Translations under genes and position numbers: made by a program
Notes under the pieces: generated by a model
Database searches by the model: none
What the model was told of the DNA's origin: nothing
The model's input: the letters and a program-made list of their open reading frames with translations, nothing else
Shown: piece after piece, positions 1 to 64,000 of the stretch
How the letters are laid out: every line of letters starts with the position of its first letter
Numbering within the stretch: position 1 is the stretch's first letter
Assembly (NCBI GenBank): GCA_963745835.1
Contig: CAVUZH010000023.1
Location: 14,209 to 78,208 of the forward strand
DNA length: 64,000 bases
DNA from: an uncultured delta proteobacterium
Lineage (GTDB): Bacteria; Desulfobacterota; Binatia; UBA9968
Direction: 5' to 3'

Positions 1-801
1 CAGAGCATCCTCAACCGATATCTGCGCCGGTGGTGGAGCATTCAGCCATTGAGCAAACGCAGGGAGCCATTCGCGCACCGCTAAAGGTTGATCATTCGCA
101 ATCAGATAAATCCCAGGATTGCCTTGCTCTGCTGCTGCAACGGTGGCAATCGCCGCGTCTTCAATGTGTAACCACGACCAGACGCCTTCGCCATTGCCGA
201 CGATCGGGAACTGTTGCTGTCGCACCTGTTGGGCAACATCGCCATCGGGGGTGAACCAGGTCCCGGGTCCATAGAAAAAGCCATAACGCAGGGCAATCCC
301 TTCTATGTTGGGATTTCCTAGTAAGCGATGCTCAAGCTCAGTTACTACGCGGGCATCTGCTGCAACCGCAGGCGAGGCATCAAAGGCTAGAGGCGTTTCT
401 TCATCTGCCAATCCAGGACCGGGAACCGCCCAGAAGGCGATTGACTGCCTCACGTAACGCCGCACACTCGCCGCTTGCGCGGCTGCCAGCACATTGGCGC
501 CTCCTTCTAAACGGAGGCGAGTGTTGAACGCGGCGGCGGCATTCAGTGACTCGCGGGTGTAGGTTCTGGGTAGGGCGGTGAGTTGTTCAATCACAACTTC
601 CGGCTGAGCGCGACTGACAATCGCTTTGACCGCATCGGTATCAAATACATCGGCGATGGCAGGTTCTATGCCTTGTCCCACTAAAGCCTGAGCTTTTTCT
701 GGAGAACGAGTCAGAGCAACTAGAGCGTGTCCTTTGGCAAGCAATTCCGCGATCAGCGGACGACCGATCGCTCCCGTTCCCCCTGCAACAAAAATCTTCA
801 T
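1..801 (-). CDS. NAD-dependent epimerase/dehydratase (atypical SDR), 3' end outside window
   Basis: Manual translation from ATG 801: MKIFVAGGTGAIGRPLI (GxxGxxG) ... LRYGFFYGPG ... WLHIEDAA. AGGAGG RBS upstream. Open to the window edge. Confidence 0.85.
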   Translation of the reverse strand, partial: MKIFVAGGTGAIGRPLIAELLAKGHALVALTRSPEKAQALVGQGIEPAIADVFDTDAVKAIVSRAQPEVVIEQLTALPRTYTRESLNAAAAFNTRLRLEGGANVLAAAQAASVRRYVRQSIAFWAVPGPGLADEETPLAFDASPAVAADARVVTELEHRLLGNPNIEGIALRYGFFYGPGTWFTPDGDVAQQVRQQQFPIVGNGEGVWSWLHIEDAAIATVAAAEQGNPGIYLIANDQPLAVREWLPAFAQWLNAPPPAQISVEDAL

Positions 802-916
802 CTGTGAACCTCCTGTTGAAGTATGGAACTATTGAAACCGGCTACTGTAAGGATTCGAACCGGCGTATCCGGGCGCGCCTTCAACGCTTGATGAGAGTGC
901 GGTCACTCGAACGGCG

Positions 917-1606
917 TCATCGGGGAAGAACATGAAGGACCTCCTCCATGTGGCGGTCGGCTGCTGCAGCTGCCTCCTCCGGACTGCTGCCATTCTGACG
1001 CGCGCTCAAGTAGGGCGCGTACCAGTCCCACCAGTGGTGCTGGGCGTGCGTCTTCTCGTAGCGGTCGTGGTGCTCCGATGTCTCGCGGAGGAGCGCTGCA
1101 AGGGTCGCGACGTCCACGGCTGTTGCTCGCGTCGACTTCCATTCGCGGCCGGGAAGCCGCGACTTGATCTCCTGGAGCAGCCAGCCGTTCCCGTCCGGAT
1201 CCTCGAACGAGGCAAACGAGAAGTAGGAACGACCTTGCGGGTCGCGCCCGCCGACGCGCGGCTTCTCCACGGCGTTGTTGAAGGGGCCGCCAGCGTAGTG
1301 GAAGACCTCGCTCACGTCGACGCCGCGGGCGATCAAGTCGTCGCGGGCGGCGTCGATGTCGTCGACGGCGAGGACCAGGCTGGGCGCCGAGCCGGGCTTG
1401 GCCGACCTGATTCCCTTGCCGAAGATGATCGAGGCTTCCGAGTTGTGCGGCGTCATCTGCACGCCGCGGAAGTCGCCCGCCGCGACGTCGATGTCGAGCC
1501 GCCAGCCGAGATTCTCGTAAAACGCCTTGGCGCGGTCGACGTCAGAAACGCCGAGCAGGACGACTTCGAGCTTCATGTCGAATGATACTTTTTCTAGTTC
1601 GGTCAT
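917..1606 (-). CDS. VOC/glyoxalase family protein with C-terminal His/Trp-rich extension
   Basis: LEVVLLGVSDVDRAKAFYENLGW ... SFEDPDGNGWLLQE. AAAGGAG RBS before MTELEK. Confidence 0.85.
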   Translation of the reverse strand: MTELEKVSFDMKLEVVLLGVSDVDRAKAFYENLGWRLDIDVAAGDFRGVQMTPHNSEASIIFGKGIRSAKPGSAPSLVLAVDDIDAARDDLIARGVDVSEVFHYAGGPFNNAVEKPRVGGRDPQGRSYFSFASFEDPDGNGWLLQEIKSRLPGREWKSTRATAVDVATLAALLRETSEHHDRYEKTHAQHHWWDWYAPYLSARQNGSSPEEAAAAADRHMEEVLHVLPR

Positions 1607-1722
1607 TGTGTGTTCTCCTTTCAAGACATAAAACTGCCGCGACAGCCTAGAGAGAAGAGATCGATTCGACGATCTCCTTTGTGGTCACAATGGCATTGGC
1701 GTGAGCCTTTCGGTAGCACGCC

Positions 1723-2169
1723 CTATCGCTGAACGGGTGGCTCCACGAACGTCGCGATGGGCTGGCCTGTCTCGACGATATACGTCGACAGCATCTTCCC
1801 GGTTTCCGGGCCGATGTCGCGCGCATTATGAGGAGTCCGCGGCGGGATCAGGAATCCATCTCCTGGGCGCAGTACTACGGTGGCACGTCCCTGTACCCTC
1901 ATCTCCACCTCACCTGCGATGATGTAGCCGACCTCTTCTCCTGGATGAACGTGCCATCCGGACTCGACTCCCGCCGGAATGAACGTCTCCACCTGCACCA
2001 TCTCGCGTTTTGGAATCGATAACGGCGAGCGTTGGACCTCGCGCCGAGCAAGCTTGCCCGCCAGGTCGTCCCCTGTCCCTTTTTTGGCCTGTCCAGATGC
2101 GGGGGCCATGTAGGCGACTATGCCGGCCATCGCTACAACTGCAACCAGCACGAAAACAATCCGTCTCAT
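1723..2169 (-). CDS. Secreted cupin domain protein
   Basis: Signal peptide; cupin motifs GWHVHPGEEVGY and IPPRTPHNA. Confidence 0.85.
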   Translation of the reverse strand: MRRIVFVLVAVVAMAGIVAYMAPASGQAKKGTGDDLAGKLARREVQRSPLSIPKREMVQVETFIPAGVESGWHVHPGEEVGYIIAGEVEMRVQGRATVVLRPGDGFLIPPRTPHNARDIGPETGKMLSTYIVETGQPIATFVEPPVQR

Positions 2170-2209
2170 ACGATGCCTCCTTCGATATGCTTAAGTCAGA
2201 TACGCATTC

Positions 2210-2974
2210 TCACCGGGTCAGTTCGCCGAGAAGAATAAGGGCTGCGAACCCCGCAGCGGCGAGAACGCCGGAATAGCGGGGCCCATTGTGGAAGGCCTCC
2301 GGGATCATGGTTTCCGCCGTCATGGCGATGAGCGCCCCGGCTCCGTATGCCTTGAGGATTGCCATCGCGTGAGAGCCAAGGTCACTCAGGAAGTAGAAGG
2401 CAAGAGCCGTAATCGCCGCAGTGACAAGCGTAGTACCGCTCCATAGGATCAGCACGTAAGTAGATGAGCGGGACGCGAGACGCATACCGGCTGTCCCGGA
2501 AAGTGCCTCTGGCACGTTCGCGAGCGAGAGCGCGATGACCAGTGCCAGATCGGATAACCCGGTCCTCAGGCTGACGCCAAGGACTAGCGCCTCTGGCACA
2601 GCATCAAGCGCGGTGCCGAGCGCAATGGAGGTGCCGCTGCCGGGCGCCTCGGCTTCCGACGGCTGCGGCTTGCATTCCCCGCAGCGCTTGCGGTCGTTGG
2701 CGTTTGCGAGAGCTGCGTTCGCGATGCTGAATGTAGCGGCACCGGCAACAATTCCGCCTACAGTCGATGCCGCACCAGCCGAAATGAGCGCCTCGGATGC
2801 GACTTTGAACGAGGCAGCTGAGAGCAGCACGCCGGCCCCGAGCGACATGAAAGCGGCGATGGCCCGGTGCCGGAGATGCGTTATCAGCCCCAGAATTGCC
2901 CCGACAAGCGCGCCGGACGCCGGAGCTAACCCCCAGCAGAAGGCCCACAGCGCTCCAATAATACCTTCGGACAT
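2210..2974 (-). CDS. ZIP-family (ZupT-like) metal transporter
   Basis: Multi-TM; motifs GAGVLLSA, LDAVPEAL, ANVPEALS, ETMIPEAF. Start at MSEGII after AGAGGAG. Confidence 0.8.
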   Translation of the reverse strand: MSEGIIGALWAFCWGLAPASGALVGAILGLITHLRHRAIAAFMSLGAGVLLSAASFKVASEALISAGAASTVGGIVAGAATFSIANAALANANDRKRCGECKPQPSEAEAPGSGTSIALGTALDAVPEALVLGVSLRTGLSDLALVIALSLANVPEALSGTAGMRLASRSSTYVLILWSGTTLVTAAITALAFYFLSDLGSHAMAILKAYGAGALIAMTAETMIPEAFHNGPRYSGVLAAAGFAALILLGELTR

Positions 2975-3135
2975 TGCCTGCTCCTCTTGGTCGTGAGCCA
3001 CGGAATCCGGCGGACGGCAAAAGGACTGTGCAAAAGGAACTCGCTCGCACAGCAACAACGGAGCAACGTACTACGTACCCGCGCTGTGCATTGTTGTGCA
3101 CACCTCTAACGTGCGATTCGCTGGACGATCTGCTG

Positions 3136-3657
3136 TTACGCCTGCTTTGCAACCTTGTCGGTGCGAATGGGCAGTCTCCAGTTAGGCCGGACGAAATGGC
3201 AGGTGTAGCCGCCGGGATATCGTTGGAGATAATCCTGATGCTCGGGTTCGGCCTCCCAGAAGTCGCCTGCCGGAACGACTTCCGTAACGACCTTGCCCGG
3301 CCACAGGCCGGAAGCATCGACGTCGGCGATGGTGTCTTCGGCAATCCGCTTCTGTTCGTCACTGGTGTAGAAGATCGCAGATCGATAGCTGGTCCCGACG
3401 TCGTTGCCCTGGCGATTGCGCGTGCTCGGGTCGTGAATCTGGAAGAAGAATTCGAGGATCCGCCGATAGCTGATCCGGGCAGGATCAAAAATGATCTCGA
3501 CTGCTTCCGCGTGTCCGGGATGATTGCGATACGTCGCATGGGAGTTGGTCCCGCCGGTGTAGCCGGCCCGTGTCGACAGAACGCCGTCGTAGCGGCGAAT
3601 GAGATCCTGCACGCCCCAGAAGCAACCGCCGGCAAGAACAGCACGTTCCTCAGTCAT
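3136..3657 (-). CDS. msrA: Peptide-methionine (S)-S-oxide reductase MsrA
   Basis: GGCFWG motif, HAEAVEI, EPEHQDY. Start overlaps the msrB stop. Confidence 0.95.
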
Positions 3658-4103
3658 TGGACATCCTCCACTTGGTTCAAGTAAGCGCCATAACCCTCGG
3701 TTTCCATATCGTCGCGATGGATAAACCGTAGGGAGGCTGAGTTGATGCAATAGCGCAATCCACCGCGATCGCTCGGACCGTCGGGAAACACGTGCCCGAG
3801 ATGGCTGTCAGCGTGCGCCGAGCGCACCTCGGTGCGAATCATGCCGTGCGCGGTGTCTCGCAGCTCGTTGACGTTGGCCGGTTCGATGGGCTTGGTGAAG
3901 CTAGGCCAGCCGCATCCCGATTCAAACTTGTCGGAGGATGCGAACAGCGGCGCACCCGACACGATATCGACGTAGATACCCGGTTCCTTATTATGCAGAT
4001 ATTCCCCTGTTCCAGGAGCCTCCGTGCCGTTTTGCTGAGTTATGCGATACTGCTCCGGCGAGAGCCTTGAGATGGCGTCGGGGTCCTTGCTGAATTTACT
4101 CAT
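3654..4103 (-). CDS. msrB: Peptide-methionine (R)-S-oxide reductase MsrB
   Basis: [26 protein letters not shown]. Confidence 0.95.
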
Positions 4104-4260
4104 TTCTTTCTCCTCGTGTCGGAGGTGTATGGAAGGAACGTCGCACGAACTCTCGACGATCGGTGCGCTTGATTCCCGGCTGCTGCAGTTGCGCCGCGTG
4201 CAGCGCCAACCCGCTTGCTACCAGCAGCGCCGCTGCCGCGATGGTTCGAATCGTTTTCAT
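4096..4260 (-). pseudogene. Truncated secreted-protein (probably cupin) remnant
   Basis: [34 protein letters not shown]... with GAGGGGAG RBS. Resembles the N-terminus of secreted cupins but ends after 54 aa. Confidence 0.45.
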
Positions 4261-4297
4261 GTGAATCTCCCCTCGTCCTTTGAATCAAACATGGTGG

Positions 4298-5659
4298 TCA
4301 GTGTGCCAGTCGAAGTGATCTGAACGCGGCGCGGAGTTCGCTAGCAAAGAGTTCGGGCTGCTCCCACGCCGCGAAATGGCCGCCTTTGTCGAGCTTGTTG
4401 TAATAGATCAGTTTGGGATACGCGCGCTCTGTCCAGCTCCGCGGCGCTTCATATTGCTCGCCGGGAAAGACACTCACGGCAACCGGAATGGAGACGCCCT
4501 TGGCGTTGAAAAAGCCACCCTTATATTCCCAATAGAGACGAGACGCAGAGACCCCCGTGTTCGTCAGCCAATAAAGCGTGATGTTGTCCAGGATCTCATC
4601 ACGGGTCAGTTCGCCCGTGGCGCTCGAGGTCCGGTTCAGAGCCGCGGCGACCGTCGCCGCCGGCTGACCGTCAGCATCATTGTGGTCGAGAAGCCAGGCC
4701 GCCAGGCCGACGGGGGAATCCGCAATGCCGTACAAGGTTTGCGGGCGCGACCCCATCAACCGAGCGTAGTCGACTTGCTTGAAGGTTCTTTCCAGCTGCT
4801 CATAGGCGCGTCGTTCCTCGGCTGAGAGACCGGATGGCGGTGGGCGCCCCGCAAGAAGAGCCTTGTCCACGTCAGCTGGAACGGTGGCAGGCATGTTGGT
4901 GTGGATGGCGAGCAATCCTGCAGGTGCCTGCAAGCCCATCTGGTCGACGACAAACGCACCCCAGTCGCCGCCCTGGGCGACGTAGTTGTTGTAGCCGAGG
5001 CGCTTCATCAGTTCTGCCCAGGCTCGGCCCATCCGCTCGGGGCCCCAGCCGGTGCTCGTCGGCTTGCCGGAAAACCCGTAGCCCGGCATCGACGGAATCA
5101 CCACATGGAAAGCGTCCAATGCGCTACCGCCGTGTGCCGTGGGATTGCTCAGCGGATCGATAATCTTCAGCTGCTCGATGATCGAGCCGGGCCACCCGTG
5201 AGTGACGATCAGCGGCAACGCATTTTCATGCTTAGAACGAACGTGAATGAAATGGATGTCGAGCCCATCGATCTGGGTGATGAATTGGGGCAGGGCGTGA
5301 AGCGTCGCTTCGACTCTGCGCCAGTCGTAGTCCGTTCCCCAGTAGCGCAACAGTGCCTGGAGCTTCGCCAATTGCACACCTTGAGATTGATCGGTGACCG
5401 TCTCCTTCTCGGGCCATCGGGTCGCCGCCACACGCCGCCGAAGGTCGACGAGTGCCTCGTCCGGAATGTTAACGCGGAAGGGGCGAATTGCGGTGTCTTT
5501 GGCCGCTTGGATGACGGAGGCTTCGCGATCGGCGGCCGCAACGGTCTGGGCGTAGCTGATGGCCGGGGCAATTATTGGTGCCTGCCATCCGTGGCTTGCG
5601 GCAAACCCGCTGCCGGCCGTGAGCACCACGGCGCCAAACCAATACACTAGCTTTTTCAT
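4298..5659 (-). CDS. Epoxide hydrolase (EHN + alpha/beta hydrolase) with signal peptide
   Basis: IRPFRV, HGWPGS oxyanion motif, QGGDWG nucleophile, GGHFAAWEQP. Confidence 0.9.
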   Translation of the reverse strand: MKKLVYWFGAVVLTAGSGFAASHGWQAPIIAPAISYAQTVAAADREASVIQAAKDTAIRPFRVNIPDEALVDLRRRVAATRWPEKETVTDQSQGVQLAKLQALLRYWGTDYDWRRVEATLHALPQFITQIDGLDIHFIHVRSKHENALPLIVTHGWPGSIIEQLKIIDPLSNPTAHGGSALDAFHVVIPSMPGYGFSGKPTSTGWGPERMGRAWAELMKRLGYNNYVAQGGDWGAFVVDQMGLQAPAGLLAIHTNMPATVPADVDKALLAGRPPPSGLSAEERRAYEQLERTFKQVDYARLMGSRPQTLYGIADSPVGLAAWLLDHNDADGQPAATVAAALNRTSSATGELTRDEILDNITLYWLTNTGVSASRLYWEYKGGFFNAKGVSIPVAVSVFPGEQYEAPRSWTERAYPKLIYYNKLDKGGHFAAWEQPELFASELRAAFRSLRLAH

Positions 5660-5892
5660 GTGTCTTTCGACTTTCTCCCGCGCAATGGGCTGTGTTATGT
5701 CCGGCATCTTTCCGGTTTGTGTTGCTGCCGTAGGTTGTTTCTGAAAACGCTTCGTTTGGACGTTCGTCTAACGCAGCATTTATTGTAAGCGTCAGCCGGC
5801 TGACCCCGTCCGCTGAATCAAAGGGGAGATACAGCAAGATGCTTCAGTGGCTCTAGTCAAGATCAGATTAGGCCTTAGATCTAACTCTGCCG

Positions 5893-5965
5893 TGGAAGCG
5901 GTTCTGTCTAATTTTGGACACTCGCGAGCATTTCTGAGGTAGCAATGTCCAGAACGATGTACTGA
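5893..5965 (+). mobile_element. Possible IS3-family left-end remnant
   Basis: TGGAAGCGGTTCTGTCTAATTTTGGACAC resembles IS3-type IRs from memory. It is followed by a stub ORF MSRTMY*; no transposase is present. Confidence 0.25.
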
Positions 5966-6684
5966 GAGGCACGTAAAACATAGCAGTCGTCAATGCAGGA
6001 ACGGTATTCCCGCTTATTCTACGGCTTTAGGCTTCGACCCACGTAATTTCATGAGCGCTTCAGAATACAAAGCCTTTGCCCTAGGCCTTCACTTCACAAA
6101 ATTACCGAAGGACGCCTCAGTTGTATCTGGGTTAGTAAACTCATTAGAGCCGAGTGCCAGCCTCCGTGATGACCGGGCGAGAGGCACGATGGAAATGCGA
6201 TCCAACCCCTCCGATCATCGAATGGAATCTATTTCTTGGAGGCGCTGTATAGATCCCAAACCGTGCGTTGTTGGTCATCAGAGAGAAGCTGGTCAACAGA
6301 GCCATCAACCTTGGCCACTGTTAACACACCGCCAGTCAATGCGTCCGAACTGCTATTTTCGTAGGTGTTACGCTCTGAGCAATCCGATGTTCAGTTTCCG
6401 TGTTGCAGTCACGGCGGCTGCTCGATAATGTCTCCAAGCATTTTTGGGTTCGATTTCGAACTGAGAGGAGATTCACATGGCGATTGATTTCGTTGTCGGC
6501 GAGTGAAGCGGCGGGAGCACGCACGCAACCAGTCGCAGTGTCAGGCATGAGTTATTGACTTAGTTCATCGATCATCGGTGGTGTCACATCTCAACGTAGG
6601 AGCGGGGTCCTGCGGTTTCAGTTTGAACGAAGTATTCGGGATTACCCGCCGCCGCCCGGCAGAAGGGCTAACTCGAAAAAAGTT

Positions 6685-6748
6685 GTTCCAACCGTTCCAG
6701 TGGTTCCGGACGTTTCAAGGTTCAAGCGCTAAAGTACGGGTTGAAACG
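6685..6748. repeat. Degenerate ~9-mer GTTCCANNN tandem array
   Basis: gttccaacc gttccagtg gttccggac gtttcaag gttcaa ... ttgaaac; same unit as 46800-46898. Confidence 0.65.
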
Positions 6749-6844
6749 ACCGGCTCTTTTTGCAGTGACAACGCTGCTCGGTTATCTGCGCAAATCTTTT
6801 ACGAGAAGCGAAAAGGGGACATGCTGAATCTTGTCCTGTGGCGC

Positions 6845-7840
6845 TCATCTTTTATACAACTGCTTGATAAATCCTGACGTCTCCAGTTCTTGGACGAAAC
6901 TCATATCGACGAAACTCTTGGGATCGGCTGTCGCGGCTTTTGGCGTGCGCGGCGCAATGTCATCGAGCAGTGTCTTTACTCCTTCGGCACTTGGGTACGG
7001 CACCTCCGGATAGGCGGCGTTATAGGCAAGGTAAGCGCGTTCCAAACCTTCCGGATCATTGCTCTTGAGGTTTTTGCCGATAAGCGCTTTGGTCTCTTCC
7101 TTGTTTGTCTTGATGTAATGAATCGCTTCGGTGAAAGCGCGCACGACGCGATTGACCAGCGGCCGCCGTTCCTTGACGGTTTTCTCGCGCGTGACAACGG
7201 CGTTGACGTGGTACGGAATTTTCAATTTGCCGATATCGAACAGGTCCCGGAAACCCATTTTCTCCGCTTCTCTGACCAACGGCTCGCCGAGCAGCGTGAA
7301 TTGCGTGATGTTGCGCGACAGAGCGGCGAGACGCTGCGGGTTTTCTCCGGTTGCGATAATCTTTGTTTCCTTTTCCGGATCGATGCCGAAACGGCGTAGG
7401 GCGAGACGCAAAGTCATGTCCGAGGTAGTGCCCAAGCGATTCACGCCGCCGGTTTTTCCCTTCAATTGTTCAACGCTGGTAATCTCCGCAAGCGAAACGA
7501 TGTGATCGATGAACAACGGCAAATTAGTCGATACCATGACTGTATCGGCGCCGGCTAAACGGGATGTCACCAGAGTGGCCGATGGGGCAATGATGAAATC
7601 CACCTCGCCGGTGAGCAATGCTTGAATTACGATTGTACTTGCGCTGATGCTGATCACCTCGGCATTGAGGCCGTTCTTCTTGAAGAAACCTTTCTGATCG
7701 GCCACCCATATCGGCGTATTGGACGGTGTACTGCCGGCCCAGGCGATGCGCATGCGTTCTTGAGCTAAGGCCGGCGCACCCGGTGCTAGCATGGCAAGAA
7801 GAATGAGCAAGACAAGCCGCAGGCATCGATGCATGAGCAA
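6845..7840 (-). CDS. ABC substrate-binding protein, SsuA/NMT1 family
   Basis: Signal peptide; GFFKKNGL, LKGKTGGVNRLG, DPKSFVDMSF. Confidence 0.85.
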   Translation of the reverse strand: MLMHRCLRLVLLILLAMLAPGAPALAQERMRIAWAGSTPSNTPIWVADQKGFFKKNGLNAEVISISASTIVIQALLTGEVDFIIAPSATLVTSRLAGADTVMVSTNLPLFIDHIVSLAEITSVEQLKGKTGGVNRLGTTSDMTLRLALRRFGIDPEKETKIIATGENPQRLAALSRNITQFTLLGEPLVREAEKMGFRDLFDIGKLKIPYHVNAVVTREKTVKERRPLVNRVVRAFTEAIHYIKTNKEETKALIGKNLKSNDPEGLERAYLAYNAAYPEVPYPSAEGVKTLLDDIAPRTPKAATADPKSFVDMSFVQELETSGFIKQLYKR

Positions 7841-8241
7841 ACCCTCCCCCTTCCGTTTGGGCTCCTTGATGAGCCGATTTTTCCGTGCGCGTGAAAAGAA
7901 GCGTGGGGCGAGTTATAGCGTTGCTGTGTTTTGACTGTCAATGGCAGATTGAACAGCTCGACTCATTACCGGCATCAGTTCAAACCAAGCCGCCGTGACA
8001 TAGTAAGTCAAGCAGAAGCCCGCGTAGCTCTCACAATGTTTGCCTGCGCATTCTCTGTTGCGTGTAAGATCGGCGCGGCGCCATTCCTTATCAAAAAAAA
8101 GTTCCAAGCGCATAGAGATGGGGCATGACAATTCCGTTGTGTGACTCGATTGATTACAACGACGGTATCAAAGCAGCTTGACACCTAGCCCGAGTTGGGA
8201 TACTCAGCCGGCAAGTTCTACTGTGAGACAGGAGGTGGCGT

Positions 8242-9229
8242 GTGAATCCAAGCACGAGATCGATTGTCTGTCTTCTGACGATCACCGTCCTCATCGCGCG
8301 GTTTCTCAAGCGCGGGCAATGCGCAGGGGCGGACTAAGATCAGGTACGCCTTGGGTGATGTCATTTCGATCGACGAACTGCCGCTTCTGATCGCGGTCGA
8401 GCAGTCAAAGCAGCGGGGCGTCGACGTGGAGGTTACTTCATTCAAGAGCGAAGAAGTGGCGACCCAGGCCGTGATCAACGGGCAAGCCGACGTCGGCCAG
8501 GGCACGCCATATGCGGCAGTTCAAAAGCTGTCGGTGCCGATCCGGTTTTTCTACCAGTTAAGCTCGCTCCTCTTCTACCCCGTGGTCAACAAGGAAAACT
8601 ACAAGACTTGGAAGGACCTCGATGGGCAGGAGATCGCAGTTCAGGGCCGCGGTTCCGGAACCGAGGCGATCATGATGCTGGCGGCGAAGGAACACGGCAT
8701 CAAGTACAAGAACGTGAGTTATGTTCCCGGCTCGCAAGTCCGGGCCTTGGCTCTGTTGAAAGGCAACATCAGAGCCACCATCCTCGATGCGCCCAACAAG
8801 AACCTGGTCATGAAAGATGGCGCCGACAAATTCATTATCCTGCCGCTTGGTAATGTCAAAGCCAGTGACGAAGCGCTTTTTGCCATGAAAGAGTTTCTCG
8901 ATAAAAACCAGGCCGGTGTCAGAATCTTTATCGAGGAGCTGACCAAAGTGGCGCGAGCCATTAATGCCAATCCCAAATGGGTTCTCGAGCAGCGCAAGAA
9001 ACTCGGGTTGCTCAAAGATCTTCCCGCCAAAATGGAAGAGGAGATCCTGCCGTTTTTTCAGGAGGCGGTGGAAAACGGCGTCTACCCCAATGATGGCGGA
9101 TTCGGAAACGCGGTAAAGAACGATCTTGAATTTTTCTATCTGTCGGGCGCGCTCAAGGGTGAAAACCTGAAGGCCGAAGATTTCTGGGATCTCGGACCGC
9201 TGAAGAGCGCTCTCGCCAACGTGAAATGA
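8242..9229 (+). CDS. ABC substrate-binding protein (NitT/TauT), frameshift in signal peptide
   Basis: GGAGG RBS plus GTG at 8242 gives a signal-like peptide that joins ORF 8351-9229 after a shift near 8300. Confidence 0.8.
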
Positions 9230-9434
9230 TTTGCGAGTCTCGGCTGGGAATGCCAGTAGTTGCCGCACGACCGAGTTATCATCGCGCATACTTGTGGCAC
9301 CGAAACACAGGGCCGGCGCTCAGCCCACTTGCGAATGTCCTTTCGGAGAAGAACACATCTGTCAAGGCGCAAGCCTGATGCTTGCCGTCGGAAGTATAGG
9401 TTTTCGGAAAGACCGTCAATGAACTGCTGATCCT

Positions 9435-10202
9435 GTGCAGCGCGTCAAGCCGATCGCCAACCGTGTTATTTTGCAGTTGCTCTCTTTTGTTTTTTTCTTC
9501 GGCATTTGGGAGCTGGCTGGCCGCTGGCCGATCAGCCTCGCCTTTCCTCCCTTCAGCGAAACGTTCTTGGCGCTGCTGCGCATGGTCGCCGACGGCAGTC
9601 TTTTGAAAGCGTATGTCTCAACCCTCCAGCCGCTGATCATTGGCGTCGTCATCTGTGGGATTGCCGGAATCGGCTTTGGCATTGCCATGGGGCTCTCGCG
9701 ATCGATCGAGTGGTTGAGCTTGCCGGTATTCATAATTCTGCAGGCGGCACCTATGGCGGCGTTGATCCCTCTGATCACCTATATGTACGGAATCGGTCTG
9801 ACCTCGAAAGTCCTGGCGGTGGTTGTGCTGGCGGCGCCTGTGATCGTCATGAACTCCTACAAAGGAATCCGCAACACTAACCCCTCGTTGATTCAAATGT
9901 GCCGGGCCTTTCTCGGAACTCGGCGGCAGGAAGTGATCAAAATCATTCTTCCTCATGCCGCCGGCCTCATCTTCGCCGGACTCAGACTGGGGCTTGCTAT
10001 GGGATTTATCGGCATCGTCATCGCTGAGTTGATGATTACCCCAACAGGCATCGGCGATCTGATTACCTATCATAGTTCGGTGGCGGGCTATGCCGAGATG
10101 TTTGCCGCAATCAGTTCGATTGTTGCTGTGGCGGCGTTTACCATCTTTGCGCTCGAGCGGCTGGAGCGAAAGCTATTTCCGCCTGAAATTCGAGAGTCCT
10201 GA
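9435..10202 (+). CDS. ABC permease (NitT/TauT)
   Basis: TM segments; EAA-like loop; AGLRLGL, IAELM. Confidence 0.9.
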   Translation: MQRVKPIANRVILQLLSFVFFFGIWELAGRWPISLAFPPFSETFLALLRMVADGSLLKAYVSTLQPLIIGVVICGIAGIGFGIAMGLSRSIEWLSLPVFIILQAAPMAALIPLITYMYGIGLTSKVLAVVVLAAPVIVMNSYKGIRNTNPSLIQMCRAFLGTRRQEVIKIILPHAAGLIFAGLRLGLAMGFIGIVIAELMITPTGIGDLITYHSSVAGYAEMFAAISSIVAVAAFTIFALERLERKLFPPEIRES

Positions 10203-10206
10203 CACC

Positions 10207-10962
10207 GTGGAAGCAATCATCGAGGTGAGAAACGTCGCCAAGACTTACGAAAGCGGCGTCGAAGCGCTCCGGGACATTACTTTGGCGCTTCCCCGCGGCG
10301 AGCTCAGCACGTTTTTGGGGCCGAGCGGTTGCGGCAAAACAACGCTCCTCAAGATCATTGCCGGGCTGATCTCGCCGAGTGAAGGCGAACTCTGGGTGAA
10401 AGGCAACAAAGTGAGCGGTCCCGGTCCGGAGCGCGCTTTCGTGTTTCAAGATTTCGCGCTGCTTCCCTGGGCAAGCGTGCTGCGCAACGTGGCCTTCGGA
10501 CTGGAGCTGCGCGGCATCCCGAAGAACGAGCGCCAGGAAATTGCCCGCAAATATATTGCGGAAGTCGGATTAACGAGCTTCGAGTCCCACTATCCACACC
10601 AACTCTCCGGAGGAATGAAACAGCGGGTCGGACTCGCCCGGGCGCTCGCGATTGACGCCGATATCGTGCTGATGGACGAGCCTTTCTCCTCGGTCGATGA
10701 ACAGACCCGGCGCAAATTTCAGGAAGAACTTCTCGACCTGCTCAAAATCAATCAGAAAACTGTGATCTTCGTCACCCATAGCATCGAGGAAGCCGCCTAT
10801 CTTTCTAATCAGATCATCTTGTTGTCGCAGCGGCCTGGAAGTGTCTTAAGAATCATTCGGCCGAACATTGAGCGCGGCGCGAGCGCCGACGAAATCAGAC
10901 GCGACAAGGGCTATCTCGATGCGGTCGACGAGATATGGAAAATCTTGAGGGATTACGTTTAG
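10207..10962 (+). CDS. ABC ATP-binding protein
   Basis: GPSGCGKT, LSGGMKQR, DEPF. Likely GTG start at 10207. Confidence 0.92.
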   Translation: MEAIIEVRNVAKTYESGVEALRDITLALPRGELSTFLGPSGCGKTTLLKIIAGLISPSEGELWVKGNKVSGPGPERAFVFQDFALLPWASVLRNVAFGLELRGIPKNERQEIARKYIAEVGLTSFESHYPHQLSGGMKQRVGLARALAIDADIVLMDEPFSSVDEQTRRKFQEELLDLLKINQKTVIFVTHSIEEAAYLSNQIILLSQRPGSVLRIIRPNIERGASADEIRRDKGYLDAVDEIWKILRDYV

Positions 10963-10989
10963 TCTTCCGCTTCGCTCAGGACCGCTGCC

Positions 10990-11742
10990 ATGACTTTCTT
11001 CGGCAAAAGAATTCCTCTTTTTTTCTCGCTGTTCGTCTGGTTTCTCCTATGGGAACTTGTCGGTCGGGCCGAGTATTCGATCATTATCCCGCCTGTCTCG
11101 CGAGTGTTCGTCGCGGCGATCACGATCCTACCAACGGCGAAGTTCGCCGCCGCGGCATCGATTTCGTTGCGCTCTTTCGCCCTCGGTATGGCACTCGCGA
11201 TCGTTATCGGCCTTCCTGTCGGCATCCTGATGGCGCGATTGGAGAACCTCGGCAAAGTTCTAAGTTTATGGGTTAACATCTTTGTCAGCGCGCCGATCTC
11301 CGCGCTGGTGCCGATTCTGATGTCAGTGGTAGGGATCGGCGAGACCACGGTCGTCGTCACCGTTTTTCTCTTCGCTGTGTTCGTCATCATCCTGGATACG
11401 CAGGTGGGAGTAAAACAGGCGGACAAATCGCTCGTGGAAATGGCTTTGTCTTTCGGCGCCCGGCGCGGTCAGATCTACACGAAAGTGTTGCTCCTGAGCG
11501 CCTTGCCGGAGATTCTAGCCGGTATGCGCCTGGGCGCGATTCGCGGAGTTAAGGGCGTCGTCATCGGTCAGCTGCTGATTGCGATCCTTGGCGTCGGCGA
11601 GCTTTTCGAGCTTTACTCGCGTAACTTTCTGATGGAAGAATTCTGGGCGCTGGTCATCGTCGTTTTTCTGTTCGCATTTGCGATTTCCGAAGTCATCTCC
11701 TTCTTCGAACGCCGGGTTGAATACTACGCAAGCGCCCGTTAA
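10990..11742 (+). CDS. ABC permease (second)
   Basis: TM segments; EMALSFGA; AGMRLG. Confidence 0.9.
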   Translation: MTFFGKRIPLFFSLFVWFLLWELVGRAEYSIIIPPVSRVFVAAITILPTAKFAAAASISLRSFALGMALAIVIGLPVGILMARLENLGKVLSLWVNIFVSAPISALVPILMSVVGIGETTVVVTVFLFAVFVIILDTQVGVKQADKSLVEMALSFGARRGQIYTKVLLLSALPEILAGMRLGAIRGVKGVVIGQLLIAILGVGELFELYSRNFLMEEFWALVIVVFLFAFAISEVISFFERRVEYYASAR

Positions 11743-11982
11743 ACGTTCCACCGCTTACGACCCGCTATTGCGCAGTCAATCCTGGCTTGACTCAATTGAA
11801 AACCGCGAATCGCACAATGGATAATTGCGGCGTGGCCCAGGCAACCTGTCCAGGACCTGCTCTTTTAGCAAAGGGGCGAGAGCGGTGATCGTGTTGCCGG
11901 TTTCACGGATGCAACCAGATCAAAACCTGTAAAGGCTGCGCCCGGTTATTGGTTTCTGGTAGATGCTTAGCAGAGATTGAGT

Positions 11983-12990
11983 TTATCTTACCAGAAAAAT
12001 CTGGCGCATCTCTTCTCGGAGCTTCTTAAACTCCTCGGCTGTCGGCTCTTCCATAAACAGCGTGCGTTGCGCCACGTCTGCGGCGCCTGGAAAAGCCGGA
12101 GAAATCTGCGGCGCCAAGACAAATTCGCCGGTTGCAGCCATGGCTTTTTGCCCTTCAGGTGAGCAAATATATTCGACGTACAATCTGCCGGCGTTCGGAT
12201 GCGCCGCCTTCTTGCTCACTCCCATGTAATTGGTATCGGCGAGATATTTGTTCAAGCGCACGTAATCGATGGGGCCTTTGTATTGTCCGACATATTTCAA
12301 GTACGTTATTCCCAAGGGAGCCTCGCCTTTGATAACCGTGTTGACGATCGGCGCGAACGATTCCACCATCAGCGGTTGCTGCTGCGCTAGAGCCTTTGCG
12401 AACTCTCGCCATTTGATGCCCTCATAGCGATCGAGGTCGGCCAGGAACTGCGCCGTGGTGGTATGACGCGAGGGATCCGGGATGGTGATTTTCCCTCTCC
12501 AGCGCGGCAGCAGAAGATCGCTAAGGGTCTTGGGCAATTCTTCTTTTTTGACCAGCTCAGTATTGTAAAGAATGCTGATCGGATTAAACCGCCACGGCGT
12601 CAAGATGCCGTCGGGTTCGAGAAATTGTTGGGGGAATTTTCCCGCGGACGAAGGCATGAACTTGTCGAAGACTCCTTCCGACTTGAGAATCAGCTGCGGT
12701 CCTTTGTTGCCTTCGATGACATCAGCGCCGGCCTGCCCGACGCGCCACTCGTTAAGCGCTCTTTCCAGGATGCCAGTGGTCGAAGCGCGCCAATAGTCCA
12801 CTCGGATGCCGTACTTCTTTTCGAAAGGATCGTTGATTACCTTCATGGTCTGCGGGGGCACGGCGGCGTAGACCACCACTCTGGCTTCTTTCTTGGCCGC
12901 ATCAATGTCGATCGTCTGAGCAAAAAGCGGGAGGGACCAGGCAACCGTAATCGAAAATGCTAAAAAGAAAACATTTCTGCATCGGATCAT
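11983..12990 (-). CDS. Extracellular solute-binding protein (AfuA/Fe3+-type family)
   Basis: AKKEARVVVY, FEKKYGI, YNTELV, AAHPNAGRLYVEYICSPEGQ. Confidence 0.82.
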   Translation of the reverse strand: MIRCRNVFFLAFSITVAWSLPLFAQTIDIDAAKKEARVVVYAAVPPQTMKVINDPFEKKYGIRVDYWRASTTGILERALNEWRVGQAGADVIEGNKGPQLILKSEGVFDKFMPSSAGKFPQQFLEPDGILTPWRFNPISILYNTELVKKEELPKTLSDLLLPRWRGKITIPDPSRHTTTAQFLADLDRYEGIKWREFAKALAQQQPLMVESFAPIVNTVIKGEAPLGITYLKYVGQYKGPIDYVRLNKYLADTNYMGVSKKAAHPNAGRLYVEYICSPEGQKAMAATGEFVLAPQISPAFPGAADVAQRTLFMEEPTAEEFKKLREEMRQIFLVR

Positions 12991-13100
12991 TTCAACACCC
13001 CCACGGTTAAACAGCTGAGCGCAAATTAATCGCGCGGGTGCCGGTTGTCAACGCGGTGGACGTATAGTAATGGTCGCGTTGTCGTTTCAAGGAGAACTCG

Positions 13101-14144
13101 ATGCCGCTGTTGATTCGCGCCGAAGATGTAAACGGGTTGTTGACCATGGAAGAAGCGATCGACGCGGTGGAGGCGGGGTTTCGCGAGTGGGGCAAAAGCC
13201 CGGAACTAAACGCGCCGCGAAAGCGCATCATGACTCCCGAAGGCGTGCGCGTCAGCGTCCATCCCGGAGGAATTCCTTCACTGGGAGGTATCGGCGTTCT
13301 AGCGCACTCGGAGCATGTCGCCGTATCCAAAGAAGTTCAGACCTATCACAACATGGGCGGACCGGTAACGGTCCTTTTCGATGTGAAGAACGCATCGTTA
13401 ATGGCGATCCTGGTGGGCAGGGTGGCGCTCAAGGAACTGCCGGCAGAAAGGCCGACGCCGATAAGAACAGCGGCTACCAGCGCGGTCGGCACGCGCTCCT
13501 TGGCGCGCGCGGACTCGAAGATCTTGGGCATCCTCGGTGCCGGCGGTGAAGCAAAGTATCATCTATTAGCCCTGGCCAAGACCCGGCCGTTTAACCTGGC
13601 CAAGGTTTATTGCCGGACGCAATCGACGCGCGAGCAATTTTGCCGGTCGATGGAGAAGCTGGTTCCCTGCGAAGTCGCACCCGTGTCCAGCGCAAAGGAA
13701 GCCGTCGAGAGCGCCGATGTGCTTCTCACCGCGACCAACTCCAATGTCCCGGTTTTCAGCGGCGAGTGGCTGCAATCAGGCGCGCACGTTACTTCGATCA
13801 TGGGGGGAAATGTTGGTCTGGTGCGCGCCGGAGTTGCGGCTACGCCGCGCCGGGAGCTCGATGACACGACCATCAAACGCAGCAATGTGATCGTGGTCAA
13901 CTCCAGGGAGCAGGCGATTCAAGATGAGCAGGCAGATCTGTTCGGTCCGGTTCAGGCAGGATTTCTCAGCTGGGAAGATGTCGGCGAACTAGGTCAGCTG
14001 TTGAATAACGCCATTCCTGGCCGCACCAGCGCCAAGCAAATCACGCTTTTCAAAAACAACGCCGGTCAGGGAGTCGCCGATGTCGCCGTGGCAAGTAAGA
14101 TTTACTCCCTGGCACGAAGCAATGGCATCGGCATGGAGTTCTAG
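13101..14144 (+). CDS. Ornithine cyclodeaminase/mu-crystallin family protein
   Basis: RTAATSAVG, GILGAGGEA, GRTSAKQITLFK. Confidence 0.85.
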   Translation: MPLLIRAEDVNGLLTMEEAIDAVEAGFREWGKSPELNAPRKRIMTPEGVRVSVHPGGIPSLGGIGVLAHSEHVAVSKEVQTYHNMGGPVTVLFDVKNASLMAILVGRVALKELPAERPTPIRTAATSAVGTRSLARADSKILGILGAGGEAKYHLLALAKTRPFNLAKVYCRTQSTREQFCRSMEKLVPCEVAPVSSAKEAVESADVLLTATNSNVPVFSGEWLQSGAHVTSIMGGNVGLVRAGVAATPRRELDDTTIKRSNVIVVNSREQAIQDEQADLFGPVQAGFLSWEDVGELGQLLNNAIPGRTSAKQITLFKNNAGQGVADVAVASKIYSLARSNGIGMEF

Positions 14145-14298
14145 CAGGCTGAAAAAACTCCTACGTTTTTTGAAAGATGAATTACGAAAGACGAAAGCTG
14201 ACGATTAAATTTCCGTTTTCAGATTTCCGCTTTCATCCTTGTAATTCGCGCGACTCTGCCTCGGAGTCCTTGACCAGCCTGCGCCAGAGTTTTTCAGC
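14144..14298. mobile_element. MITE-like element with a nested inverted 7-mer array
   Basis: GCAGGCTGAAAAAACTC ... CCAGCCTGC / GAGTTTTTCAGC. Internal NNNGAAA repeats face TTTCNNN repeats (14169-14248). Confidence 0.45.
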
Positions 14299-14329
14299 AA
14301 ACGGCTGGGACTAATTCGATGAGAAACTT

Positions 14330-15310
14330 ATGAACATCGATCTTCACTCTCATTTCTTTCCTGTCGAGGCGTTACAGAATCCCGGCAAATACGAAACTCG
14401 AGCGCCCAAGATCGTGCTCGACAAGGGCAAATTGTCCGTTACCTCCCAGATCGGCTCTCGCCCGGGACTGGGCCCGGGCGCATACGATCCATCCGCGCGC
14501 ATAAAGGCGCTGGACCAGATGAGCATCGATATCCAGGCGATCTCACCCTCGCCCATTTTGCTGTTCTACTGGGAAGAGCCGGCGGTAGCCGCGCACTTTT
14601 CACGCAAGCAGAATGAAGCCATTCAAGAGATTGCTACGAGACATCCGGATCGCTTCGTCGGATTCGGCAGCGTGCCATTGCAGAGCATTGCTGATTCCAT
14701 CGAGATTGCCCGGGAAGCAAAATCCATGGGACTTAAAGGGTTGGAAATCGGCAACGCCGTGGGCGATAGACCGCTTGACGATGCTTCTTTCGAAGCGTTC
14801 TTCGATGCCGCGCAAGAACTAGACATGCTCTTGTTCGTTCACCCGCTCGAAGGCGGATTGGACGCCGACGATCCGTTATCGCCGATTCTCGGTAACGTGC
14901 TGCAATTCACTTTTCGCACGACCATGATGGTAGAGCGAATGATCCTCAAAGGAATGTTCGAGAAGTATCCTAATCTTCGGCTTTGTCTTTCCCATGGGGG
15001 CGGTCTGCTCGCTTTCAATATCTGGCGGCTCGACCATTCCTACAGCTTGCGGCCGGAGTTAAAGAAGATCATTCCCGACAAACCTTCAGGGTATTTAAAA
15101 AAGCTGTACTTCGACACCATCGTCCATTCCGTCGTTGCGTTGCAGTACCTGGTTAAAGTCGTCGGTGCGGACCGGGTAGTAATCGGCACCGACTATCCGA
15201 TGGCGATGGGCGATTTCGACTCGGTGCAGAAGGTGATGCAATTGGATTTGCCGGCGGCGGAACGCGAGCTGATCCTCGGCGACAATGCCGCGCGAGCGTT
15301 AAGTATCTAG
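14330..15310 (+). CDS. Amidohydrolase family 2 (ACMSD-like decarboxylase/hydratase)
   Basis: IDLHSH, FVHP, SHGGG, GTDYP. Confidence 0.88.
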   Translation: MNIDLHSHFFPVEALQNPGKYETRAPKIVLDKGKLSVTSQIGSRPGLGPGAYDPSARIKALDQMSIDIQAISPSPILLFYWEEPAVAAHFSRKQNEAIQEIATRHPDRFVGFGSVPLQSIADSIEIAREAKSMGLKGLEIGNAVGDRPLDDASFEAFFDAAQELDMLLFVHPLEGGLDADDPLSPILGNVLQFTFRTTMMVERMILKGMFEKYPNLRLCLSHGGGLLAFNIWRLDHSYSLRPELKKIIPDKPSGYLKKLYFDTIVHSVVALQYLVKVVGADRVVIGTDYPMAMGDFDSVQKVMQLDLPAAERELILGDNAARALSI

Positions 15311-15372
15311 GTTGGACTCGACAATGCTCTCGACCCATCGCAGATGACGGTATCTCAGATAATGCGCATGTA

Positions 15373-16383
15373 TTGAAGGAGGTTGCAGTGCAACTCTCAC
15401 TGATATTTCTTTTGGCTCTATTTTTCGCAGCATGCTCTACGATGGAGACAAGACCTCCCACGGCTTCCATTCTGGTCGATCTCGATCCGGGCAGCGCCGA
15501 TCGTACCGTGATCGTCGAAAGCATCACCGCGGATAAGCAGGGCCGGCTTTATCTGCCGGATCGGGTCACGGGAAATATTCTGCGGGTAGATCCGAAGGCA
15601 CCCAAACCGGAGGTGGTAGGCCGGATCGAGTCACGGCAAATCCAAGGCAAGAAGGTCAACGCCGACCCTTCCGGTGTTGCTTTTAATCAACAGGGCGATT
15701 TGTTCATCGCTGTGGGTCCATTCAGTGAGGTTGTGCGCATAAGAGGAGCCGACTTAGATCCGCAGAAGCCTGGAGTAGCCCAAACATTCGCGACTGGAAC
15801 GTCCGGCGCCAATGGCATCGTTATCGATCGTTCCGGAAACCTTTTCGTTTCGGGCGGCGGCAGCGGGATCGTCTATCGGGTGGGCCCGGATGGGGGCGCG
15901 GCTCAAGCCGCGGTTCAAATGGAAAAGCATGCCCGGACACTTCCGGATGGCAAGAGCCAACAGGCGATTGTTGCCAATGGTTTAGAATTTGACCGCAATG
16001 GTGTGCTCCATGTCGCCGATACCGCCCGGGGCGCGATCTGGAAAGTGGTCATCGGACCAGATGGCAAAGGCGGCAAACCGAGCCTGCTCGCGCACAGCCC
16101 GTTACTCGAAGGTGCCGATGGACTGGCGTTTGATAGTCGCGGAGATCTTTGGGTTGTGGCTAACGAGCGCAACGCGCTGATCACCGTCACCCCGAACGGC
16201 GCGGTCCGGGAGCTTACTAAAAACGGTAGCCAAGGGCCGCTTGAGTTTCCCGCTGGGATTATCTTTGTCGGCAACACTGCGTATATCGCAAATTTCGACA
16301 CGCCGCGTCGCGATAACATGGACGACAACGGCAAGACTGCGCGTGACGGTATCGGCGCTTCGATTGCGCAGATCACGCCTTAG
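15373..16383 (+). CDS. SMP-30/gluconolactonase beta-propeller lipoprotein
   Basis: Lipobox FAAC; ANGLEFD, GADGLAFD repeats. Confidence 0.8.
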   Translation: MKEVAVQLSLIFLLALFFAACSTMETRPPTASILVDLDPGSADRTVIVESITADKQGRLYLPDRVTGNILRVDPKAPKPEVVGRIESRQIQGKKVNADPSGVAFNQQGDLFIAVGPFSEVVRIRGADLDPQKPGVAQTFATGTSGANGIVIDRSGNLFVSGGGSGIVYRVGPDGGAAQAAVQMEKHARTLPDGKSQQAIVANGLEFDRNGVLHVADTARGAIWKVVIGPDGKGGKPSLLAHSPLLEGADGLAFDSRGDLWVVANERNALITVTPNGAVRELTKNGSQGPLEFPAGIIFVGNTAYIANFDTPRRDNMDDNGKTARDGIGASIAQITP

Positions 16384-16551
16384 CGCGCTATCGAGCTAAA
16401 ATTCCAGACCCGTAATGAGAATAGGTTTCGAACTTTCATGGGGAGCGGAACAAGGAAAAACTTGGGACGCTCCGTCTTGATTCGTGGTGTAGAAAGGTTC
16501 TGAGAACCAGTTTAAAAATTTGACCATCGATGATGCAGGCGAGGAGCCGCA

Positions 16552-17328
16552 GTGTCGTTACTCTCCATAGAAGGCGTGCGTAAGGAGTATCAGGTTCGGG
16601 GGAAGAGAGTTGTTGCCCTCGAATCGGTGGATCTTGACATCCGCGAGGGCGAGTTCGTCACCATCGTTGGGCCGTCGGGCTGCGGCAAGTCGACTCTGTT
16701 GAATTTGATTGTCGGTCTACTGCGCTCGAGCGGCGGACGAATTGTTTTCAACGGCGCGGCCATCGACGGCATCTGCACGCAGATTGGTTATGTGACCCAG
16801 AAGGACAATCTGTTCCCCTGGCGCACTCTGATCGAGAACGTCGAGATCGCGCTCGAAATCAGAGGCATCGCCCGCATGTCGCGGCGCTCCCAGGCGGAGG
16901 AATTGATCGAGCGCGTCGGCTTGCGCGGCTTTGAAGATCATTATCCGCATGAGCTTTCCGGCGGCATGCGCCAGCGCGCCAACATCATTCGTACCTTGAT
17001 CTACGATCCCGAATTGATCCTTATGGACGAGCCTTTCGGACCGCTCGACGCGCAGACCCGAATCGTGCTTCAAGATGAGCTTTTAAAGCTCTGGTCGACG
17101 ACTAAAAAGACCATTATCTTCATCACCCACGATTTGATTGAAGCGATCACCCTGGCCGACCGGGTGGTGCTGATGAGCTCGCGGCCGGGCAGAATCAAGG
17201 CGGTCGAGCAAGTCAATATCGCGCGACCGAGAGATGTCTTCAAAATTCATCAAAGCGAGCAGTTTCGCGCGGTTTATGAAAATTTATGGCGAGAATTGCG
17301 CCCTGAAGTGAAGTTGGCTGAAGCATAG
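16552..17328 (+). CDS. ABC ATP-binding protein
   Basis: GPSGCGKS, LSGGMRQR, DEPFGPLD. Confidence 0.92.
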   Translation: MSLLSIEGVRKEYQVRGKRVVALESVDLDIREGEFVTIVGPSGCGKSTLLNLIVGLLRSSGGRIVFNGAAIDGICTQIGYVTQKDNLFPWRTLIENVEIALEIRGIARMSRRSQAEELIERVGLRGFEDHYPHELSGGMRQRANIIRTLIYDPELILMDEPFGPLDAQTRIVLQDELLKLWSTTKKTIIFITHDLIEAITLADRVVLMSSRPGRIKAVEQVNIARPRDVFKIHQSEQFRAVYENLWRELRPEVKLAEA

Positions 17329-17342
17329 AAAGGAGAGTTCTT

Positions 17343-18357
17343 ATGAAACGGTTGATGATGATTGTATGCGCTGCGGCGCTCGGGTGTCTCGGCACTTCGC
17401 TCTCCGTTAACGCGCAAACCCCTAGAAAAGTGAAGATGACGATTCCGGTTGTGGCGCACTCGATGACGCCGGTTTACATCGCCCAAAGCAAGGGCTTCTT
17501 TGCCGAAGAGAAACTGGAGCCGGATATTACTTCCACCGGCGGCGGCGGCCCTGATATCCGGGCGCTGATTGCCGGGGATGTCGAGTTCAGTTTTACCACC
17601 GGCGACAACGTGATCCTGGCGCAGCAAGAGGGCAAGAGACTCTTGATGGTGATGAGCGGGCTCAACAAGGTTTTCATCAACTGGGCGATGCATAAAGAAG
17701 CGGCCAAGGCCAAGGGCGTCACTGAATCGATGCCGCTGGCGGAGAAAATAAAAACGCTTAAAGGTCTGACCATCGGGGTCACGAATCCGGGAGCTTTGAC
17801 CGCGCATCTTGCCGCATTTGTCGTGCGCAAAGCGGGTTATAACCCGCAGCAGGACGTTCAGATTGTTCCCGTCGGCGCCGGGCCCGACTTGGCTTGCCGC
17901 CTTGGAGAATCGCAAGGTCGATGTCGCCTTGACGGCGCCGCCGGTGCCCGAGACGGCGATCAGCCGCGGCTTCGCGATCATGTTCATCAACAACGCCAAA
18001 GGCGAGGACCCGTCGATTCCCGAGTTCCTCATGGAAAATCTGATCGCCCGCCCCGAGACCGTCGCCAAAGATCCCGATCTCGTGCGCCGCATGGTGCGGG
18101 CGCTAACCAGGGCGAACCAGTGGGCGCTTAAAAGCACTCCCGAGCAGGTCGCCGATGCTCTCAAGCCATTCATGGCCAAGACGCCACCCGAACTGTTGCT
18201 GGCAGGGGCTGCTGCGGTGCTGCCGACGTTGAGCCCGGATGGCCGCACCAGCGAGCGAAGCTTTCAAATCACTCAGGAGATCCTCGAACAGGCGGGGCTG
18301 CTAAAGAAGCGCGTGTCCTACTCCGAACTCGTGACCAATGAGTTTCTCGCCAAATGA
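17343..18357 (+). CDS. ABC substrate-binding protein (NitT/TauT), frameshift near 17882
   Basis: ORF 17343 (to ...VGAGP) joins ORF 17809 (PTWLAALENRKVD...) as one SsuA-like protein. Confidence 0.85.
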
Positions 18358-19139
18358 TCAGCCGCGGCCGACTTTTTCTTTACCGGCTGATTTTCGGCGT
18401 CTTCCTGCTGGCTGGCTGGGAGTTGAGCTCCGGGCGGTTGATCGATCCTTTTTGGGTCTCGAGCCCATCCAAGGTTTTCGGCTATATCTACGAGGTATTT
18501 GCCGATGGATCGATCTTCGCCCACTTAGGTATCACTCTCTATGAGACCTTTACCGGCTTTTTCATTGGCTCCATTTTCGGCATTGGGCTCGGGTTTTTTC
18601 TCGGCCGCAGAGAAATCCTCGCGGATATTCTGGATCCTTACGTTGTCGCGTTTAACGGCATTCCGCGCATCGCGCTGGCGCCGCTATTCATTATCTGGTT
18701 CGGTATCGGCCCGACTTCAAAAGTCATTCTGGTTATAAGCGTGGTGTTCTTTCTTACCTTTTTCAACACTTTTGCCGGTGTCAAAGGCGTCGACGCCGAG
18801 CTCAAAAATGTCCTGCGGATTATGGGCGCCAACGAACGACAAATTCTCATAAAAGTTACTCTGCCGGCGATCGTGCCCTGGATTACTACCGGTTTAAAGA
18901 TCGCTCTTCCTTACGCCATCGTCGCCGCCGTCGTCGGAGAATTCATCGCCGCGAGCAAAGGCCTGGGTTATTTGATTAATTACAATACGTCGCTGTTTTC
19001 AACGACCGGCGCGCTTGGCGGAATCTTCATTCTCGCGATCGTGGTTGTTGTCTGCAACGAGGGGATCACTCGCGCGGAGTCTTATCTCTTGCGCTGGCGC
19101 CCCAGAGAAGAAAAGAAGAGCGAAGGCGAATTGTATTAA
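18354..19139 (+). CDS. ABC permease
   Basis: IPRIALAPLFIIWFGIG, AVVGEFI. Confidence 0.9.
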   Translation: MISRGRLFLYRLIFGVFLLAGWELSSGRLIDPFWVSSPSKVFGYIYEVFADGSIFAHLGITLYETFTGFFIGSIFGIGLGFFLGRREILADILDPYVVAFNGIPRIALAPLFIIWFGIGPTSKVILVISVVFFLTFFNTFAGVKGVDAELKNVLRIMGANERQILIKVTLPAIVPWITTGLKIALPYAIVAAVVGEFIAASKGLGYLINYNTSLFSTTGALGGIFILAIVVVVCNEGITRAESYLLRWRPREEKKSEGELY

Positions 19140-19269
19140 AGTAAAGATCGGATGTTTCTAGCTGCTTCGGCAGCTAAACCGGCCTAGCGGCGCGCGAAAT
19201 TCACTTCGCGATCCTATTCTTCCTCCACCTGTGACAATTATCAGTTAGGGTCGGATCGGCAGGAACACC

Positions 19270-20157
19270 GTGAGATCGACACACCGGATTCAGGGAAAAG
19301 TATTACCGGCAGCCATTCGCGGCGGGCTGTGGATGGCGGCCGCGGCGGCTGCATTCACGGTCATGACCACACTAATCCGCGAAGCGGCCAACGGAGTCCA
19401 CCCATTCGAGATCGCCTTCTTTCGCGCTTTGGTCAACCTTGTTTTGATGTTACCGTTTGCAGTGCGCACAGGCAGCGCCGGACTCAAAACCAAAAACCAT
19501 AAGGCATTCGCCTTGCGCGGTGTGTGCGGGCTTGCCTTTCTGATGACGTACTTCACCGGAGCGGCGTTGATCCCTGTGGCCGACTCGCAGGCTCTCACCT
19601 TCACTTCTCCACTGTGGGGAACTCTCCTGGCAGTTTTATTTCTGAGCGAACGGCTGACAATGACTCGCGCTTTGGCAGTTATCGTTGGATTCGCCGGCGT
19701 TCTTATCATCCTGCGACCCGGAGTCCTGCAGGTTAGCTTGGGCGCGGTTCTCGTGCTCGCGGGCGCGCTGACTGCTGCAGCGAGCAACACCATCGTAAAA
19801 TTCACAACCCGCACGGACCACCCGGACGCGGTGGTTTTTTATCAGATGGTGTACGTCACGCCACTGATAGCGATTCCGGCATTATACGTTTGGAGCTGGC
19901 CGGCTCTAGATCAACTCTTGTTGATGATTGGTGTCGGCTTCTTTGCGACTTTGAATCAGCGATTTCTCTCCCGCGCTTACGCGTCCGCCGACGCGATTGC
20001 TGTGCTGCCGTTTGAGTTCGCTCGCCTGCCGTTCGCGGCGGTCATCGGTTTTCTAGCCTTTGGTGAGCTTCCGGATGTTTGGGCATGGTTAGGCGGCGCG
20101 GTGATCTTTAGCGCGTCGCTCTATATGGTTCGGCAGGAAACACGCGCGTCACGCTGA
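19270..20157 (+). CDS. DMT/EamA family transporter
   Basis: About 10 TM; EIAFFR, GVLIILRPG, FGELPD. Confidence 0.88.
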   Translation: MRSTHRIQGKVLPAAIRGGLWMAAAAAAFTVMTTLIREAANGVHPFEIAFFRALVNLVLMLPFAVRTGSAGLKTKNHKAFALRGVCGLAFLMTYFTGAALIPVADSQALTFTSPLWGTLLAVLFLSERLTMTRALAVIVGFAGVLIILRPGVLQVSLGAVLVLAGALTAAASNTIVKFTTRTDHPDAVVFYQMVYVTPLIAIPALYVWSWPALDQLLLMIGVGFFATLNQRFLSRAYASADAIAVLPFEFARLPFAAVIGFLAFGELPDVWAWLGGAVIFSASLYMVRQETRASR

Positions 20158-20987
20158 CAAGCAGACAGCGATTTTCGCTAGGTCAGCCGATCATTTTGTT
20201 GGACGGGATATTGGAACACACAAAGCAAGCACGAGGTACTTAGAATTGATTTGCGAGCGGAAACAATCCGCCTTCAGATTGCAGCTCCAGGGTTTTCGAG
20301 TGAGTCATTGTTGAAGCTAGTCCAAGGATGGGGGAATTTGCAAAGCCGTGGCGTTTCTGTCGGCGGTGCATTGGTGTAAAGGGCAGCAAGGTGGCAGGTC
20401 GTTCGTAGTACTGCTGGCCGTTGAAAGTTGATCTCTGGGTTCCTCAGCCGGTTTTTTCCGCAACACTCTCCACGCCACAACAGTCATCGCCATTGCTGCG
20501 GATATCGTTAGTCCAGCGCCGGAACAGCCGCACTTAAGAAACACGAGGATCAGATCATCCCAGGCACGCCGTTGATTGAAGAAGTTCAACATTTCGTTTT
20601 CCTGCGCTGCAAGGACCGGAGAACTTTCCTTTCAGCGGGGAAAACTTTAGCAATGGCCGTGCCCGGCGCTGCAAACATCATGAGCCGGACTAATCAAAAT
20701 AAAGCCCGCAATATCAGGATGTTGCGGTCCACTAGACCCGCGGTTGATCGGGTTTCAGATCCGATTGCTCGGTCAATTTGTTAAAAACTCACAACTTTGT
20801 GCGCTGGCAGTGTCGATGAGATGATTAAGGGATACTGCTGCAGCGCCTGACCGGAGTAATGTAAGAGCAGATCGAGAGCAGACTTATTCACGAAGAGTTC
20901 GGATGTATCAGCGCAGCACAAATGATGTCACTCGTGCTCCTATGATGTGCGAGAACGCCAAACCGTATTGTCGATCAAGGCGCGGTA

Positions 20988-22001
20988 TCAACCGCGTTTG
21001 CCGTAGATCTTGTCGATGAATCCTTCCTTTTCGATTTCGCGCACAATGCTGTCGTCGATCAAATTGTCAATGGTCGTTTTGCTGCCCGGATTTTGCTTTA
21101 GAGCATCATCGAGCTGGATTTTCATTCCTTCCCGAGTCGTGTAAGGAACTCGCTCGATAAGTTTCGCGGTCGATTCATACGAACTGTCAAGATAGGCTTT
21201 GTTAGCTCCGCGTAAGTATTTGGCGATGAGTTTCTGCGTGGCCTCCTTGTTGGTTCTAAAAAAATGCCCCGTCTCGATCAACGCCATCACAGCCCTTTTT
21301 ACAACCGGACGTTTCTTGGCAAGATAACTTTTTGTCGTCACTGCGCAGATAAAAGGCAGTGGATACGGTTTCTCCAGATCGCCCATGTTAGCCAGAACCC
21401 GGTGCGGCAGGCCACCGGGTATGAGGTGTACGTTTCCTGGTGGAGAGGGAAACCCGGCGATGATTTTGCGGCTAAAGCCTGCGGCTCTCTCGGAGGCGCC
21501 GCCGACCTGAAGGATTTTCACGTCTTCCATCGGCTTTAAGCCCAACCCCCTGAGCAGCTCTCGCGCCGCCACGTCGGACACGCTACCGAAGCGGCTGATA
21601 CCGATGGATTTTCCTTTGAGATCTTCAGCTGATTTGATGTTGTCGAGGACCACCAGTTCATACGGCAGAGTATTGATAAAGCAGGCGACGCTTACGGTAT
21701 CGGCGCCGCGCACCGCCGCATTGGCAACCCCGCTACCTGCGCCGTTGCCGATCTGAACGTCCTGAGCGACGATGGCTGAGACCGCGACCGTGGTGCTGCC
21801 GATGTAGACCACCTCCGCGTCCAATCCGTGTTTCTTGTAGAACCCCGCGTCGGCAGCGATGGTCCACAATGAGTTCAGCGTATCGGTAGAACTGTAGGCA
21901 ACCCTGATGCTTTCCTGCGAATCGGCAGGTGAAGTGGCAATCCCGACTAGCAGAACGATGACGGCAGAAATAAACTGGCGATAACTGCGACTGCTGTTCA
22001 T
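20988..22001 (-). CDS. ABC substrate-binding protein, SsuA/NMT1 family (orphan)
   Basis: GFYKKHGLD, LKGKSIGISRFGS; paralogous to 6845-7840. Confidence 0.85.
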   Translation of the reverse strand: MNSSRSYRQFISAVIVLLVGIATSPADSQESIRVAYSSTDTLNSLWTIAADAGFYKKHGLDAEVVYIGSTTVAVSAIVAQDVQIGNGAGSGVANAAVRGADTVSVACFINTLPYELVVLDNIKSAEDLKGKSIGISRFGSVSDVAARELLRGLGLKPMEDVKILQVGGASERAAGFSRKIIAGFPSPPGNVHLIPGGLPHRVLANMGDLEKPYPLPFICAVTTKSYLAKKRPVVKRAVMALIETGHFFRTNKEATQKLIAKYLRGANKAYLDSSYESTAKLIERVPYTTREGMKIQLDDALKQNPGSKTTIDNLIDDSIVREIEKEGFIDKIYGKRG

Positions 22002-22135
22002 AAGTACTCCCGGCGATGTTGCTGGTTACAGGTTCTTGAACAGTTCGTGTTTAGAAGGGCAAGTCCTCTATCATTCCAGTCAGGTTACGGCGCGCACGTT
22101 GCGCCAACCCCGATGGAGCGCGGCCAGAAATTGCT

Positions 22136-23019
22136 TCATGTGCCGCGGCCCCACAAGCCGCAGTAGCGCCTCAAGATGAACGGCAACGCTTGCTCGTAGC
22201 CGGGCATGCTGGCGTATTTCGGCAGCTTCATTTCCTTCTCAACCGCATCCCAGCATTTGCCCTCGTGCGCGGCCTTCTTCACCTCCGCCGAAGTCTCCTG
22301 CAGAAAAACGAGCGTATCCTGCGCGTCTTTTTTCGTGCCGAGTCGACCGCCTGCGCCGGGATGACCAGGAATGAGTCGTTCCCAATCCATTGCCAGCACC
22401 TTTTTGATCGACTCCTCCCATTCGAGCGGATAGGAATCGATCATGCCGCGCCCTGGCAGTGAACCGACCGGCAGCCAATCGACCGTAAAAATAATTTTCT
22501 CCGCCGGCAGCCGCATGACCAAAGTTGAGTCGGAATGATTCAGGCCGAGATACGTGAGCTCCAGTGTGGTGCCGCCGAGTGTAATCGTCCTATCATTATC
22601 TACTGTCTCGTCGGGAATTACCGTATGCGGATCCTTGAGCCGTTCAAGACGCTCTTTGGCTTTCTTGTGCGCGATGAACGTGGCGCCGGCGTCCTTGAAG
22701 GGCTTACCGCCGGCTATATGATCGAAATGATGATGGCTGTAAATCACGTACCGGACCGGCTGATTCGTGACCTTCTTGATCTCGTCCAAGTAAGTGGTCA
22801 CCGCCTGGGGCCGTCCGTAGCCGATCGGATCGGTCGCGATCACGCCCTCCTTGGTGACGACAAACATTGCTTGCGCGCCGCCGTAACGAAAAACATAAAC
22901 ATTCTCGGTGCCGTCTACTTTAGTGGTCGCAAACGGCGGCTGTTGCTGGGCTTGGGCCGGGCGGTCAGAACCGTTATCGTCAGTGCTGCGCATACCATGA
23001 TATTAAGTAGAAATGACAT
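22136..23019 (-). CDS. Secreted MBL-fold metallo-hydrolase (frameshift in signal peptide)
   Basis: SHHHFDH motif, NHSD, PGH. AGGAGG RBS before ATG 23019 (MSFLLNIMVCAALT...), joining the main ORF near 22960. Confidence 0.82.
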
Positions 23020-23648
23020 TGACGCCTCCTCGGTTGTCTGATCTAAAGAAATGATTCAGTCCTTTGCGATGGAGAGTATCCAACGGGGTACTTCTATGTC
23101 AATGCTTCGCGTGCGAACTATAGCTTGGTTTGGAAGATGTGCCGGTTGGATAAAGGTTTAATTTTTGGACGAGGTTGGACGCCGAGTCCAAGCAATAACA
23201 GTTCGAGTCGTGACTCAAGGCCGTGCAGTCCGGCGCGTTCGTAAAGACCTTCGAAGACGGGAACAGCGCTGTGCTTGGATAGGACTGAAGCAGATAGATC
23301 GCGCAGACTGGGAGGAGGCTCAGAGCAACGGGCAGTCGCTTGAAGTGGACGACGAGGACGAAATGCCGGTGAGACGAGTCAAGTGAAAATCACCTGTCGG
23401 GCAGGCATATCGGCTGCACCACGAACCGGTGCGACGGATCATCGTAGCCGACGACCGCAAGAACACCACCGTGGTTCACCGCGCGGGGGCCGGACTTTGA
23501 TGCAACACCAGTTGAACGAGTCCTGCGGGTATTGCGAAGATGCCACGGAGCGACACGGCGACGGTCCGGCGCTTTCACTCTGAAGTCGTTCTGCAAAGCG
23601 GGCACGTAATTCGCTGGGAGTATTGAAGGAGAGAAACGAGCAAGGACG

Positions 23649-23816
23649 GTGATTATAACCGTAAGGGATTTTTACACGATGGAGGAAAAAATTCTCGCGC
23701 AGAATGTGGAGAAAATTAAAGCCGCCGGTGACGACGCCAGAATTTCTATTGAACAGAACGAGAAGAACGGCACCGTGGCGGTGCGAATCACCTTGTATGA
23801 AAAAAAGAAGCAGTAA
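23649..23816 (+). CDS. Small hypothetical protein (55 aa)
   Basis: GTG after AAGGAC: MIITVRDFYTMEEKILAQNVEKIKAAGDDARISIEQNEKNGTVAVRITLYEKKKQ. Below the ORF-track length cutoff. Confidence 0.45.
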   Translation: MIITVRDFYTMEEKILAQNVEKIKAAGDDARISIEQNEKNGTVAVRITLYEKKKQ

Positions 23817-23880
23817 CAATGGTCACTCGTCAAGCAGGTGACTCTATAGACGGTGCTGCCGGTGGTCTTCCGCCTGCTTA

Positions 23881-24213
23881 TTAAGTTTGTCGTGAGCCGC
23901 TTGCGTATTCTTCTGAATAATTGGTTTGAGCAGAATTTCGTACAAACACGATAATTGATACGAGCAATATCCAGGTTTCCGCTTTCACCTCTCGCCAATC
24001 ATCAAATTTGTAGAGGATATAAAAAAGGATTCCGGCCCAGATGAGCATCCAAGTCGCCCACTCTATTGCGTACTGAAACCAAATCTCTAACATGGGCAAG
24101 ATACCGATGCGCTTAGCGATTGAAAGAAGTATCAGGCAGACGAGCGTTGCAAGGCCTATCCACACGCCCCACTCATCTGCGAAGCCGCGATACCAAAGCT
24201 TAAACTCGTCCAT
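23881..24213 (-). CDS. Small membrane hypothetical protein
   Basis: About 3 hydrophobic segments, Trp-rich. Confidence 0.55.
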   Translation of the reverse strand: MDEFKLWYRGFADEWGVWIGLATLVCLILLSIAKRIGILPMLEIWFQYAIEWATWMLIWAGILFYILYKFDDWREVKAETWILLVSIIVFVRNSAQTNYSEEYASGSRQT

Positions 24214-24222
24214 ATCGCCGTC

Positions 24223-24726
24223 CTACTCGTTAGCCAGCAGATCCGTCCCTAACTTCGTCCCGTGAAAACCTTTTGACCTTGGCGGCGCATCACGAAGCCG
24301 AGTGTGTCGGAAGTTTTTTGACACCCACAGCAGGCAGCGGTATTTTTGGAGCTGTGCCAAGAGACTCACTTTTACGATCCCTCCGCGGCGTGTTGGTGAC
24401 TGCCCTGGCAGTGCCGATGACATCCACCCAAGGAAACGCTCGATCTCTGGTTCACCAAGTGGGACGAAGGTCATTGCGATAAGAGGACTATCCGGAGTCG
24501 TGAAGCCCAGCTTGCTTAGAACCCGCTACGATTCTGACGTTAGATTCATAACAGCATATAGTTCGAGCGTGAAATGGGCGGGCTCTTGGAGGAGCACCTT
24601 GCGCGGGCGCAACTCCTTGATGAAGTCCAGGGACTCTTGGTGCCGCATCTCCCCCGGCGATAGCGCCGCTATCAGGACGGAGGCGTCCAAGACGAGCGAC
24701 TTCAAGCTCGGCACTGTAGCTGACAT
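24223..24726 (-). pseudogene. PIN-domain (VapC-like) protein with in-frame TAG
   Basis: LVLDASVLIAAL...HQES...ELYAVM. TAG at 24526-24528; the frame continues into ORF 24223-24474. Confidence 0.6.
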
Positions 24727-24871
24727 CAAGATGGATATGCCCCAGGTGCTGGTGAGAACGCAACAACAAAAACAAGGCCGCGTCCTTGTCTCGCTGTTCG
24801 AAATGGTCTGCAAGGCCCTGGCTAATTTTTTATTGTCTTCAGTTTGGGCCTGGGATATTTTTCGCGTCTAT

Positions 24872-25783
24872 ATGTCAGAAACAAAGCCGTGCTCGTTATG
24901 CGGGTTTGATGCTGCGGTTACACCGTTGTCGGACGCCGACCAGGTAAAGTGTGAAAAGTGTGGGAATTTCAATATTACGAGATCGCTTCTATCAACAACT
25001 CTTGCCAACAGGGAGACCGAAGAAGCAAAGGAACATCTCCCGTATCTCAGCGCTAATACATCGGCAGGCGAGCGAACGGGGGGAAATCGTCACTCTCAAC
25101 ACAGCTAACTGGAAGAACTTTGCGCTTGCCCATAAGGGCACCTCGATTTCACAAAAAGTCACTAAGCTACTGGAACTGATAGCGTCACATACGAAGCCAG
25201 GGATTAGGGTCTTGATAGATCAGGATGCAGATGCACCTTTGGTGGATGCGGAATCAAAAGACGAGATGAATTTTCTTTTGGGTCATGTAAAAGAAATGGG
25301 TTACGTTCGCGAATTAGGTAGTAGTGATTACATGTTGGAAGTGAAAGGGTAGGAACAAATAGAGGCTGGGAAGATAGCCGGATTTCCGGGAAAGTGTTTT
25401 GTTGCAATGTGTTTTCACGAATCGCTAAATGACGCCTACAATGAAGGAATCTACCTCGCCGTAAAAGACTGCGGAATGGACCGGTGAGAATCGACCTAGT
25501 ACCCCATAACGATAATATCGTAGACAAGATCATTTCGGAGATTCGATCCTGTCAGTTTATGGTGGCGGACTTTACCAAGCAAAGAGGGGGCGTTTATTTC
25601 GAGGCGGGGTTTGCTAAAGGGTTAGGGCGACCAGTTATTTGGACATGCCAAAAAGACGATTTTGAAAAGATCCATTTCGATATAGCTCAATTCAGCCACA
25701 TTATTTGGAAGGACCCGGCCGATTTGCGAATGAGGCTCGCCGATAAAATTAAAGCAACGATTCCGGGTGCGGTTTTAACCTAG
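24872..25783 (+). pseudogene. Zn-ribbon + NDT (nucleoside 2-deoxyribosyltransferase)/TIR-like domain protein, disrupted
   Basis: CSLC...CEKC N-terminus; KCFVAMCF, RIDLVPHNDNIVDKIISEIR, ADFTKQRGGVYFEAGFAKGLGRPVIWTC, HFD. Frameshifts near 25055 and 25482; TAG at 25350-25352 where TGG is expected. Confidence 0.7.
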
Positions 25784-26123
25784 TGACAATGTTTTCGTTT
25801 ACTATTCCCACCGGCCATTATAAACAAATCGGGCGTGCCGCTTTGGGGGGCCACCGGCAAATGTCCCATTGAGACAACAGCGCTTGTTTAGGCGCAGAGG
25901 ACACTTCGGCACCCCGGAGAGACGCTAACACATGAGCTTAGAGCCGTTCAAGGCTGATGAAACACGTTATTCGGTTGTCTATTTTGGTTGCTCGTCTGGA
26001 TTGTCCTCGGTCTGGCCTTCCTGTACTGGTTGCTCAGGTGACGCCCGTGCGCATCATGTCTCTCTAGAAAAAAGAAGCAGTAAAATTCGTTTACATCGCC
26101 CCAAATCCTAATAAAAGGAGCGA

Positions 26124-26477
26124 ATGTGGCATGTGCTACTACCTGCTTTGGGATTGCTGGCAATGCTTGGCTCCAATGCCAATGCTGCACCCGCGCCTTG
26201 CGAGAAGAAGAATGTTTCCGAAGTGGTCAATGGGCTGAAAAAGTTGCGCGTGATTCACAAAATTGTGGACACCGGAACTGGCAACGTGCCCCAGGTGTTC
26301 GTCGATCCGACCGTATGGAATCGAATGAGCCTAGACGAAAAGGAACTGCTGGCCCTAAACGCGATCTGTTACGTCAACAATTACGAATGGCCCGCTCAGC
26401 CGATGATAAATGTCCACGATGGGCGGAATGGAAAACTTTTAGCACGGTGGAATAAACGGCTGAGAATCTTCGATTAG
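26124..26477 (+). CDS. Secreted hypothetical protein
   Basis: AAGGAG RBS; signal peptide ending ANA; 117 aa. Confidence 0.65.
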   Translation: MWHVLLPALGLLAMLGSNANAAPAPCEKKNVSEVVNGLKKLRVIHKIVDTGTGNVPQVFVDPTVWNRMSLDEKELLALNAICYVNNYEWPAQPMINVHDGRNGKLLARWNKRLRIFD

Positions 26478-26683
26478 AAACAAATGGAGATTACCCACGG
26501 CAGCCACCCGAATGAAATATTACCAAACTCAAAAGTTGGGATTGATCTCAACAAAATAGTAAGGATGGGCTCGTTAGAAAACCAGGGTGTCCACGCGGTT
26601 GTTATGACAAAGAAAACGAATATAGACGCTTTAATAAACGGCCGGCTGTGAAGCCACCGATCCAGTGCGGGTGGAATGGTCAT
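26474..26683 (-). CDS. Small membrane hypothetical protein or remnant
   Basis: Two hydrophobic segments; GGAG RBS. Confidence 0.35.
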   Translation of the reverse strand: MTIPPALDRWLHSRPFIKASIFVFFVITTAWTPWFSNEPILTILLRSIPTFEFGNISFGWLPWVISICF

Positions 26684-27576
26684 CTAAGAATCAGCTCCAT
26701 TATAAAATAATTATGAGATCCTGCGGCCAAGTAGACAAACAAACCCCCAAAAACGGTTTCGTTGACGCAGATGCGCGCTGAAATACCCTCCCACAAAAAA
26801 GGAGAGTGTTATGTTTACCGACTGTAAAAGGTATCTCGTCGCATACTGAGACTGAGACTGGCCGGTTTAAGTGTCGATACTCTAAGGAACCTGGAGGATG
26901 CCTTTTCCGACTTCGAATTTTCGGGGCCATCTACTTGGGGACCGGAGTAAGGTTCGACCCTCTACGGTCCAAAGTACCGGCGCAGTGGACGGCAGTTCGT
27001 TTTTCGGTATGGGGCCGTTTGACATCCGTTTAACATCCAGGACCAGGAAACAGGTCACATCAGGCAAATAGGGTAAATAGGGGCGAAACTCAAGTGAAAG
27101 AATCCGAGGACTTACGAAAAGTCCCCGGATTCATTGGGCGGGTTTCCTGTTCTATGTCAATGCATGGACGGTAGGACGTTTTGATCCTCTGATAAAACGT
27201 ACAAGGAATGCAGCCTTCAAAAACAAAACCGGAGTTTCGTGCTCTATACATCACTGCAGTTCACGTGACGGAGATCATTTAGGCAGGCGCTTGTTTGCTT
27301 ACTCGAATAGTTGCTGAATCTGTTTGAGGTAGGCGCGCTTTGGAAGGTTTGCGGGTCGGATTCGTTGCGCGGCACAGTGAGAAATTCCCGCATAAACGTT
27401 GATGGCCGCTTGTCACTTAGCAGTCCACGAGGCCTACCCAACTATGCTATCGCGTGTGAACCGACCTGAACGCGGGTGCGATGATGAGCGAGTGGCACAT
27501 GATCAGATCGCCTGGTGTGATCCGGTTAGTTTTGCGCAGGCACGCTTAAGCGGCTCGCGCTTTTTGTTAGAATGAG

Positions 27577-30500
27577 TTGAGGCTTATGAAAAACCTGCGA
27601 AAGATTCCGCTACCCTCCAATCGTTCAAAAATTCAGCAACTGCTCAAGAAAAGCCCGTCGCCATTAAACGCGGAGGCGAATTTTGGCCGGCTGATTGAGA
27701 GTGGCGGGAGTCAGTCGATTGACAAAATTCCAGCAAACGAGTTGCCGGTATTGACCCGGCTTCTCGGCAGTAGCGCTTATCTCAGCGAAGTTCTGATTCA
27801 ACAGGGAAAGAACTGGCCGGAGCTATTTCTTGAGCAGATCAAGATCCAGCGAAAGTCCGTTGACGATCATTTACGCGAGCTCAAAGCAGTCACGACAGCG
27901 GCCCAACAGTTTGACGAATTCTGCGCCGGACTGCGCCGACACAAACAGCGAGAGTATCTGCGCATTGGCGCGCGCGATCTCGATCCTTCAGTGCCGCTGG
28001 AAGAAACGGTCAGAGAACTGACAGCTCTTGCGGAAGCTTCTCTGGAATCAGCTTACCTGTATTGCCGGCGCGAAACGGAACAGGAATTCGGCTATCTAAA
28101 TCTACCCGGCACAGAGAGGCCCAACGCTTTCGTCGTGCTCGGGATGGGCAAGCTCGGCGGCGGTGAACTCAATTTCAGTTCCGATGTCGATGTCATTTTT
28201 CTCTTTGAGAATAACGAAGGCGAGAGCTCCGGTGGGCCAAAGGGCAAGGCTGAGCCGAGAGCGTTCTTCGCTGAGATCGGCAAGAAAATCATTCAAGCGA
28301 TGGGCAAAGTCACCGAGGATGGTTTTGTCTTTCGCATCGACTTGAGGCTTCGGCCTTTAGGCGTCAATGGACCGTTGGTACAGTCGGTGGACTCGGCCAT
28401 GCTGTATTACGAATCCTGGGGGCAATGTTGGGAGCGTGCTGCCTTGATCAAGGCGCGCCCGGTGGCCGGAGATCGAAAGCTGGGAAATCGTTTTCTGAAG
28501 GAAGTGGAGCCGTTCGTTTATCGCCGATACCTCGACTATACCACCGTCGAGGAGCTTCGGCATATGAAGCTGCGGATCGAAAACGAGCTCTTGAGCTCAC
28601 AGGACAAGGAGAGAAATATCAAGCTCGGTTATGGCGGCATCCGTGAGATCGAGTTCTTCGCCCAGGCGCTGCAACTGGTTAACGGAGGCTACGAACCGGC
28701 TCTGCGGCAACAGAACACCCAGCGGGCGCTTGCCGAGCTTGCCGCGCATAAGTTCATATCCGCCGATGAGATGAACCAGTTGACCGAGGCTTATCGGTTT
28801 CTGCGCCAGGTCGAGCATAAAGTTCAGATGGTGCAAGAAGCGCATGCTCACTCGATTCCAGAGGGCGAAGAAGAAGAAAAAGCGCTGGCCCGCCGGCTCG
28901 GGTATCTGCCGCGAGACAAGCGCGGCGAGCGCGAGCAGTTCTGGTCGGCGAAAAATATTCACGGTGAAAACGTGCGGCGTACGTTCGACCGGCTCTTTTA
29001 CGGCGCGCAAAAGGAAATCACCCAAGGCGGCCAATCCCACGCCGCAACGATTTGGCACGATCTCGATCAGCGCGAAGTGATTATCCGCGAACTTGAGAAG
29101 CTTGGATTCGCCGATGCCGACAAAGCGTACGAGAATCTTCTCGCGGTTCGCGACGGCGAGAGCTTCGCTCCGCCGAGCGCCAAACGCCTGAAGATTATGC
29201 GCACCCTGGGTCCGGCGCTGATCGCGGAGATCGCTAAATCCGGCGCTCCTGACCAAGCTCTTTTGAATTTGTCGAGATTCAGCCATCGAATTGGCGGCCG
29301 CAGCGGCTTTCTCAGGCTGCTAGCGGAGAACCCGGAAACCATGCGGTTGCTGATTACTCTGTTTGCCGAAAGCCAATTCCTCACCGAACTCTTCCTAAAT
29401 CGTCCGGAGCTCATAGACACTCTGATTCGCGTGGATCTGACGCGCATCGATAAGAGCAAAGAGTCGATGCTCTCAGGCTTGCGCGAAGCCATAGCGGAGC
29501 AGGACGATATCGAAGCTAAACTGAACGCGATCCGGCGCTCCAAAACTGAGGAGTTCATCAGGATTGGGCTCCACGATCTCGGCGGCACCATCGACCTCGA
29601 ACCGGTGCTAGAGCAACTTTCGGATCTCGCCGACGCCGTTGTCGAGTGCGCCTTGCAATTGACTCTCGACGAGCTGCAGGAAAAATTCGGCATCATTGCC
29701 CAGGGCCGATTCACCGTTCTGGGCATGGGCAAGATGGGTGGCCGTGAGTTGGATTACAATTCCGACCTGGACCTGGTTTTTGTTTACGATGCCGATGAGG
29801 ACGCCTCTAGCAGCGGCGGCGTCCAAGGTAAATTGCCGGCCCATGATTTCTACGTTCGCGTAGGCCAAAAACTGATCACCTATCTCTCAGCGCCAACCGA
29901 AGAAGGCATCGCTTACAAGATCGATATGCAGCTACGTCCATCGGGCAAAGCCGGTCCTCTGGTCAGCTCTCTGGAAGCTTTTCGCGATTATCACCGCACC
30001 AGCTCGCAGCTGTGGGAGCGCCAATCCTTGATCAAGGCGCGTTATGTTGCCGGCGACTCGAGCTTGGGAAAAGTCCTCGAGAAAGTCGCCGCGGATTTCG
30101 CGTATGGCTCAGGTCTGTCAAAGGAAGGTGTCGGTGAGATTCATCACCTCAGAATGCGCATGGAACGAGAGCTCGCCGGTGAAAGCGACAGTCATTTCAA
30201 TCTGAAGAAGGGTCGCGGCGGTATCGTCGATATTGAGTTTCTTACGCAAATGCTCCAGCTGGCCCATGGCATTCACCATCCCAGTCTTAGGTGTCGGGCA
30301 ACCTTGAAAGCTTTAAAGGCGTTGCATCAGCAGGGCATCCTCAAGAAAAAGGAATACGCTACGCTGGCCGATGGTTACTTGTTTTTGCGGCGCTTGGATC
30401 ACCGCCTCAGGCTGGAGCGCGACCAATCGATCGATGCATTTGAACGTGACCCCGGCCGTCTCGACGGCATCGCTCGAGCTTTAGGCTATGAGAGCGCAAT

Positions 30501-30621
30501 CGGCCGGAGCGGTAAGAGCGTCGCCAAGGCCGGGCGCAAGTTGCTTGCAGATTATGAATCACGGCGCGAGAAGATGCGCGCATGTTATGAGCGGTTCTTC
30601 CTGGCGGCAAACGACGATTAG
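27577..30621 (+). CDS. glnE: Bifunctional glutamine synthetase adenylyltransferase/deadenylylase
   Basis: Two NTase repeats (GMGKLGGGELNFSSDVD; GMGKMGGRELDYNSDLD), DLRLRP, KLGYGGIREIEF. Confidence 0.95.
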   Translation: MRLMKNLRKIPLPSNRSKIQQLLKKSPSPLNAEANFGRLIESGGSQSIDKIPANELPVLTRLLGSSAYLSEVLIQQGKNWPELFLEQIKIQRKSVDDHLRELKAVTTAAQQFDEFCAGLRRHKQREYLRIGARDLDPSVPLEETVRELTALAEASLESAYLYCRRETEQEFGYLNLPGTERPNAFVVLGMGKLGGGELNFSSDVDVIFLFENNEGESSGGPKGKAEPRAFFAEIGKKIIQAMGKVTEDGFVFRIDLRLRPLGVNGPLVQSVDSAMLYYESWGQCWERAALIKARPVAGDRKLGNRFLKEVEPFVYRRYLDYTTVEELRHMKLRIENELLSSQDKERNIKLGYGGIREIEFFAQALQLVNGGYEPALRQQNTQRALAELAAHKFISADEMNQLTEAYRFLRQVEHKVQMVQEAHAHSIPEGEEEEKALARRLGYLPRDKRGEREQFWSAKNIHGENVRRTFDRLFYGAQKEITQGGQSHAATIWHDLDQREVIIRELEKLGFADADKAYENLLAVRDGESFAPPSAKRLKIMRTLGPALIAEIAKSGAPDQALLNLSRFSHRIGGRSGFLRLLAENPETMRLLITLFAESQFLTELFLNRPELIDTLIRVDLTRIDKSKESMLSGLREAIAEQDDIEAKLNAIRRSKTEEFIRIGLHDLGGTIDLEPVLEQLSDLADAVVECALQLTLDELQEKFGIIAQGRFTVLGMGKMGGRELDYNSDLDLVFVYDADEDASSSGGVQGKLPAHDFYVRVGQKLITYLSAPTEEGIAYKIDMQLRPSGKAGPLVSSLEAFRDYHRTSSQLWERQSLIKARYVAGDSSLGKVLEKVAADFAYGSGLSKEGVGEIHHLRMRMERELAGESDSHFNLKKGRGGIVDIEFLTQMLQLAHGIHHPSLRCRATLKALKALHQQGILKKKEYATLADGYLFLRRLDHRLRLERDQSIDAFERDPGRLDGIARALGYESAIGRSGKSVAKAGRKLLADYESRREKMRACYERFFLAANDD

Positions 30622-30810
30622 CTCAATCCGCTTTGTGCAATAAAACGTCAATTTATAGGGCTCCATAATCTGTTGCAGGGGGAGGGCAGCGGAGCGATAA
30701 TCTCTTCGAGCGCGCCCTCCGGTTGTTAGGCGTCGGAACCGGCGTTTTTCTGTACCATTATAAAATTTGATTATTGACAGTAGCACACCATGTGCGATAT
30801 CGTCACGGTC

Positions 30811-31212
30811 ATGAAAACACAGATTTCCAAGGGCATTGCCCTGGCTTCTTTTGTAGCCGTCATGTCGGCCCCCCTTCACGCGCAGACGACAGCTCCAGTC
30901 GATCAACCCCCCGAACAGCCCGTCAGTCAGGAACTGGGTTACGGATTCGCCTCGGCGCTGGCGAGCATCTTCTACATACCTGCCAAGGTAACCTATGCCG
31001 GATTGGGTCTGATAACCGGCGGACTCGGCTATGTGCTGACTGGTGGCAGAGACGATGTGGCGAGCAACATAATCTACCCGGCCGTGCGCGGGCACTATGT
31101 CGTCACGCCCAACCAAATAAAAGGCATCGAGCCGATTTACTTCGTCGGCGCGCCGCCGGAATCTCCAGAGCCTGAGAGCTACGCTGCCGGTACGACGCCT
31201 ACACCACGTTAA
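30811..31212 (+). CDS. Secreted/membrane hypothetical protein
   Basis: Signal peptide MKTQ...LHA; hydrophobic hairpin YIPAKVTYAGLG. Confidence 0.65.
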   Translation: MKTQISKGIALASFVAVMSAPLHAQTTAPVDQPPEQPVSQELGYGFASALASIFYIPAKVTYAGLGLITGGLGYVLTGGRDDVASNIIYPAVRGHYVVTPNQIKGIEPIYFVGAPPESPEPESYAAGTTPTPR

Positions 31213-31982
31213 GCGCCGACGCAGACGCCTCGTTTCGAAGACCTGATAAACTCCACGAGGGTCATGACATCGTCATCGGCCCTCATATTTTCCTCTACTT
31301 CTGTAAGAGCTATCGAAAGGTTGCGTCCTTTTCGGAATAGCACGCGGAACGCATTGCGGATGGCTCGGATCCGACGATCGTCAAAGCCGGCGCGCTTTAA
31401 TCCCACCACATTGACACCGCGCACCGTGTGCTGCCAATCGACGATGGCAAACGGCGGAACATCGCGGCTGGTGCCGCTCAGGCCGCGCATCATGGCGTGC
31501 TCGCCGATTCGGATAAACTGGTGCACCACACAGTTGCCGGAAATAAACACGCTGTTCCCGACGTCGACATAGCCGCCTAGCAAAGCGCCGTTAGCCATAA
31601 CGATATTGTCGCCTAACTTGCAATTATGTCCCACGTGCGACGTGGCCATGAGATAGTTGTGGTTGCCGATGATTGTTGATGAATTCGATGCCGTGCCGCG
31701 ATGCACTTGAGCGTGTTCACGGATCACGTTGTGGTTGCCGATGGTTAAGTAACTCTCCTGCCCCTGGTAAGCCTTATCCTGGGGCGCGCCGCCAACAACT
31801 GCGCCGGGATGAATCTCATTATCCTCGCCGATCTCAGTCCAACCTGTGAGATAAGCATGAGCCATGATCCGCGTTCCGCGTCTAACCTTCACCGGCCCGT
31901 CGATGACTACGTAGGGGCCGATCTCTACTTCCGAATCGATTTCCGCCCGGGAGTCGACCACAGCTGTCGAATGGATGCTCAT
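31209..31982 (-). CDS. lpxA: Acyl-ACP--UDP-N-acetylglucosamine O-acyltransferase
   Basis: IHSTAVVD, hexapeptide repeats, PQD, HRGT, HVGHNC, VHQF, GVNVVGLKR. Confidence 0.92.
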   Translation of the reverse strand: MSIHSTAVVDSRAEIDSEVEIGPYVVIDGPVKVRRGTRIMAHAYLTGWTEIGEDNEIHPGAVVGGAPQDKAYQGQESYLTIGNHNVIREHAQVHRGTASNSSTIIGNHNYLMATSHVGHNCKLGDNIVMANGALLGGYVDVGNSVFISGNCVVHQFIRIGEHAMMRGLSGTSRDVPPFAIVDWQHTVRGVNVVGLKRAGFDDRRIRAIRNAFRVLFRKGRNLSIALTEVEENMRADDDVMTLVEFIRSSKRGVCVGA

Positions 31983-31996
31983 GAGAATCTGCGCGA

Positions 31997-32191
31997 CTAT
32001 CGATCTTCCTTTTCGTCTTCTTCGTCTTCGCCCACCTTTGTTTCAACCTTGCGTCCGGGAATACGGTACCTCTCCTCGGTCCAAGCGCCGAGATCGATCA
32101 GCTGACAACGATCCGAGCAAAACGGCCGGTGTGGATTATCGTCCCAAGAGCATTCTTTCCGGCAAGTGGGGCATTTCACATGCAACGGCAT
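31997..32191 (-). CDS. yacG: DNA gyrase inhibitor YacG
   Basis: CPTC...[16 protein letters not shown]. Confidence 0.92.
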
Positions 32192-32209
32192 GGCTTTCTC
32201 CTCAGCTAT

Positions 32210-33178
32210 TTACGTAGTACTGGCAAACAACTCGTCGACCCCAACCTTTTTGGCCAAAAGACCTTGGTCTTCGGCATAATCGATGAAACGCTCGAGATTA
32301 GCCCGATTCTTTTCTACGCCATTGGGCCATGGATCATCGCCAAAGGCTTTTCTCTCTTCTTCGAACAGATGCCTGCCCCAAACGAAGCGTGACCAATTAG
32401 GATCGTCGTAGTACGCTTTACACGCTTGTTTGGCTTCGTCGAAGGCTTGCATTACTTTCGCGGCAAGAGCGGGATCTCTTTTCAGGACATCGTCCCTGAA
32501 AGCCACAACGTGCATGATCGGATAGTAGCCGTTTTTCTGAAAGTACCTGATCTCTTCCTGCTTCGGATCCGAAAATAAACGGCGGATCTTCTTCGACCCT
32601 TCAAGCGCTTCCGCTGGCGGGTGCGGAACCATGAGCGCATCGATCTCACCTTGCTCAAGAAGCACGCCGATCTTTTTACCTGGGGCAAGCAGTTCAATAT
32701 GAACACCGGCCTCAGGCTTGAAGGCCACCGCCTCGTCTTTAGAAACCACCCAATCAATTGTGCGCCAGGGCACATTGTATTCAGATTGCAGATCACCTTT
32801 GGCAAGCACGGATAAGGTCGTTTGAAACGTACTGAGGCCGACGCGCTTGCCAGGCAAATCGGCGGGCGAGCTTATCCGCGCGTCAACATTCACCCACATC
32901 TGCGATAGGCTGAACAAACGGCGTGGAAAAACCGGGATCGCGGTAAATGGCAAGCCGAGGCTTTTTGCCATCAGATAGGAAGAGAGCGAAAGCTCACAGA
33001 TATCGAACTCTTGTTTCTGCAACATGCGCTCATGGCGGTCTTGACCATGTTTGAGAGGATGAGATTGTCCGACTTCGAGCACGGTTATGTTTGCTCCCTC
33101 GACTTGAATCGATCGGTCGAATAGAGGAATATGACGGTCGTAGTGGGATAGCGCGATTGTCAGATCTGCTTTAGCCAT
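32210..33178 (-). CDS. 4,5-dihydroxyphthalate decarboxylase-like protein (periplasmic-binding fold, no signal peptide)
   Basis: YDRHIPL, FDICELSLSSY, AIPVFP, YPIMHVV, DPWPNGVEKNR. Confidence 0.75.
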   Translation of the reverse strand: MAKADLTIALSHYDRHIPLFDRSIQVEGANITVLEVGQSHPLKHGQDRHERMLQKQEFDICELSLSSYLMAKSLGLPFTAIPVFPRRLFSLSQMWVNVDARISSPADLPGKRVGLSTFQTTLSVLAKGDLQSEYNVPWRTIDWVVSKDEAVAFKPEAGVHIELLAPGKKIGVLLEQGEIDALMVPHPPAEALEGSKKIRRLFSDPKQEEIRYFQKNGYYPIMHVVAFRDDVLKRDPALAAKVMQAFDEAKQACKAYYDDPNWSRFVWGRHLFEEERKAFGDDPWPNGVEKNRANLERFIDYAEDQGLLAKKVGVDELFASTT

Positions 33179-33424
33179 ACTCGAATACTTTCTTCGTCAG
33201 TTTGATTCTTGCTTACTCACTTTCCTTAATCATGTCCAGCTGAAATGGCACAGGAAGCCTACACGTAGCGGCAGATGTCGTATCCGATGGCGGTCTAACA
33301 TTCAGTAACTAAGAATGGCATGGCCGCGCTAAACGCTCAGGCGAATTTGTGCCAATTCTAACGAGAGATCTTGGAGTAGATGCCCGATGTCTGTTGTTTA
33401 CGGAAGATTATGACCAGGTAAGAT

Positions 33425-33622
33425 TTAGCTTGGAACGTTCGGCGTTTTTTGGCTGTTTGTCAGCCGCTGGAGCAAAGCTTCGATTTCCTGCAGACGGGCG
33501 CGCGCTTCATCCTCGGCCTGCTTAATCTCGTTGGCGGGCGCGCCGCTGCTCACGGCGTCTTCGAATTGGGTTACCGCGACGCCAAAGGTTCTAAGCAATC
33601 GGCGCGTTTCATCGCTGGGCAT
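33425..33622 (-). CDS. Small helical hypothetical protein downstream of AOR
   Basis: GGAGGAG RBS; MPSDETRRLLRTFGVAVT..., 65 aa. Confidence 0.6.
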   Translation of the reverse strand: MPSDETRRLLRTFGVAVTQFEDAVSSGAPANEIKQAEDEARARLQEIEALLQRLTNSQKTPNVPS

Positions 33623-33653
33623 GTGCTCTCCTCCAGTCCTAACTCGGATGGAA

Positions 33654-35455
33654 TTAATTGGAAATCTTAAGCTCGCGCATCTTGCTCTCGGGAATAAAAC
33701 CGCGATCATTCCAGCCCCGGGCTAGGTAATAGCTTTGGATCATTTCATGCAGCTCCGCCGGCCGCAGTTCAGTGCCTTGAGCCACTCCGTCGGCTAGTTT
33801 TTCATCCAGCAATCTGGGTGGAAGCCAATCATCGTCGGGCTGCCAGCCTTCTCGAATGTTGAACAATTTCTTTTGTGCGTTTATGCGTTCGCCGATCTGT
33901 CTCAGCTCAGCACTGGAGTAGGGCCAGCCGGTCACTTTGGCGAGTAGATCGGCAGCTTCTGCATAGAAATCCGTGAAGCATTTGCGCAGAAATTTGCAAA
34001 CGATCAATGAGTCCAGCACCGCGGCAAAATCTTCGGAAGCGGCGACGAGTAATCCGCGGCCGGAATCGCCATGCAGGCGGTCGACTTCCCCGGAGAAATC
34101 ATACTCATAAGCGCCGGAGCGGTTATGACAGGCGCCACGCGGGCTGACCGCAAGTCCGAGCGCCATGGTTTTCAAGCTGCGCGGTTCGTATCCGGGTAAT
34201 TCCAGTCCCTTCACGTGCATGGCCCATTGTCCGGCATCTTTGCCAACGACGGCCGCCGCTCGCTTGGAGCCTTGGGCCAGCAGATCGCCAAGTCCCTGAC
34301 GCTCGGCAATCATGGGGATAATCTTCAAAAATGCGTCGGCTCGGCCAAAGCGCAGCCCTAAAGCGCTGGCTTCCGGCAACAGGCCCTTCTCGGCGCATTC
34401 CATTGCCCAGGCGATGGTTGCGCCGGTGCTGATGGAATCCAAACCGTAATCGTCGCACAGGCGCGCGGCTTGAAGCAGGGTGTGCGGGTCCTCGATCTCA
34501 CACATCGGCCCCAAGGCGAAGAGTGTCTCGTACTCCAGGCGCTGATCCTGTCCGTCCAAAGACTTGAACAAACGTTCGCAGCGGATCGTACAGGCGGCGC
34601 AGCCGTTTCTCCGGCTGAAGTTATTTTCGGTGAGACTTTCACCGCTCAAGTTGTCCGCGTGCGCGAACGTGGAATGCTGAAAATTGCGGGTGGGCAAGCT
34701 GCCGAGACGGTTGAACACCGCAAGGTTGGCAACGGTTCCGATCTGACGATACTTAGACGTTACCGTTCCGACGCTTCTGTGTCGCATTGCCAGCGCGAGC
34801 TCGGCGACGCCTTTCGAATCGGCGATTGCGGTATCCGTATCGCCGCGAATCGCAATCGCCTTCAAGCGCTTTGCGCCCATGACAGCGCCGACGCCGCCGC
34901 GCCCCGCATGGCGCCCATCATTGCTGATCGTCGCGAACCTGACGCCATTCTCACCGGCCAAACCAATGGCGGCCACACGGAAGCTGTGATTCTTGGACTC
35001 GGCACGAAGCAAAGAATCGGTCTCTGTGGCGCTCTTGCCGATCAGGTGAGTGGCCTCTCTGAAGAGAACCCGACCGCCATCGATGACCAGATACATCCAA
35101 CTCGGTGATCGACCGGTGATTACCAGAGCATCAACTCCCAGCTTCTTTAATTCCAAAGCAAAGTAACTGGAGGAGAGCGAGTCGGCGATAAAGCTGGTGA
35201 GAGGGGATTTCGTCACGACAGCGTATTTAGCAGTGGTGGTGAGTGGCGTCCCGACCAGCGGCGCGCTGGCGAAGATGAGTGGATTCTCCGGCGCCAGCGC
35301 ATCGACTGCCCGGCGGAGCAAATTCATACAGTAGATCAGAGCCAAGGCCGATGCCGCCGAGGCAGCGATGCAAGCGCGACGCTGTCAATCTCGAGAGATG
35401 TATAGGTTGCCGTCGTCAGATCGATTTTAAGCAACTGGCCGTGAAAGCCATACAT
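33654..35455 (-). CDS. aor: Aldehyde:ferredoxin oxidoreductase (W/Mo-bisPT), frameshifts near the 5' end
   Basis: MYGFHGQLLKIDLT start at 35455; KSPLT, AGRGGVGAVMGAKRLKA, CAACTIRC, EYET, DDYGLD, YEPR, YYLARGW. Confidence 0.88.
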
Positions 35456-35698
35456 CGCTAACCTCCCGCGTCCGCCAGAAATGATGAAAGCAAAATCTCC
35501 AGCAGCGGTACTTCCTCTTGGCTGTTCGCACTCAGTTGTCCGCGCCGCTCCTTCACTAGGTATTAGACTTCTAAGCCCGCTAACAAAGACCACTCTAAAC
35601 CAGCGCTTCAAAACTCTTCTATCATCCGGTAAGCGCTATTCCAAGTTACAGTGAAATATCGGACTCGTTGGCGAGGGCTGCCAGCACCGCGATCTCTC

Positions 35699-35726
35699 TT
35701 GACATGTTTCAAAAGCAGAGTATAGG
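35699..35726 (+). promoter_or_regulatory. Candidate sigma-70 promoter of the fdh operon
   Basis: TTGACA-N16-TATAGG about 115 bp upstream of the fdh ATG. Confidence 0.4.
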
Positions 35727-35841
35727 AGGGTTATAAACGAAGTTCTTAAATTCGTACATCTTAGCAACTTACCGCGCTTGTTCGTGAGAAGGTCATGGTC
35801 TCTTTTTCCACTATCCCCACCTCTAAAAAAGGAGTCGGAAC

Positions 35842-38800
35842 ATGGAAGTTTCACGACGCGATTTTCTCCGCCTTTCAGTCGCAGCAGGGACCGGCACGGC
35901 GCTGAGTGGACTCGTCGGCTCGGGCGTCAATCTCGGACCGGCTGTTGCCCGGGCACAGGAGCTGCGGATCAAAAACGCCAAGGTCACTCCCAGCGTCTGC
36001 CCCTATTGCTCAGTCGGATGCGGCACGCTGATTCACACCATCAACGGCAAGATCGTCAACATCGAAGGCGATCCGCGTAGCCCGCACAACGAAGGAACCC
36101 TTTGTCCCAAGGGCGCGGCGATCTTCCAGCTCCACGTCAACCCCAACCGCCCGACTCAGGTTCTCCATCGTGCGGCAGGGGCTGCCGACTGGGAGGTATG
36201 GGATCTTGAGCGCGCGATGAACCGGATCGCCGAGCTGACGAAGAAGACCCGCGACGAGACCTTCATCGAAAAGCTTGCCCAACGGAAAGCTCGTCAACAT
36301 GACGCCCGCCATCTTCGCGTTAGGCGGCGCCACCCTCGAGGTCGAGTTCAATCACATTTGCCAAAAGCTCATGCGCGGCCTCGGCATCGTCGCCATCGAG
36401 AATCAGGCGCGGATATGACACAGCTCTAGCGTCCCCGGTCTGGGGACCCGATTTGGCCGCGGCGCAGCCACCCTCTATCCCGCGGAGCATGGCGGACTCC
36501 GACTGCATCGTCGTCATGGGTTCCAACATGGCGGAGAACCATCCCGTGGCGTTCCGCTGGCCGATGAAGGCCAAGGTCGAGCACGGCGCCAAGATCATCC
36601 ACGTCGATCCGCGTTTCACCCGCACCAGCTCAGTAGCCGATATTTACGCGCCGGTCCGCGCGGGGTCGGACATCGCCTTCCTGGGCGGCGTCATCAAATA
36701 TGTTCTCGACAGCGAGAAGTGGAACAACGACCCATTCTTCAAGACCTTCGTCGTGAACTACACCAATGCCGCGACGATCATCAACGAGGACTTCAAGGAC
36801 ACCGAAGAACTGGACGGAGTATTTTCGGGACTTCTGCAGTCCAAGGGCGGGATCAACGAATGGCCGTTCAACGGTTTTATCAACCAGTACGACGGCGCAA
36901 GCTGGCAGTACGCCGGAACCAAGGCCGGGGAGCAGGGCCGAGCTGCGGCGACCGCGCAGTCGGGCGAGGCTATGGTGTCCTCGGGTTCCGAAGGAACCAA
37001 GTCGCCGGCGACGCCTGAATCCGCGCCCGCGCCGGCAGCGGCTAAAGCCCCGCCGGGCCCGCCGTTTGACTCTTTGGTGGCATCTCTCGTCAAGCCGCCG
37101 CCGCAGAGAGACGAGACGCTCCAGAACCCCCGGTGTGTTTTTCAAATCGTCAAGAAGCATTTCGCGCGCTACACGCCGGAGATGGTGGAGAAGACGACCG
37201 GCTGCCCCAAGGAAACGTTTCTCAAAGTCGCCGAGACCATTCTGGCGAATTCGGGCGCGGACCGGACGACTTCATTCGCCTACGCCGTGGCCTGGACGCA
37301 GCACACCTACGGCGTCCAAATAATCGGCGCCTGCGCGCTGCTTCAGCTTCTGCTGGGGAATATCGGCCGGCCCGGCGCGGGCGTCATGGCGCTCCGCGGC
37401 CACGCCTCGATCCAGGGCTCGACGGACGTCCCTACGCTCTACCACTCGATCCAGGGCTATATGGCGGCGCCAACGGCGCTCAAGAAACACGACACTCTGC
37501 AGGATTACCTCGCGGCTGAGACGCTGCCGACGGGCTATTGGGCGAACATGCCGAAATTCGTCGTTTCGTATCTGAAGTCGATTTACGGAGATGCCGCGAC
37601 CAAGGAGAACCAGTTCGGCTGGGACTGGCACCCGAAGATTCTTGGCGACCATTCACACATGGCCATGTTCGTGGCGATGAACGCCGGCAAGGTGAAAGGA
37701 ATGTTTTGCGTCGGGCAGAATCCCGCCACGTCGGTGAATGCCAAGCTGGAGCGCTCGGGGCTAAGGAAGCTCGAATGGCTGGTCGTGAAAGACAACTGGC
37801 TCACCGAGACAGCCACTTTCTGGAAGAATGCGCCCGAGGTTAAAAAGGGCGAGGTCAAGACCGCGGACATCAAGACCGAAGTCTTTTTCCTCCCCGCCAC
37901 CCAGGTCGGCGAGATCGAAGGCACGTTCACCAACACCCAGCGCCTGCTGCAATTTCATCACAAAGCCGCCGAGGCGCCCGGCGATTGCCGGTCCGATACC
38001 TTGTTCTACTACGATCTCGGCAAACGTTTGAAGAAGCTCTACGCGCAATCGACTGAGCCGCGCGACGAGGGCTTTAAAAATCTTGTCTGGGATTACGAGC
38101 ACGATGACGCAAACGAACGCAAAAAGGGGGAGCCTTCGGCGCTGAAAATTTTAAAGGAGATCAACGGTTTTCAAACCGACGATCCAAGTAAGCACATCGC
38201 AGGCTTCGGCGATTTGAAGGACGATGGTTCGACGACCTGCGCGTCGTGGATCTATTCGGGCGTCTATCCCGCGGTGGGAAAAAATCTCGCCGATAGACGC
38301 ACGCCCGACGCTCCCGGCCAGCCCGGCGCGCAGCTGAATTGGGGTTGGGCGTGGCCGGCCAACCGGCGCATCATGTACAACCGCGCTTCGGCCGATCCCG
38401 ATGGCAAACCCTGGAGCGAAAAGAAAAAATGGGTATGGTGGGATGCGGAGCAGAAAAGATGGGCCGGCTACGATGTGCCGGACTACATCGCGACGAAACC
38501 GCCCACCGACAAAGCCAAGCCGGGCGCGGCGGGTATGGATGCGCTTCCCGGAACCGCTCCTTTCATCATGCGGCCGGACGGCCTGGGTTGGCTCTTCGTG
38601 CCGGCGGGCCTGGTGGACGGCCCGCTGCCGACGCACTACGAGCCGGTCGAGTCGCCGGTCACCAATCCGCTTTACAAGCAGCAGACCAGCCCGGTGTTCA
38701 AATACTGGAAGGATACCGGCAACGAGCTGGCGAAGATGGGCGACCCGAAGTTTCCCTACGTGATGACGACCTATCGTCTGACCGAGCACTATCTGGCGGG

Positions 38801-39140
38801 CGGCATGAGCCGCTGGCTTCCGTGGCTGACCGAACTGCAGCCCGAACTCTTCATCGAGATCAGTCCCGAGCTGGCCCAAGAGAAAGGCATCAAGAATCTC
38901 GACTGGTGCAGAATCTCCAGCCCGCGCACGCAGATCCGCGCCAAGGCTCTGGTCACGCGGCGGATGCGCCCCTTCACCATCGACGGCAAAGTCATCCACC
39001 AAGTCGGCATGCCCTGGCACTGGGGTTATGAAGGCCTGTCCACCGGAGACGTCGTCAACGAGTTGACGTCCCTCATAGCCGATCCGAACGTTTCGATGCA
39101 CGAGGGAAAAGCGTTCGTCTGCAATGTGGAAAAGGCGTAG
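35842..39140 (+). CDS. fdnG: Formate dehydrogenase-N/O alpha subunit, selenocysteine-containing, Tat-exported (apparent frameshifts near 36280 and 36475)
   Basis: Tat motif SRRDFL; CPYCSVGC...LCPKG; ENQARI-TGA(36416-36418)-HSSSVPGLG; ALRGHASIQGSTD; TTYRLTEH. Confidence 0.92.
36431..36447 (+). promoter_or_regulatory. Bacterial SECIS hairpin
   Basis: GTCCCC-GGTCT-GGGGAC starting 12 nt after the in-frame TGA. Confidence 0.85.
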
Positions 39141-39144
39141 AGGA

Positions 39145-39225
39145 TTGGAGTGATGGAGTGTTGGAGAAATGGAGTAATGGTGCCGAAACCTCAATACTCC
39201 AGCACTCCACTACTCCAGTACTTCA
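39145..39225. repeat. Inverted 8-mer tandem array hairpin between fdh alpha and beta
   Basis: TTGGAGTG ATGGAGTG TTGGAGAA ATGGAGTA ATGG / CAATACTC CAGCACTC CACTACTC CAGTACTT CA. Confidence 0.85.
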
Positions 39226-39249
39226 GGCTGGGTTAGGCTAGGAGGAATC

Positions 39250-40050
39250 ATGGCTGAGCCAATGGGATTTTACACCGACACGACGGTCTGCATCGGCTGC
39301 AAAGCGTGCGAGGTGGCCTGCAAAGAATGGAACCAGCTCCCCAGCACCAACGGCGGCTTGAATACGCTTGAGCGGCGACAGCTACGACAACACGCGCCAG
39401 CCTCGACGGCATCCACTGGCGCCACGTGAAATTCATCGAGCAGTTCACCGAAGACCGCAAGGACGGCCGCTGGCTGCTGATGAGCGACGTGTGCAAGCAC
39501 TGCGTGCACGCCGCTTGCCTCGAAGTTTGCCCGACGGGCGCGATCATGCGCACCGAGTTCGACACGGTGGTCATTCAATCCGATGCGTGCAACGGCTGCC
39601 GGGATTGCATCTCGGCCTGTCCGTTCGGCGTCATCGATATCAACCCGGCTTCGGGACTCGCCCAGAAGTGCACGCTTTGCTACGACCGGCTGCAGAGTCG
39701 GCATGGAGCCGGCCTGCTCGAAAGCTTGCCCGACCGATTCGATTCAGTTCGGCACGATCAGGAGCTGCGCGGAGAGCGCGAGCAAGCGCGTCGCAGCAAC
39801 TGCACGAGACCGGCGAGAAGCGCGCCTATCTCTACGGCGCCGACGAGAAGATGCTTGGCGGGCTCAACTCGTTTTACCTGCTGGTGGATAAACCGGAAGT
39901 CTACGGCTTGCCGCCGGATCCGAAGATGCCGACGCGCAATCTGGCTTCCGGTCGCTCTTTTCCATGCTGGGCGCCGTTTTGGTCGGCTTGATCGGCATTT
40001 TTAATTTCCGCAATCGCGGCGCGCGCGCGCGCGAGGAGACCCGGCCATGA
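39250..40050 (+). CDS. fdnH: Formate dehydrogenase iron-sulfur (beta) subunit, several frameshifts
   Basis: GGAGG RBS; DTTVCIGCKACEVACKEWN, CKHCVHAACLEVCP, CNGCRDCISACP, KCTLCYDR, CSKACP; hydrophobic C-terminus. Confidence 0.85.
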
Positions 40051-40955
40051 ATGGCATTCCCTCGAGCACCTACTTTACCGCTGCCGCCCGATTGGGGTTG
40101 GCTGATCGTTTTTTATTTCTTTTTCGGCGGTCTGGCCGGCGGCTGTTACTTTCTCGCCGTGTTGATCGATTTTTTCGGCAGGCCCGAAGATCGCCCGCTG
40201 GCGCGGCTCGGCTATCTCATCTCGTTTCCCTGTCTCATCATAAGCGGCATCCTCTTGACCGTTGATCTACACCGGCCGGAACGCTTCTGGCACATGCTGA
40301 TCGAGTCCAACACCTTCCAGCCGATGTTCAAGTACTGGTCGCCGATGTCGCTGGGCTCTTGGGCGCTTACTGATATTCGGGTTATTTTCATTTCTATCTT
40401 TTCTCGGCGCGCTGGCTGATAGCGGCCGTGTCACATGGTCCGGAGCGCGCAGGCTACGCCCGCCGGGAACAATCGGCGGGATCATTTCGATCATCGGCGG
40501 GCTCTTTGCTTTTTATGTTGCCGGTTACACCGGAGTTCTTCTCGCGGTGACCAACCGTCCTATTTGGTCCGATTCCCCACTTTTGGGGATGCTGTTTGTC
40601 GTCTCGGCGGCGTCGATCTCGGCGGCATTGATGATCTTGCTTGCCGAGCGCAACCGCTGGACCATGCCCGGCATCGCGGATTTGCACCGGATGGACGTTT
40701 GGGTCCTCGCGCTGGAACTCATCGTCTTGATCGCGTTCTTGGTCTCGCTCGGGCCGGTTTTCCGCGCCTGGTTCAGTGCCTGGGGCCTGGTGCTGTTGCT
40801 CGGCGTTGTTGTCTTAGGAATGCTCGTGCCGCTATCGCTATCGTGGCGCAGGGATTGGCTCGGAGATCGCAATATGACCACCGGCGGCCGCGTTGGTGCT
40901 GGTCGGCGGCTTTTTGCTCCGGCTAGTGATCGTCTTTTCATCCGAAGGAATTTGA
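40047..40955 (+). CDS. NrfD/PsrC-type membrane anchor, frameshifted
   Basis: WGWLIVFYFFFGGLAGG, DLHRPERFWHM, SPMSLGSW, YTGVLL..TNRPIW. Confidence 0.82.
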
Positions 40956-40957
40956 CG

Positions 40958-41192
40958 ATGAACGGCGTTTTGCGGATTGTTGTAACCGGATGTCCTGCTA
41001 ATGCTCGGTTGCACAAGCCCGGAGACAACCCGCACCCGCGGCGGCGGTCCAGGCGCCGATGTCGGCAACAGAAAAGAAACCGTGCGCATGCACGAAGGTG
41101 CTCGGCCCTTTGAGAACACGCCGAAGCTTATCCCCAGCAAACATCCGCCCTTAGAGCCCGCCAGCCAGGCGGATGAGATCAGCCGCAGATGA
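40958..41192 (+). CDS. Small putative lipoprotein in the fdh operon
   Basis: MNGVLRIVV... joining MLGCTSPETTRTRGGGPGADVGN (lipobox LGC) after one shift. Confidence 0.55.
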
Positions 41193-42078
41193 TAACTTTG
41201 TCAAATGATCGTCTGGGAGATCTTGGCCGTGAGTATCCCGGAGTGGCAGCCGTGGCTCACGGTTATCGAGCAAGTTCTGCGCGAAGCGACAGATACCAAG
41301 TGGGAAGCGTTTGTTCCCGCGCCGGCGCAGTCACGAGAAAATAAAGTTCCACTGCTGGACGGCGCCGCGCTGGATCTGGAACCGGCAGCCGTTGGCCGCG
41401 TGGTCGCAGCGGCTGTTGCGCTCCGCCTATCGGAGCGGCGCGCCGAAGATGTCGACGCTCGATGGCGCCAAACAGGCCCGCTTGAATACCATCGATCTAT
41501 TCAAATCCTCGCTCTGCCAGAATGGCAAGTGGCTTAAGGAGACCGCGGTCGATCTTGGCGTGGACGCGGACGCGTTCCAAGCCGTTGCCGCGCTCGTGCC
41601 GGTCCCTTTCCTTCAAGCTTGCAACCGCCGATGGCAGCAATCGATAAGTGCAAGCTGGACGGAAGGATATTGTCCGGTGTGCGGCGCCTGGCCGGCTTTT
41701 GCCGAGGTGCGCGGGATCGAGCGCAGCCGCTACCTGCGCTGCGGCCGCTGCGGTGGAGGATGGCAGGCTCAGTGTTTGTCTTGCCCATACTGCGGCATGA
41801 CGGACCATGAAGAGCTGGTCTCTCTCGTGCCGGAGAAAAACGGCTCAAATGCCGTGATCGATGCGTGCAAGCGCTGTCTCGGTTACGTCAAAACTTTTAC
41901 CACGCTTCAGGGCAGTCCGCCCGCCAAGGTCATGGTCGATGATCTCGCCAGCGTCGATCTCGATATCGCGGCGCTGGAGCAAGGGTACCGACGTCCCGAG
42001 GGAGTGGGATACTCGCTCGATCTCGTCGTCGGAAGCAAGGCGATGCCAAAACAAACGACTTCTTGGTGGGGTCTATAA
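41189..42078 (+). CDS. fdhE: Formate dehydrogenase accessory protein FdhE (frameshifted 5' part)
   Basis: CPVCG, RYLRCGRC, CPYCG, CKRCLGYVK, DDLASVDLD. Confidence 0.88.
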
Positions 42079-42488
42079 CGTTGTCCGCCGACGATCTCAA
42101 ATCGGTTCGCCCCGCGGAGGTTTGCGGGGCTTTGCTCGCCGCGCTCGAAGCGGCCGAGGGACGCAGGCGAAGCCGCAAGCGCGACCAAACGCCGGACGCT
42201 ATCGGGTTAGCGATCAAGCGGGAGCTGCTCGGGCGCGCCGTCCAAGAGGATCCAGATCCTGAAGCATTCGAAGAGTGGTTGCTTCAATGCGGTCTGACGT
42301 GCGCGCCGGAATCGGCCGGCGCCACAATGGCCATGGCGCGCGCTATTTTTGAAGAATGGCGCCTTACTCATTCAATGAATGATTTTAAATCCTGGCTCGA
42401 ACAGGGCGCGCCATCCGATGATGCCAATGAAGGCTCTTCGTCCCGTCCAAGAAACCAACAACACGAATCCGCAAAAGGACGTCCCTGA
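42063..42488 (+). CDS. Hypothetical protein in the fdh operon
   Basis: LAALEAAEGRRRSRKRDQTPDAIGLAIKRELL...GAPSDD; overlaps the fdhE end. Confidence 0.65.
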   Translation: MVGSITLSADDLKSVRPAEVCGALLAALEAAEGRRRSRKRDQTPDAIGLAIKRELLGRAVQEDPDPEAFEEWLLQCGLTCAPESAGATMAMARAIFEEWRLTHSMNDFKSWLEQGAPSDDANEGSSSRPRNQQHESAKGRP

Positions 42489-42973
42489 TTGCCAAAAACC
42501 GCACCTCCAGACCTGCGCGAGAAAATATCGAGCGTCTTTACCCGCGTCGAGGATGTGACCTACGTCGGCCTCGGAGTGTTGCTGGCGGTCAGCGCGTTAT
42601 TTCTTCTGCTTGCGGCGGCTTGGACTTTAGTCGAAGGTCTTTCTTTCTCCGGTCTTGCCAAAGATCTCACCGTCGAGGTGCGTCGATCAGATTCTTCTGG
42701 TGCTGATGATCATCGAGATCCTTGTCTACCGTTCAGGTATCGTTTCGCGAGCATGTATTGACACCCGAGCCATTCTTAGTCGTCGGCTTGATCGCCGCCA
42801 TCCGGCGCATCCTCATCATCACCGCCGAATTTTCCAATCCGTCTGAAATCCTCGAAGCCGCTTTCCGTAACGCTATGTTCGAACTGGGTTTGTTGACCGT
42901 CTTGATATTTTCCCTGGTCTTTTCTCTGCACTTTCTCAAAAAGAATCGGGCGGCTACTGTCGAACGCGAGTGA
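42489..42973 (+). CDS. PsiE-like membrane protein (frameshifted)
   Basis: DQILLVLMIIEIL, EPFLVVGLIAAIRRILI. Confidence 0.75.
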
Positions 42974-43354
42974 TTGTTCGCGGGTTTTCCGGTTCTGAGG
43001 TTTATTTTCAGTAATGTCAGTTGTTTCATCACTGCCGTTGTTAACAGCGCTTTCGTTCACTGACTGTCAGTCTCTTCTCCATTCTTGAAACTTGTTCAAA
43101 TGATTATTTTGGGATACATACACCACCGAATCATCCGTCCATAGTGTAGCGCGAGGAAAGGGTTGGTTCTAAACAGAGGATTTTGAAATGATCATTTTGG
43201 CGTTGGTGGTCTCAACTATTTTCTCTCGACTGCACTCGCCAAACTCCACAGCAACAATCTATTATGCCTAGAACTCGACTCTACAGGCACCCGATGATTG
43301 GAGTTTTCAAGAAATGATGATTGTCCAAGTCGGATGGCATAAATAAAGCGGGAG

Positions 43355-44254
43355 GTGTCTACGGCAAATCTTGGTTTTGTCGGACTCGGGGTGATGGGAA
43401 GCCGCATGGTAAAACGGCTGCTCGATGCCGGCCACTCGGTAACGGGATATAACCGAACCCGCGCCAAAGCCCAATGGCTTCTCGACACCGGGATGAAGTG
43501 GGCCGAAACTCCGCGCGCCGTCGCAGACTCCGCTGACGTCGTTTTCTCAATGGTCTCCGATACTGCCGCACTGCAAGCGATCACCGCAGGAACTCATGGC
43601 ATCGTCGCCGGACTTGCCGCCGGCAAAATCTACATCGATATGAGCACGGTAAGCCCTGCTGCCAGCCGTGACATCGCCCAGCAGGTCGCTGCTAAAGGAG
43701 CGCATATGCTCGATGCGCCGGTTTCGGGCAGCGTCATTACCTTGGAAGAGGGCAAGCTATCGTTCATGGTCGGCGGCGATCGCGTCGCCTTTGAACAGGC
43801 GCAATCGATTCTCGAAGCGATCGGACCAAAGGTCACTTACGTCGGCGGCAATGGATTGGCAGTCTCCATGAAAATCGCCACTAATCTCAGCCTGGCCGTG
43901 CAAATGCTTGCCTTTAGCGAAGGAGTGCTGCTGGCCGAGAAGAGCGGCATTACACGGGAGACCGCCGTGGAAGTTCTGCTCAACAGCGTTATCGCATCGC
44001 CGATGGTGAAATACCGCGGGCCGTTTGTCTTGAACATGCCCGAAGAAGCCTGGTTCGATGTGGACATGATGCAGAAGGATCTACTCCTCGCTTTAGAGAT
44101 GGGTCTTAAGCTGGATGTGCCGCTGCCGACCACAGCGATTACCAATCAAATGCTCACGAGCGCGCGCGCCGCAGGGCTCGCCGAAAAAGATTTCGCGATA
44201 TTGTTTGACGTGCTGTCGAAGATGGCAGGCGTGAAGAGTGGAGGAATGGAGTAA
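43355..44254 (+). CDS. NAD(P)-dependent beta-hydroxyacid dehydrogenase (3-hydroxyisobutyrate DH family)
   Basis: GFVGLGVMG, DMSTVSP, DAPVSGS, catalytic K in MKIATN, KDL. Confidence 0.9.
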   Translation: MSTANLGFVGLGVMGSRMVKRLLDAGHSVTGYNRTRAKAQWLLDTGMKWAETPRAVADSADVVFSMVSDTAALQAITAGTHGIVAGLAAGKIYIDMSTVSPAASRDIAQQVAAKGAHMLDAPVSGSVITLEEGKLSFMVGGDRVAFEQAQSILEAIGPKVTYVGGNGLAVSMKIATNLSLAVQMLAFSEGVLLAEKSGITRETAVEVLLNSVIASPMVKYRGPFVLNMPEEAWFDVDMMQKDLLLALEMGLKLDVPLPTTAITNQMLTSARAAGLAEKDFAILFDVLSKMAGVKSGGME

Positions 44255-44300
44255 CGGGTGACGGGAGATCTTTGCATCACTCCAACACTCCATTACTCCA
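44238..44300. repeat. Inverted 8-mer tandem array (TGGAGT family)
   Basis: gtggagga atggagta acgggtga / catcactc caacactc cattactc ca; overlaps the upstream stop codon. Confidence 0.75.
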
Positions 44301-44321
44301 AGGGCCTATGACGATACCCTG

Positions 44322-45330
44322 ATGGCGCGATCCAAAAAAGACAAAGTAAAGCCAGCAAAAAGCGCCGCGGCTCACGATGAACGCTGGATTCATTTCTATC
44401 GGCAAATGGTGAAGATCCGTCGCTTCGAGGAAGAGGTCAATCAACTCTATCTCGGCGCCAAGATGCCCGGCCTTGCGCATTTGTATATCGGCCAGGAGGC
44501 GATCGCCGTGGGCGTTTGTGAAGCGCTGCGGCGCGACGACTATATAACCAGCACGCACCGTGGTCATGGCCACTGCTTAGCCAAGGGCGCCGCTGTGGAC
44601 AAGATGTTTGCCGAACTGCTCGGCAAAGAGGCCGGATACTGCCGCGGCAAAGGTGGCTCCATGCACATTGCCGATCAAGAGACCGGCAACCTGGGCGCCA
44701 ACGCAATCGTCGGCGGCAGCGCCGGCGATGGCCACCGGCGCGGGCCTATCGATAAAGATGCGCGGCACGGATCAAGTGGCGATCTGTTTTTTCGGCGACG
44801 GCGCTCTAGGACAAGGACTGCTTTACGAGGCGATGAACATGGCATCGCTGTGGAAACTGCCGGTCATCTACGTTTGCGAGAACAATCAATACAACGAATA
44901 TACCAATTATCGAGAGACCACCGCCGGCGAAGTATCGGCGCGCGCCGAAGCTTTTGGCATTCACAGCCAAACCATCGACGGTCAGGACGTGCGCATGGTG
45001 CACGCCACTAGCCTCGAACTAGTCAAGCGCGCCCGGCGCGGTGACGGGCCGGCATTCTTACACTGCAACACTTACCGTTTCCACGGTCACCATGTCGGTG
45101 ACATCGATCGCTCCTACTACCGATCTAAGAGGGAAGAAGAAGATTGGAAGACCCAGCGCGATCCGGTAATTCTCCTCGGGGACTGGCTACAGAAAAACAA
45201 ATTGGCCGATAGTAACCTCTTACAAACAGTCGATAACGAAGTTTCGGAAGAGATCATCAGCGCGGTGAACTTCGCTTTGGCGGCTCCTTTTCCCGCGGCC
45301 GATGAGGTAGACCAGCATGTCTACGCGTGA
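44322..45330 (+). CDS. TPP-dependent dehydrogenase E1 alpha (AcoA/PdhA-like), frameshift near 44727
   Basis: [26 protein letters not shown] motif GDGA...[15 protein letters not shown]. Confidence 0.9.
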
Positions 45331-45338
45331 GAAAGGAT

Positions 45339-45771
45339 AGGCAACAGGCAATGGGCAACAGGCATTAGGAGAACGTTCGAATAAAATTCTCAGCTACAAA
45401 GATCTTCTCGTTTGGCAGAAAAGCATGCGGCTTGTGGAAACCGGGTATCGTCTGAGCGTTCAGCTACCTGCAGCCGAGTAATGGGGTCTCATTTCGCAAA
45501 TGCGTCGTGCGGCCGTTTCAATTCCGTCAAATATCGCCGAAGGCTATGGCAGGCAAGCAACGGGAGAGTACCACCAGCATCTTTCCATCGGCCGTGGTTC
45601 GTTGCTGGAGTTAGAAACTCAGGTTCTTTTATGTCGAAGACTCGGCTATCTCGAGGGAAGCCGTGCCGAAGTCTTGCTGCGAGAAATTGAGCAAATAAGC
45701 AAAGTGCTAGGTTCTTTGATCGCTAAACTGCGCTGAACGAGCTATTGCCAAATGCCTGTTGTCTCTTGCCT
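45339..45771. repeat. Inverted 7-mer arrays flanking the four-helix-bundle pseudogene
   Basis: Left AGGCAAC AGGCAAT GGGCAAC AGGCATT (45339-45366); right ATTGCCA AATGCCT GTTGTCT CTTGCCT (45744-45771). Confidence 0.85.
45371..45736 (+). pseudogene. Four-helix-bundle protein (23S rRNA IVP/S23-like family) with in-frame TAA
   Basis: SYKDLLVWQKSM...LPAAE*WGLISQMRRAAVSIPSNIAEGYGR...GRGSLLELETQ. TAA at 45479-45481; no clear in-frame ATG upstream. Confidence 0.85.
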
Positions 45772-46755
45772 ATGAAATCCCGCGAGATCACCTTCAGCCA
45801 AGCTATCAACGAGGCGCTATCCGAGGAGATGCGCCGCGACCCGACTGTATTTATCATCGGTGAAGATGTCGCTGAGGCTGGCACACCGTTCAAAGTATTA
45901 TCGGGACTGGTCGGGGAATTCGGCACCCAGCGCGTGATCGACTCGCCGATCTCCGAAGCAGGCATCAGCGGTATCGGCGTTGGCGCCGCTATGACTGGAA
46001 TGCGGCCTGTGGTGGATATCATGTTCGGCGATTTCCTCACCTTGACGATGGATCAGCTGGTCAATCAGGCGGCGAAAATTCACTATATGTCCGGCGGCAA
46101 GCTTAAAGTGCCAATGGTGCTGCGAACGACTTTAGGCGCAACCCGCCGTTCAGCGGCGCAGCACAGCCAGAGCCTTCACGCCTGGGTGAGTCATGTTCCC
46201 GGATTGAAAGTCGTCGTGCCGTCGACGCCCTACGATGCCAAGGGTCTGCTCAAAAGCGCCATCCGCGATGACAATCCGGTCGTGTTCTTCGAGGACAAAA
46301 TGATGTACCAGCTGAAGGGGCCGGTCCCGGCCGAGGAATACACGATCCCGCTGGGAGTGGCTGATATCAAGCGCGCCGGCAACGATATCACGCTGGTGGC
46401 AACCAGCAGCATGGTGCACGTCGCCCTGGCGGCAGCAGCAGTATTGGCAAATGATGATATCAGCGCCGAAGTTATCGATGTCAGGACGACCGCGCCGCTG
46501 GACACAGACACACTTGTTCAATCGGCCAAAAAAACCAGCCGCGCCATCGTCATCGACGAAGGTTATGAGAACTACGGCGTCACGGCAGAAATTGCTTCGG
46601 TGATCGCCGACGGCGCCTTCTACTATCTCGACGCGCCCGTCAAGCGCATGGGCGCCATGAATGTGCCGGTGCCGTTTTCGCCGGTGCTTGAAGATCAAAC
46701 GGTGCCGACGCCGGAAAACGTTGCGAAATTGGCGCGAGTGTTGTGCGACAAATAA
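45772..46755 (+). CDS. TPP-dependent dehydrogenase E1 beta (AcoB/PdhB-like)
   Basis: GEDV, DSPISEAG, DQLVNQAAK, AAQHSQS, DAKGLL. Confidence 0.92.
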   Translation: MKSREITFSQAINEALSEEMRRDPTVFIIGEDVAEAGTPFKVLSGLVGEFGTQRVIDSPISEAGISGIGVGAAMTGMRPVVDIMFGDFLTLTMDQLVNQAAKIHYMSGGKLKVPMVLRTTLGATRRSAAQHSQSLHAWVSHVPGLKVVVPSTPYDAKGLLKSAIRDDNPVVFFEDKMMYQLKGPVPAEEYTIPLGVADIKRAGNDITLVATSSMVHVALAAAAVLANDDISAEVIDVRTTAPLDTDTLVQSAKKTSRAIVIDEGYENYGVTAEIASVIADGAFYYLDAPVKRMGAMNVPVPFSPVLEDQTVPTPENVAKLARVLCDK

Positions 46756-46799
46756 TGGCCGAGTTTGGTATAGGCGACAGCAATGGTTACGTGGCAACG

Positions 46800-46898
46800 G
46801 TTCCAGCAGTTCCAAACGTTCCAGCGGTTCCACTCGTTCAAGGGCACGGATCGCTGTTGACATTTGAAACCATTGGAACGACTGGCACGATTGGAACG
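46800..46898. repeat. Inverted 9-mer tandem array hairpin
   Basis: GTTCCAGCA GTTCCAAAC GTTCCAGCG GTTCCACTC GTTCAA / TTGAAACCA TTGGAACGA CTGGCACGA TTGGAAC. Confidence 0.85.
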
Positions 46899-46918
46899 CT
46901 AAGGTTTGGAGATTACTC

Positions 46919-48235
46919 ATGGGGTTGAAAACCTTCGGCTTAATGGCCGTGGACTGGGAGGAGCGGGTCAATATCGAGCGGCTCCGGCAGGAGCGGCTGG
47001 CGCGGGTGAAAAATGCGCTGAAGAAATCCGAAATCGGCGCGCTGCTCTGTTTCGATATGAACAACATTCGCTATATCACCGCGACACACATCGGCACCTG
47101 GGCGATGGACAAGCTGGTGCGCTTCTCACTGTTGCCGCAGGATGACGAGCCGATTTTATGGGACTTCGGCTCCGCGGCTCGGCACCATCAAATTTACTGC
47201 CCTTGGCTCGGCGAACGGTCGCGCGCCGGCATCTCGACCTTGCGCGGCGCAACTAATCCGGGCTCCGGATTGGCCGAAGACGTGGCGAAGAAAATCCGTC
47301 TCGAGCTGGAGAAGCGCCAGCTCTTGAATGAGCCGGTCGGAGTCGATGTTATCGAGATCCCGGTGCTGTTTGCCTTGCAGTCGCAGGGCATCAAGGTTGT
47401 CGATGGCCAGCAACTCATGCACGAAGTAAGAAAGATCAAAACTCAAGATGAAATAACCTTGCTCAATACCGCAACGATGATGGTGGATGCGGCTTACGAC
47501 GAGCTTTATCGATTCATGAAGCCGGGAGTAAAGGAAAACGAATGCGTCGGAGTGGTGAGCAAGGTACTTTACGATCTCGGCTCCGAGCATGTTGAAGGGG
47601 TCAACGCGATCTCGGGAGAACGCTGCAGTCCGCATCCGCACGTCTACACCGATCGCGTGCTCCGGCCTGGTGATCCGGCCTTTTTCGACATTTTGCACAG
47701 CTTCAATGGTTACCGCACCTGCTACTATCGAACCTTCGCCGTAGGCAGCGCGTCCCCGGCAATGGTCGACGCCTACAAGCGCTGCCGCGACTACATGGAC
47801 GCGGCGATCAGCATCGTCAAGCCGGGAATCACCACCGCAGATGTCGTCAAGCTCTGGCCGAAGGCAGAGGAATTCGGCTTTGCCAACGAAGAGGCAGCCT
47901 TTGCGCTGCAGTACGGCCACGGGGTTGGCTTATCGATTTGGGAAAAACCAATTTTCAGCCGGCTCGTTTCATTGGACCATCCTGAGATCATCGAAGAAGG
48001 CATGGTGTTCGCTCTGGAAACCTATTGGCCGGCAAGCGATGGCTGGTCGGCAGCGCGTCTCGAAGAAGAAGTGGTGGTGACCAAAGACGGCTGCGAAATC
48101 ATCACTCGATTTCCATCGGAGAAGCTGCTGGTTGCCGGCACGCACTACTTCACTGCCGGCGGAGAGTTGCCGACCACGCGGTACACGCAATCGGCATTGA
48201 ATAACCCGGGCGCGTTGGAACGGGTCAAGGGCTAA
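46919..48235 (+). CDS. M24 (Xaa-Pro peptidase/creatinase fold) family enzyme
   Basis: NNIRY, RKIKTQDEI, FFD...GYRTCYYRT, YGHGVGL, ALET, RLEE. Confidence 0.85.
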   Translation: MGLKTFGLMAVDWEERVNIERLRQERLARVKNALKKSEIGALLCFDMNNIRYITATHIGTWAMDKLVRFSLLPQDDEPILWDFGSAARHHQIYCPWLGERSRAGISTLRGATNPGSGLAEDVAKKIRLELEKRQLLNEPVGVDVIEIPVLFALQSQGIKVVDGQQLMHEVRKIKTQDEITLLNTATMMVDAAYDELYRFMKPGVKENECVGVVSKVLYDLGSEHVEGVNAISGERCSPHPHVYTDRVLRPGDPAFFDILHSFNGYRTCYYRTFAVGSASPAMVDAYKRCRDYMDAAISIVKPGITTADVVKLWPKAEEFGFANEEAAFALQYGHGVGLSIWEKPIFSRLVSLDHPEIIEEGMVFALETYWPASDGWSAARLEEEVVVTKDGCEIITRFPSEKLLVAGTHYFTAGGELPTTRYTQSALNNPGALERVKG

Positions 48236-48359
48236 CAGGCTGCTGAAAAAGACTCATCTGCTTCGTTGCGCTTGACCGACTCGCTTCAACGTACTGAAAC
48301 GTACGGCTCAGCTCTTCGGACTTCGCGCGCCTGGCATCTGAGATCTTTTGAGCAGCCTG
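48236..48359. mobile_element. MITE (124 bp) with terminal IRs and candidate TAA target duplication
   Basis: CAGGCTGCTGAAAA ... TTTTGAGCAGCCTG, flanked by TAA on both sides. Confidence 0.7.
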
Positions 48360-48399
48360 TAAACGTACTTTTTAGGGATACCTGCGAGACTAGAGTCAC

Positions 48400-48470
48400 T
48401 TTGAGTCTCGGATTTGAGATCTGAGTAGTTACGATCGGAACCGGTGGAACAATTGGAACTACTGGAACGG
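48400..48470. repeat. Single-arm 7-mer and 9-mer arrays
   Basis: ttgagt ctcggat ttgagat ctgagt, then tcggaaccg gtggaacaa ttggaacta ctggaacgg. Confidence 0.6.
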
Positions 48471-48501
48471 TCTTTCTTTCCGGACTGTTGAACTAAATTT
48501 T

Positions 48502-49701
48502 ATGCCGACGAATGTCATCATGCCCGCCCTCGGCGTAGCCCAAGAAAAAGGCACGCTGATCAACTGGCTCAAGTCCGAAGGTCAGACAGTGAGCAAAGGC
48601 GAGCCGCTGATGGAGGTCGAGACGGACAAGGCAACCGTCGAGATCGAAGCGGTGGCTTCGGGGATTCTAGCTAATGTGACCGCTAGCGCTGGTGACGAAG
48701 TGCCGGTGGGTCACACTATCGCGCTGATCTTGGCGCCGGGCGAAACTGTACCGGAACCAGCGACTGCGTCATCATCCTCCTCAGTAAAAGAAATTTCTCC
48801 ACAAGCATCTGCCGAGTCTAAGATCGAGGATAGAACTGAAACTCCAAACCCTACGCCGCGAATTCCAGGCTCACGCATTTTAGCCTCACCGGCAGCCAGG
48901 AGAATCGCGCGCGAGGAAGGGATCGATCTCGGAGCCTTGAACGGTAGCGGTCCGGAGGGCAGCGTGCTGATCGCGGATGTCCGGCGGGCCAAAGAAAAAC
49001 CAACGCTTGAACCGGAAATTGCGCAGCGGGTCAGCCGGCTGGTACCGCTCAGCCCGATGCGCCGGATTGTCGGCGAGCGCATGACCCAAAGCAAACAGCG
49101 CGCGCCGCACTTCTATATCAGCATGGATATCGACATGACGGCCATTGTCGGGATGAGAAATAGATGGAAGCAGCGCGGAGACACAACACTTCCATCAATC
49201 AACGATTTTATCTTGAGCGCCTGCGCCAATACCTTGAAAGATTTCCCTGTCGTGAATGCACGATTTACCCACGACGGAATCGAGTATTTGCCAGAGATCA
49301 ACATCGGCATGGCGGTGGCTCTCGAAGAAGGTCTCGTGGTACCGGTCATTCGTAATGCCGACCGGCTGAGCCTGGGCGACTTGGCGCAACAGAGCCGGCA
49401 ACTGTCTGATAAAGCACAACACAAGAAATTATTGCCCTTCGATTACGAAGGCGGAACTTTCACGGTCTCCAACCTCGGCATGCTCGGCGTCGACAATTTC
49501 GTCGCGATCATCAATCCGCCGCAATGCGCTATTCTCGCGGTGGGCCGCGTTGCGCCGCGTGCCGTCGCCGATGACGTCGGCATCGCGGTGCGATCGATGA
49601 TGACCGCCACATTGTCCGCCGATCATCGCATCGTCGATGGAGCGATCGCCGCGCGCTTCCTGGCGGATTTCAAGCGACGCATGGAAAACCCTGATCGTTG
49701 A
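48502..49701 (+). CDS. Dihydrolipoamide acyltransferase E2
   Basis: Lipoyl motif VETDKA; PSBD ASPAARRIA; GGTFTVSNLG; DHRIVDG. Confidence 0.92.
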   Translation: MPTNVIMPALGVAQEKGTLINWLKSEGQTVSKGEPLMEVETDKATVEIEAVASGILANVTASAGDEVPVGHTIALILAPGETVPEPATASSSSSVKEISPQASAESKIEDRTETPNPTPRIPGSRILASPAARRIAREEGIDLGALNGSGPEGSVLIADVRRAKEKPTLEPEIAQRVSRLVPLSPMRRIVGERMTQSKQRAPHFYISMDIDMTAIVGMRNRWKQRGDTTLPSINDFILSACANTLKDFPVVNARFTHDGIEYLPEINIGMAVALEEGLVVPVIRNADRLSLGDLAQQSRQLSDKAQHKKLLPFDYEGGTFTVSNLGMLGVDNFVAIINPPQCAILAVGRVAPRAVADDVGIAVRSMMTATLSADHRIVDGAIAARFLADFKRRMENPDR

Positions 49702-49708
49702 TTTTCGC

Positions 49709-50494
49709 ATGACCCGGATCGTCATTCGAAATCTCACCAAGACTTACAGCGGTGGCAATGTCGTCGCCCTGCAAAACATCAATATTGACATTGAGCCGTA
49801 CGAAAGCATTTGCATTTTGGGGCCGAGCGGTTGCGGTAAGACGACATTGCTGCGAATTATCGACTGCCTGATACCGCGCGACTGCGGCGAAGTTATCATG
49901 AACGGCGCTCCGGTCACACAACCGCGCCCTGATATCGCAATGGTCTTTCAACATTTCGGTCTCTTTCCGTGGAAGCGGCTCGAACAGAACATTGCCTATG
50001 GCCTGGAGCTCAGAGGTCGTTCGAGACACGAAACGTCTGCAACCATCGCGCGCTATCTCGAGCTCATGGGACTCAATGGGTTCGAGAAGTCTTATCCGCA
50101 TCAACTCTCCGGCGGCATGCAGCAGCGCGCTGGATTGGCGCGGGCTCTGGCCGTAAATCCGGCTCTTTTACTGATGGATGAGCCCTTCGGTTCCCTCGAC
50201 GCGCAGACCCGTGAAATGATGCAGGAGGAGCTGCTGCGGATTCTGGAAACCGAAAAGAAGACGATGATTTTTGTCACCCACAGTATCGACGAAGCGATTC
50301 TTCTCGGCGATCGCATCGTCATGATGTCGCGCCGTCCCGGGCGCATCCAGGGAGTCATTCCGGTCGATATTCCACGCCCGCGAAAGATCATGTCAGTGCG
50401 CGCTCATCCTCGCTATATCGCGCTCCGCAATATGCTGTGGGAGATGCTCACGCAGAACCTCGATAGCACCGACACGTCCAAGAATGCCCAATGA
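49709..50494 (+). CDS. ABC ATP-binding protein
   Basis: GPSGCGKT, LSGGMQQR, DEPFGSLD. Confidence 0.92.
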   Translation: MTRIVIRNLTKTYSGGNVVALQNINIDIEPYESICILGPSGCGKTTLLRIIDCLIPRDCGEVIMNGAPVTQPRPDIAMVFQHFGLFPWKRLEQNIAYGLELRGRSRHETSATIARYLELMGLNGFEKSYPHQLSGGMQQRAGLARALAVNPALLLMDEPFGSLDAQTREMMQEELLRILETEKKTMIFVTHSIDEAILLGDRIVMMSRRPGRIQGVIPVDIPRPRKIMSVRAHPRYIALRNMLWEMLTQNLDSTDTSKNAQ

Positions 50495-51247
50495 ATCGAA
50501 AGATCATAGTTCGTTTGATTTCCCTGATATTCGTTCTTCTCATCTGGGAATACTACGGCAGGAGAGTAAATCCCGATTCTGTTTACTTATCCTTCGGCGA
50601 TTGCCCGTGCCTTCGTCGCCCTGGTCGCCAATGGCGAGCTGCAAAGCTACATGAAAGAAAGCCTGTTGGTGCTGGCCTATGCGTCGGTTCTTTCGGTATT
50701 GGCCGGTGTTCTGCTAGGCGTGGTCATGGGACGTTTCTCGATAATCGAGTGGGCCGCCGATATCTATGTCAATGCACTGTACTCAACACCCATGGTCGCA
50801 GTGGTTCCGTTGATTGTTCTCTGGTTCGGTTTCAAAGTTCCCGCCAAGGTCATCATTGTTTTTCTCTTCATGGTTTTCCCGGTGCTTCTCAACACCTATG
50901 AGGGAGTGAAAAACGTCGATCGCAATCTCCAAGAGGTCGCTCGCTCTTTTTGCTCGAGCGAAAGCCAGCTCTGGCGCCATCTGATCATTCCATCGGCCGT
51001 TCCCTTCATCGTGGCCGGTGTGCGCCTGGCCATCGGCCGCGGTCTGGTCGGGATGATCGTCGCCGAGTTCTATACATCCGTCACCGGACTGGGTTATATG
51101 ATCGTCCGCTATGCCAATGCCCTGGAAACCGACAAACTCTTTGTTCCCATCGTCGTGGTTATGATACTAGGAGTTGGCTTGCTGTCGCTGGCAAAATGGG
51201 TCGAAGGTCGCATCGCTCCGTGGAGAAACTCTGAAAATCGAGAATAA
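50491..51247 (+). CDS. ABC permease (frameshift near 50574)
   Basis: WEYYG...; EVARSF; AGVRLAIGRG; AEFY. Confidence 0.88.
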
Positions 51248-51256
51248 GGAGGCTTT

Positions 51257-52273
51257 ATGAGAAAAGCTGTTATTCTGATACTTGCATCGGTCAGCTTGGC
51301 GTTGGGGTTTCATTCCGCCGAAGCGCAGAGCAAACGCAAGGTTGTGTTCGGCGTGCCGGTTACTCCGCCCAATGTGGTGCACATTCCACCGTATATCGCC
51401 AAGGAAATGAATTTCTTCGGCGAGCAAAACATCGATGTCGAATTGGTGACGTTCGAAGGCGGCACGCAAACCTTGAGAGGAAGCGTGGCCGGCGGCCTCG
51501 ATATTACCGGTACCAGCTCCGATCCGGCGATTATCGCCGCTGCCAGAGGCGCCGGAACAAAAGTCCTCGGCACTTACTCACATAAGCTCTCGCAGTCCAT
51601 GCTGGTTCAGGGAGACATCAAAAGCTGCAAAGATCTAAAAGGGCGGAAGATCGGCATCCAGGAAGTCGGCGCGTTCAACGAGGTGATGAGCCGGGCCGTT
51701 CTGGCAAGCTGCGGTCTCACACCCAAGGACGTCGACTATGTGCCGGTCAGCACCAAAGGACGCGTGGCTGGACTGCTGAGCAACCAAATCGACACGGCAA
51801 TCCTTCATGTCGATCAGGCGATTGTCGCCAAAAAGAAAAAACCGGAGCTCAACATTCTCGTCAATCTTTGGGAACCGCTGCCTAAATGGCTTTACGCCGC
51901 CTACATCGCGCCGGAGAAAGAGATTGCCGGCAACCGCCAGCTTTACATCGACATCATGACTGCATTGGTCAAGGCGAACCGGTTTATCTACAGCAACAAA
52001 GCCAAAACGGTGGAGATCGCTGTGAAATACACGCAGCAGGATGCCGATGCCATCGGTCAGACCTACGATATTCTGGCCAATGTGGGAGCCTGGCCGGTCA
52101 ACGAAGGCCTGCCCAAGGACATGGTCGCGTGGACCATCGACAAACAGGTGGAATTAGGCAGCATCAAAGCCGCGGAGAAACCGACTTATGAAAAGCTCGT
52201 CGATATTTCTATCATCGAAGCGGCCATCGCCAAGGCCGGCGGACGTTTGAAGGGCGATAAGCGCTGGGATTAG
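51257..52273 (+). CDS. ABC substrate-binding protein (NitT/TauT)
   Basis: Signal peptide; YIAKEMNFF, LKGRKIGI. Confidence 0.88.
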   Translation: MRKAVILILASVSLALGFHSAEAQSKRKVVFGVPVTPPNVVHIPPYIAKEMNFFGEQNIDVELVTFEGGTQTLRGSVAGGLDITGTSSDPAIIAAARGAGTKVLGTYSHKLSQSMLVQGDIKSCKDLKGRKIGIQEVGAFNEVMSRAVLASCGLTPKDVDYVPVSTKGRVAGLLSNQIDTAILHVDQAIVAKKKKPELNILVNLWEPLPKWLYAAYIAPEKEIAGNRQLYIDIMTALVKANRFIYSNKAKTVEIAVKYTQQDADAIGQTYDILANVGAWPVNEGLPKDMVAWTIDKQVELGSIKAAEKPTYEKLVDISIIEAAIAKAGGRLKGDKRWD

Positions 52274-52398
52274 ACGCGCAGCCCGTTTGCCATCGGACGC
52301 GGCGCAAAGCTCGCACTCCGATGAAAATCATTCCGGGAATCCTGACGCCCCTTAGGTCGAGCATCCGAAGTTTTGCATCGTCGCGTGATGTAAGCTCT

Positions 52399-53352
52399 TC
52401 ACGGCGTCTGACCTGACAATGGTTCGGTGGGAATGTGCGACTCATGATTTTCTAAATACCACGTCGCAATCGCCTCCCGACTGGCAAACCAAACGTTTTG
52501 GTGGGAACCCGCATACTCGATGAAGTCCCGTAGCGCACGAACGCGAAACGGCTGGCCCATGACGTGAGGGTGCAATCCGAAGTTCATAATCCGGCCGGTC
52601 TTGTGGCTTTCCTCATAGAGCTGGTCGAAGCACATTTTCAGGGTCTCGAGGCCGGCAGAAGTCGACATCCCGCCGCGCGCAAACAGATTGAAGTCGTTGA
52701 CATCGTTGGAATAGGGCACGCAAACAATCGGTCCGTGCAATGTCTGAATCAAGTACGGCTGGTCGTCGTTTAAGTAATCGCAATAAGCGATCAGGCCAAA
52801 TTCTCTGAGAAACGCCGGTGTGTGCAAAGTGCCCCGGATCGCTGAAGAGAGCCATGCCTTGGCCGGCCGACCGACCACCTCCTGGTATTTATCGAGCGTG
52901 CGTCTAATGACGGCGCGCTCTTCATCCGGCTGATTTGCGTAAAACGTAAGCAGATCGTTTTGCGCCCAGTTGTGCGGCACCAGTTCCCAGCCGCGCTCTT
53001 TTACCGCATCGACGATGCGCCGGCGCTCGGTCATGGTGAGGCCGTTGATCGTGCACGATGGTTTGACTCCGCTCTTGTCAAACAAGTCGATTAGCCGCCA
53101 GATGCCGATGCGCTGGCCATATTCGCGCCATGTCCAATTTGCCGTATCGAGAACATCGCCGGGCAGCGCGTGCGGTATCGTCATCGGTCCGCCGGTAAAC
53201 AGCGGCTCCTTCTGACCCGGACGGGATTTCTCCCAGTATTCGATATTGATCGTCAGGATGATCGCGAGTCTCGCGCCATTAGGGAAGCGTAAGGGCCTAC
53301 GGTCGGGCAGCGCCACATACTCATAAGAAGACGGTGATTCTTCGTTGCTCAT
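52399..53352 (-). CDS. Polysaccharide deacetylase family (PuuE/allantoinase-like)
   Basis: INIEYW, WREYGQRIG, DDQPY, GLHPHVMGQPFR. Confidence 0.85.
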   Translation of the reverse strand: MSNEESPSSYEYVALPDRRPLRFPNGARLAIILTINIEYWEKSRPGQKEPLFTGGPMTIPHALPGDVLDTANWTWREYGQRIGIWRLIDLFDKSGVKPSCTINGLTMTERRRIVDAVKERGWELVPHNWAQNDLLTFYANQPDEERAVIRRTLDKYQEVVGRPAKAWLSSAIRGTLHTPAFLREFGLIAYCDYLNDDQPYLIQTLHGPIVCVPYSNDVNDFNLFARGGMSTSAGLETLKMCFDQLYEESHKTGRIMNFGLHPHVMGQPFRVRALRDFIEYAGSHQNVWFASREAIATWYLENHESHIPTEPLSGQTP

Positions 53353-53568
53353 ACGACATCCAGCAAGCCGATTGGTTACAGAAAACACTCCGTCCCGGCG
53401 GCAGCCAATCTTGGCCGCACTTTTAATATACGAGTTGCGTCTTTTGAGATCGGCTCGACTTCTGAAGTGTCGCTGTCCGAAGCTTGTCCTGTCGTCCTCG
53501 ACAAATCTTCTTTGCCATTACCGCCGGAAAATGCATCACAAACAAATACTCCGTCCTTTCGCAAAAGT

Positions 53569-54552
53569 TCAGATGTCCAGTTTGAGCAGTTGCTTCACGT
53601 TCTCGCCAAGGATCTTTTCTTTCTCGCGATTGGGGATCGGCATAGCTTCGATACTGGGAACAGCAGCGGGGAGGTCGCCGATAATCAGTGGGAAGTCGCT
53701 GCCGAGGACCATGCGGCTTGCGCCGTAGAACTCGTAGGCCATCGCGAGCGCCGGTTGATAAAACGACACTGTGTCGCAGTAGAGCTCGCGCAGGTACTCG
53801 GAAGTCGGTTTCTTGGTTTTGATGCCGCAGGTGGGATCGTGGTAGCCGCGATCGATCCGGCCTGCCAGAAATGGAATGCCGGCGCCGAGGTGGGAGATTA
53901 CAAACCTAAGTTCGGGAAAGCGGTCGAGAACTCCGGCGTAGGCAAGCCGCGTCGCCGAGAGTACGATGTCAAATTCGAAGCCGAGGATAATCGCGAGCCG
54001 CCACTCCTGCATGACTTGCGCGCCCAGCGGCGTAGTCGGATGGATGAAGATTGGGACGCCGAGCTGTTGCGCGCGCTCATAAACCGGTAGGAGAAAATCC
54101 GAGTCGGAAGTTTTACCGGCGACGTTGGTGAGCATGCACATGCCTTTGAGGCCGAGTTCGAGGATCGCGCGGTCGAGTTCCCTCAAGGCGAGCCTCGTGT
54201 CAATCAGCGGCAGCATGGCGATACCTTGAAAGCGCTTTGGATATTGGCGCACGGCTTTGGCAATGCCGTTGTTGATCACGCGGCTCATGTCGGCGCTTTC
54301 TTCCGGTGAGAAACGATCCACGCCGGGATGGGGCGACGATAGAATTTGCATGTCGACGCGAGTTTCAGTGATTCGGTCGACCCGTACGTCGATGTCGAAG
54401 AAATCCGGCGTGATCGGGCCGGCTTTGGCGCCCATGCTCAAGATCCACTTTTCGCCCTTGTTGTCAGTTTCGATCCTGACATCCCCCGTCGAAGCTTCGA
54501 GTCTTTTTAAATAGTCTTCCGGATAGACATGGGCGTGAAAGTCTATGTTCAT
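53569..54552 (-). CDS. Amidohydrolase family 2
   Basis: IDFHAH, FIHP, SHLG, GSDFP. Confidence 0.88.
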   Translation of the reverse strand: MNIDFHAHVYPEDYLKRLEASTGDVRIETDNKGEKWILSMGAKAGPITPDFFDIDVRVDRITETRVDMQILSSPHPGVDRFSPEESADMSRVINNGIAKAVRQYPKRFQGIAMLPLIDTRLALRELDRAILELGLKGMCMLTNVAGKTSDSDFLLPVYERAQQLGVPIFIHPTTPLGAQVMQEWRLAIILGFEFDIVLSATRLAYAGVLDRFPELRFVISHLGAGIPFLAGRIDRGYHDPTCGIKTKKPTSEYLRELYCDTVSFYQPALAMAYEFYGASRMVLGSDFPLIIGDLPAAVPSIEAMPIPNREKEKILGENVKQLLKLDI

Positions 54553-54616
54553 GTTTAAATCTCCTCTGAAACTCGCAAATAGTTTCCGATGGGTTCGGAT
54601 GATCGAATGCGTTCCA

Positions 54617-56083
54617 TTATTTGTCAGTGTCGTTATAGGATCGCGCCAACATGGCTTTGACCCGGGCGACAGGGGCGCTTCGATCGTAGCTTAAGAAGCG
54701 GGATGCCATCAGCAGGAACGGATCCCCGGCGAAAAAGCGCTCGTAGAGCACCTGACGTCCGGCGAAGCCGCTGCAGGCCAGATCCCAAGCGAGGCGAAAG
54801 AGCTGTACGCGTTCCCTGCCCATTAGAGTTGCCGATTGATAATAGCGGTTGATCTCTTCGCCAACCTCGGGTGAGTCCAAGTCGCGTTTGCTGACCGTCG
54901 CCATCAAGCCGCTCGAGCCGATAAGCTGCAAGATTTCGATCAGTCTCGGATAAATCTTAGGGAAATAGTTTCGCGCGGTGGACAGGATATCCGGGCTCGG
55001 ATGGACGAAGCCGCTTTCGTCGGTGATTGCGTCGGCTTCAGCCGCGCGCAAAAAGGCGCGCTCGGTTTCCACGGCATCGACTATCTCGCCTAGCATTTGT
55101 TGATAGGCGGGCAGCTCCGTCCGGCCGATTGCTTCGGCCATTAGACTCGCGATGCCGAGAACGAACTCCGCTTTGGCGAGATTTTTGACCGTGAATTGAT
55201 GAATGCCGTGGAGAAAAGCCGGCGTATCGCGGAACAAGCGATTGCAGAGCACGATATCACCCTTCAAAAAAACCCGCTCCCAGGGCACCACAACGTCGTG
55301 GAACACCGCAACTGCATCCATTTCTTCATAGCGCGATGCAAGCGGGTAGTCCGCCGGCGACCCTCCGGTGTCGAGACTATCGCGACAAATGAATTTCAAT
55401 CCAGGCGTCGCCACCGGCACTGTAAAGGCAAAGGCAAAGCGGGGCGCATCACTTTGTTGAGTACGTGACGGCGAAGGGAACACGTAGAGCTCGTCGGCGT
55501 ACGGCGCGAGCGTTGCGAGCATACGCGCACCGCTCACGATCAAACCTTCGGCGCTTTCGCCAACCACGTGCAGCGGCACGGAGGGGTCGGCTTGTTCCGA
55601 TTGACTGCGCGCGCGGTTGATTTGCGGGTCGACGAAGGTATGAGTGCCGCAGAGATCGCGCTCCCGGCAGAATTCATAATAGGCGGAGATACGCCCGGTA
55701 TACTCCGGACCATTCTTGGCGAAGTGCGGCAGGGACGAAGCACAGCCGGCCAGAATTGCATTCAGATAATCGGGCGTGCGCCCAAGCATGCCGCCGCTGA
55801 AATCAGCCCAGTGCTTGAACATCACGCGACGGCGCACGAGGTCCTCGACGCTGCGCGGCTGGATGAACGAGAGGCTAACCGGATCGCCGGTCCTCGGCGA
55901 AGGATAGGTGAGCTTCGATTGCAGCGCCGGCTCCCTCTGCATGTCGTAAAGCTGGGCGAGAGTGCGCGCCGCCCTGCCGAGGATGGGGTGCTCCACGACG
56001 CTTTTGACGCGCTCGCCGGCAAACCAAATCTCGCGGTGATCGGCGAGACCCGCCAGATATTCGGCACCAGTTCGAGCGGGCAT
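54617..56083 (-). CDS. hpaB: 4-hydroxyphenylacetate 3-monooxygenase oxygenase-component family
   Basis: RTGAEY, GRTPDYLN, PQINR, GARMLATLAP, RYEEMDA, GRQVLYERF. Confidence 0.85.
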   Translation of the reverse strand: MPARTGAEYLAGLADHREIWFAGERVKSVVEHPILGRAARTLAQLYDMQREPALQSKLTYPSPRTGDPVSLSFIQPRSVEDLVRRRVMFKHWADFSGGMLGRTPDYLNAILAGCASSLPHFAKNGPEYTGRISAYYEFCRERDLCGTHTFVDPQINRARSQSEQADPSVPLHVVGESAEGLIVSGARMLATLAPYADELYVFPSPSRTQQSDAPRFAFAFTVPVATPGLKFICRDSLDTGGSPADYPLASRYEEMDAVAVFHDVVVPWERVFLKGDIVLCNRLFRDTPAFLHGIHQFTVKNLAKAEFVLGIASLMAEAIGRTELPAYQQMLGEIVDAVETERAFLRAAEADAITDESGFVHPSPDILSTARNYFPKIYPRLIEILQLIGSSGLMATVSKRDLDSPEVGEEINRYYQSATLMGRERVQLFRLAWDLACSGFAGRQVLYERFFAGDPFLLMASRFLSYDRSAPVARVKAMLARSYNDTDK

Positions 56084-56484
56084 TTCTTCCTCCGAGATGT
56101 GGTCGATTCGACTGCCGGGACAGTAGCCGACATAACCGAGAGATGTCAACTTTGCGTTTTAGGCGAAGCAGCCAAACAGCCCATTTAGCCCCGGTCCGGC
56201 ATTTTTTAGACCGGCTCGCCCGCGAGGCTGCACGCAAAGGACCACTCCCCAAGCGATCGCGGGTGATGCGACAGATCGCTCGTGCGCAGACAACCTGTCC
56301 GTTTACCTGCTCACGGTTTCCAGCGTCGATTGCCTCACTGACCATAGTGACGTGAGCTATTATCGATTAGGGCTAGCACAATGTTGCAAGATAATATTCT
56401 GAAGGCAGACGATGTGATCTCGCTGCGTTGAATCAAAGCCTGATGGTGCTAAGCGCCAATTTTGGAACCTGCGCTGATCGAATG

Positions 56485-58876
56485 CTAGGGTCGTCTAATT
56501 CCGAGTTTGTCCATCCGCGACCGCAACGTGCTGGGATTTATTCGGAGGATCTCGGCCGCGCCCCTCTTGCCATGGATCACCCAACCGGTCTCGTTCAAAG
56601 CCCGGACGATGTGATGGCGCTCGATGTTTTCAAGCGTATCAATCGACTGGTGGACGGTACTATGAGACTGAAGCACGGAATCATCGATATTCGCGATCGA
56701 ACCGCTGGCGAGAACCACCGCGCGCTCGACGACGTTTTGCAATTCCCGCACGTTTCCCGGCCAGTTGTAGTTCGTGAGGCTCTCCATCGACTTTTGTGAA
56801 ACACTGCGAACTTCTTTGCCGAGCTTCTTGGCATATTTGCCCAGAAAAAAGTGGACCAGGAGCAGCACGTCTCCCTTGCGATCCCTTAATGGCGGGGCCT
56901 TCAGAGGAAATACATTGAGCCGGTAAAAAAGATCAGATCGGAACGTGCCGTTGGCCACAACCTCCTTGAGCTCACGATTCGTGGCAGCGATCACTCGCAC
57001 ATCGACCTTGATTGTTTCGCTGCTACCCACTCGTTCAAATTCCCCTTCCTGCAGCACGCGAAGCAATTTCACCTGGGTATCGAAGGGTAATTCCGTGACC
57101 TCATCAAGAAAGATCGTTCCGCCATTGGCCAGTTCGAATCTGCCGATGCGGCGCTGTGTTGCTCCCGTGAATGCGCCTTTCTCATGGCCAAAGAGCTCGC
57201 TCTCGACCAAGCCGGACGGTATGGATCCGCAGTTGACTTTGACCAGCGGCCGATCTTTGCGCAGGCTTCGATTATGAACCGCTCGCGCCAGGAGTTCTTT
57301 GCCGGTGCCGGTCTCACCTTGAATCAATACGGTTGCTTCGGTGGGCGCTACCTGTTCGATGGTGCGCAGCAACTGACGCATGGGCGCGCTCTGTCCGATG
57401 ATTTCTTCAAAGTTATGCTCAAGCTTGATTTCCTCCTGGAGGTAAACGGCTTCGGACTGAAATCTCCCTTTCAGCGCGTCGATTTCTTCATAAGATCTCA
57501 TGTTATCGACGGCGATAGCGATTTGATTGGCAACCTCCATGAGGAACTGAGCGTCCCCTTCGGCGTAACGGTTCGTTTTCAGACTTCCTACAGTGATAGC
57601 GCCGATGCTCTTTCCGCGAACAATAAGCGGTAGAGCACATACGGAGCGAAACCCGTGCCCATACGCGCGTTCCTCCGAGGAAGTCTGCCGCTGAGCTTCA
57701 AGGTCACTGCGCAGAATGGGTTTTTGACCAACGAATGCCATCCCGGCGGGGCTATCGTGTAGCTCAAGCACACGACCGATGGGGGTGTAATCGTCGCGCT
57801 GGTATGGGCCGGCGTAAGTGATCAGTCGCAGGACAGCGGCCACGGGGTCGTAAAGTGAAAGTGAGAGTCGATCGAACGGAATCGCCCGGCCGAGGACCTC
57901 TGCGATGGCGCAGAAAAGCTCGTCTCGCGTTAATTTAGTGACGACAGCATTGTTGATGCCGAGCAGCGTGCGGAGATGCTCTTCGCTCTTTTTTAACGCG
58001 TCGTCGGCACGTTTTCGCTCCAGCTCCACTGCAGCCCGGGTGGCGAATACTTGCAGGATCGATAGCGCCTGTTCGCTGAAAACCCTGGGTTGGGTGTCGA
58101 TCACGACCAGATGCCCTAAGATGCTTCCGGCTGAATTCATGAGTGGAACGCCCGCATAACTCTGTGCCCCCAGTGTGATGAGGCCGGGATCCGCCGGAAA
58201 GAGAACTTGTAATCGCTCCGGGTAGGAACAGATATTTCCTTGGATGACGCGTTCGCAAGGCGTGCCCGCGAGTGGAAAATCCATGTTTTCACCAAAGCCT
58301 TGCCCTGCCCAAAAAGCCAACATACGAACTCGTTTGTCAGTCTCATCTGCACATTCGGCAACAAAACAGTAGCGGACCTGAAGCGCTTGAGACACGTGTT
58401 TGACCAACGAGCGAAAGAATTCATCCCCCGTGCTGCCAGCCGTTCCCTCGGTGATGTGCCGGAGAGTTTCTTTTTATAGGCTGGCGCTCGCTGATGTCGC
58501 GAATTATGAAAGTGGCTTTTCCGATTCCGACATTGTCCTTATAAAAGCCACTGCAAACTTCGCCAAGAAAAACTGAGCCATCCTTGCGCTTGAAGTTGAG
58601 ATCGCCTTTGAAGCGGCCGGTTTGCTCCGGCTCTGTTAGCAGCACCGACAATCGGCTGTCAGTGGGATCCACCAGCGCCGTCAGGCCGATTTGGCGAATC
58701 TCCTCCTCGGGCCAGCCGAACAGCCGGCATGCCGCGGGATTGGCGGCTTCGATGATTCCCTCGGCGCTACAAAGTAAAACCGCATCGTTGCTGCTCTCAA
58801 ACAGCAACCAGAACGAATCTTTGCTATCCCTTAATTCCGCATCACCCATGTTCGGCGCAATCGTGGCAACGATCAT
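56485..58876 (-). CDS. FhlA-like sigma-54 enhancer-binding protein (PAS-GAF-GAF-AAA-HTH), frameshift near 58472
   Basis: [32 protein letters not shown]-terminal HTH. PAS ORF 58421-58876 joins across an A-homopolymer. Confidence 0.9.
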
Positions 58877-58936
58877 AGTGGATAATCCCTAACCGTAGTC
58901 TCTTGCATAACTCTTGTTCTGCGTATTACGACGGGC

Positions 58937-58969
58937 CGCGACATTTCGCAAGCATTGCGAAATGTCGCG
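58937..58969. promoter_or_regulatory. Perfect 15-bp inverted repeat, candidate activator UAS
   Basis: CGCGACATTTCGCAA-GCA-TTGCGAAATGTCGCG. Confidence 0.7.
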
Positions 58970-59016
58970 ATAGCTCGGCCCGCGGTATGGTCCCTTTCTG
59001 GAACGCTTCTCAACAG

Positions 59017-59029
59017 AATCAACCGGTTA
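59017..59029 (+). promoter_or_regulatory. IHF site
   Basis: AATCAACCGGTTA fits WATCAANNNNTTR and lies between the UAS and the -24/-12 site. Confidence 0.6.
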
Positions 59030-59035
59030 CATAGA

Positions 59036-59051
59036 TGGCATCACCTGTGCT
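59036..59051 (+). promoter_or_regulatory. Sigma-54 -24/-12 promoter
   Basis: TGGCATCACCTGTGCT, with correct GG-N10-GC spacing. Confidence 0.7.
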
Positions 59052-59086
59052 CTAGGATCAGAACAGTTTTAGGAGTCACAAGCTCT

Positions 59087-59357
59087 ATGCTGCGAATTAC
59101 TCAAAGCTCTCCAGATGCGGAAACGGTCAGTTTACGTTTGGACGGTACCCTTACGGCGACTGCGTGCGGCGAGTTAGAAGCACTCTGCTCCCAATATCAG
59201 GAGAGTGACGGCAAGATGATGCACCTGGACCTGGCCGGCGTGGTTTTCATGAACGAAGAAGTTGCAAAAAGATTGGTGGAATTAAGCAGCAATCGGCTGA
59301 GCGATTATCAATTGCTCCCCGTTTGTCGAAATGCTCTTAAGAACCGTAGCAATATAG
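59087..59357 (+). CDS. STAS-like small protein (frameshift near 59300)
   Basis: MLRIT...LRLDGTL...LDLAGVVFM, then INCSPFVEMLL after a shift; AGGAG RBS. Confidence 0.7.
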
Positions 59358-59413
59358 GAGAGCAACTCATGCAAGGTCCATTTGTCGGAACCGAAATCGA
59401 TAGAAGAAACTCT

Positions 59414-60131
59414 ATGGCTTCTTCCAGTTCTATGATGGAGTTGGGTTACACGAGCGAAACGAGAAAGACAGGGTGCGCGACCGATCAGGCTCGAATCGTG
59501 GAGCAGAACCAACGCCTCTAGACGGAAACAGACCTCCGATAAGGACGATCCGGCGCTGATCGAGCGGCTCAAAGCCGGTGAACACAAGGCGCTTGAGACC
59601 ATCGTTGATCTCTATTCACCAAAGCTCTACAACGTAGCGCAACGAATTCTCGGCGAGAGCGCGGATACCGAGGAAGTGATCCAAGACGTCTTCTGGACCG
59701 TCTTTCGCAAGGCCAAGACTTTCCAGGGCAATTCCCGGTTTTCAACATGGCTTTATCGGCTTGACCGTAAACGAGGCTTTGGGAAAAATCCGGCGCCGCA
59801 AAAATCATAAAAGAGAGATCGAGTACGAAGAATACCTGCCAAGTTTACAGACGATGGTCACCATCGGGTCCGTCCCGTGGTCGACTGGTCCGATACTCTC
59901 GATCGGAGTTATGTCGAACGAGAAATGCAACGGGTGGTTAAAGCCGCCTTGGACGGATTGAAACCCATTGACCGCAGCGTCGTCGTTCTCAGCGATTTGG
60001 AAGGCATGTCGGACAAAGAGATCGCGACTATGTTGCATCTCACTGTGTCCGCAGTGAAGACCCGACTTCATCGCGCCCGGCTTTTTTTGCGCGGCCGATT
60101 AGCCACCTATCTCGGCCATTCGGCCGAATAA
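59414..60131 (+). CDS. ECF sigma-70 factor (several frameshifts; start uncertain)
   Basis: DPALIERLKAG, EEVIQDVF, FQGNSRFSTWLYR; region 4 VLSDLEGMS...AVKTRLHRAR. Confidence 0.85.
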
Positions 60132-60215
60132 TGGCGGCCGCGAAAATTTGAAGCTCTTGCAACCTTCGTCGACAAACGAGCATCTAAAACCCAAGCCTGA
60201 GATTACATCGGAGGC

Positions 60216-60458
60216 ATGATCATGAAAAAACCCCGAACCCCGTACATACAGTTTCCGCCGAAAAAGAGTCCCATTCAGACGACTTTTATGGACCTGATCC
60301 GGGAACTCAGCCAACTCACCAACGACGACGGCATGGTCGTCGCGGCGGTTAAAAGAGTCTTCAATTCTCATACCGTACGATTCGCTCACTCGTTGACGCC
60401 GGTGCGCCTGGTGGCCGGCGGGAGAACCTTGAAATCAGGCGTCCGTACGCGCCGGTGA
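60216..60458 (+). CDS. Small hypothetical protein
   Basis: GGAGG RBS; IQTTFMDLIRELSQLTNDD. Confidence 0.6.
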   Translation: MIMKKPRTPYIQFPPKKSPIQTTFMDLIRELSQLTNDDGMVVAAVKRVFNSHTVRFAHSLTPVRLVAGGRTLKSGVRTRR

Positions 60459-60532
60459 GCTGCCGATTGCCGGCCGGTCGCAATCGATTGGAGGATTTGC
60501 AAATTATTGCCGCTGTCGAGATAAATAGGAGG

Positions 60533-60850
60533 ATGAAACGCCATCGCTCCTCTCCGAGCAGAAAACGGGTTGGCTCGTCAAACAACAACAAGGCGGGCAA
60601 AAGCCGATTTCGGCCGCTGACCTGCGAGAAAGAAACCGCCCTGATCGCCGACTATCTCGCCTCGAATCTCAGCCCTGCAGACCTCGTATCATTCGAAAAT
60701 CACCTGGAAGAGTGCCCCGATTGCAAGGCGTTTTTGCAGACCTACAAGAAGACTATCGAAATCACCCGCAGCTTCCTCGAGCTTAAATCTGCCAAAGCGC
60801 GCAGGCGCAAACCGGTGCGGCGCACAGCCGGCACCGCAGAAACTAAATAA
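60533..60850 (+). CDS. zf-HC2 anti-sigma factor
   Basis: LTC...DYL...HLEECPDC (HxxxCxxC); AGGAGG RBS. Confidence 0.8.
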   Translation: MKRHRSSPSRKRVGSSNNNKAGKSRFRPLTCEKETALIADYLASNLSPADLVSFENHLEECPDCKAFLQTYKKTIEITRSFLELKSAKARRRKPVRRTAGTAETK

Positions 60851-60957
60851 TCTGTGCATCCTTTTCCCATCGAGCCTCATCCAAATGTGCACAGGATCTA
60901 CTGAACCTCCCGGTTCGCTAACGTCGACCATTCACCGTTTTTCAAGGAGCTTCGTGC

Positions 60958-62070
60958 ATGAAAGCTATAGCCGTTACGCCGAGGAAAAAAACCGTCGAAA
61001 TTATTAATCAAGCCGAACCGCAGATATTCTCCCCCACGGATGTCAAGCTGCGCATGCTGGAGGCCGGGGTCTGCGGCACTGACAGAGAAATCTGCGCCTT
61101 CGAATACGGCACGCCGCCCGCCGGCTGCGAGCAACTCGTCATCGGCCACGAATCTCTCGGCGAGGTAATTGAAACAGGTCCGAAAGTCACCCGCGTGAAA
61201 GCAGGAGACCTCGTCGTCCCAATGGTCCGCCGGCCGTGCCCGCACGACGATTGCGTGGCCTGCCGCGCCGATCGTCAGGATTTTTGTTTCACCGGAGAAT
61301 TTCAAGAACGGGGTATTAAAGAAAAGCACGGGTTCATGGCGCAGTTCGTTGTTGACGACGAAAAGTACATGAATCCCGTTCCCAGGGAAATGCGTGACGT
61401 TGCCGTTTTGGTAGAGCCGCTGACAATTGCTGAAAAGGGGCTGACTCAAGTATGGCAAATGCAACAGCGCTTGCCTTGGGGCTGCCCGGTCACACCGGCA
61501 AAAGCAGCGGCTCATTGCCACCGGGCTGTTGTCCTGGGCGCGGGACCGGTCGGATTGCTTGGGGCTATGGCCTTGATCAACTACGATTTTGACACGTATG
61601 TTTATTCGCGACAGCCCGCTCCGAATCCGAAGTCTCAACTACTCGAATCGATCGGCGCGCACTATATTTCGTCTGAGAACATCGTTCCCGAAATGCTTCC
61701 CGAACAGATCGGCAACGTAGATTTGATCTACGAAGCGACGGGAGCTTCGAGCCTGGCCTTCGAAACGATGAAGTACCTGGGCACCAACGGCATCTTTATT
61801 TTCACAGGCGTGCCCGGCAGAAAACGGCCCATTCAAGTCGATACCGACCTCATCATGCGCAATCTGGTTCTGAAAAACCAGGTCGTCTTCGGCACGGTCA
61901 ATGCCGGGCGCGACTCCTTCGAAAACTCTATCCGCGATCTCGGCACTTTTGCCAAGCGTTGGCCCGAGGCGGTGCAGTCGCTGATCACCGGGCGCTTCCC
62001 GATGGAGGCTTACGGCGATCTTCTTCTCGGCCGCTCCGGAGGGATCAAGAATGTAATTAAGCTCAATTGA
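60958..62070 (+). CDS. Zn-dependent glucose 1-dehydrogenase (MDR family)
   Basis: GVCGTDREI, GHESLG, VRRPC, ERGI, VEPLTIAEK, GAGPVG, GTVNA. Confidence 0.85.
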   Translation: MKAIAVTPRKKTVEIINQAEPQIFSPTDVKLRMLEAGVCGTDREICAFEYGTPPAGCEQLVIGHESLGEVIETGPKVTRVKAGDLVVPMVRRPCPHDDCVACRADRQDFCFTGEFQERGIKEKHGFMAQFVVDDEKYMNPVPREMRDVAVLVEPLTIAEKGLTQVWQMQQRLPWGCPVTPAKAAAHCHRAVVLGAGPVGLLGAMALINYDFDTYVYSRQPAPNPKSQLLESIGAHYISSENIVPEMLPEQIGNVDLIYEATGASSLAFETMKYLGTNGIFIFTGVPGRKRPIQVDTDLIMRNLVLKNQVVFGTVNAGRDSFENSIRDLGTFAKRWPEAVQSLITGRFPMEAYGDLLLGRSGGIKNVIKLN

Positions 62071-62085
62071 GCATGTAACGCGGTC

Positions 62086-62116
62086 GTTCAAGGTTCCACA
62101 GTTCAACAGTTCAAAG
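62086..62116. repeat. GTTCAA/GTTCCA 7-8-mer tandem array
   Basis: gttcaag gttccaca gttcaaca gttcaaag, just after the glucose dehydrogenase stop. Confidence 0.6.
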
Positions 62117-62226
62117 TCAGATTTGACGTCGGTCAAAAATCGATAACGGATTTTGAATCATCAGAATAGTTCAATCACTCAATTAACTTCTGCATCTTTC
62201 GATGCCCCTCGGATATCCAATCGCGT

Positions 62227-63069
62227 ATGACAGAGGCATGGAAACAACACTGGCCGGAGTATCTGATCGAAGCTGCATCTCTCGGTCTCTTTATGATCGC
62301 GGCATTCACCTTCGGCACGCTTCTCGAGCACCCGGCTTCGCCGTTGCATCAAATGATTGCCGATCGCTTATCACGGCGTTTTCTGATGGGCTTGGCAATG
62401 GGCGCCACCGCTGTCACCATCATTTATTCGCCCTGGGGCAAGCAGTCAGGCGCGCATATTAATCCATCAACGACAATCACCTTCTTTAGGCTTGGCAAGG
62501 TGGCACCGTGGGATGTGGTGTTTTATATCATTTTTCAATTTATCGGCGGCCTGGCCGGCGCTCTCTTGGCGTCAGTCGTTCTCTCCACATGGGTCTCCCA
62601 CCCGTCGGTCCACTATGTGGTGACAACACCCGGCAGCGCTGGAGCCGGTATCGCGTTCGCTGCCGAGATCGGCATCAGTTTCATTCTGATGACGGTGATC
62701 TTGAACGTCTCGAACAACACCCGATGGCACAAGTTTACAGGGTTATGCGCCAGCGTTTTGATCGCGACCTATATCACTTTCGAAGCGCCCATCTCAGGCA
62801 TGAGCATGAACCTCGCCCGCACCGTTGCCTCGGCCCTGCCGGCGCAGCACTGGACCGCGTTGTGGATCTATATCACTGCCCCCCTTATCGGCATGTTGGC
62901 GGCCGCCGAAGTCTACGTGCGAACCAACGGCATGCAAAGCGTCTCTTGCGCCAAGCTCAATCACGACAACGACACGCGTTGTATTTTCTGCGGCAAACCG
63001 GCCGGTAAAATCAGCTCTGAAAGTAGCCTCGCCATTCCAACCCGAATATCTAAACTTCCGGCCCAATAA
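62227..63069 (+). CDS. Aquaporin/MIP family channel
   Basis: SGAHINPS and GMSMNLAR motifs; 6 TM. Confidence 0.88.
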   Translation: MTEAWKQHWPEYLIEAASLGLFMIAAFTFGTLLEHPASPLHQMIADRLSRRFLMGLAMGATAVTIIYSPWGKQSGAHINPSTTITFFRLGKVAPWDVVFYIIFQFIGGLAGALLASVVLSTWVSHPSVHYVVTTPGSAGAGIAFAAEIGISFILMTVILNVSNNTRWHKFTGLCASVLIATYITFEAPISGMSMNLARTVASALPAQHWTALWIYITAPLIGMLAAAEVYVRTNGMQSVSCAKLNHDNDTRCIFCGKPAGKISSESSLAIPTRISKLPAQ

Positions 63070-63208
63070 ATCAGGACGAGGCCGGACATTTACTCGTGTC
63101 AAGCATTCTTTCTCATGGATCGGACATCTAATCATCACGTTGGTCAATTCGAAAATGGGCCAAAACCTGACATGAGCATTCTTGTTTCGATAGACGAGCA
63201 TAGACGAG

Positions 63209-63862
63209 GTGACAACAGTGAAGCAGCAACCGGACGAAACCTGGACAGAGGGCAACCGTGGCGATGATCGTGATAGCGAATGGGCAGTGATTCTAGCAGG
63301 CGGTGACGTCACTCGCCTAAAATCCTTAACCCGAAAGATCCCCGGCGACGAGCGTCCGAAGCAATTTTGCTCGGTTGGGAGACCAAACTCTACTGGAGGA
63401 GACACATCAGCGCGCCGCGCTTGAGCTGTCGCGTGAGCGTACCTTGTACGTGGTCAGCCGCAGTCATGAGGAATTCTACGCACCGATTATGGCTGGCGAA
63501 CCGGCGCAAAACATCCTCGTTCAACCAAGTAATCGCGTACCGCGCCAGCCATCCTGTACAGCCTTCTACGTATCGCAGCGTTCGATCCTGATGCTCTCGT
63601 CGTGTTCTTCTCGTCTGACCATTACATTTCTGACAACGACAGGTTCATGGCCCACGTTTGAACGGCACTCGATACCGCACGTACAAGACGCGATTTAGTC
63701 ATCGTCCTCGGCTTGGATCCCGAAAGCCCCGAAGCCGAGTACGGTTGGATCGAACCTACCGCGCCGATCATCGGCCACTCGCGTGTGTTGGGCGTTTGTC
63801 GGTTTTGGGAAAAGCCCAATCCATTGTTGCCCCAGGTGCTTCAACTTCGAGGATGTTTGTGG
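63209..63862 (+). pseudogene. Mannose-1-phosphate guanylyltransferase-like, frameshifted and truncated
   Basis: WAVILAGGD.TRL, RPKQFC, QPSNR, SDHY, EYGWIE, FWEKP, GCLW, then unrelated AT-rich sequence. Confidence 0.75.
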
Positions 63863-64000
63863 AGACATTGCAGTCCTCCAATTAACAAGTTCAGCACTTG
63901 GAAAATATTTCGAGAAGACATATTTTCCGCGAAAAGAAACCCCGAAATTCCTGGAAATAAAAAAAAGGCCTATACGGGAAGGTGTAAGCCTTTGAAAAGT

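Follow-up and report, generated by a model that had tools for sequence, protein, structure and literature searches.

In an uncultured delta proteobacterium, the genes for the E1-alpha and E1-beta components of a TPP-dependent dehydrogenase follow each other in an operon, and a third reading frame stands between them, bracketed by short tandem repeats facing each other as inverted arrays. What is this insert, and how can an operon tolerate it? All positions given here refer to the window, i.e., the whole stretch of 64,000 nucleotides (contig CAVUZH010000023.1) that was analysed. Comparisons with related loci show, as far as sequence can establish it, that the insert belongs to a widespread type of promoter-less cassette, of which it is a decayed copy, and in which an IVP ORF lies between a 5' G-rich and a 3' C-rich array of 7-8-nt units. 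We hold this identity and anatomy with high confidence; the fuller statement, that it is a decayed member of this group and that its effect on the operon is neutralised at the transcript level, is one towards which we lean only slightly.

The insert between the E1-alpha and E1-beta genes

The initial annotation had placed an IVP-type four-helix-bundle ORF between the two E1 genes, and profile searches and structure prediction bear this out. With stops read as X, the frame at 45371-45733 matches PF05635 (23S_rRNA_IVP; E 6.4e-34, 116.8 bits against a cut-off of 33.8), and the IVP frame likewise matches TIGR02436 (E 8.4e-33, 112.9 bits against a cut-off of 24) and the PDB profile of 2gsc (E 4.5e-34). 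The AF2 model (pLDDT 85) comprises four helices (residues 27-48, 58-78, 85-108 and 114-138); its top Foldseek match is again 2gsc (TM 0.75/0.87; 2gsc_B, E 9e-7, rmsd 1.2), and 2rld was found as well. The predicted fold of the window protein is hence a four-helix bundle like that of XCC0516 and BT_0352. A likeness also exists to the DGR accessory protein Avd, itself a four-helix bundle (Foldseek 8ub7_B, E 7.5e-3, and 4dwl_D; NCBIfam Avd, E 2e-4); a DGR/Avd reading was rejected, as NF033474 scored 21.6 bits where the cut-off is 80 and a Pfam scan of 65 window ORFs contained no reverse transcriptase. The nearest IVP relatives among the matches listed come from MAGs of uncultured delta proteobacteria and include a 'Candidatus Binatus' protein.

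The frame had been described as carrying a TAA and no clear start. The TAA (45479-45481) is indeed present and is joined by a second in-frame stop, TAG 45338-45340, with Gln found at both positions in relatives; judged from this alignment, the IVP ORF is not intact, two nonsense mutations (C to T) having inactivated the copy. A recoding in which TAA/TAG would specify Gln was rejected because TAA terminates both E1-beta and the HIBADH-like gene of the same operon. A start, on the other hand, does exist in the clade: in relatives (P0001/2/3/5/7/9; 138-139 aa, N-termini MSTRE, MSMRE or MSTRD) the IVP ORF begins at the ATG corresponding to 45317, which overlaps the E1-alpha end by four codons (ATGtctacgcgTGA). 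At least eight relatives with 73-93% identity use it, and their N-termini are those expected from overlap with an E1-alpha end of HVYA-stop. Other IVP genes possess their own start, M-[NTDE]-K-I-L-S-Y-K-D-L, and the alignment shows this canonical start to be missing from the window's clade. There, the IVP ORF can be seen to have lost its own start and now to begin, by all appearances, at the ATG overlapping the E1-alpha stop and to be translated through the left array, which in the relatives forms part of a disordered N-terminal extension (model residues 1-22, pLDDT <50).

Table 1. Positions of the features discussed, in window coordinates
Feature	Position	Strand	Remarks
ORF-less hairpin, inverted 8-nt arrays TGGAGNNN / NNNCTCCA	44236..44300	+	HIBADH-like / E1-alpha junction; fold z -2.8, 2/200 shuffles as good
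E1-alpha, TPP-dependent dehydrogenase E1 component	44322..45330	+	PF00676 profile 1-104 on first frame, 104-298 on second; stop TGA 45328-45330
SD-like core GAGG	45304..45307	+	read from the sequence; 9 nt 5' of ATG 45317; putative role
IVP reading frame, 139 codons as in relatives	45317..45736	+	ends TGA 45734-45736; PF05635 match
Left arm	45337..45369	+	four G-rich heptamers 45339-45366 plus AGG of AGGAGAA; TRF period 7, 3.7 copies
AGGAGAA then TCG AAT	45368..45382	+	in the alignment, site of the own start of other IVP genes
Right arm	45742..45773	+	four C-rich heptamers complementary to left arm
E1-beta	45772..46755	+	PF02779 and PF02780
Second bracketed insert, same operon	46795..48476	+	9-nt arrays GTTCCANNN (46795-46846) and NNNTGGAAC (48425-48476) around M24 peptidase gene 46919-48235

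The claim of inverted fourfold heptamer arrays forming a stem of about 28 bp around a loop of some 375 nt proved essentially accurate. The left array consists of the units AGGCAAC, AGGCAAT, GGGCAAC and AGGCATT, the right one of TATTGCC, AAATGCC, TGTTGTC and TCTTGCC (45743-45770), and an inverted-repeat search returned arms of 32 nt (45337-45368 and 45742-45773) that are 75% complementary and 373 nt apart. Their duplex, a stem of ~27 bp, has a computed energy of -39.7 kcal/mol, against -17.4 +/- 3.6 kcal/mol for a shuffled right arm (0/1000 as good) and 0/1710 genomic 39-mers that reach it; most arm bases have pair probabilities of 0.8-1.0 in a 601-nt context. A fold of 45325-45790, the check that the initial annotation had proposed, pairs both arms in the MFE structure, whereas the 466-nt region as a whole does not stand out from shuffled sequence (z -1.1; 11/100 fold equally well), so that only the arm pairing is exceptional. 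The right arm was thought to end at 45771, directly before the E1-beta ATG; the octamer that closes it, TTGCCTAT (45766-45773), has its pairing partner in ATAGGCAA at 45337-45344. Since complementarity thus extends to 45773, the stem covers the A and U of that start codon.

The ATG in question is backed by a Transket_pyr match beginning at residue 5 (Pfam) and, as had been noted, is preceded by no obvious Shine-Dalgarno sequence (no GGAG, GAGG or AGGA from -20 to -4). The accompanying idea that the stem lends a distant one to E1-beta has lost ground: an SD core is missing at 26 of 41 gene starts in the window, a count that rests on crude start calls, and with SD-less starts this common, that of E1-beta calls for no special explanation. 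Moreover, the GAAAGGA that was to be borrowed codes for E-K-G within the ORF of the relatives.

E1-alpha itself is split over two frames (44322-~44728 and ~44724-45330, from the ORF list and the PF00676 profile) and is therefore frameshifted near 44723-44730, and at least three other window genes appear split. Together with the broken IVP ORF, this may mean either that the operon is dead or that the sequence is error-prone. Searches of the window for Rfam families at gathering score, for tRNA genes and, by tblastn, for further IVP copies found none.

Arms, junctions and orientation of IVP loci

Whether other genes of the family carry such arms was assessed in 80 loci from genome contigs, the best tblastn matches among at least 604 hits to two peptide patterns and hence a non-random sample of the family; arm statistics cover 79 of these loci, from many bacterial phyla. 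Such arms are common. A flank complementarity score of at least 27 was reached at 66 of the 79 loci, in comparison with 1/248 placements of shifted geometry and 8/713 other ORFs, and strict inverted arrays were present at 57 (period 7 in 46, period 8 in 11), in comparison with 0/248 and 3/713, two of these three control positives turning out to be further IVP genes. The ORF is also broken in 5/79 loci, and the arms are kept in broken cassettes (the window, L015, L058, L060). An rRNA gene was indicated at none of the 80 loci; Pfam-supported genes enclose 46 of them, and the remaining 34 had no rRNA match.

With neighbour orientation taken from Pfam-supported gene calls, a gene on the same strand was found upstream in 59/74 and downstream in 58/71 loci; among loci with both neighbours resolved, 46 were co-directional, 4 had a convergent gene downstream and 2 a divergent gene upstream, and none was antisense. 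Many cassettes separate operon partners (SdhA|SdhB seven times, NuoC|NuoD, GroES|GroEL, LeuA|LeuB/C, Cas1|Cas2, GyrB|GyrA, HisA|HisF and CheR|CheB). As these gene calls show, the cassettes as a rule occupy short spacers between co-directional genes, and they always point the same way as that pair. The left arm begins ~1-3 nt past the upstream stop, and the right arm ends ~12 nt short of the downstream start (medians of 1.5 and 12 nt in 38 clear loci, in which the cassette spans 408-600 nt). An SD core lies 3' of the right arm in only 13 of 38 other loci.

The arms also change together, as the initial annotation had asked of them: when the right arm is taken from another locus, it fits in only 3/79 cases. 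Pairs of loci with cross-compatible arms make up 5% at IVP identities below 45% and 41% at 65% or more (Mantel, 0/500), and mapping the junction labels onto the IVP tree takes 8 changes, which is the minimum and a value as low as none of 200 shuffles attained. Despite this clustering, the nuoC|nuoD copy (L018) is sister to the comM|folD copies on the tree. The mobility ascribed to the unit is in keeping with this pattern: arms and ORF were shown, by their apparent phylogenies, to be inherited together, occasionally at a new junction within a lineage, while the units change yet stay complementary. Formal covariation is scarce, with 1 double change among 20 arm pairs; three sdhA|sdhB cassettes show one compensatory AU/UA pair in the helix formed by their arms.

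Array hairpins are found without an IVP gene, too. In the window there are at least four (44236-44300, 46795-46906, 39140-39226 and 14172-14250), with units unlike those of the window's IVP arms; by contrast, 48425-48505 by itself folds non-significantly (z -0.85), and 62068-62200 and 42480-42600 yielded no significant fold. A hairpin-first scan of 565 kb of the sampled loci found ORF-less array hairpins to make up 30 of 68 short-loop inverted repeats, as opposed to 0 of 7 in block-shuffled sequence. Other genes can be bracketed in turn. The far arms of the M24 peptidase insert form a duplex of -55.1 kcal/mol (matched by 0/1000 shuffles; the best value among 1551 genomic 52-mers is -42.0 kcal/mol), while its nearer TGGAAC array (46861-46906) makes a local hairpin. 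A role of the TGGAG/TGGAAC arrays as a CsrA-type GGA sponge was considered and dropped, because GGA is absent from the IVP arms and every hairpin consists half of the complement.

How the arms may act, and alternative explanations

We suggest that on the operon transcript the two arms would pair into a helix of ~27 bp, looping out ~375 nt and bringing the E1-alpha stop beside the E1-beta start, and that this helix would be what renders the insertion tolerable. Two routes can be envisioned. RNase III might cut the stem, as experiments have shown for the 23S rRNA intervening sequence, which is identical in architecture; alternatively, ribosomes that end E1-alpha, or that read the IVP frame through the left arm, would open the helix at its base and release the E1-beta start, and this second route would preserve translational coupling. 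The early mRNA of phage T7 contains intercistronic RNase III sites, and hairpins bridge a split ribosome-binding site in genes 25 and 38 of phage T4. The window stem resembles these in being a helix between cistrons that could be cut or could join translation signals, and differs from them in looping out an IVP gene; the phage hairpins are short and have no gene in the loop. Neutralisation of the insert by its stem is, in our view, plausible, with chances somewhat short of even.

The closest analogue is the ORF-bearing intervening sequence (IVS) of the 23S rRNA of Coxiella burnetii and Leptospira, and the intervening-sequence-like architecture proposed for the window agrees well with what the accessible text on the Coxiella element describes (PMC4990558). 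That element measures 444/428 nt, compared with 437 nt from arm to arm in the window; inverted repeats at its ends pair into a 28-bp stem, compared with ~27 bp; 3-4 tandem GACAGAT heptamers precede its S23p start, so that both possess tandem heptamers in the 5' arm; and in both a decaying ORF of the same protein family occupies the loop (PMC4990558). In the accessible account, RNase III cuts at the first repeat, and such cleavage is shown for the rRNA IVS only; the host differs as well, the IVS residing in helix 25/45 of 23S rRNA (PMC4990558) and the window cassette in an operon mRNA between two protein genes.

The rival that survives best, though we consider it unlikely, holds that the arrays act at the DNA level, as terminal inverted repeats, or as hairpins or cruciforms in single-stranded DNA, by means of which an enzyme of the host or of the element moves or copies the cassette, the RNA stem being a by-product. 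It gains from the way the arms accompany the ORF to new junctions and from the abundance of ORF-less array hairpins, which often share the unit of the local IVP arms (L002, L013, L026, L049); at L049, a PD-(D/E)XK-family GxxExxY gene is bracketed in the same manner as the IVP gene. It is consistent, too, with the mismatches between arms, among which no excess of G:U over A:C was found (46 versus 57, p 0.32); selection on a sense RNA helix is thus not visible, and complementarity could be maintained at the DNA level. By transposon or MITE standards, however, the cassette has terminal inverted repeats and no transposase, its only ORF being the IVP, and it lacks a recombinase and a reverse transcriptase as well. 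Nor were target-site duplications seen: the longest common flank word averages 3.9 nt, against 3.7 nt in controls, and words of at least 6 nt occur at 6/66 loci, against 4.9% in controls, a test that does not reach duplications of 2-4 nt. The consistent co-orientation of the cassettes and the polarity of the arrays (left arm with G>C in 64/66 loci and reversed in none) would be unexpected for a symmetric element. In REP/RAYT systems, a hairpin-forming repeat stands in inverted orientation on both sides of a gene and is scattered between other genes in ORF-less form as well. The IVP cassettes resemble these in the placement of a gene between inverted repeats, and they differ in that the IVP has no transposase fold and the arrays are tandem with units varying by locus. 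Solo hairpins with the unit of the arms lie near the IVP gene at the four loci just named; in the window, however, the solo hairpins use other units.

It is improbable that the arms instead belong to the host site, the intercistronic array hairpins being native operon punctuation for processing or stability into whose loop an IVP gene landed. Junctions of the very same operon do carry IVP-less array hairpins (44236-44300 and 46795-46906), as do two other places in the window, and a study of Xanthomonas describes GGGAATC arrays with 70-75 convergent inverted heptamer pairs (PMC4692102). Like the arrays discussed here, those are intergenic and tandem, frequently paired in inverted orientation, near the upstream ORF and between co-directional genes, with groES among the associated genes; in its accessible text, G-quadruplexes are discussed and IVP, S23 and four-helix proteins have 0 occurrences (PMC4692102), whereas the arrays discussed here bracket a specific gene family. 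Against a host-site origin, the arm unit follows the IVP phylogeny and not the identity of the junction: close IVPs at different junctions share a GGCAG-type unit (L018, L005, L038). In addition, the IVP ORFs of the window's relatives take in the left array.

Just as improbable is a role of the arrays as repeated binding sites for an IVP oligomer, in autoregulation or in an RNP, with complementarity secondary. The ~4-5 units per arm recall a pentameric relative (2gsc has five chains, and the accessible text of PMC4990558 speaks of a 'homopentamer'), the structural relative Avd joins the DGR reverse transcriptase in a complex of RNA and protein (8ub7), and the strand polarity of the arrays would suit binding. 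Yet 46 different units occur among 66 loci, opposite a highly conserved surface motif of the protein, which argues against sequence-specific binding, and arms are retained in the cassettes with a broken ORF. Finally, among the long simple repeats of bacteria, heptamers are the most frequent (quoted in the accessible parts of PMC4679880 and PMC4692102), but chance or replication slippage unrelated to the gene has a negligible probability, as the locus, duplex and hairpin controls refute it for the association between array and gene; slippage may be the way in which arrays grow.

Implications for the IVP family

PF05635/TIGR02436 is a very large family without known function (at least 7987 relatives scored among 8000 candidates in a word-index search), and the fixed anatomy of its loci, with inverted 7-8-nt arrays, co-orientation and stop-start placement between operon partners, makes IVP genes a testable system. 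The freely searchable full-text literature yielded no description of IVP genes outside rRNA bracketed by inverted short-period arrays. Within searchable text, the finding joins three literatures that do not cite one another, on rRNA intervening sequences, on heptamer simple repeats and on IVP genes, which have been noted inside cas loci (PMC3936711). For annotators, it means that where IVP proteins are extended at the N-terminus, the extension is a repeat array in translated form, and that IVP-type arrays may mimic other repeat loci.

The STRR of cyanobacteria are heptamer simple-sequence repeats. It is tempting, albeit distinctly tentative, to view IVP cassettes as pan-bacterial, orientation-specific 'intervening sequences of messenger RNA', each a small gene between cistrons whose self-pairing and rapidly evolving array stem would hide the insert from operon expression. 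The 23S rRNA IVS would then be a rare special case, the intergenic heptamer arrays and inverted pairs of Xanthomonas, cyanobacteria and other bacteria would be ORF-less derivatives, and the vehicle would carry other cargo as well, such as the nuclease-fold GxxExxY gene of L049 and the M24 peptidase gene of the window. Such a stem would suggest why insertions in essential operons are tolerated.

The IVP cassette between E1-alpha and E1-beta

The frame that separates the co-directional genes for E1-alpha and E1-beta belongs, as the initial annotation had proposed, to the IVP four-helix-bundle family (Table). A profile built from its close relatives matched the solved structures 2gsc (XCC0516, E 4.5e-34) and 2rld, and the AlphaFold model of the window protein (pLDDT 85) contains four helices; it superposes best on 2gsc (rmsd 1.2, TM 0.75/0.87), followed in order by 2rld and DGR Avd chains. 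Residues 1-22 of the model, the N-terminus encoded by the array, are disordered (pLDDT <50).

Table. Coordinates of the IVP cassette, its neighbours and further bracketed or hairpin features (window positions)
Feature	Position	Strand	Details
E1-alpha stop	TGA 45328-45330	+	sequence reading, ORF list
Left array	45339-45366	+	AGGCAAC AGGCAAT GGGCAAC AGGCATT
IVP frame	45371-45733	+	between E1-alpha and E1-beta; PF05635 23S_rRNA_IVP, E 6.4e-34; TIGR02436 'four helix bundle protein', E 8.4e-33
Right array	45743-45770	+	TATTGCC AAATGCC TGTTGTC TCTTGCC; complementary to left array
E1-beta start	ATG 45772	+	Transket_pyr domain from residue 5
Gene-less array hairpin	39140-39226		after FDH-like gene; 8-nt units; z -5.9, 0/200 shuffles as good
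Gene-less array hairpin	44236-44300		HIBADH-like / E1-alpha spacer; 8-nt units; z -2.8
Gene-less array hairpin	46795-46906		9-nt units; z -2.4
Gene-less array hairpin	14172-14250		OCD-like / amidohydrolase spacer; 7-nt units; z -2.5
M24 peptidase bracket	46795-46846 / 48425-48476		GTTCCANNN (GTTCCA array) / NNNTGGAAC (TGGAAC array)

The heptamer array and its reverse-complement counterpart are present as first described, and an inverted-repeat search returned 32-nt arms (45337-45368 and 45742-45773) with 75% complementarity. As RNA, the arms are predicted to form a helix of 8+12+4+3 pairs with an energy of -39.7 kcal/mol, G-U pairs accounting for three; none of 1000 shuffles of the right arm matched this value (-17.4 ± 3.6 kcal/mol), none of 1710 genomic 39-mers paired as well as the real arm, and most arm bases have pairing probabilities of 0.8-1.0 in a 601-nt context. 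In the fold of 45325-45790, the region proposed for folding at the outset, the arm pairing is exceptional, whereas the stability of the entire 466 nt is ordinary (z -1.1). The right arm had been thought to end at 45771, directly before the E1-beta ATG; in fact, the eight pairs at the foot of the helix (ATAGGCAA and TTGCCTAT) take in the A and U of this codon.

Nor does the ORF of this clade lack a clear start, as had been stated for the window copy. The nearest protein relatives are 138-139 aa long, with the N-terminus MSTREKGQATGNGQ (alignment A1), and their start maps to the window ATG at 45317, where the frame overlaps the final four codons of E1-alpha (ATGtctacgcgTGA), with GAGG 9 nt upstream; the left array is translated within the relatives' ORFs. 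The usual family start is M-[NTDE]-K-I-L-S-Y-K-D-L, while the clade of the window protein has R-S-N-K-I-L instead. The N-terminal variants MSTRE, MSMRE and MSTRD fit synonymous changes in the overlapping ...HVYA-stop, from which we infer that these relatives, 73-93% identical, probably sit at the same E1-alpha junction as the window copy.

Two in-frame stops break the 139-codon frame of the window copy, TAG at 45338-45340 and TAA at 45479-45481; both represent C-to-T changes, since the relatives have Gln codons at these positions. The relatives P0004, P0050 and P0074 are likewise truncated or frameshifted. E1-alpha itself is frameshifted in a GC-rich stretch near 44723-44730 (positions 1-104 and 104-298 of the PF00676 profile fall in two frames), which is either real or a sequencing error. 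Genes for a formate-dehydrogenase-like alpha subunit (35842-39137), an NrfD-like protein (40051-41110) and an NMT1-like binding protein (17343-18354) are also apparently split across frames. These split genes suggest indel errors or widespread decay; together with the E1-alpha frameshift, they point either to a decaying operon or to a sequence with errors.

Bracketed IVP genes in other genomes

A genome-contig scan with A1, together with the peptide patterns NIAEGYGR and GSLLELETQ, yielded at least 575 confirmed relatives, the best 80 of which form the sample described here. In this sample, genomes of many phyla have short-period tandem arrays on the upstream side of the gene and the reverse-complement arrays on the downstream side; the phyla include Bacteroidota, Planctomycetota, Pseudomonadota, Cyanobacteriota, Acidobacteriota, Nitrospirota, Bacillota and a CPR member. 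When the flanks of these other four-helix-bundle genes were collected and quantified at 79 loci (L047, without a flank, was left out), strict inverted arrays, defined by the same period of 6-10 nt in both arms, were present at 57/79 (period 7 at 46, period 8 at 11), and 66/79 reached a flank-complementarity score of >=27. The corresponding control values were 0/248 and 1/248 with the geometry moved by 2-3 kb, 3/713 and 8/713 for flanks of other ORFs, and 3/79 and 3/79 when an upstream flank was combined with the downstream flank of another locus. Second IVP genes account for two of the three strict positives among other ORFs (L021:1164-1523, L023:784-1191); the third (L002 2544-3065) is a 173-aa ORF with a weak SpoIIAA-like match and AGGCAAT arrays. 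Broken IVP ORFs were found at 5 of the 79 loci. In-frame stops are seen at L015, L046, L058 and L060, and the ORF of L006 is truncated and frameshifted; the flanking arrays are kept at all of these.

The 66 clear-arm loci carry 46 different array units, and G exceeds C in the left (5') arm of 64 of them, the reverse never being seen. Some units are akin to telomere-like G-rich heptamers, such as TTTAGGG in L076. At L049 and L073 the variant units of the right arm have exchanged places compared with a perfect inverted repeat, which allows the helix alternative registers one unit apart.

In the 80-locus sample, 74 same-strand ORFs that end at the left arm were tested, and 59 have a Pfam family, as do 58 of 71 ORFs that start past the right arm. 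At loci left unresolved by these assignments, opposite-strand candidates supplied three divergent upstream and five convergent downstream neighbours; where both sides were then resolved, 46 loci are co-directional, 4 have convergent downstream and 2 divergent upstream neighbours, and none is antisense to both. Many of the junctions join operon partners, among them SdhA/SdhB (7), LeuA/LeuB (3), NuoC/NuoD (3, plus L031 by reading), LeuA/LeuC (2) and GroES/GroEL (2); Cas1/Cas2, GyrB/GyrA, HisA/HisF, CheR/CheB, TrkH/TrkA, T2SS E/F and RpiB/Rpe are represented as well. Across 38 co-directional, clear-arm loci, the cassette spans 408-600 nt, the left arm follows the upstream stop at a median of 1.5 nt (30/38 within ±15), and the downstream start, by crude start calls, follows the right arm at a median of 12 nt (33/38 within -12 to 30).

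No rRNA match was found in the 34 loci lacking two Pfam-supported neighbours; hence, none of the 80 sampled cassettes bears signs of an rRNA gene, a count to be read in the light of the rarity of rRNA operons on MAG contigs. In a KSB1 MAG (L044), two Acido-Lenti-1 RNA (Rfam RF01687) matches lie downstream of an IVP cassette (4026-4071, 4599-4644). The published account of the Coxiella IVS describes a 28-bp stem formed from terminal inverted repeats, GACAGAT heptamers of strain-variable copy number ahead of the S23p start, the first repeat being the RNase III cut site, and a decaying ORF; its authors consider the RNA more important than the protein (PMC4990558). For Xanthomonas, 70-75 convergent GGGAATC array pairs have been reported, with IVP unmentioned (PMC4692102), and 18 IVP genes have been noted inside cas loci, e.g. 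between cmr3 and cmr2 (PMC3936711). Our searches of open-access main texts gave no account of non-rRNA IVP genes bracketed by inverted arrays.

Inheritance of the arms and other bracketed cargo

The rows of the IVP tree (73; seven loci were left out as their estimated frame met a stop, two of them being intact) group largely by host phylum, and junction labels change eight times on it, the minimum, against 15.8 in shuffles (0/200 as low). L018 (nuoC/nuoD) is sister to comM/folD copies with starred support, and L057 and L071 are nested among sdh copies; the cassette therefore sometimes arrives at a new junction within a lineage. The arm units track IVP relatedness (Mantel 0/500), and the share of pairs in which a left arm fits the right arm of another locus rises from 5% where protein identity is below 45% to 41% where it is >=65%. 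Even at 60-70% identity, the units of many pairs differ completely, as do GGGACTT (L026) and GGCAATT (L078), yet each remains complementary to the partner arm of its own locus. The two arms thus change in concert. In a formal count on three sdhA/sdhB cassettes, the arm helix was recovered, and one of its 20 pairs showed a double change.

The units of the 7- and 8-nt gene-less hairpins of the window (TGGAGNNN, GAAAGNN) are unlike the window IVP arms. The M24 peptidase gene (46919-48235) that separates E1-beta from E2 has inverted 9-nt arrays on both sides, of which the GTTCCA array pairs better with its distant partner than within the local hairpin; the duplex reaches -55.1 kcal/mol (0/1000 shuffles as good; genomic best -42.0), and the peptidase appears to be a second cargo of this bracket type, larger than the IVP gene. 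A strong non-array hairpin directly 3' of its stop (48236-48365) has -53.3 kcal/mol (z -4.9, 0/200 shuffles as good). At L049 (6272-6661), a GxxExxY gene (TIGR04256, PF13366/PDDEXK_3, PD-(D/E)XK fold) has inverted arrays of ~10-nt period on either side and appears to represent a second small-protein family so bracketed. Among short-loop inverted repeats in 565 kb of fetched loci, 30/68 were of the array type versus 0/7 after block shuffling, and these often share the unit of the local IVP arms. Four gene-less array hairpins lie within L002 888-5123, three with the unit of the IVP arms.

Transcript-level and DNA-level readings

A DNA-level mode of action is a live alternative for the cassette; the abundance of gene-less array hairpins speaks for it, as does the composition of the arm mismatches, in which no excess of G:U was found (46 G:U vs 57 A:C, p 0.32), and thus no sign of the tolerance of wobble pairs that selection on a sense-strand helix would be expected to produce. 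The strict co-orientation, arm polarity and stop/start geometry, however, favour a transcript-level constraint. Classical transposition is unsupported, as no target-site duplication was seen at the cassettes. The earlier idea that the stem brings a distant SD to the E1-beta start is unneeded, because SD-less starts are common in the window (SD core at 15/41 crude gene starts).

Identity and anatomy are both established for the window element: it belongs, in decayed form, to a widespread class of cassette whose rRNA-borne version is already known. Most likely, we suggest, the arm helix would neutralise the insertion at the transcript level; RNase III may cut it, or ribosomes ending E1-alpha or translating the left arm might melt it.
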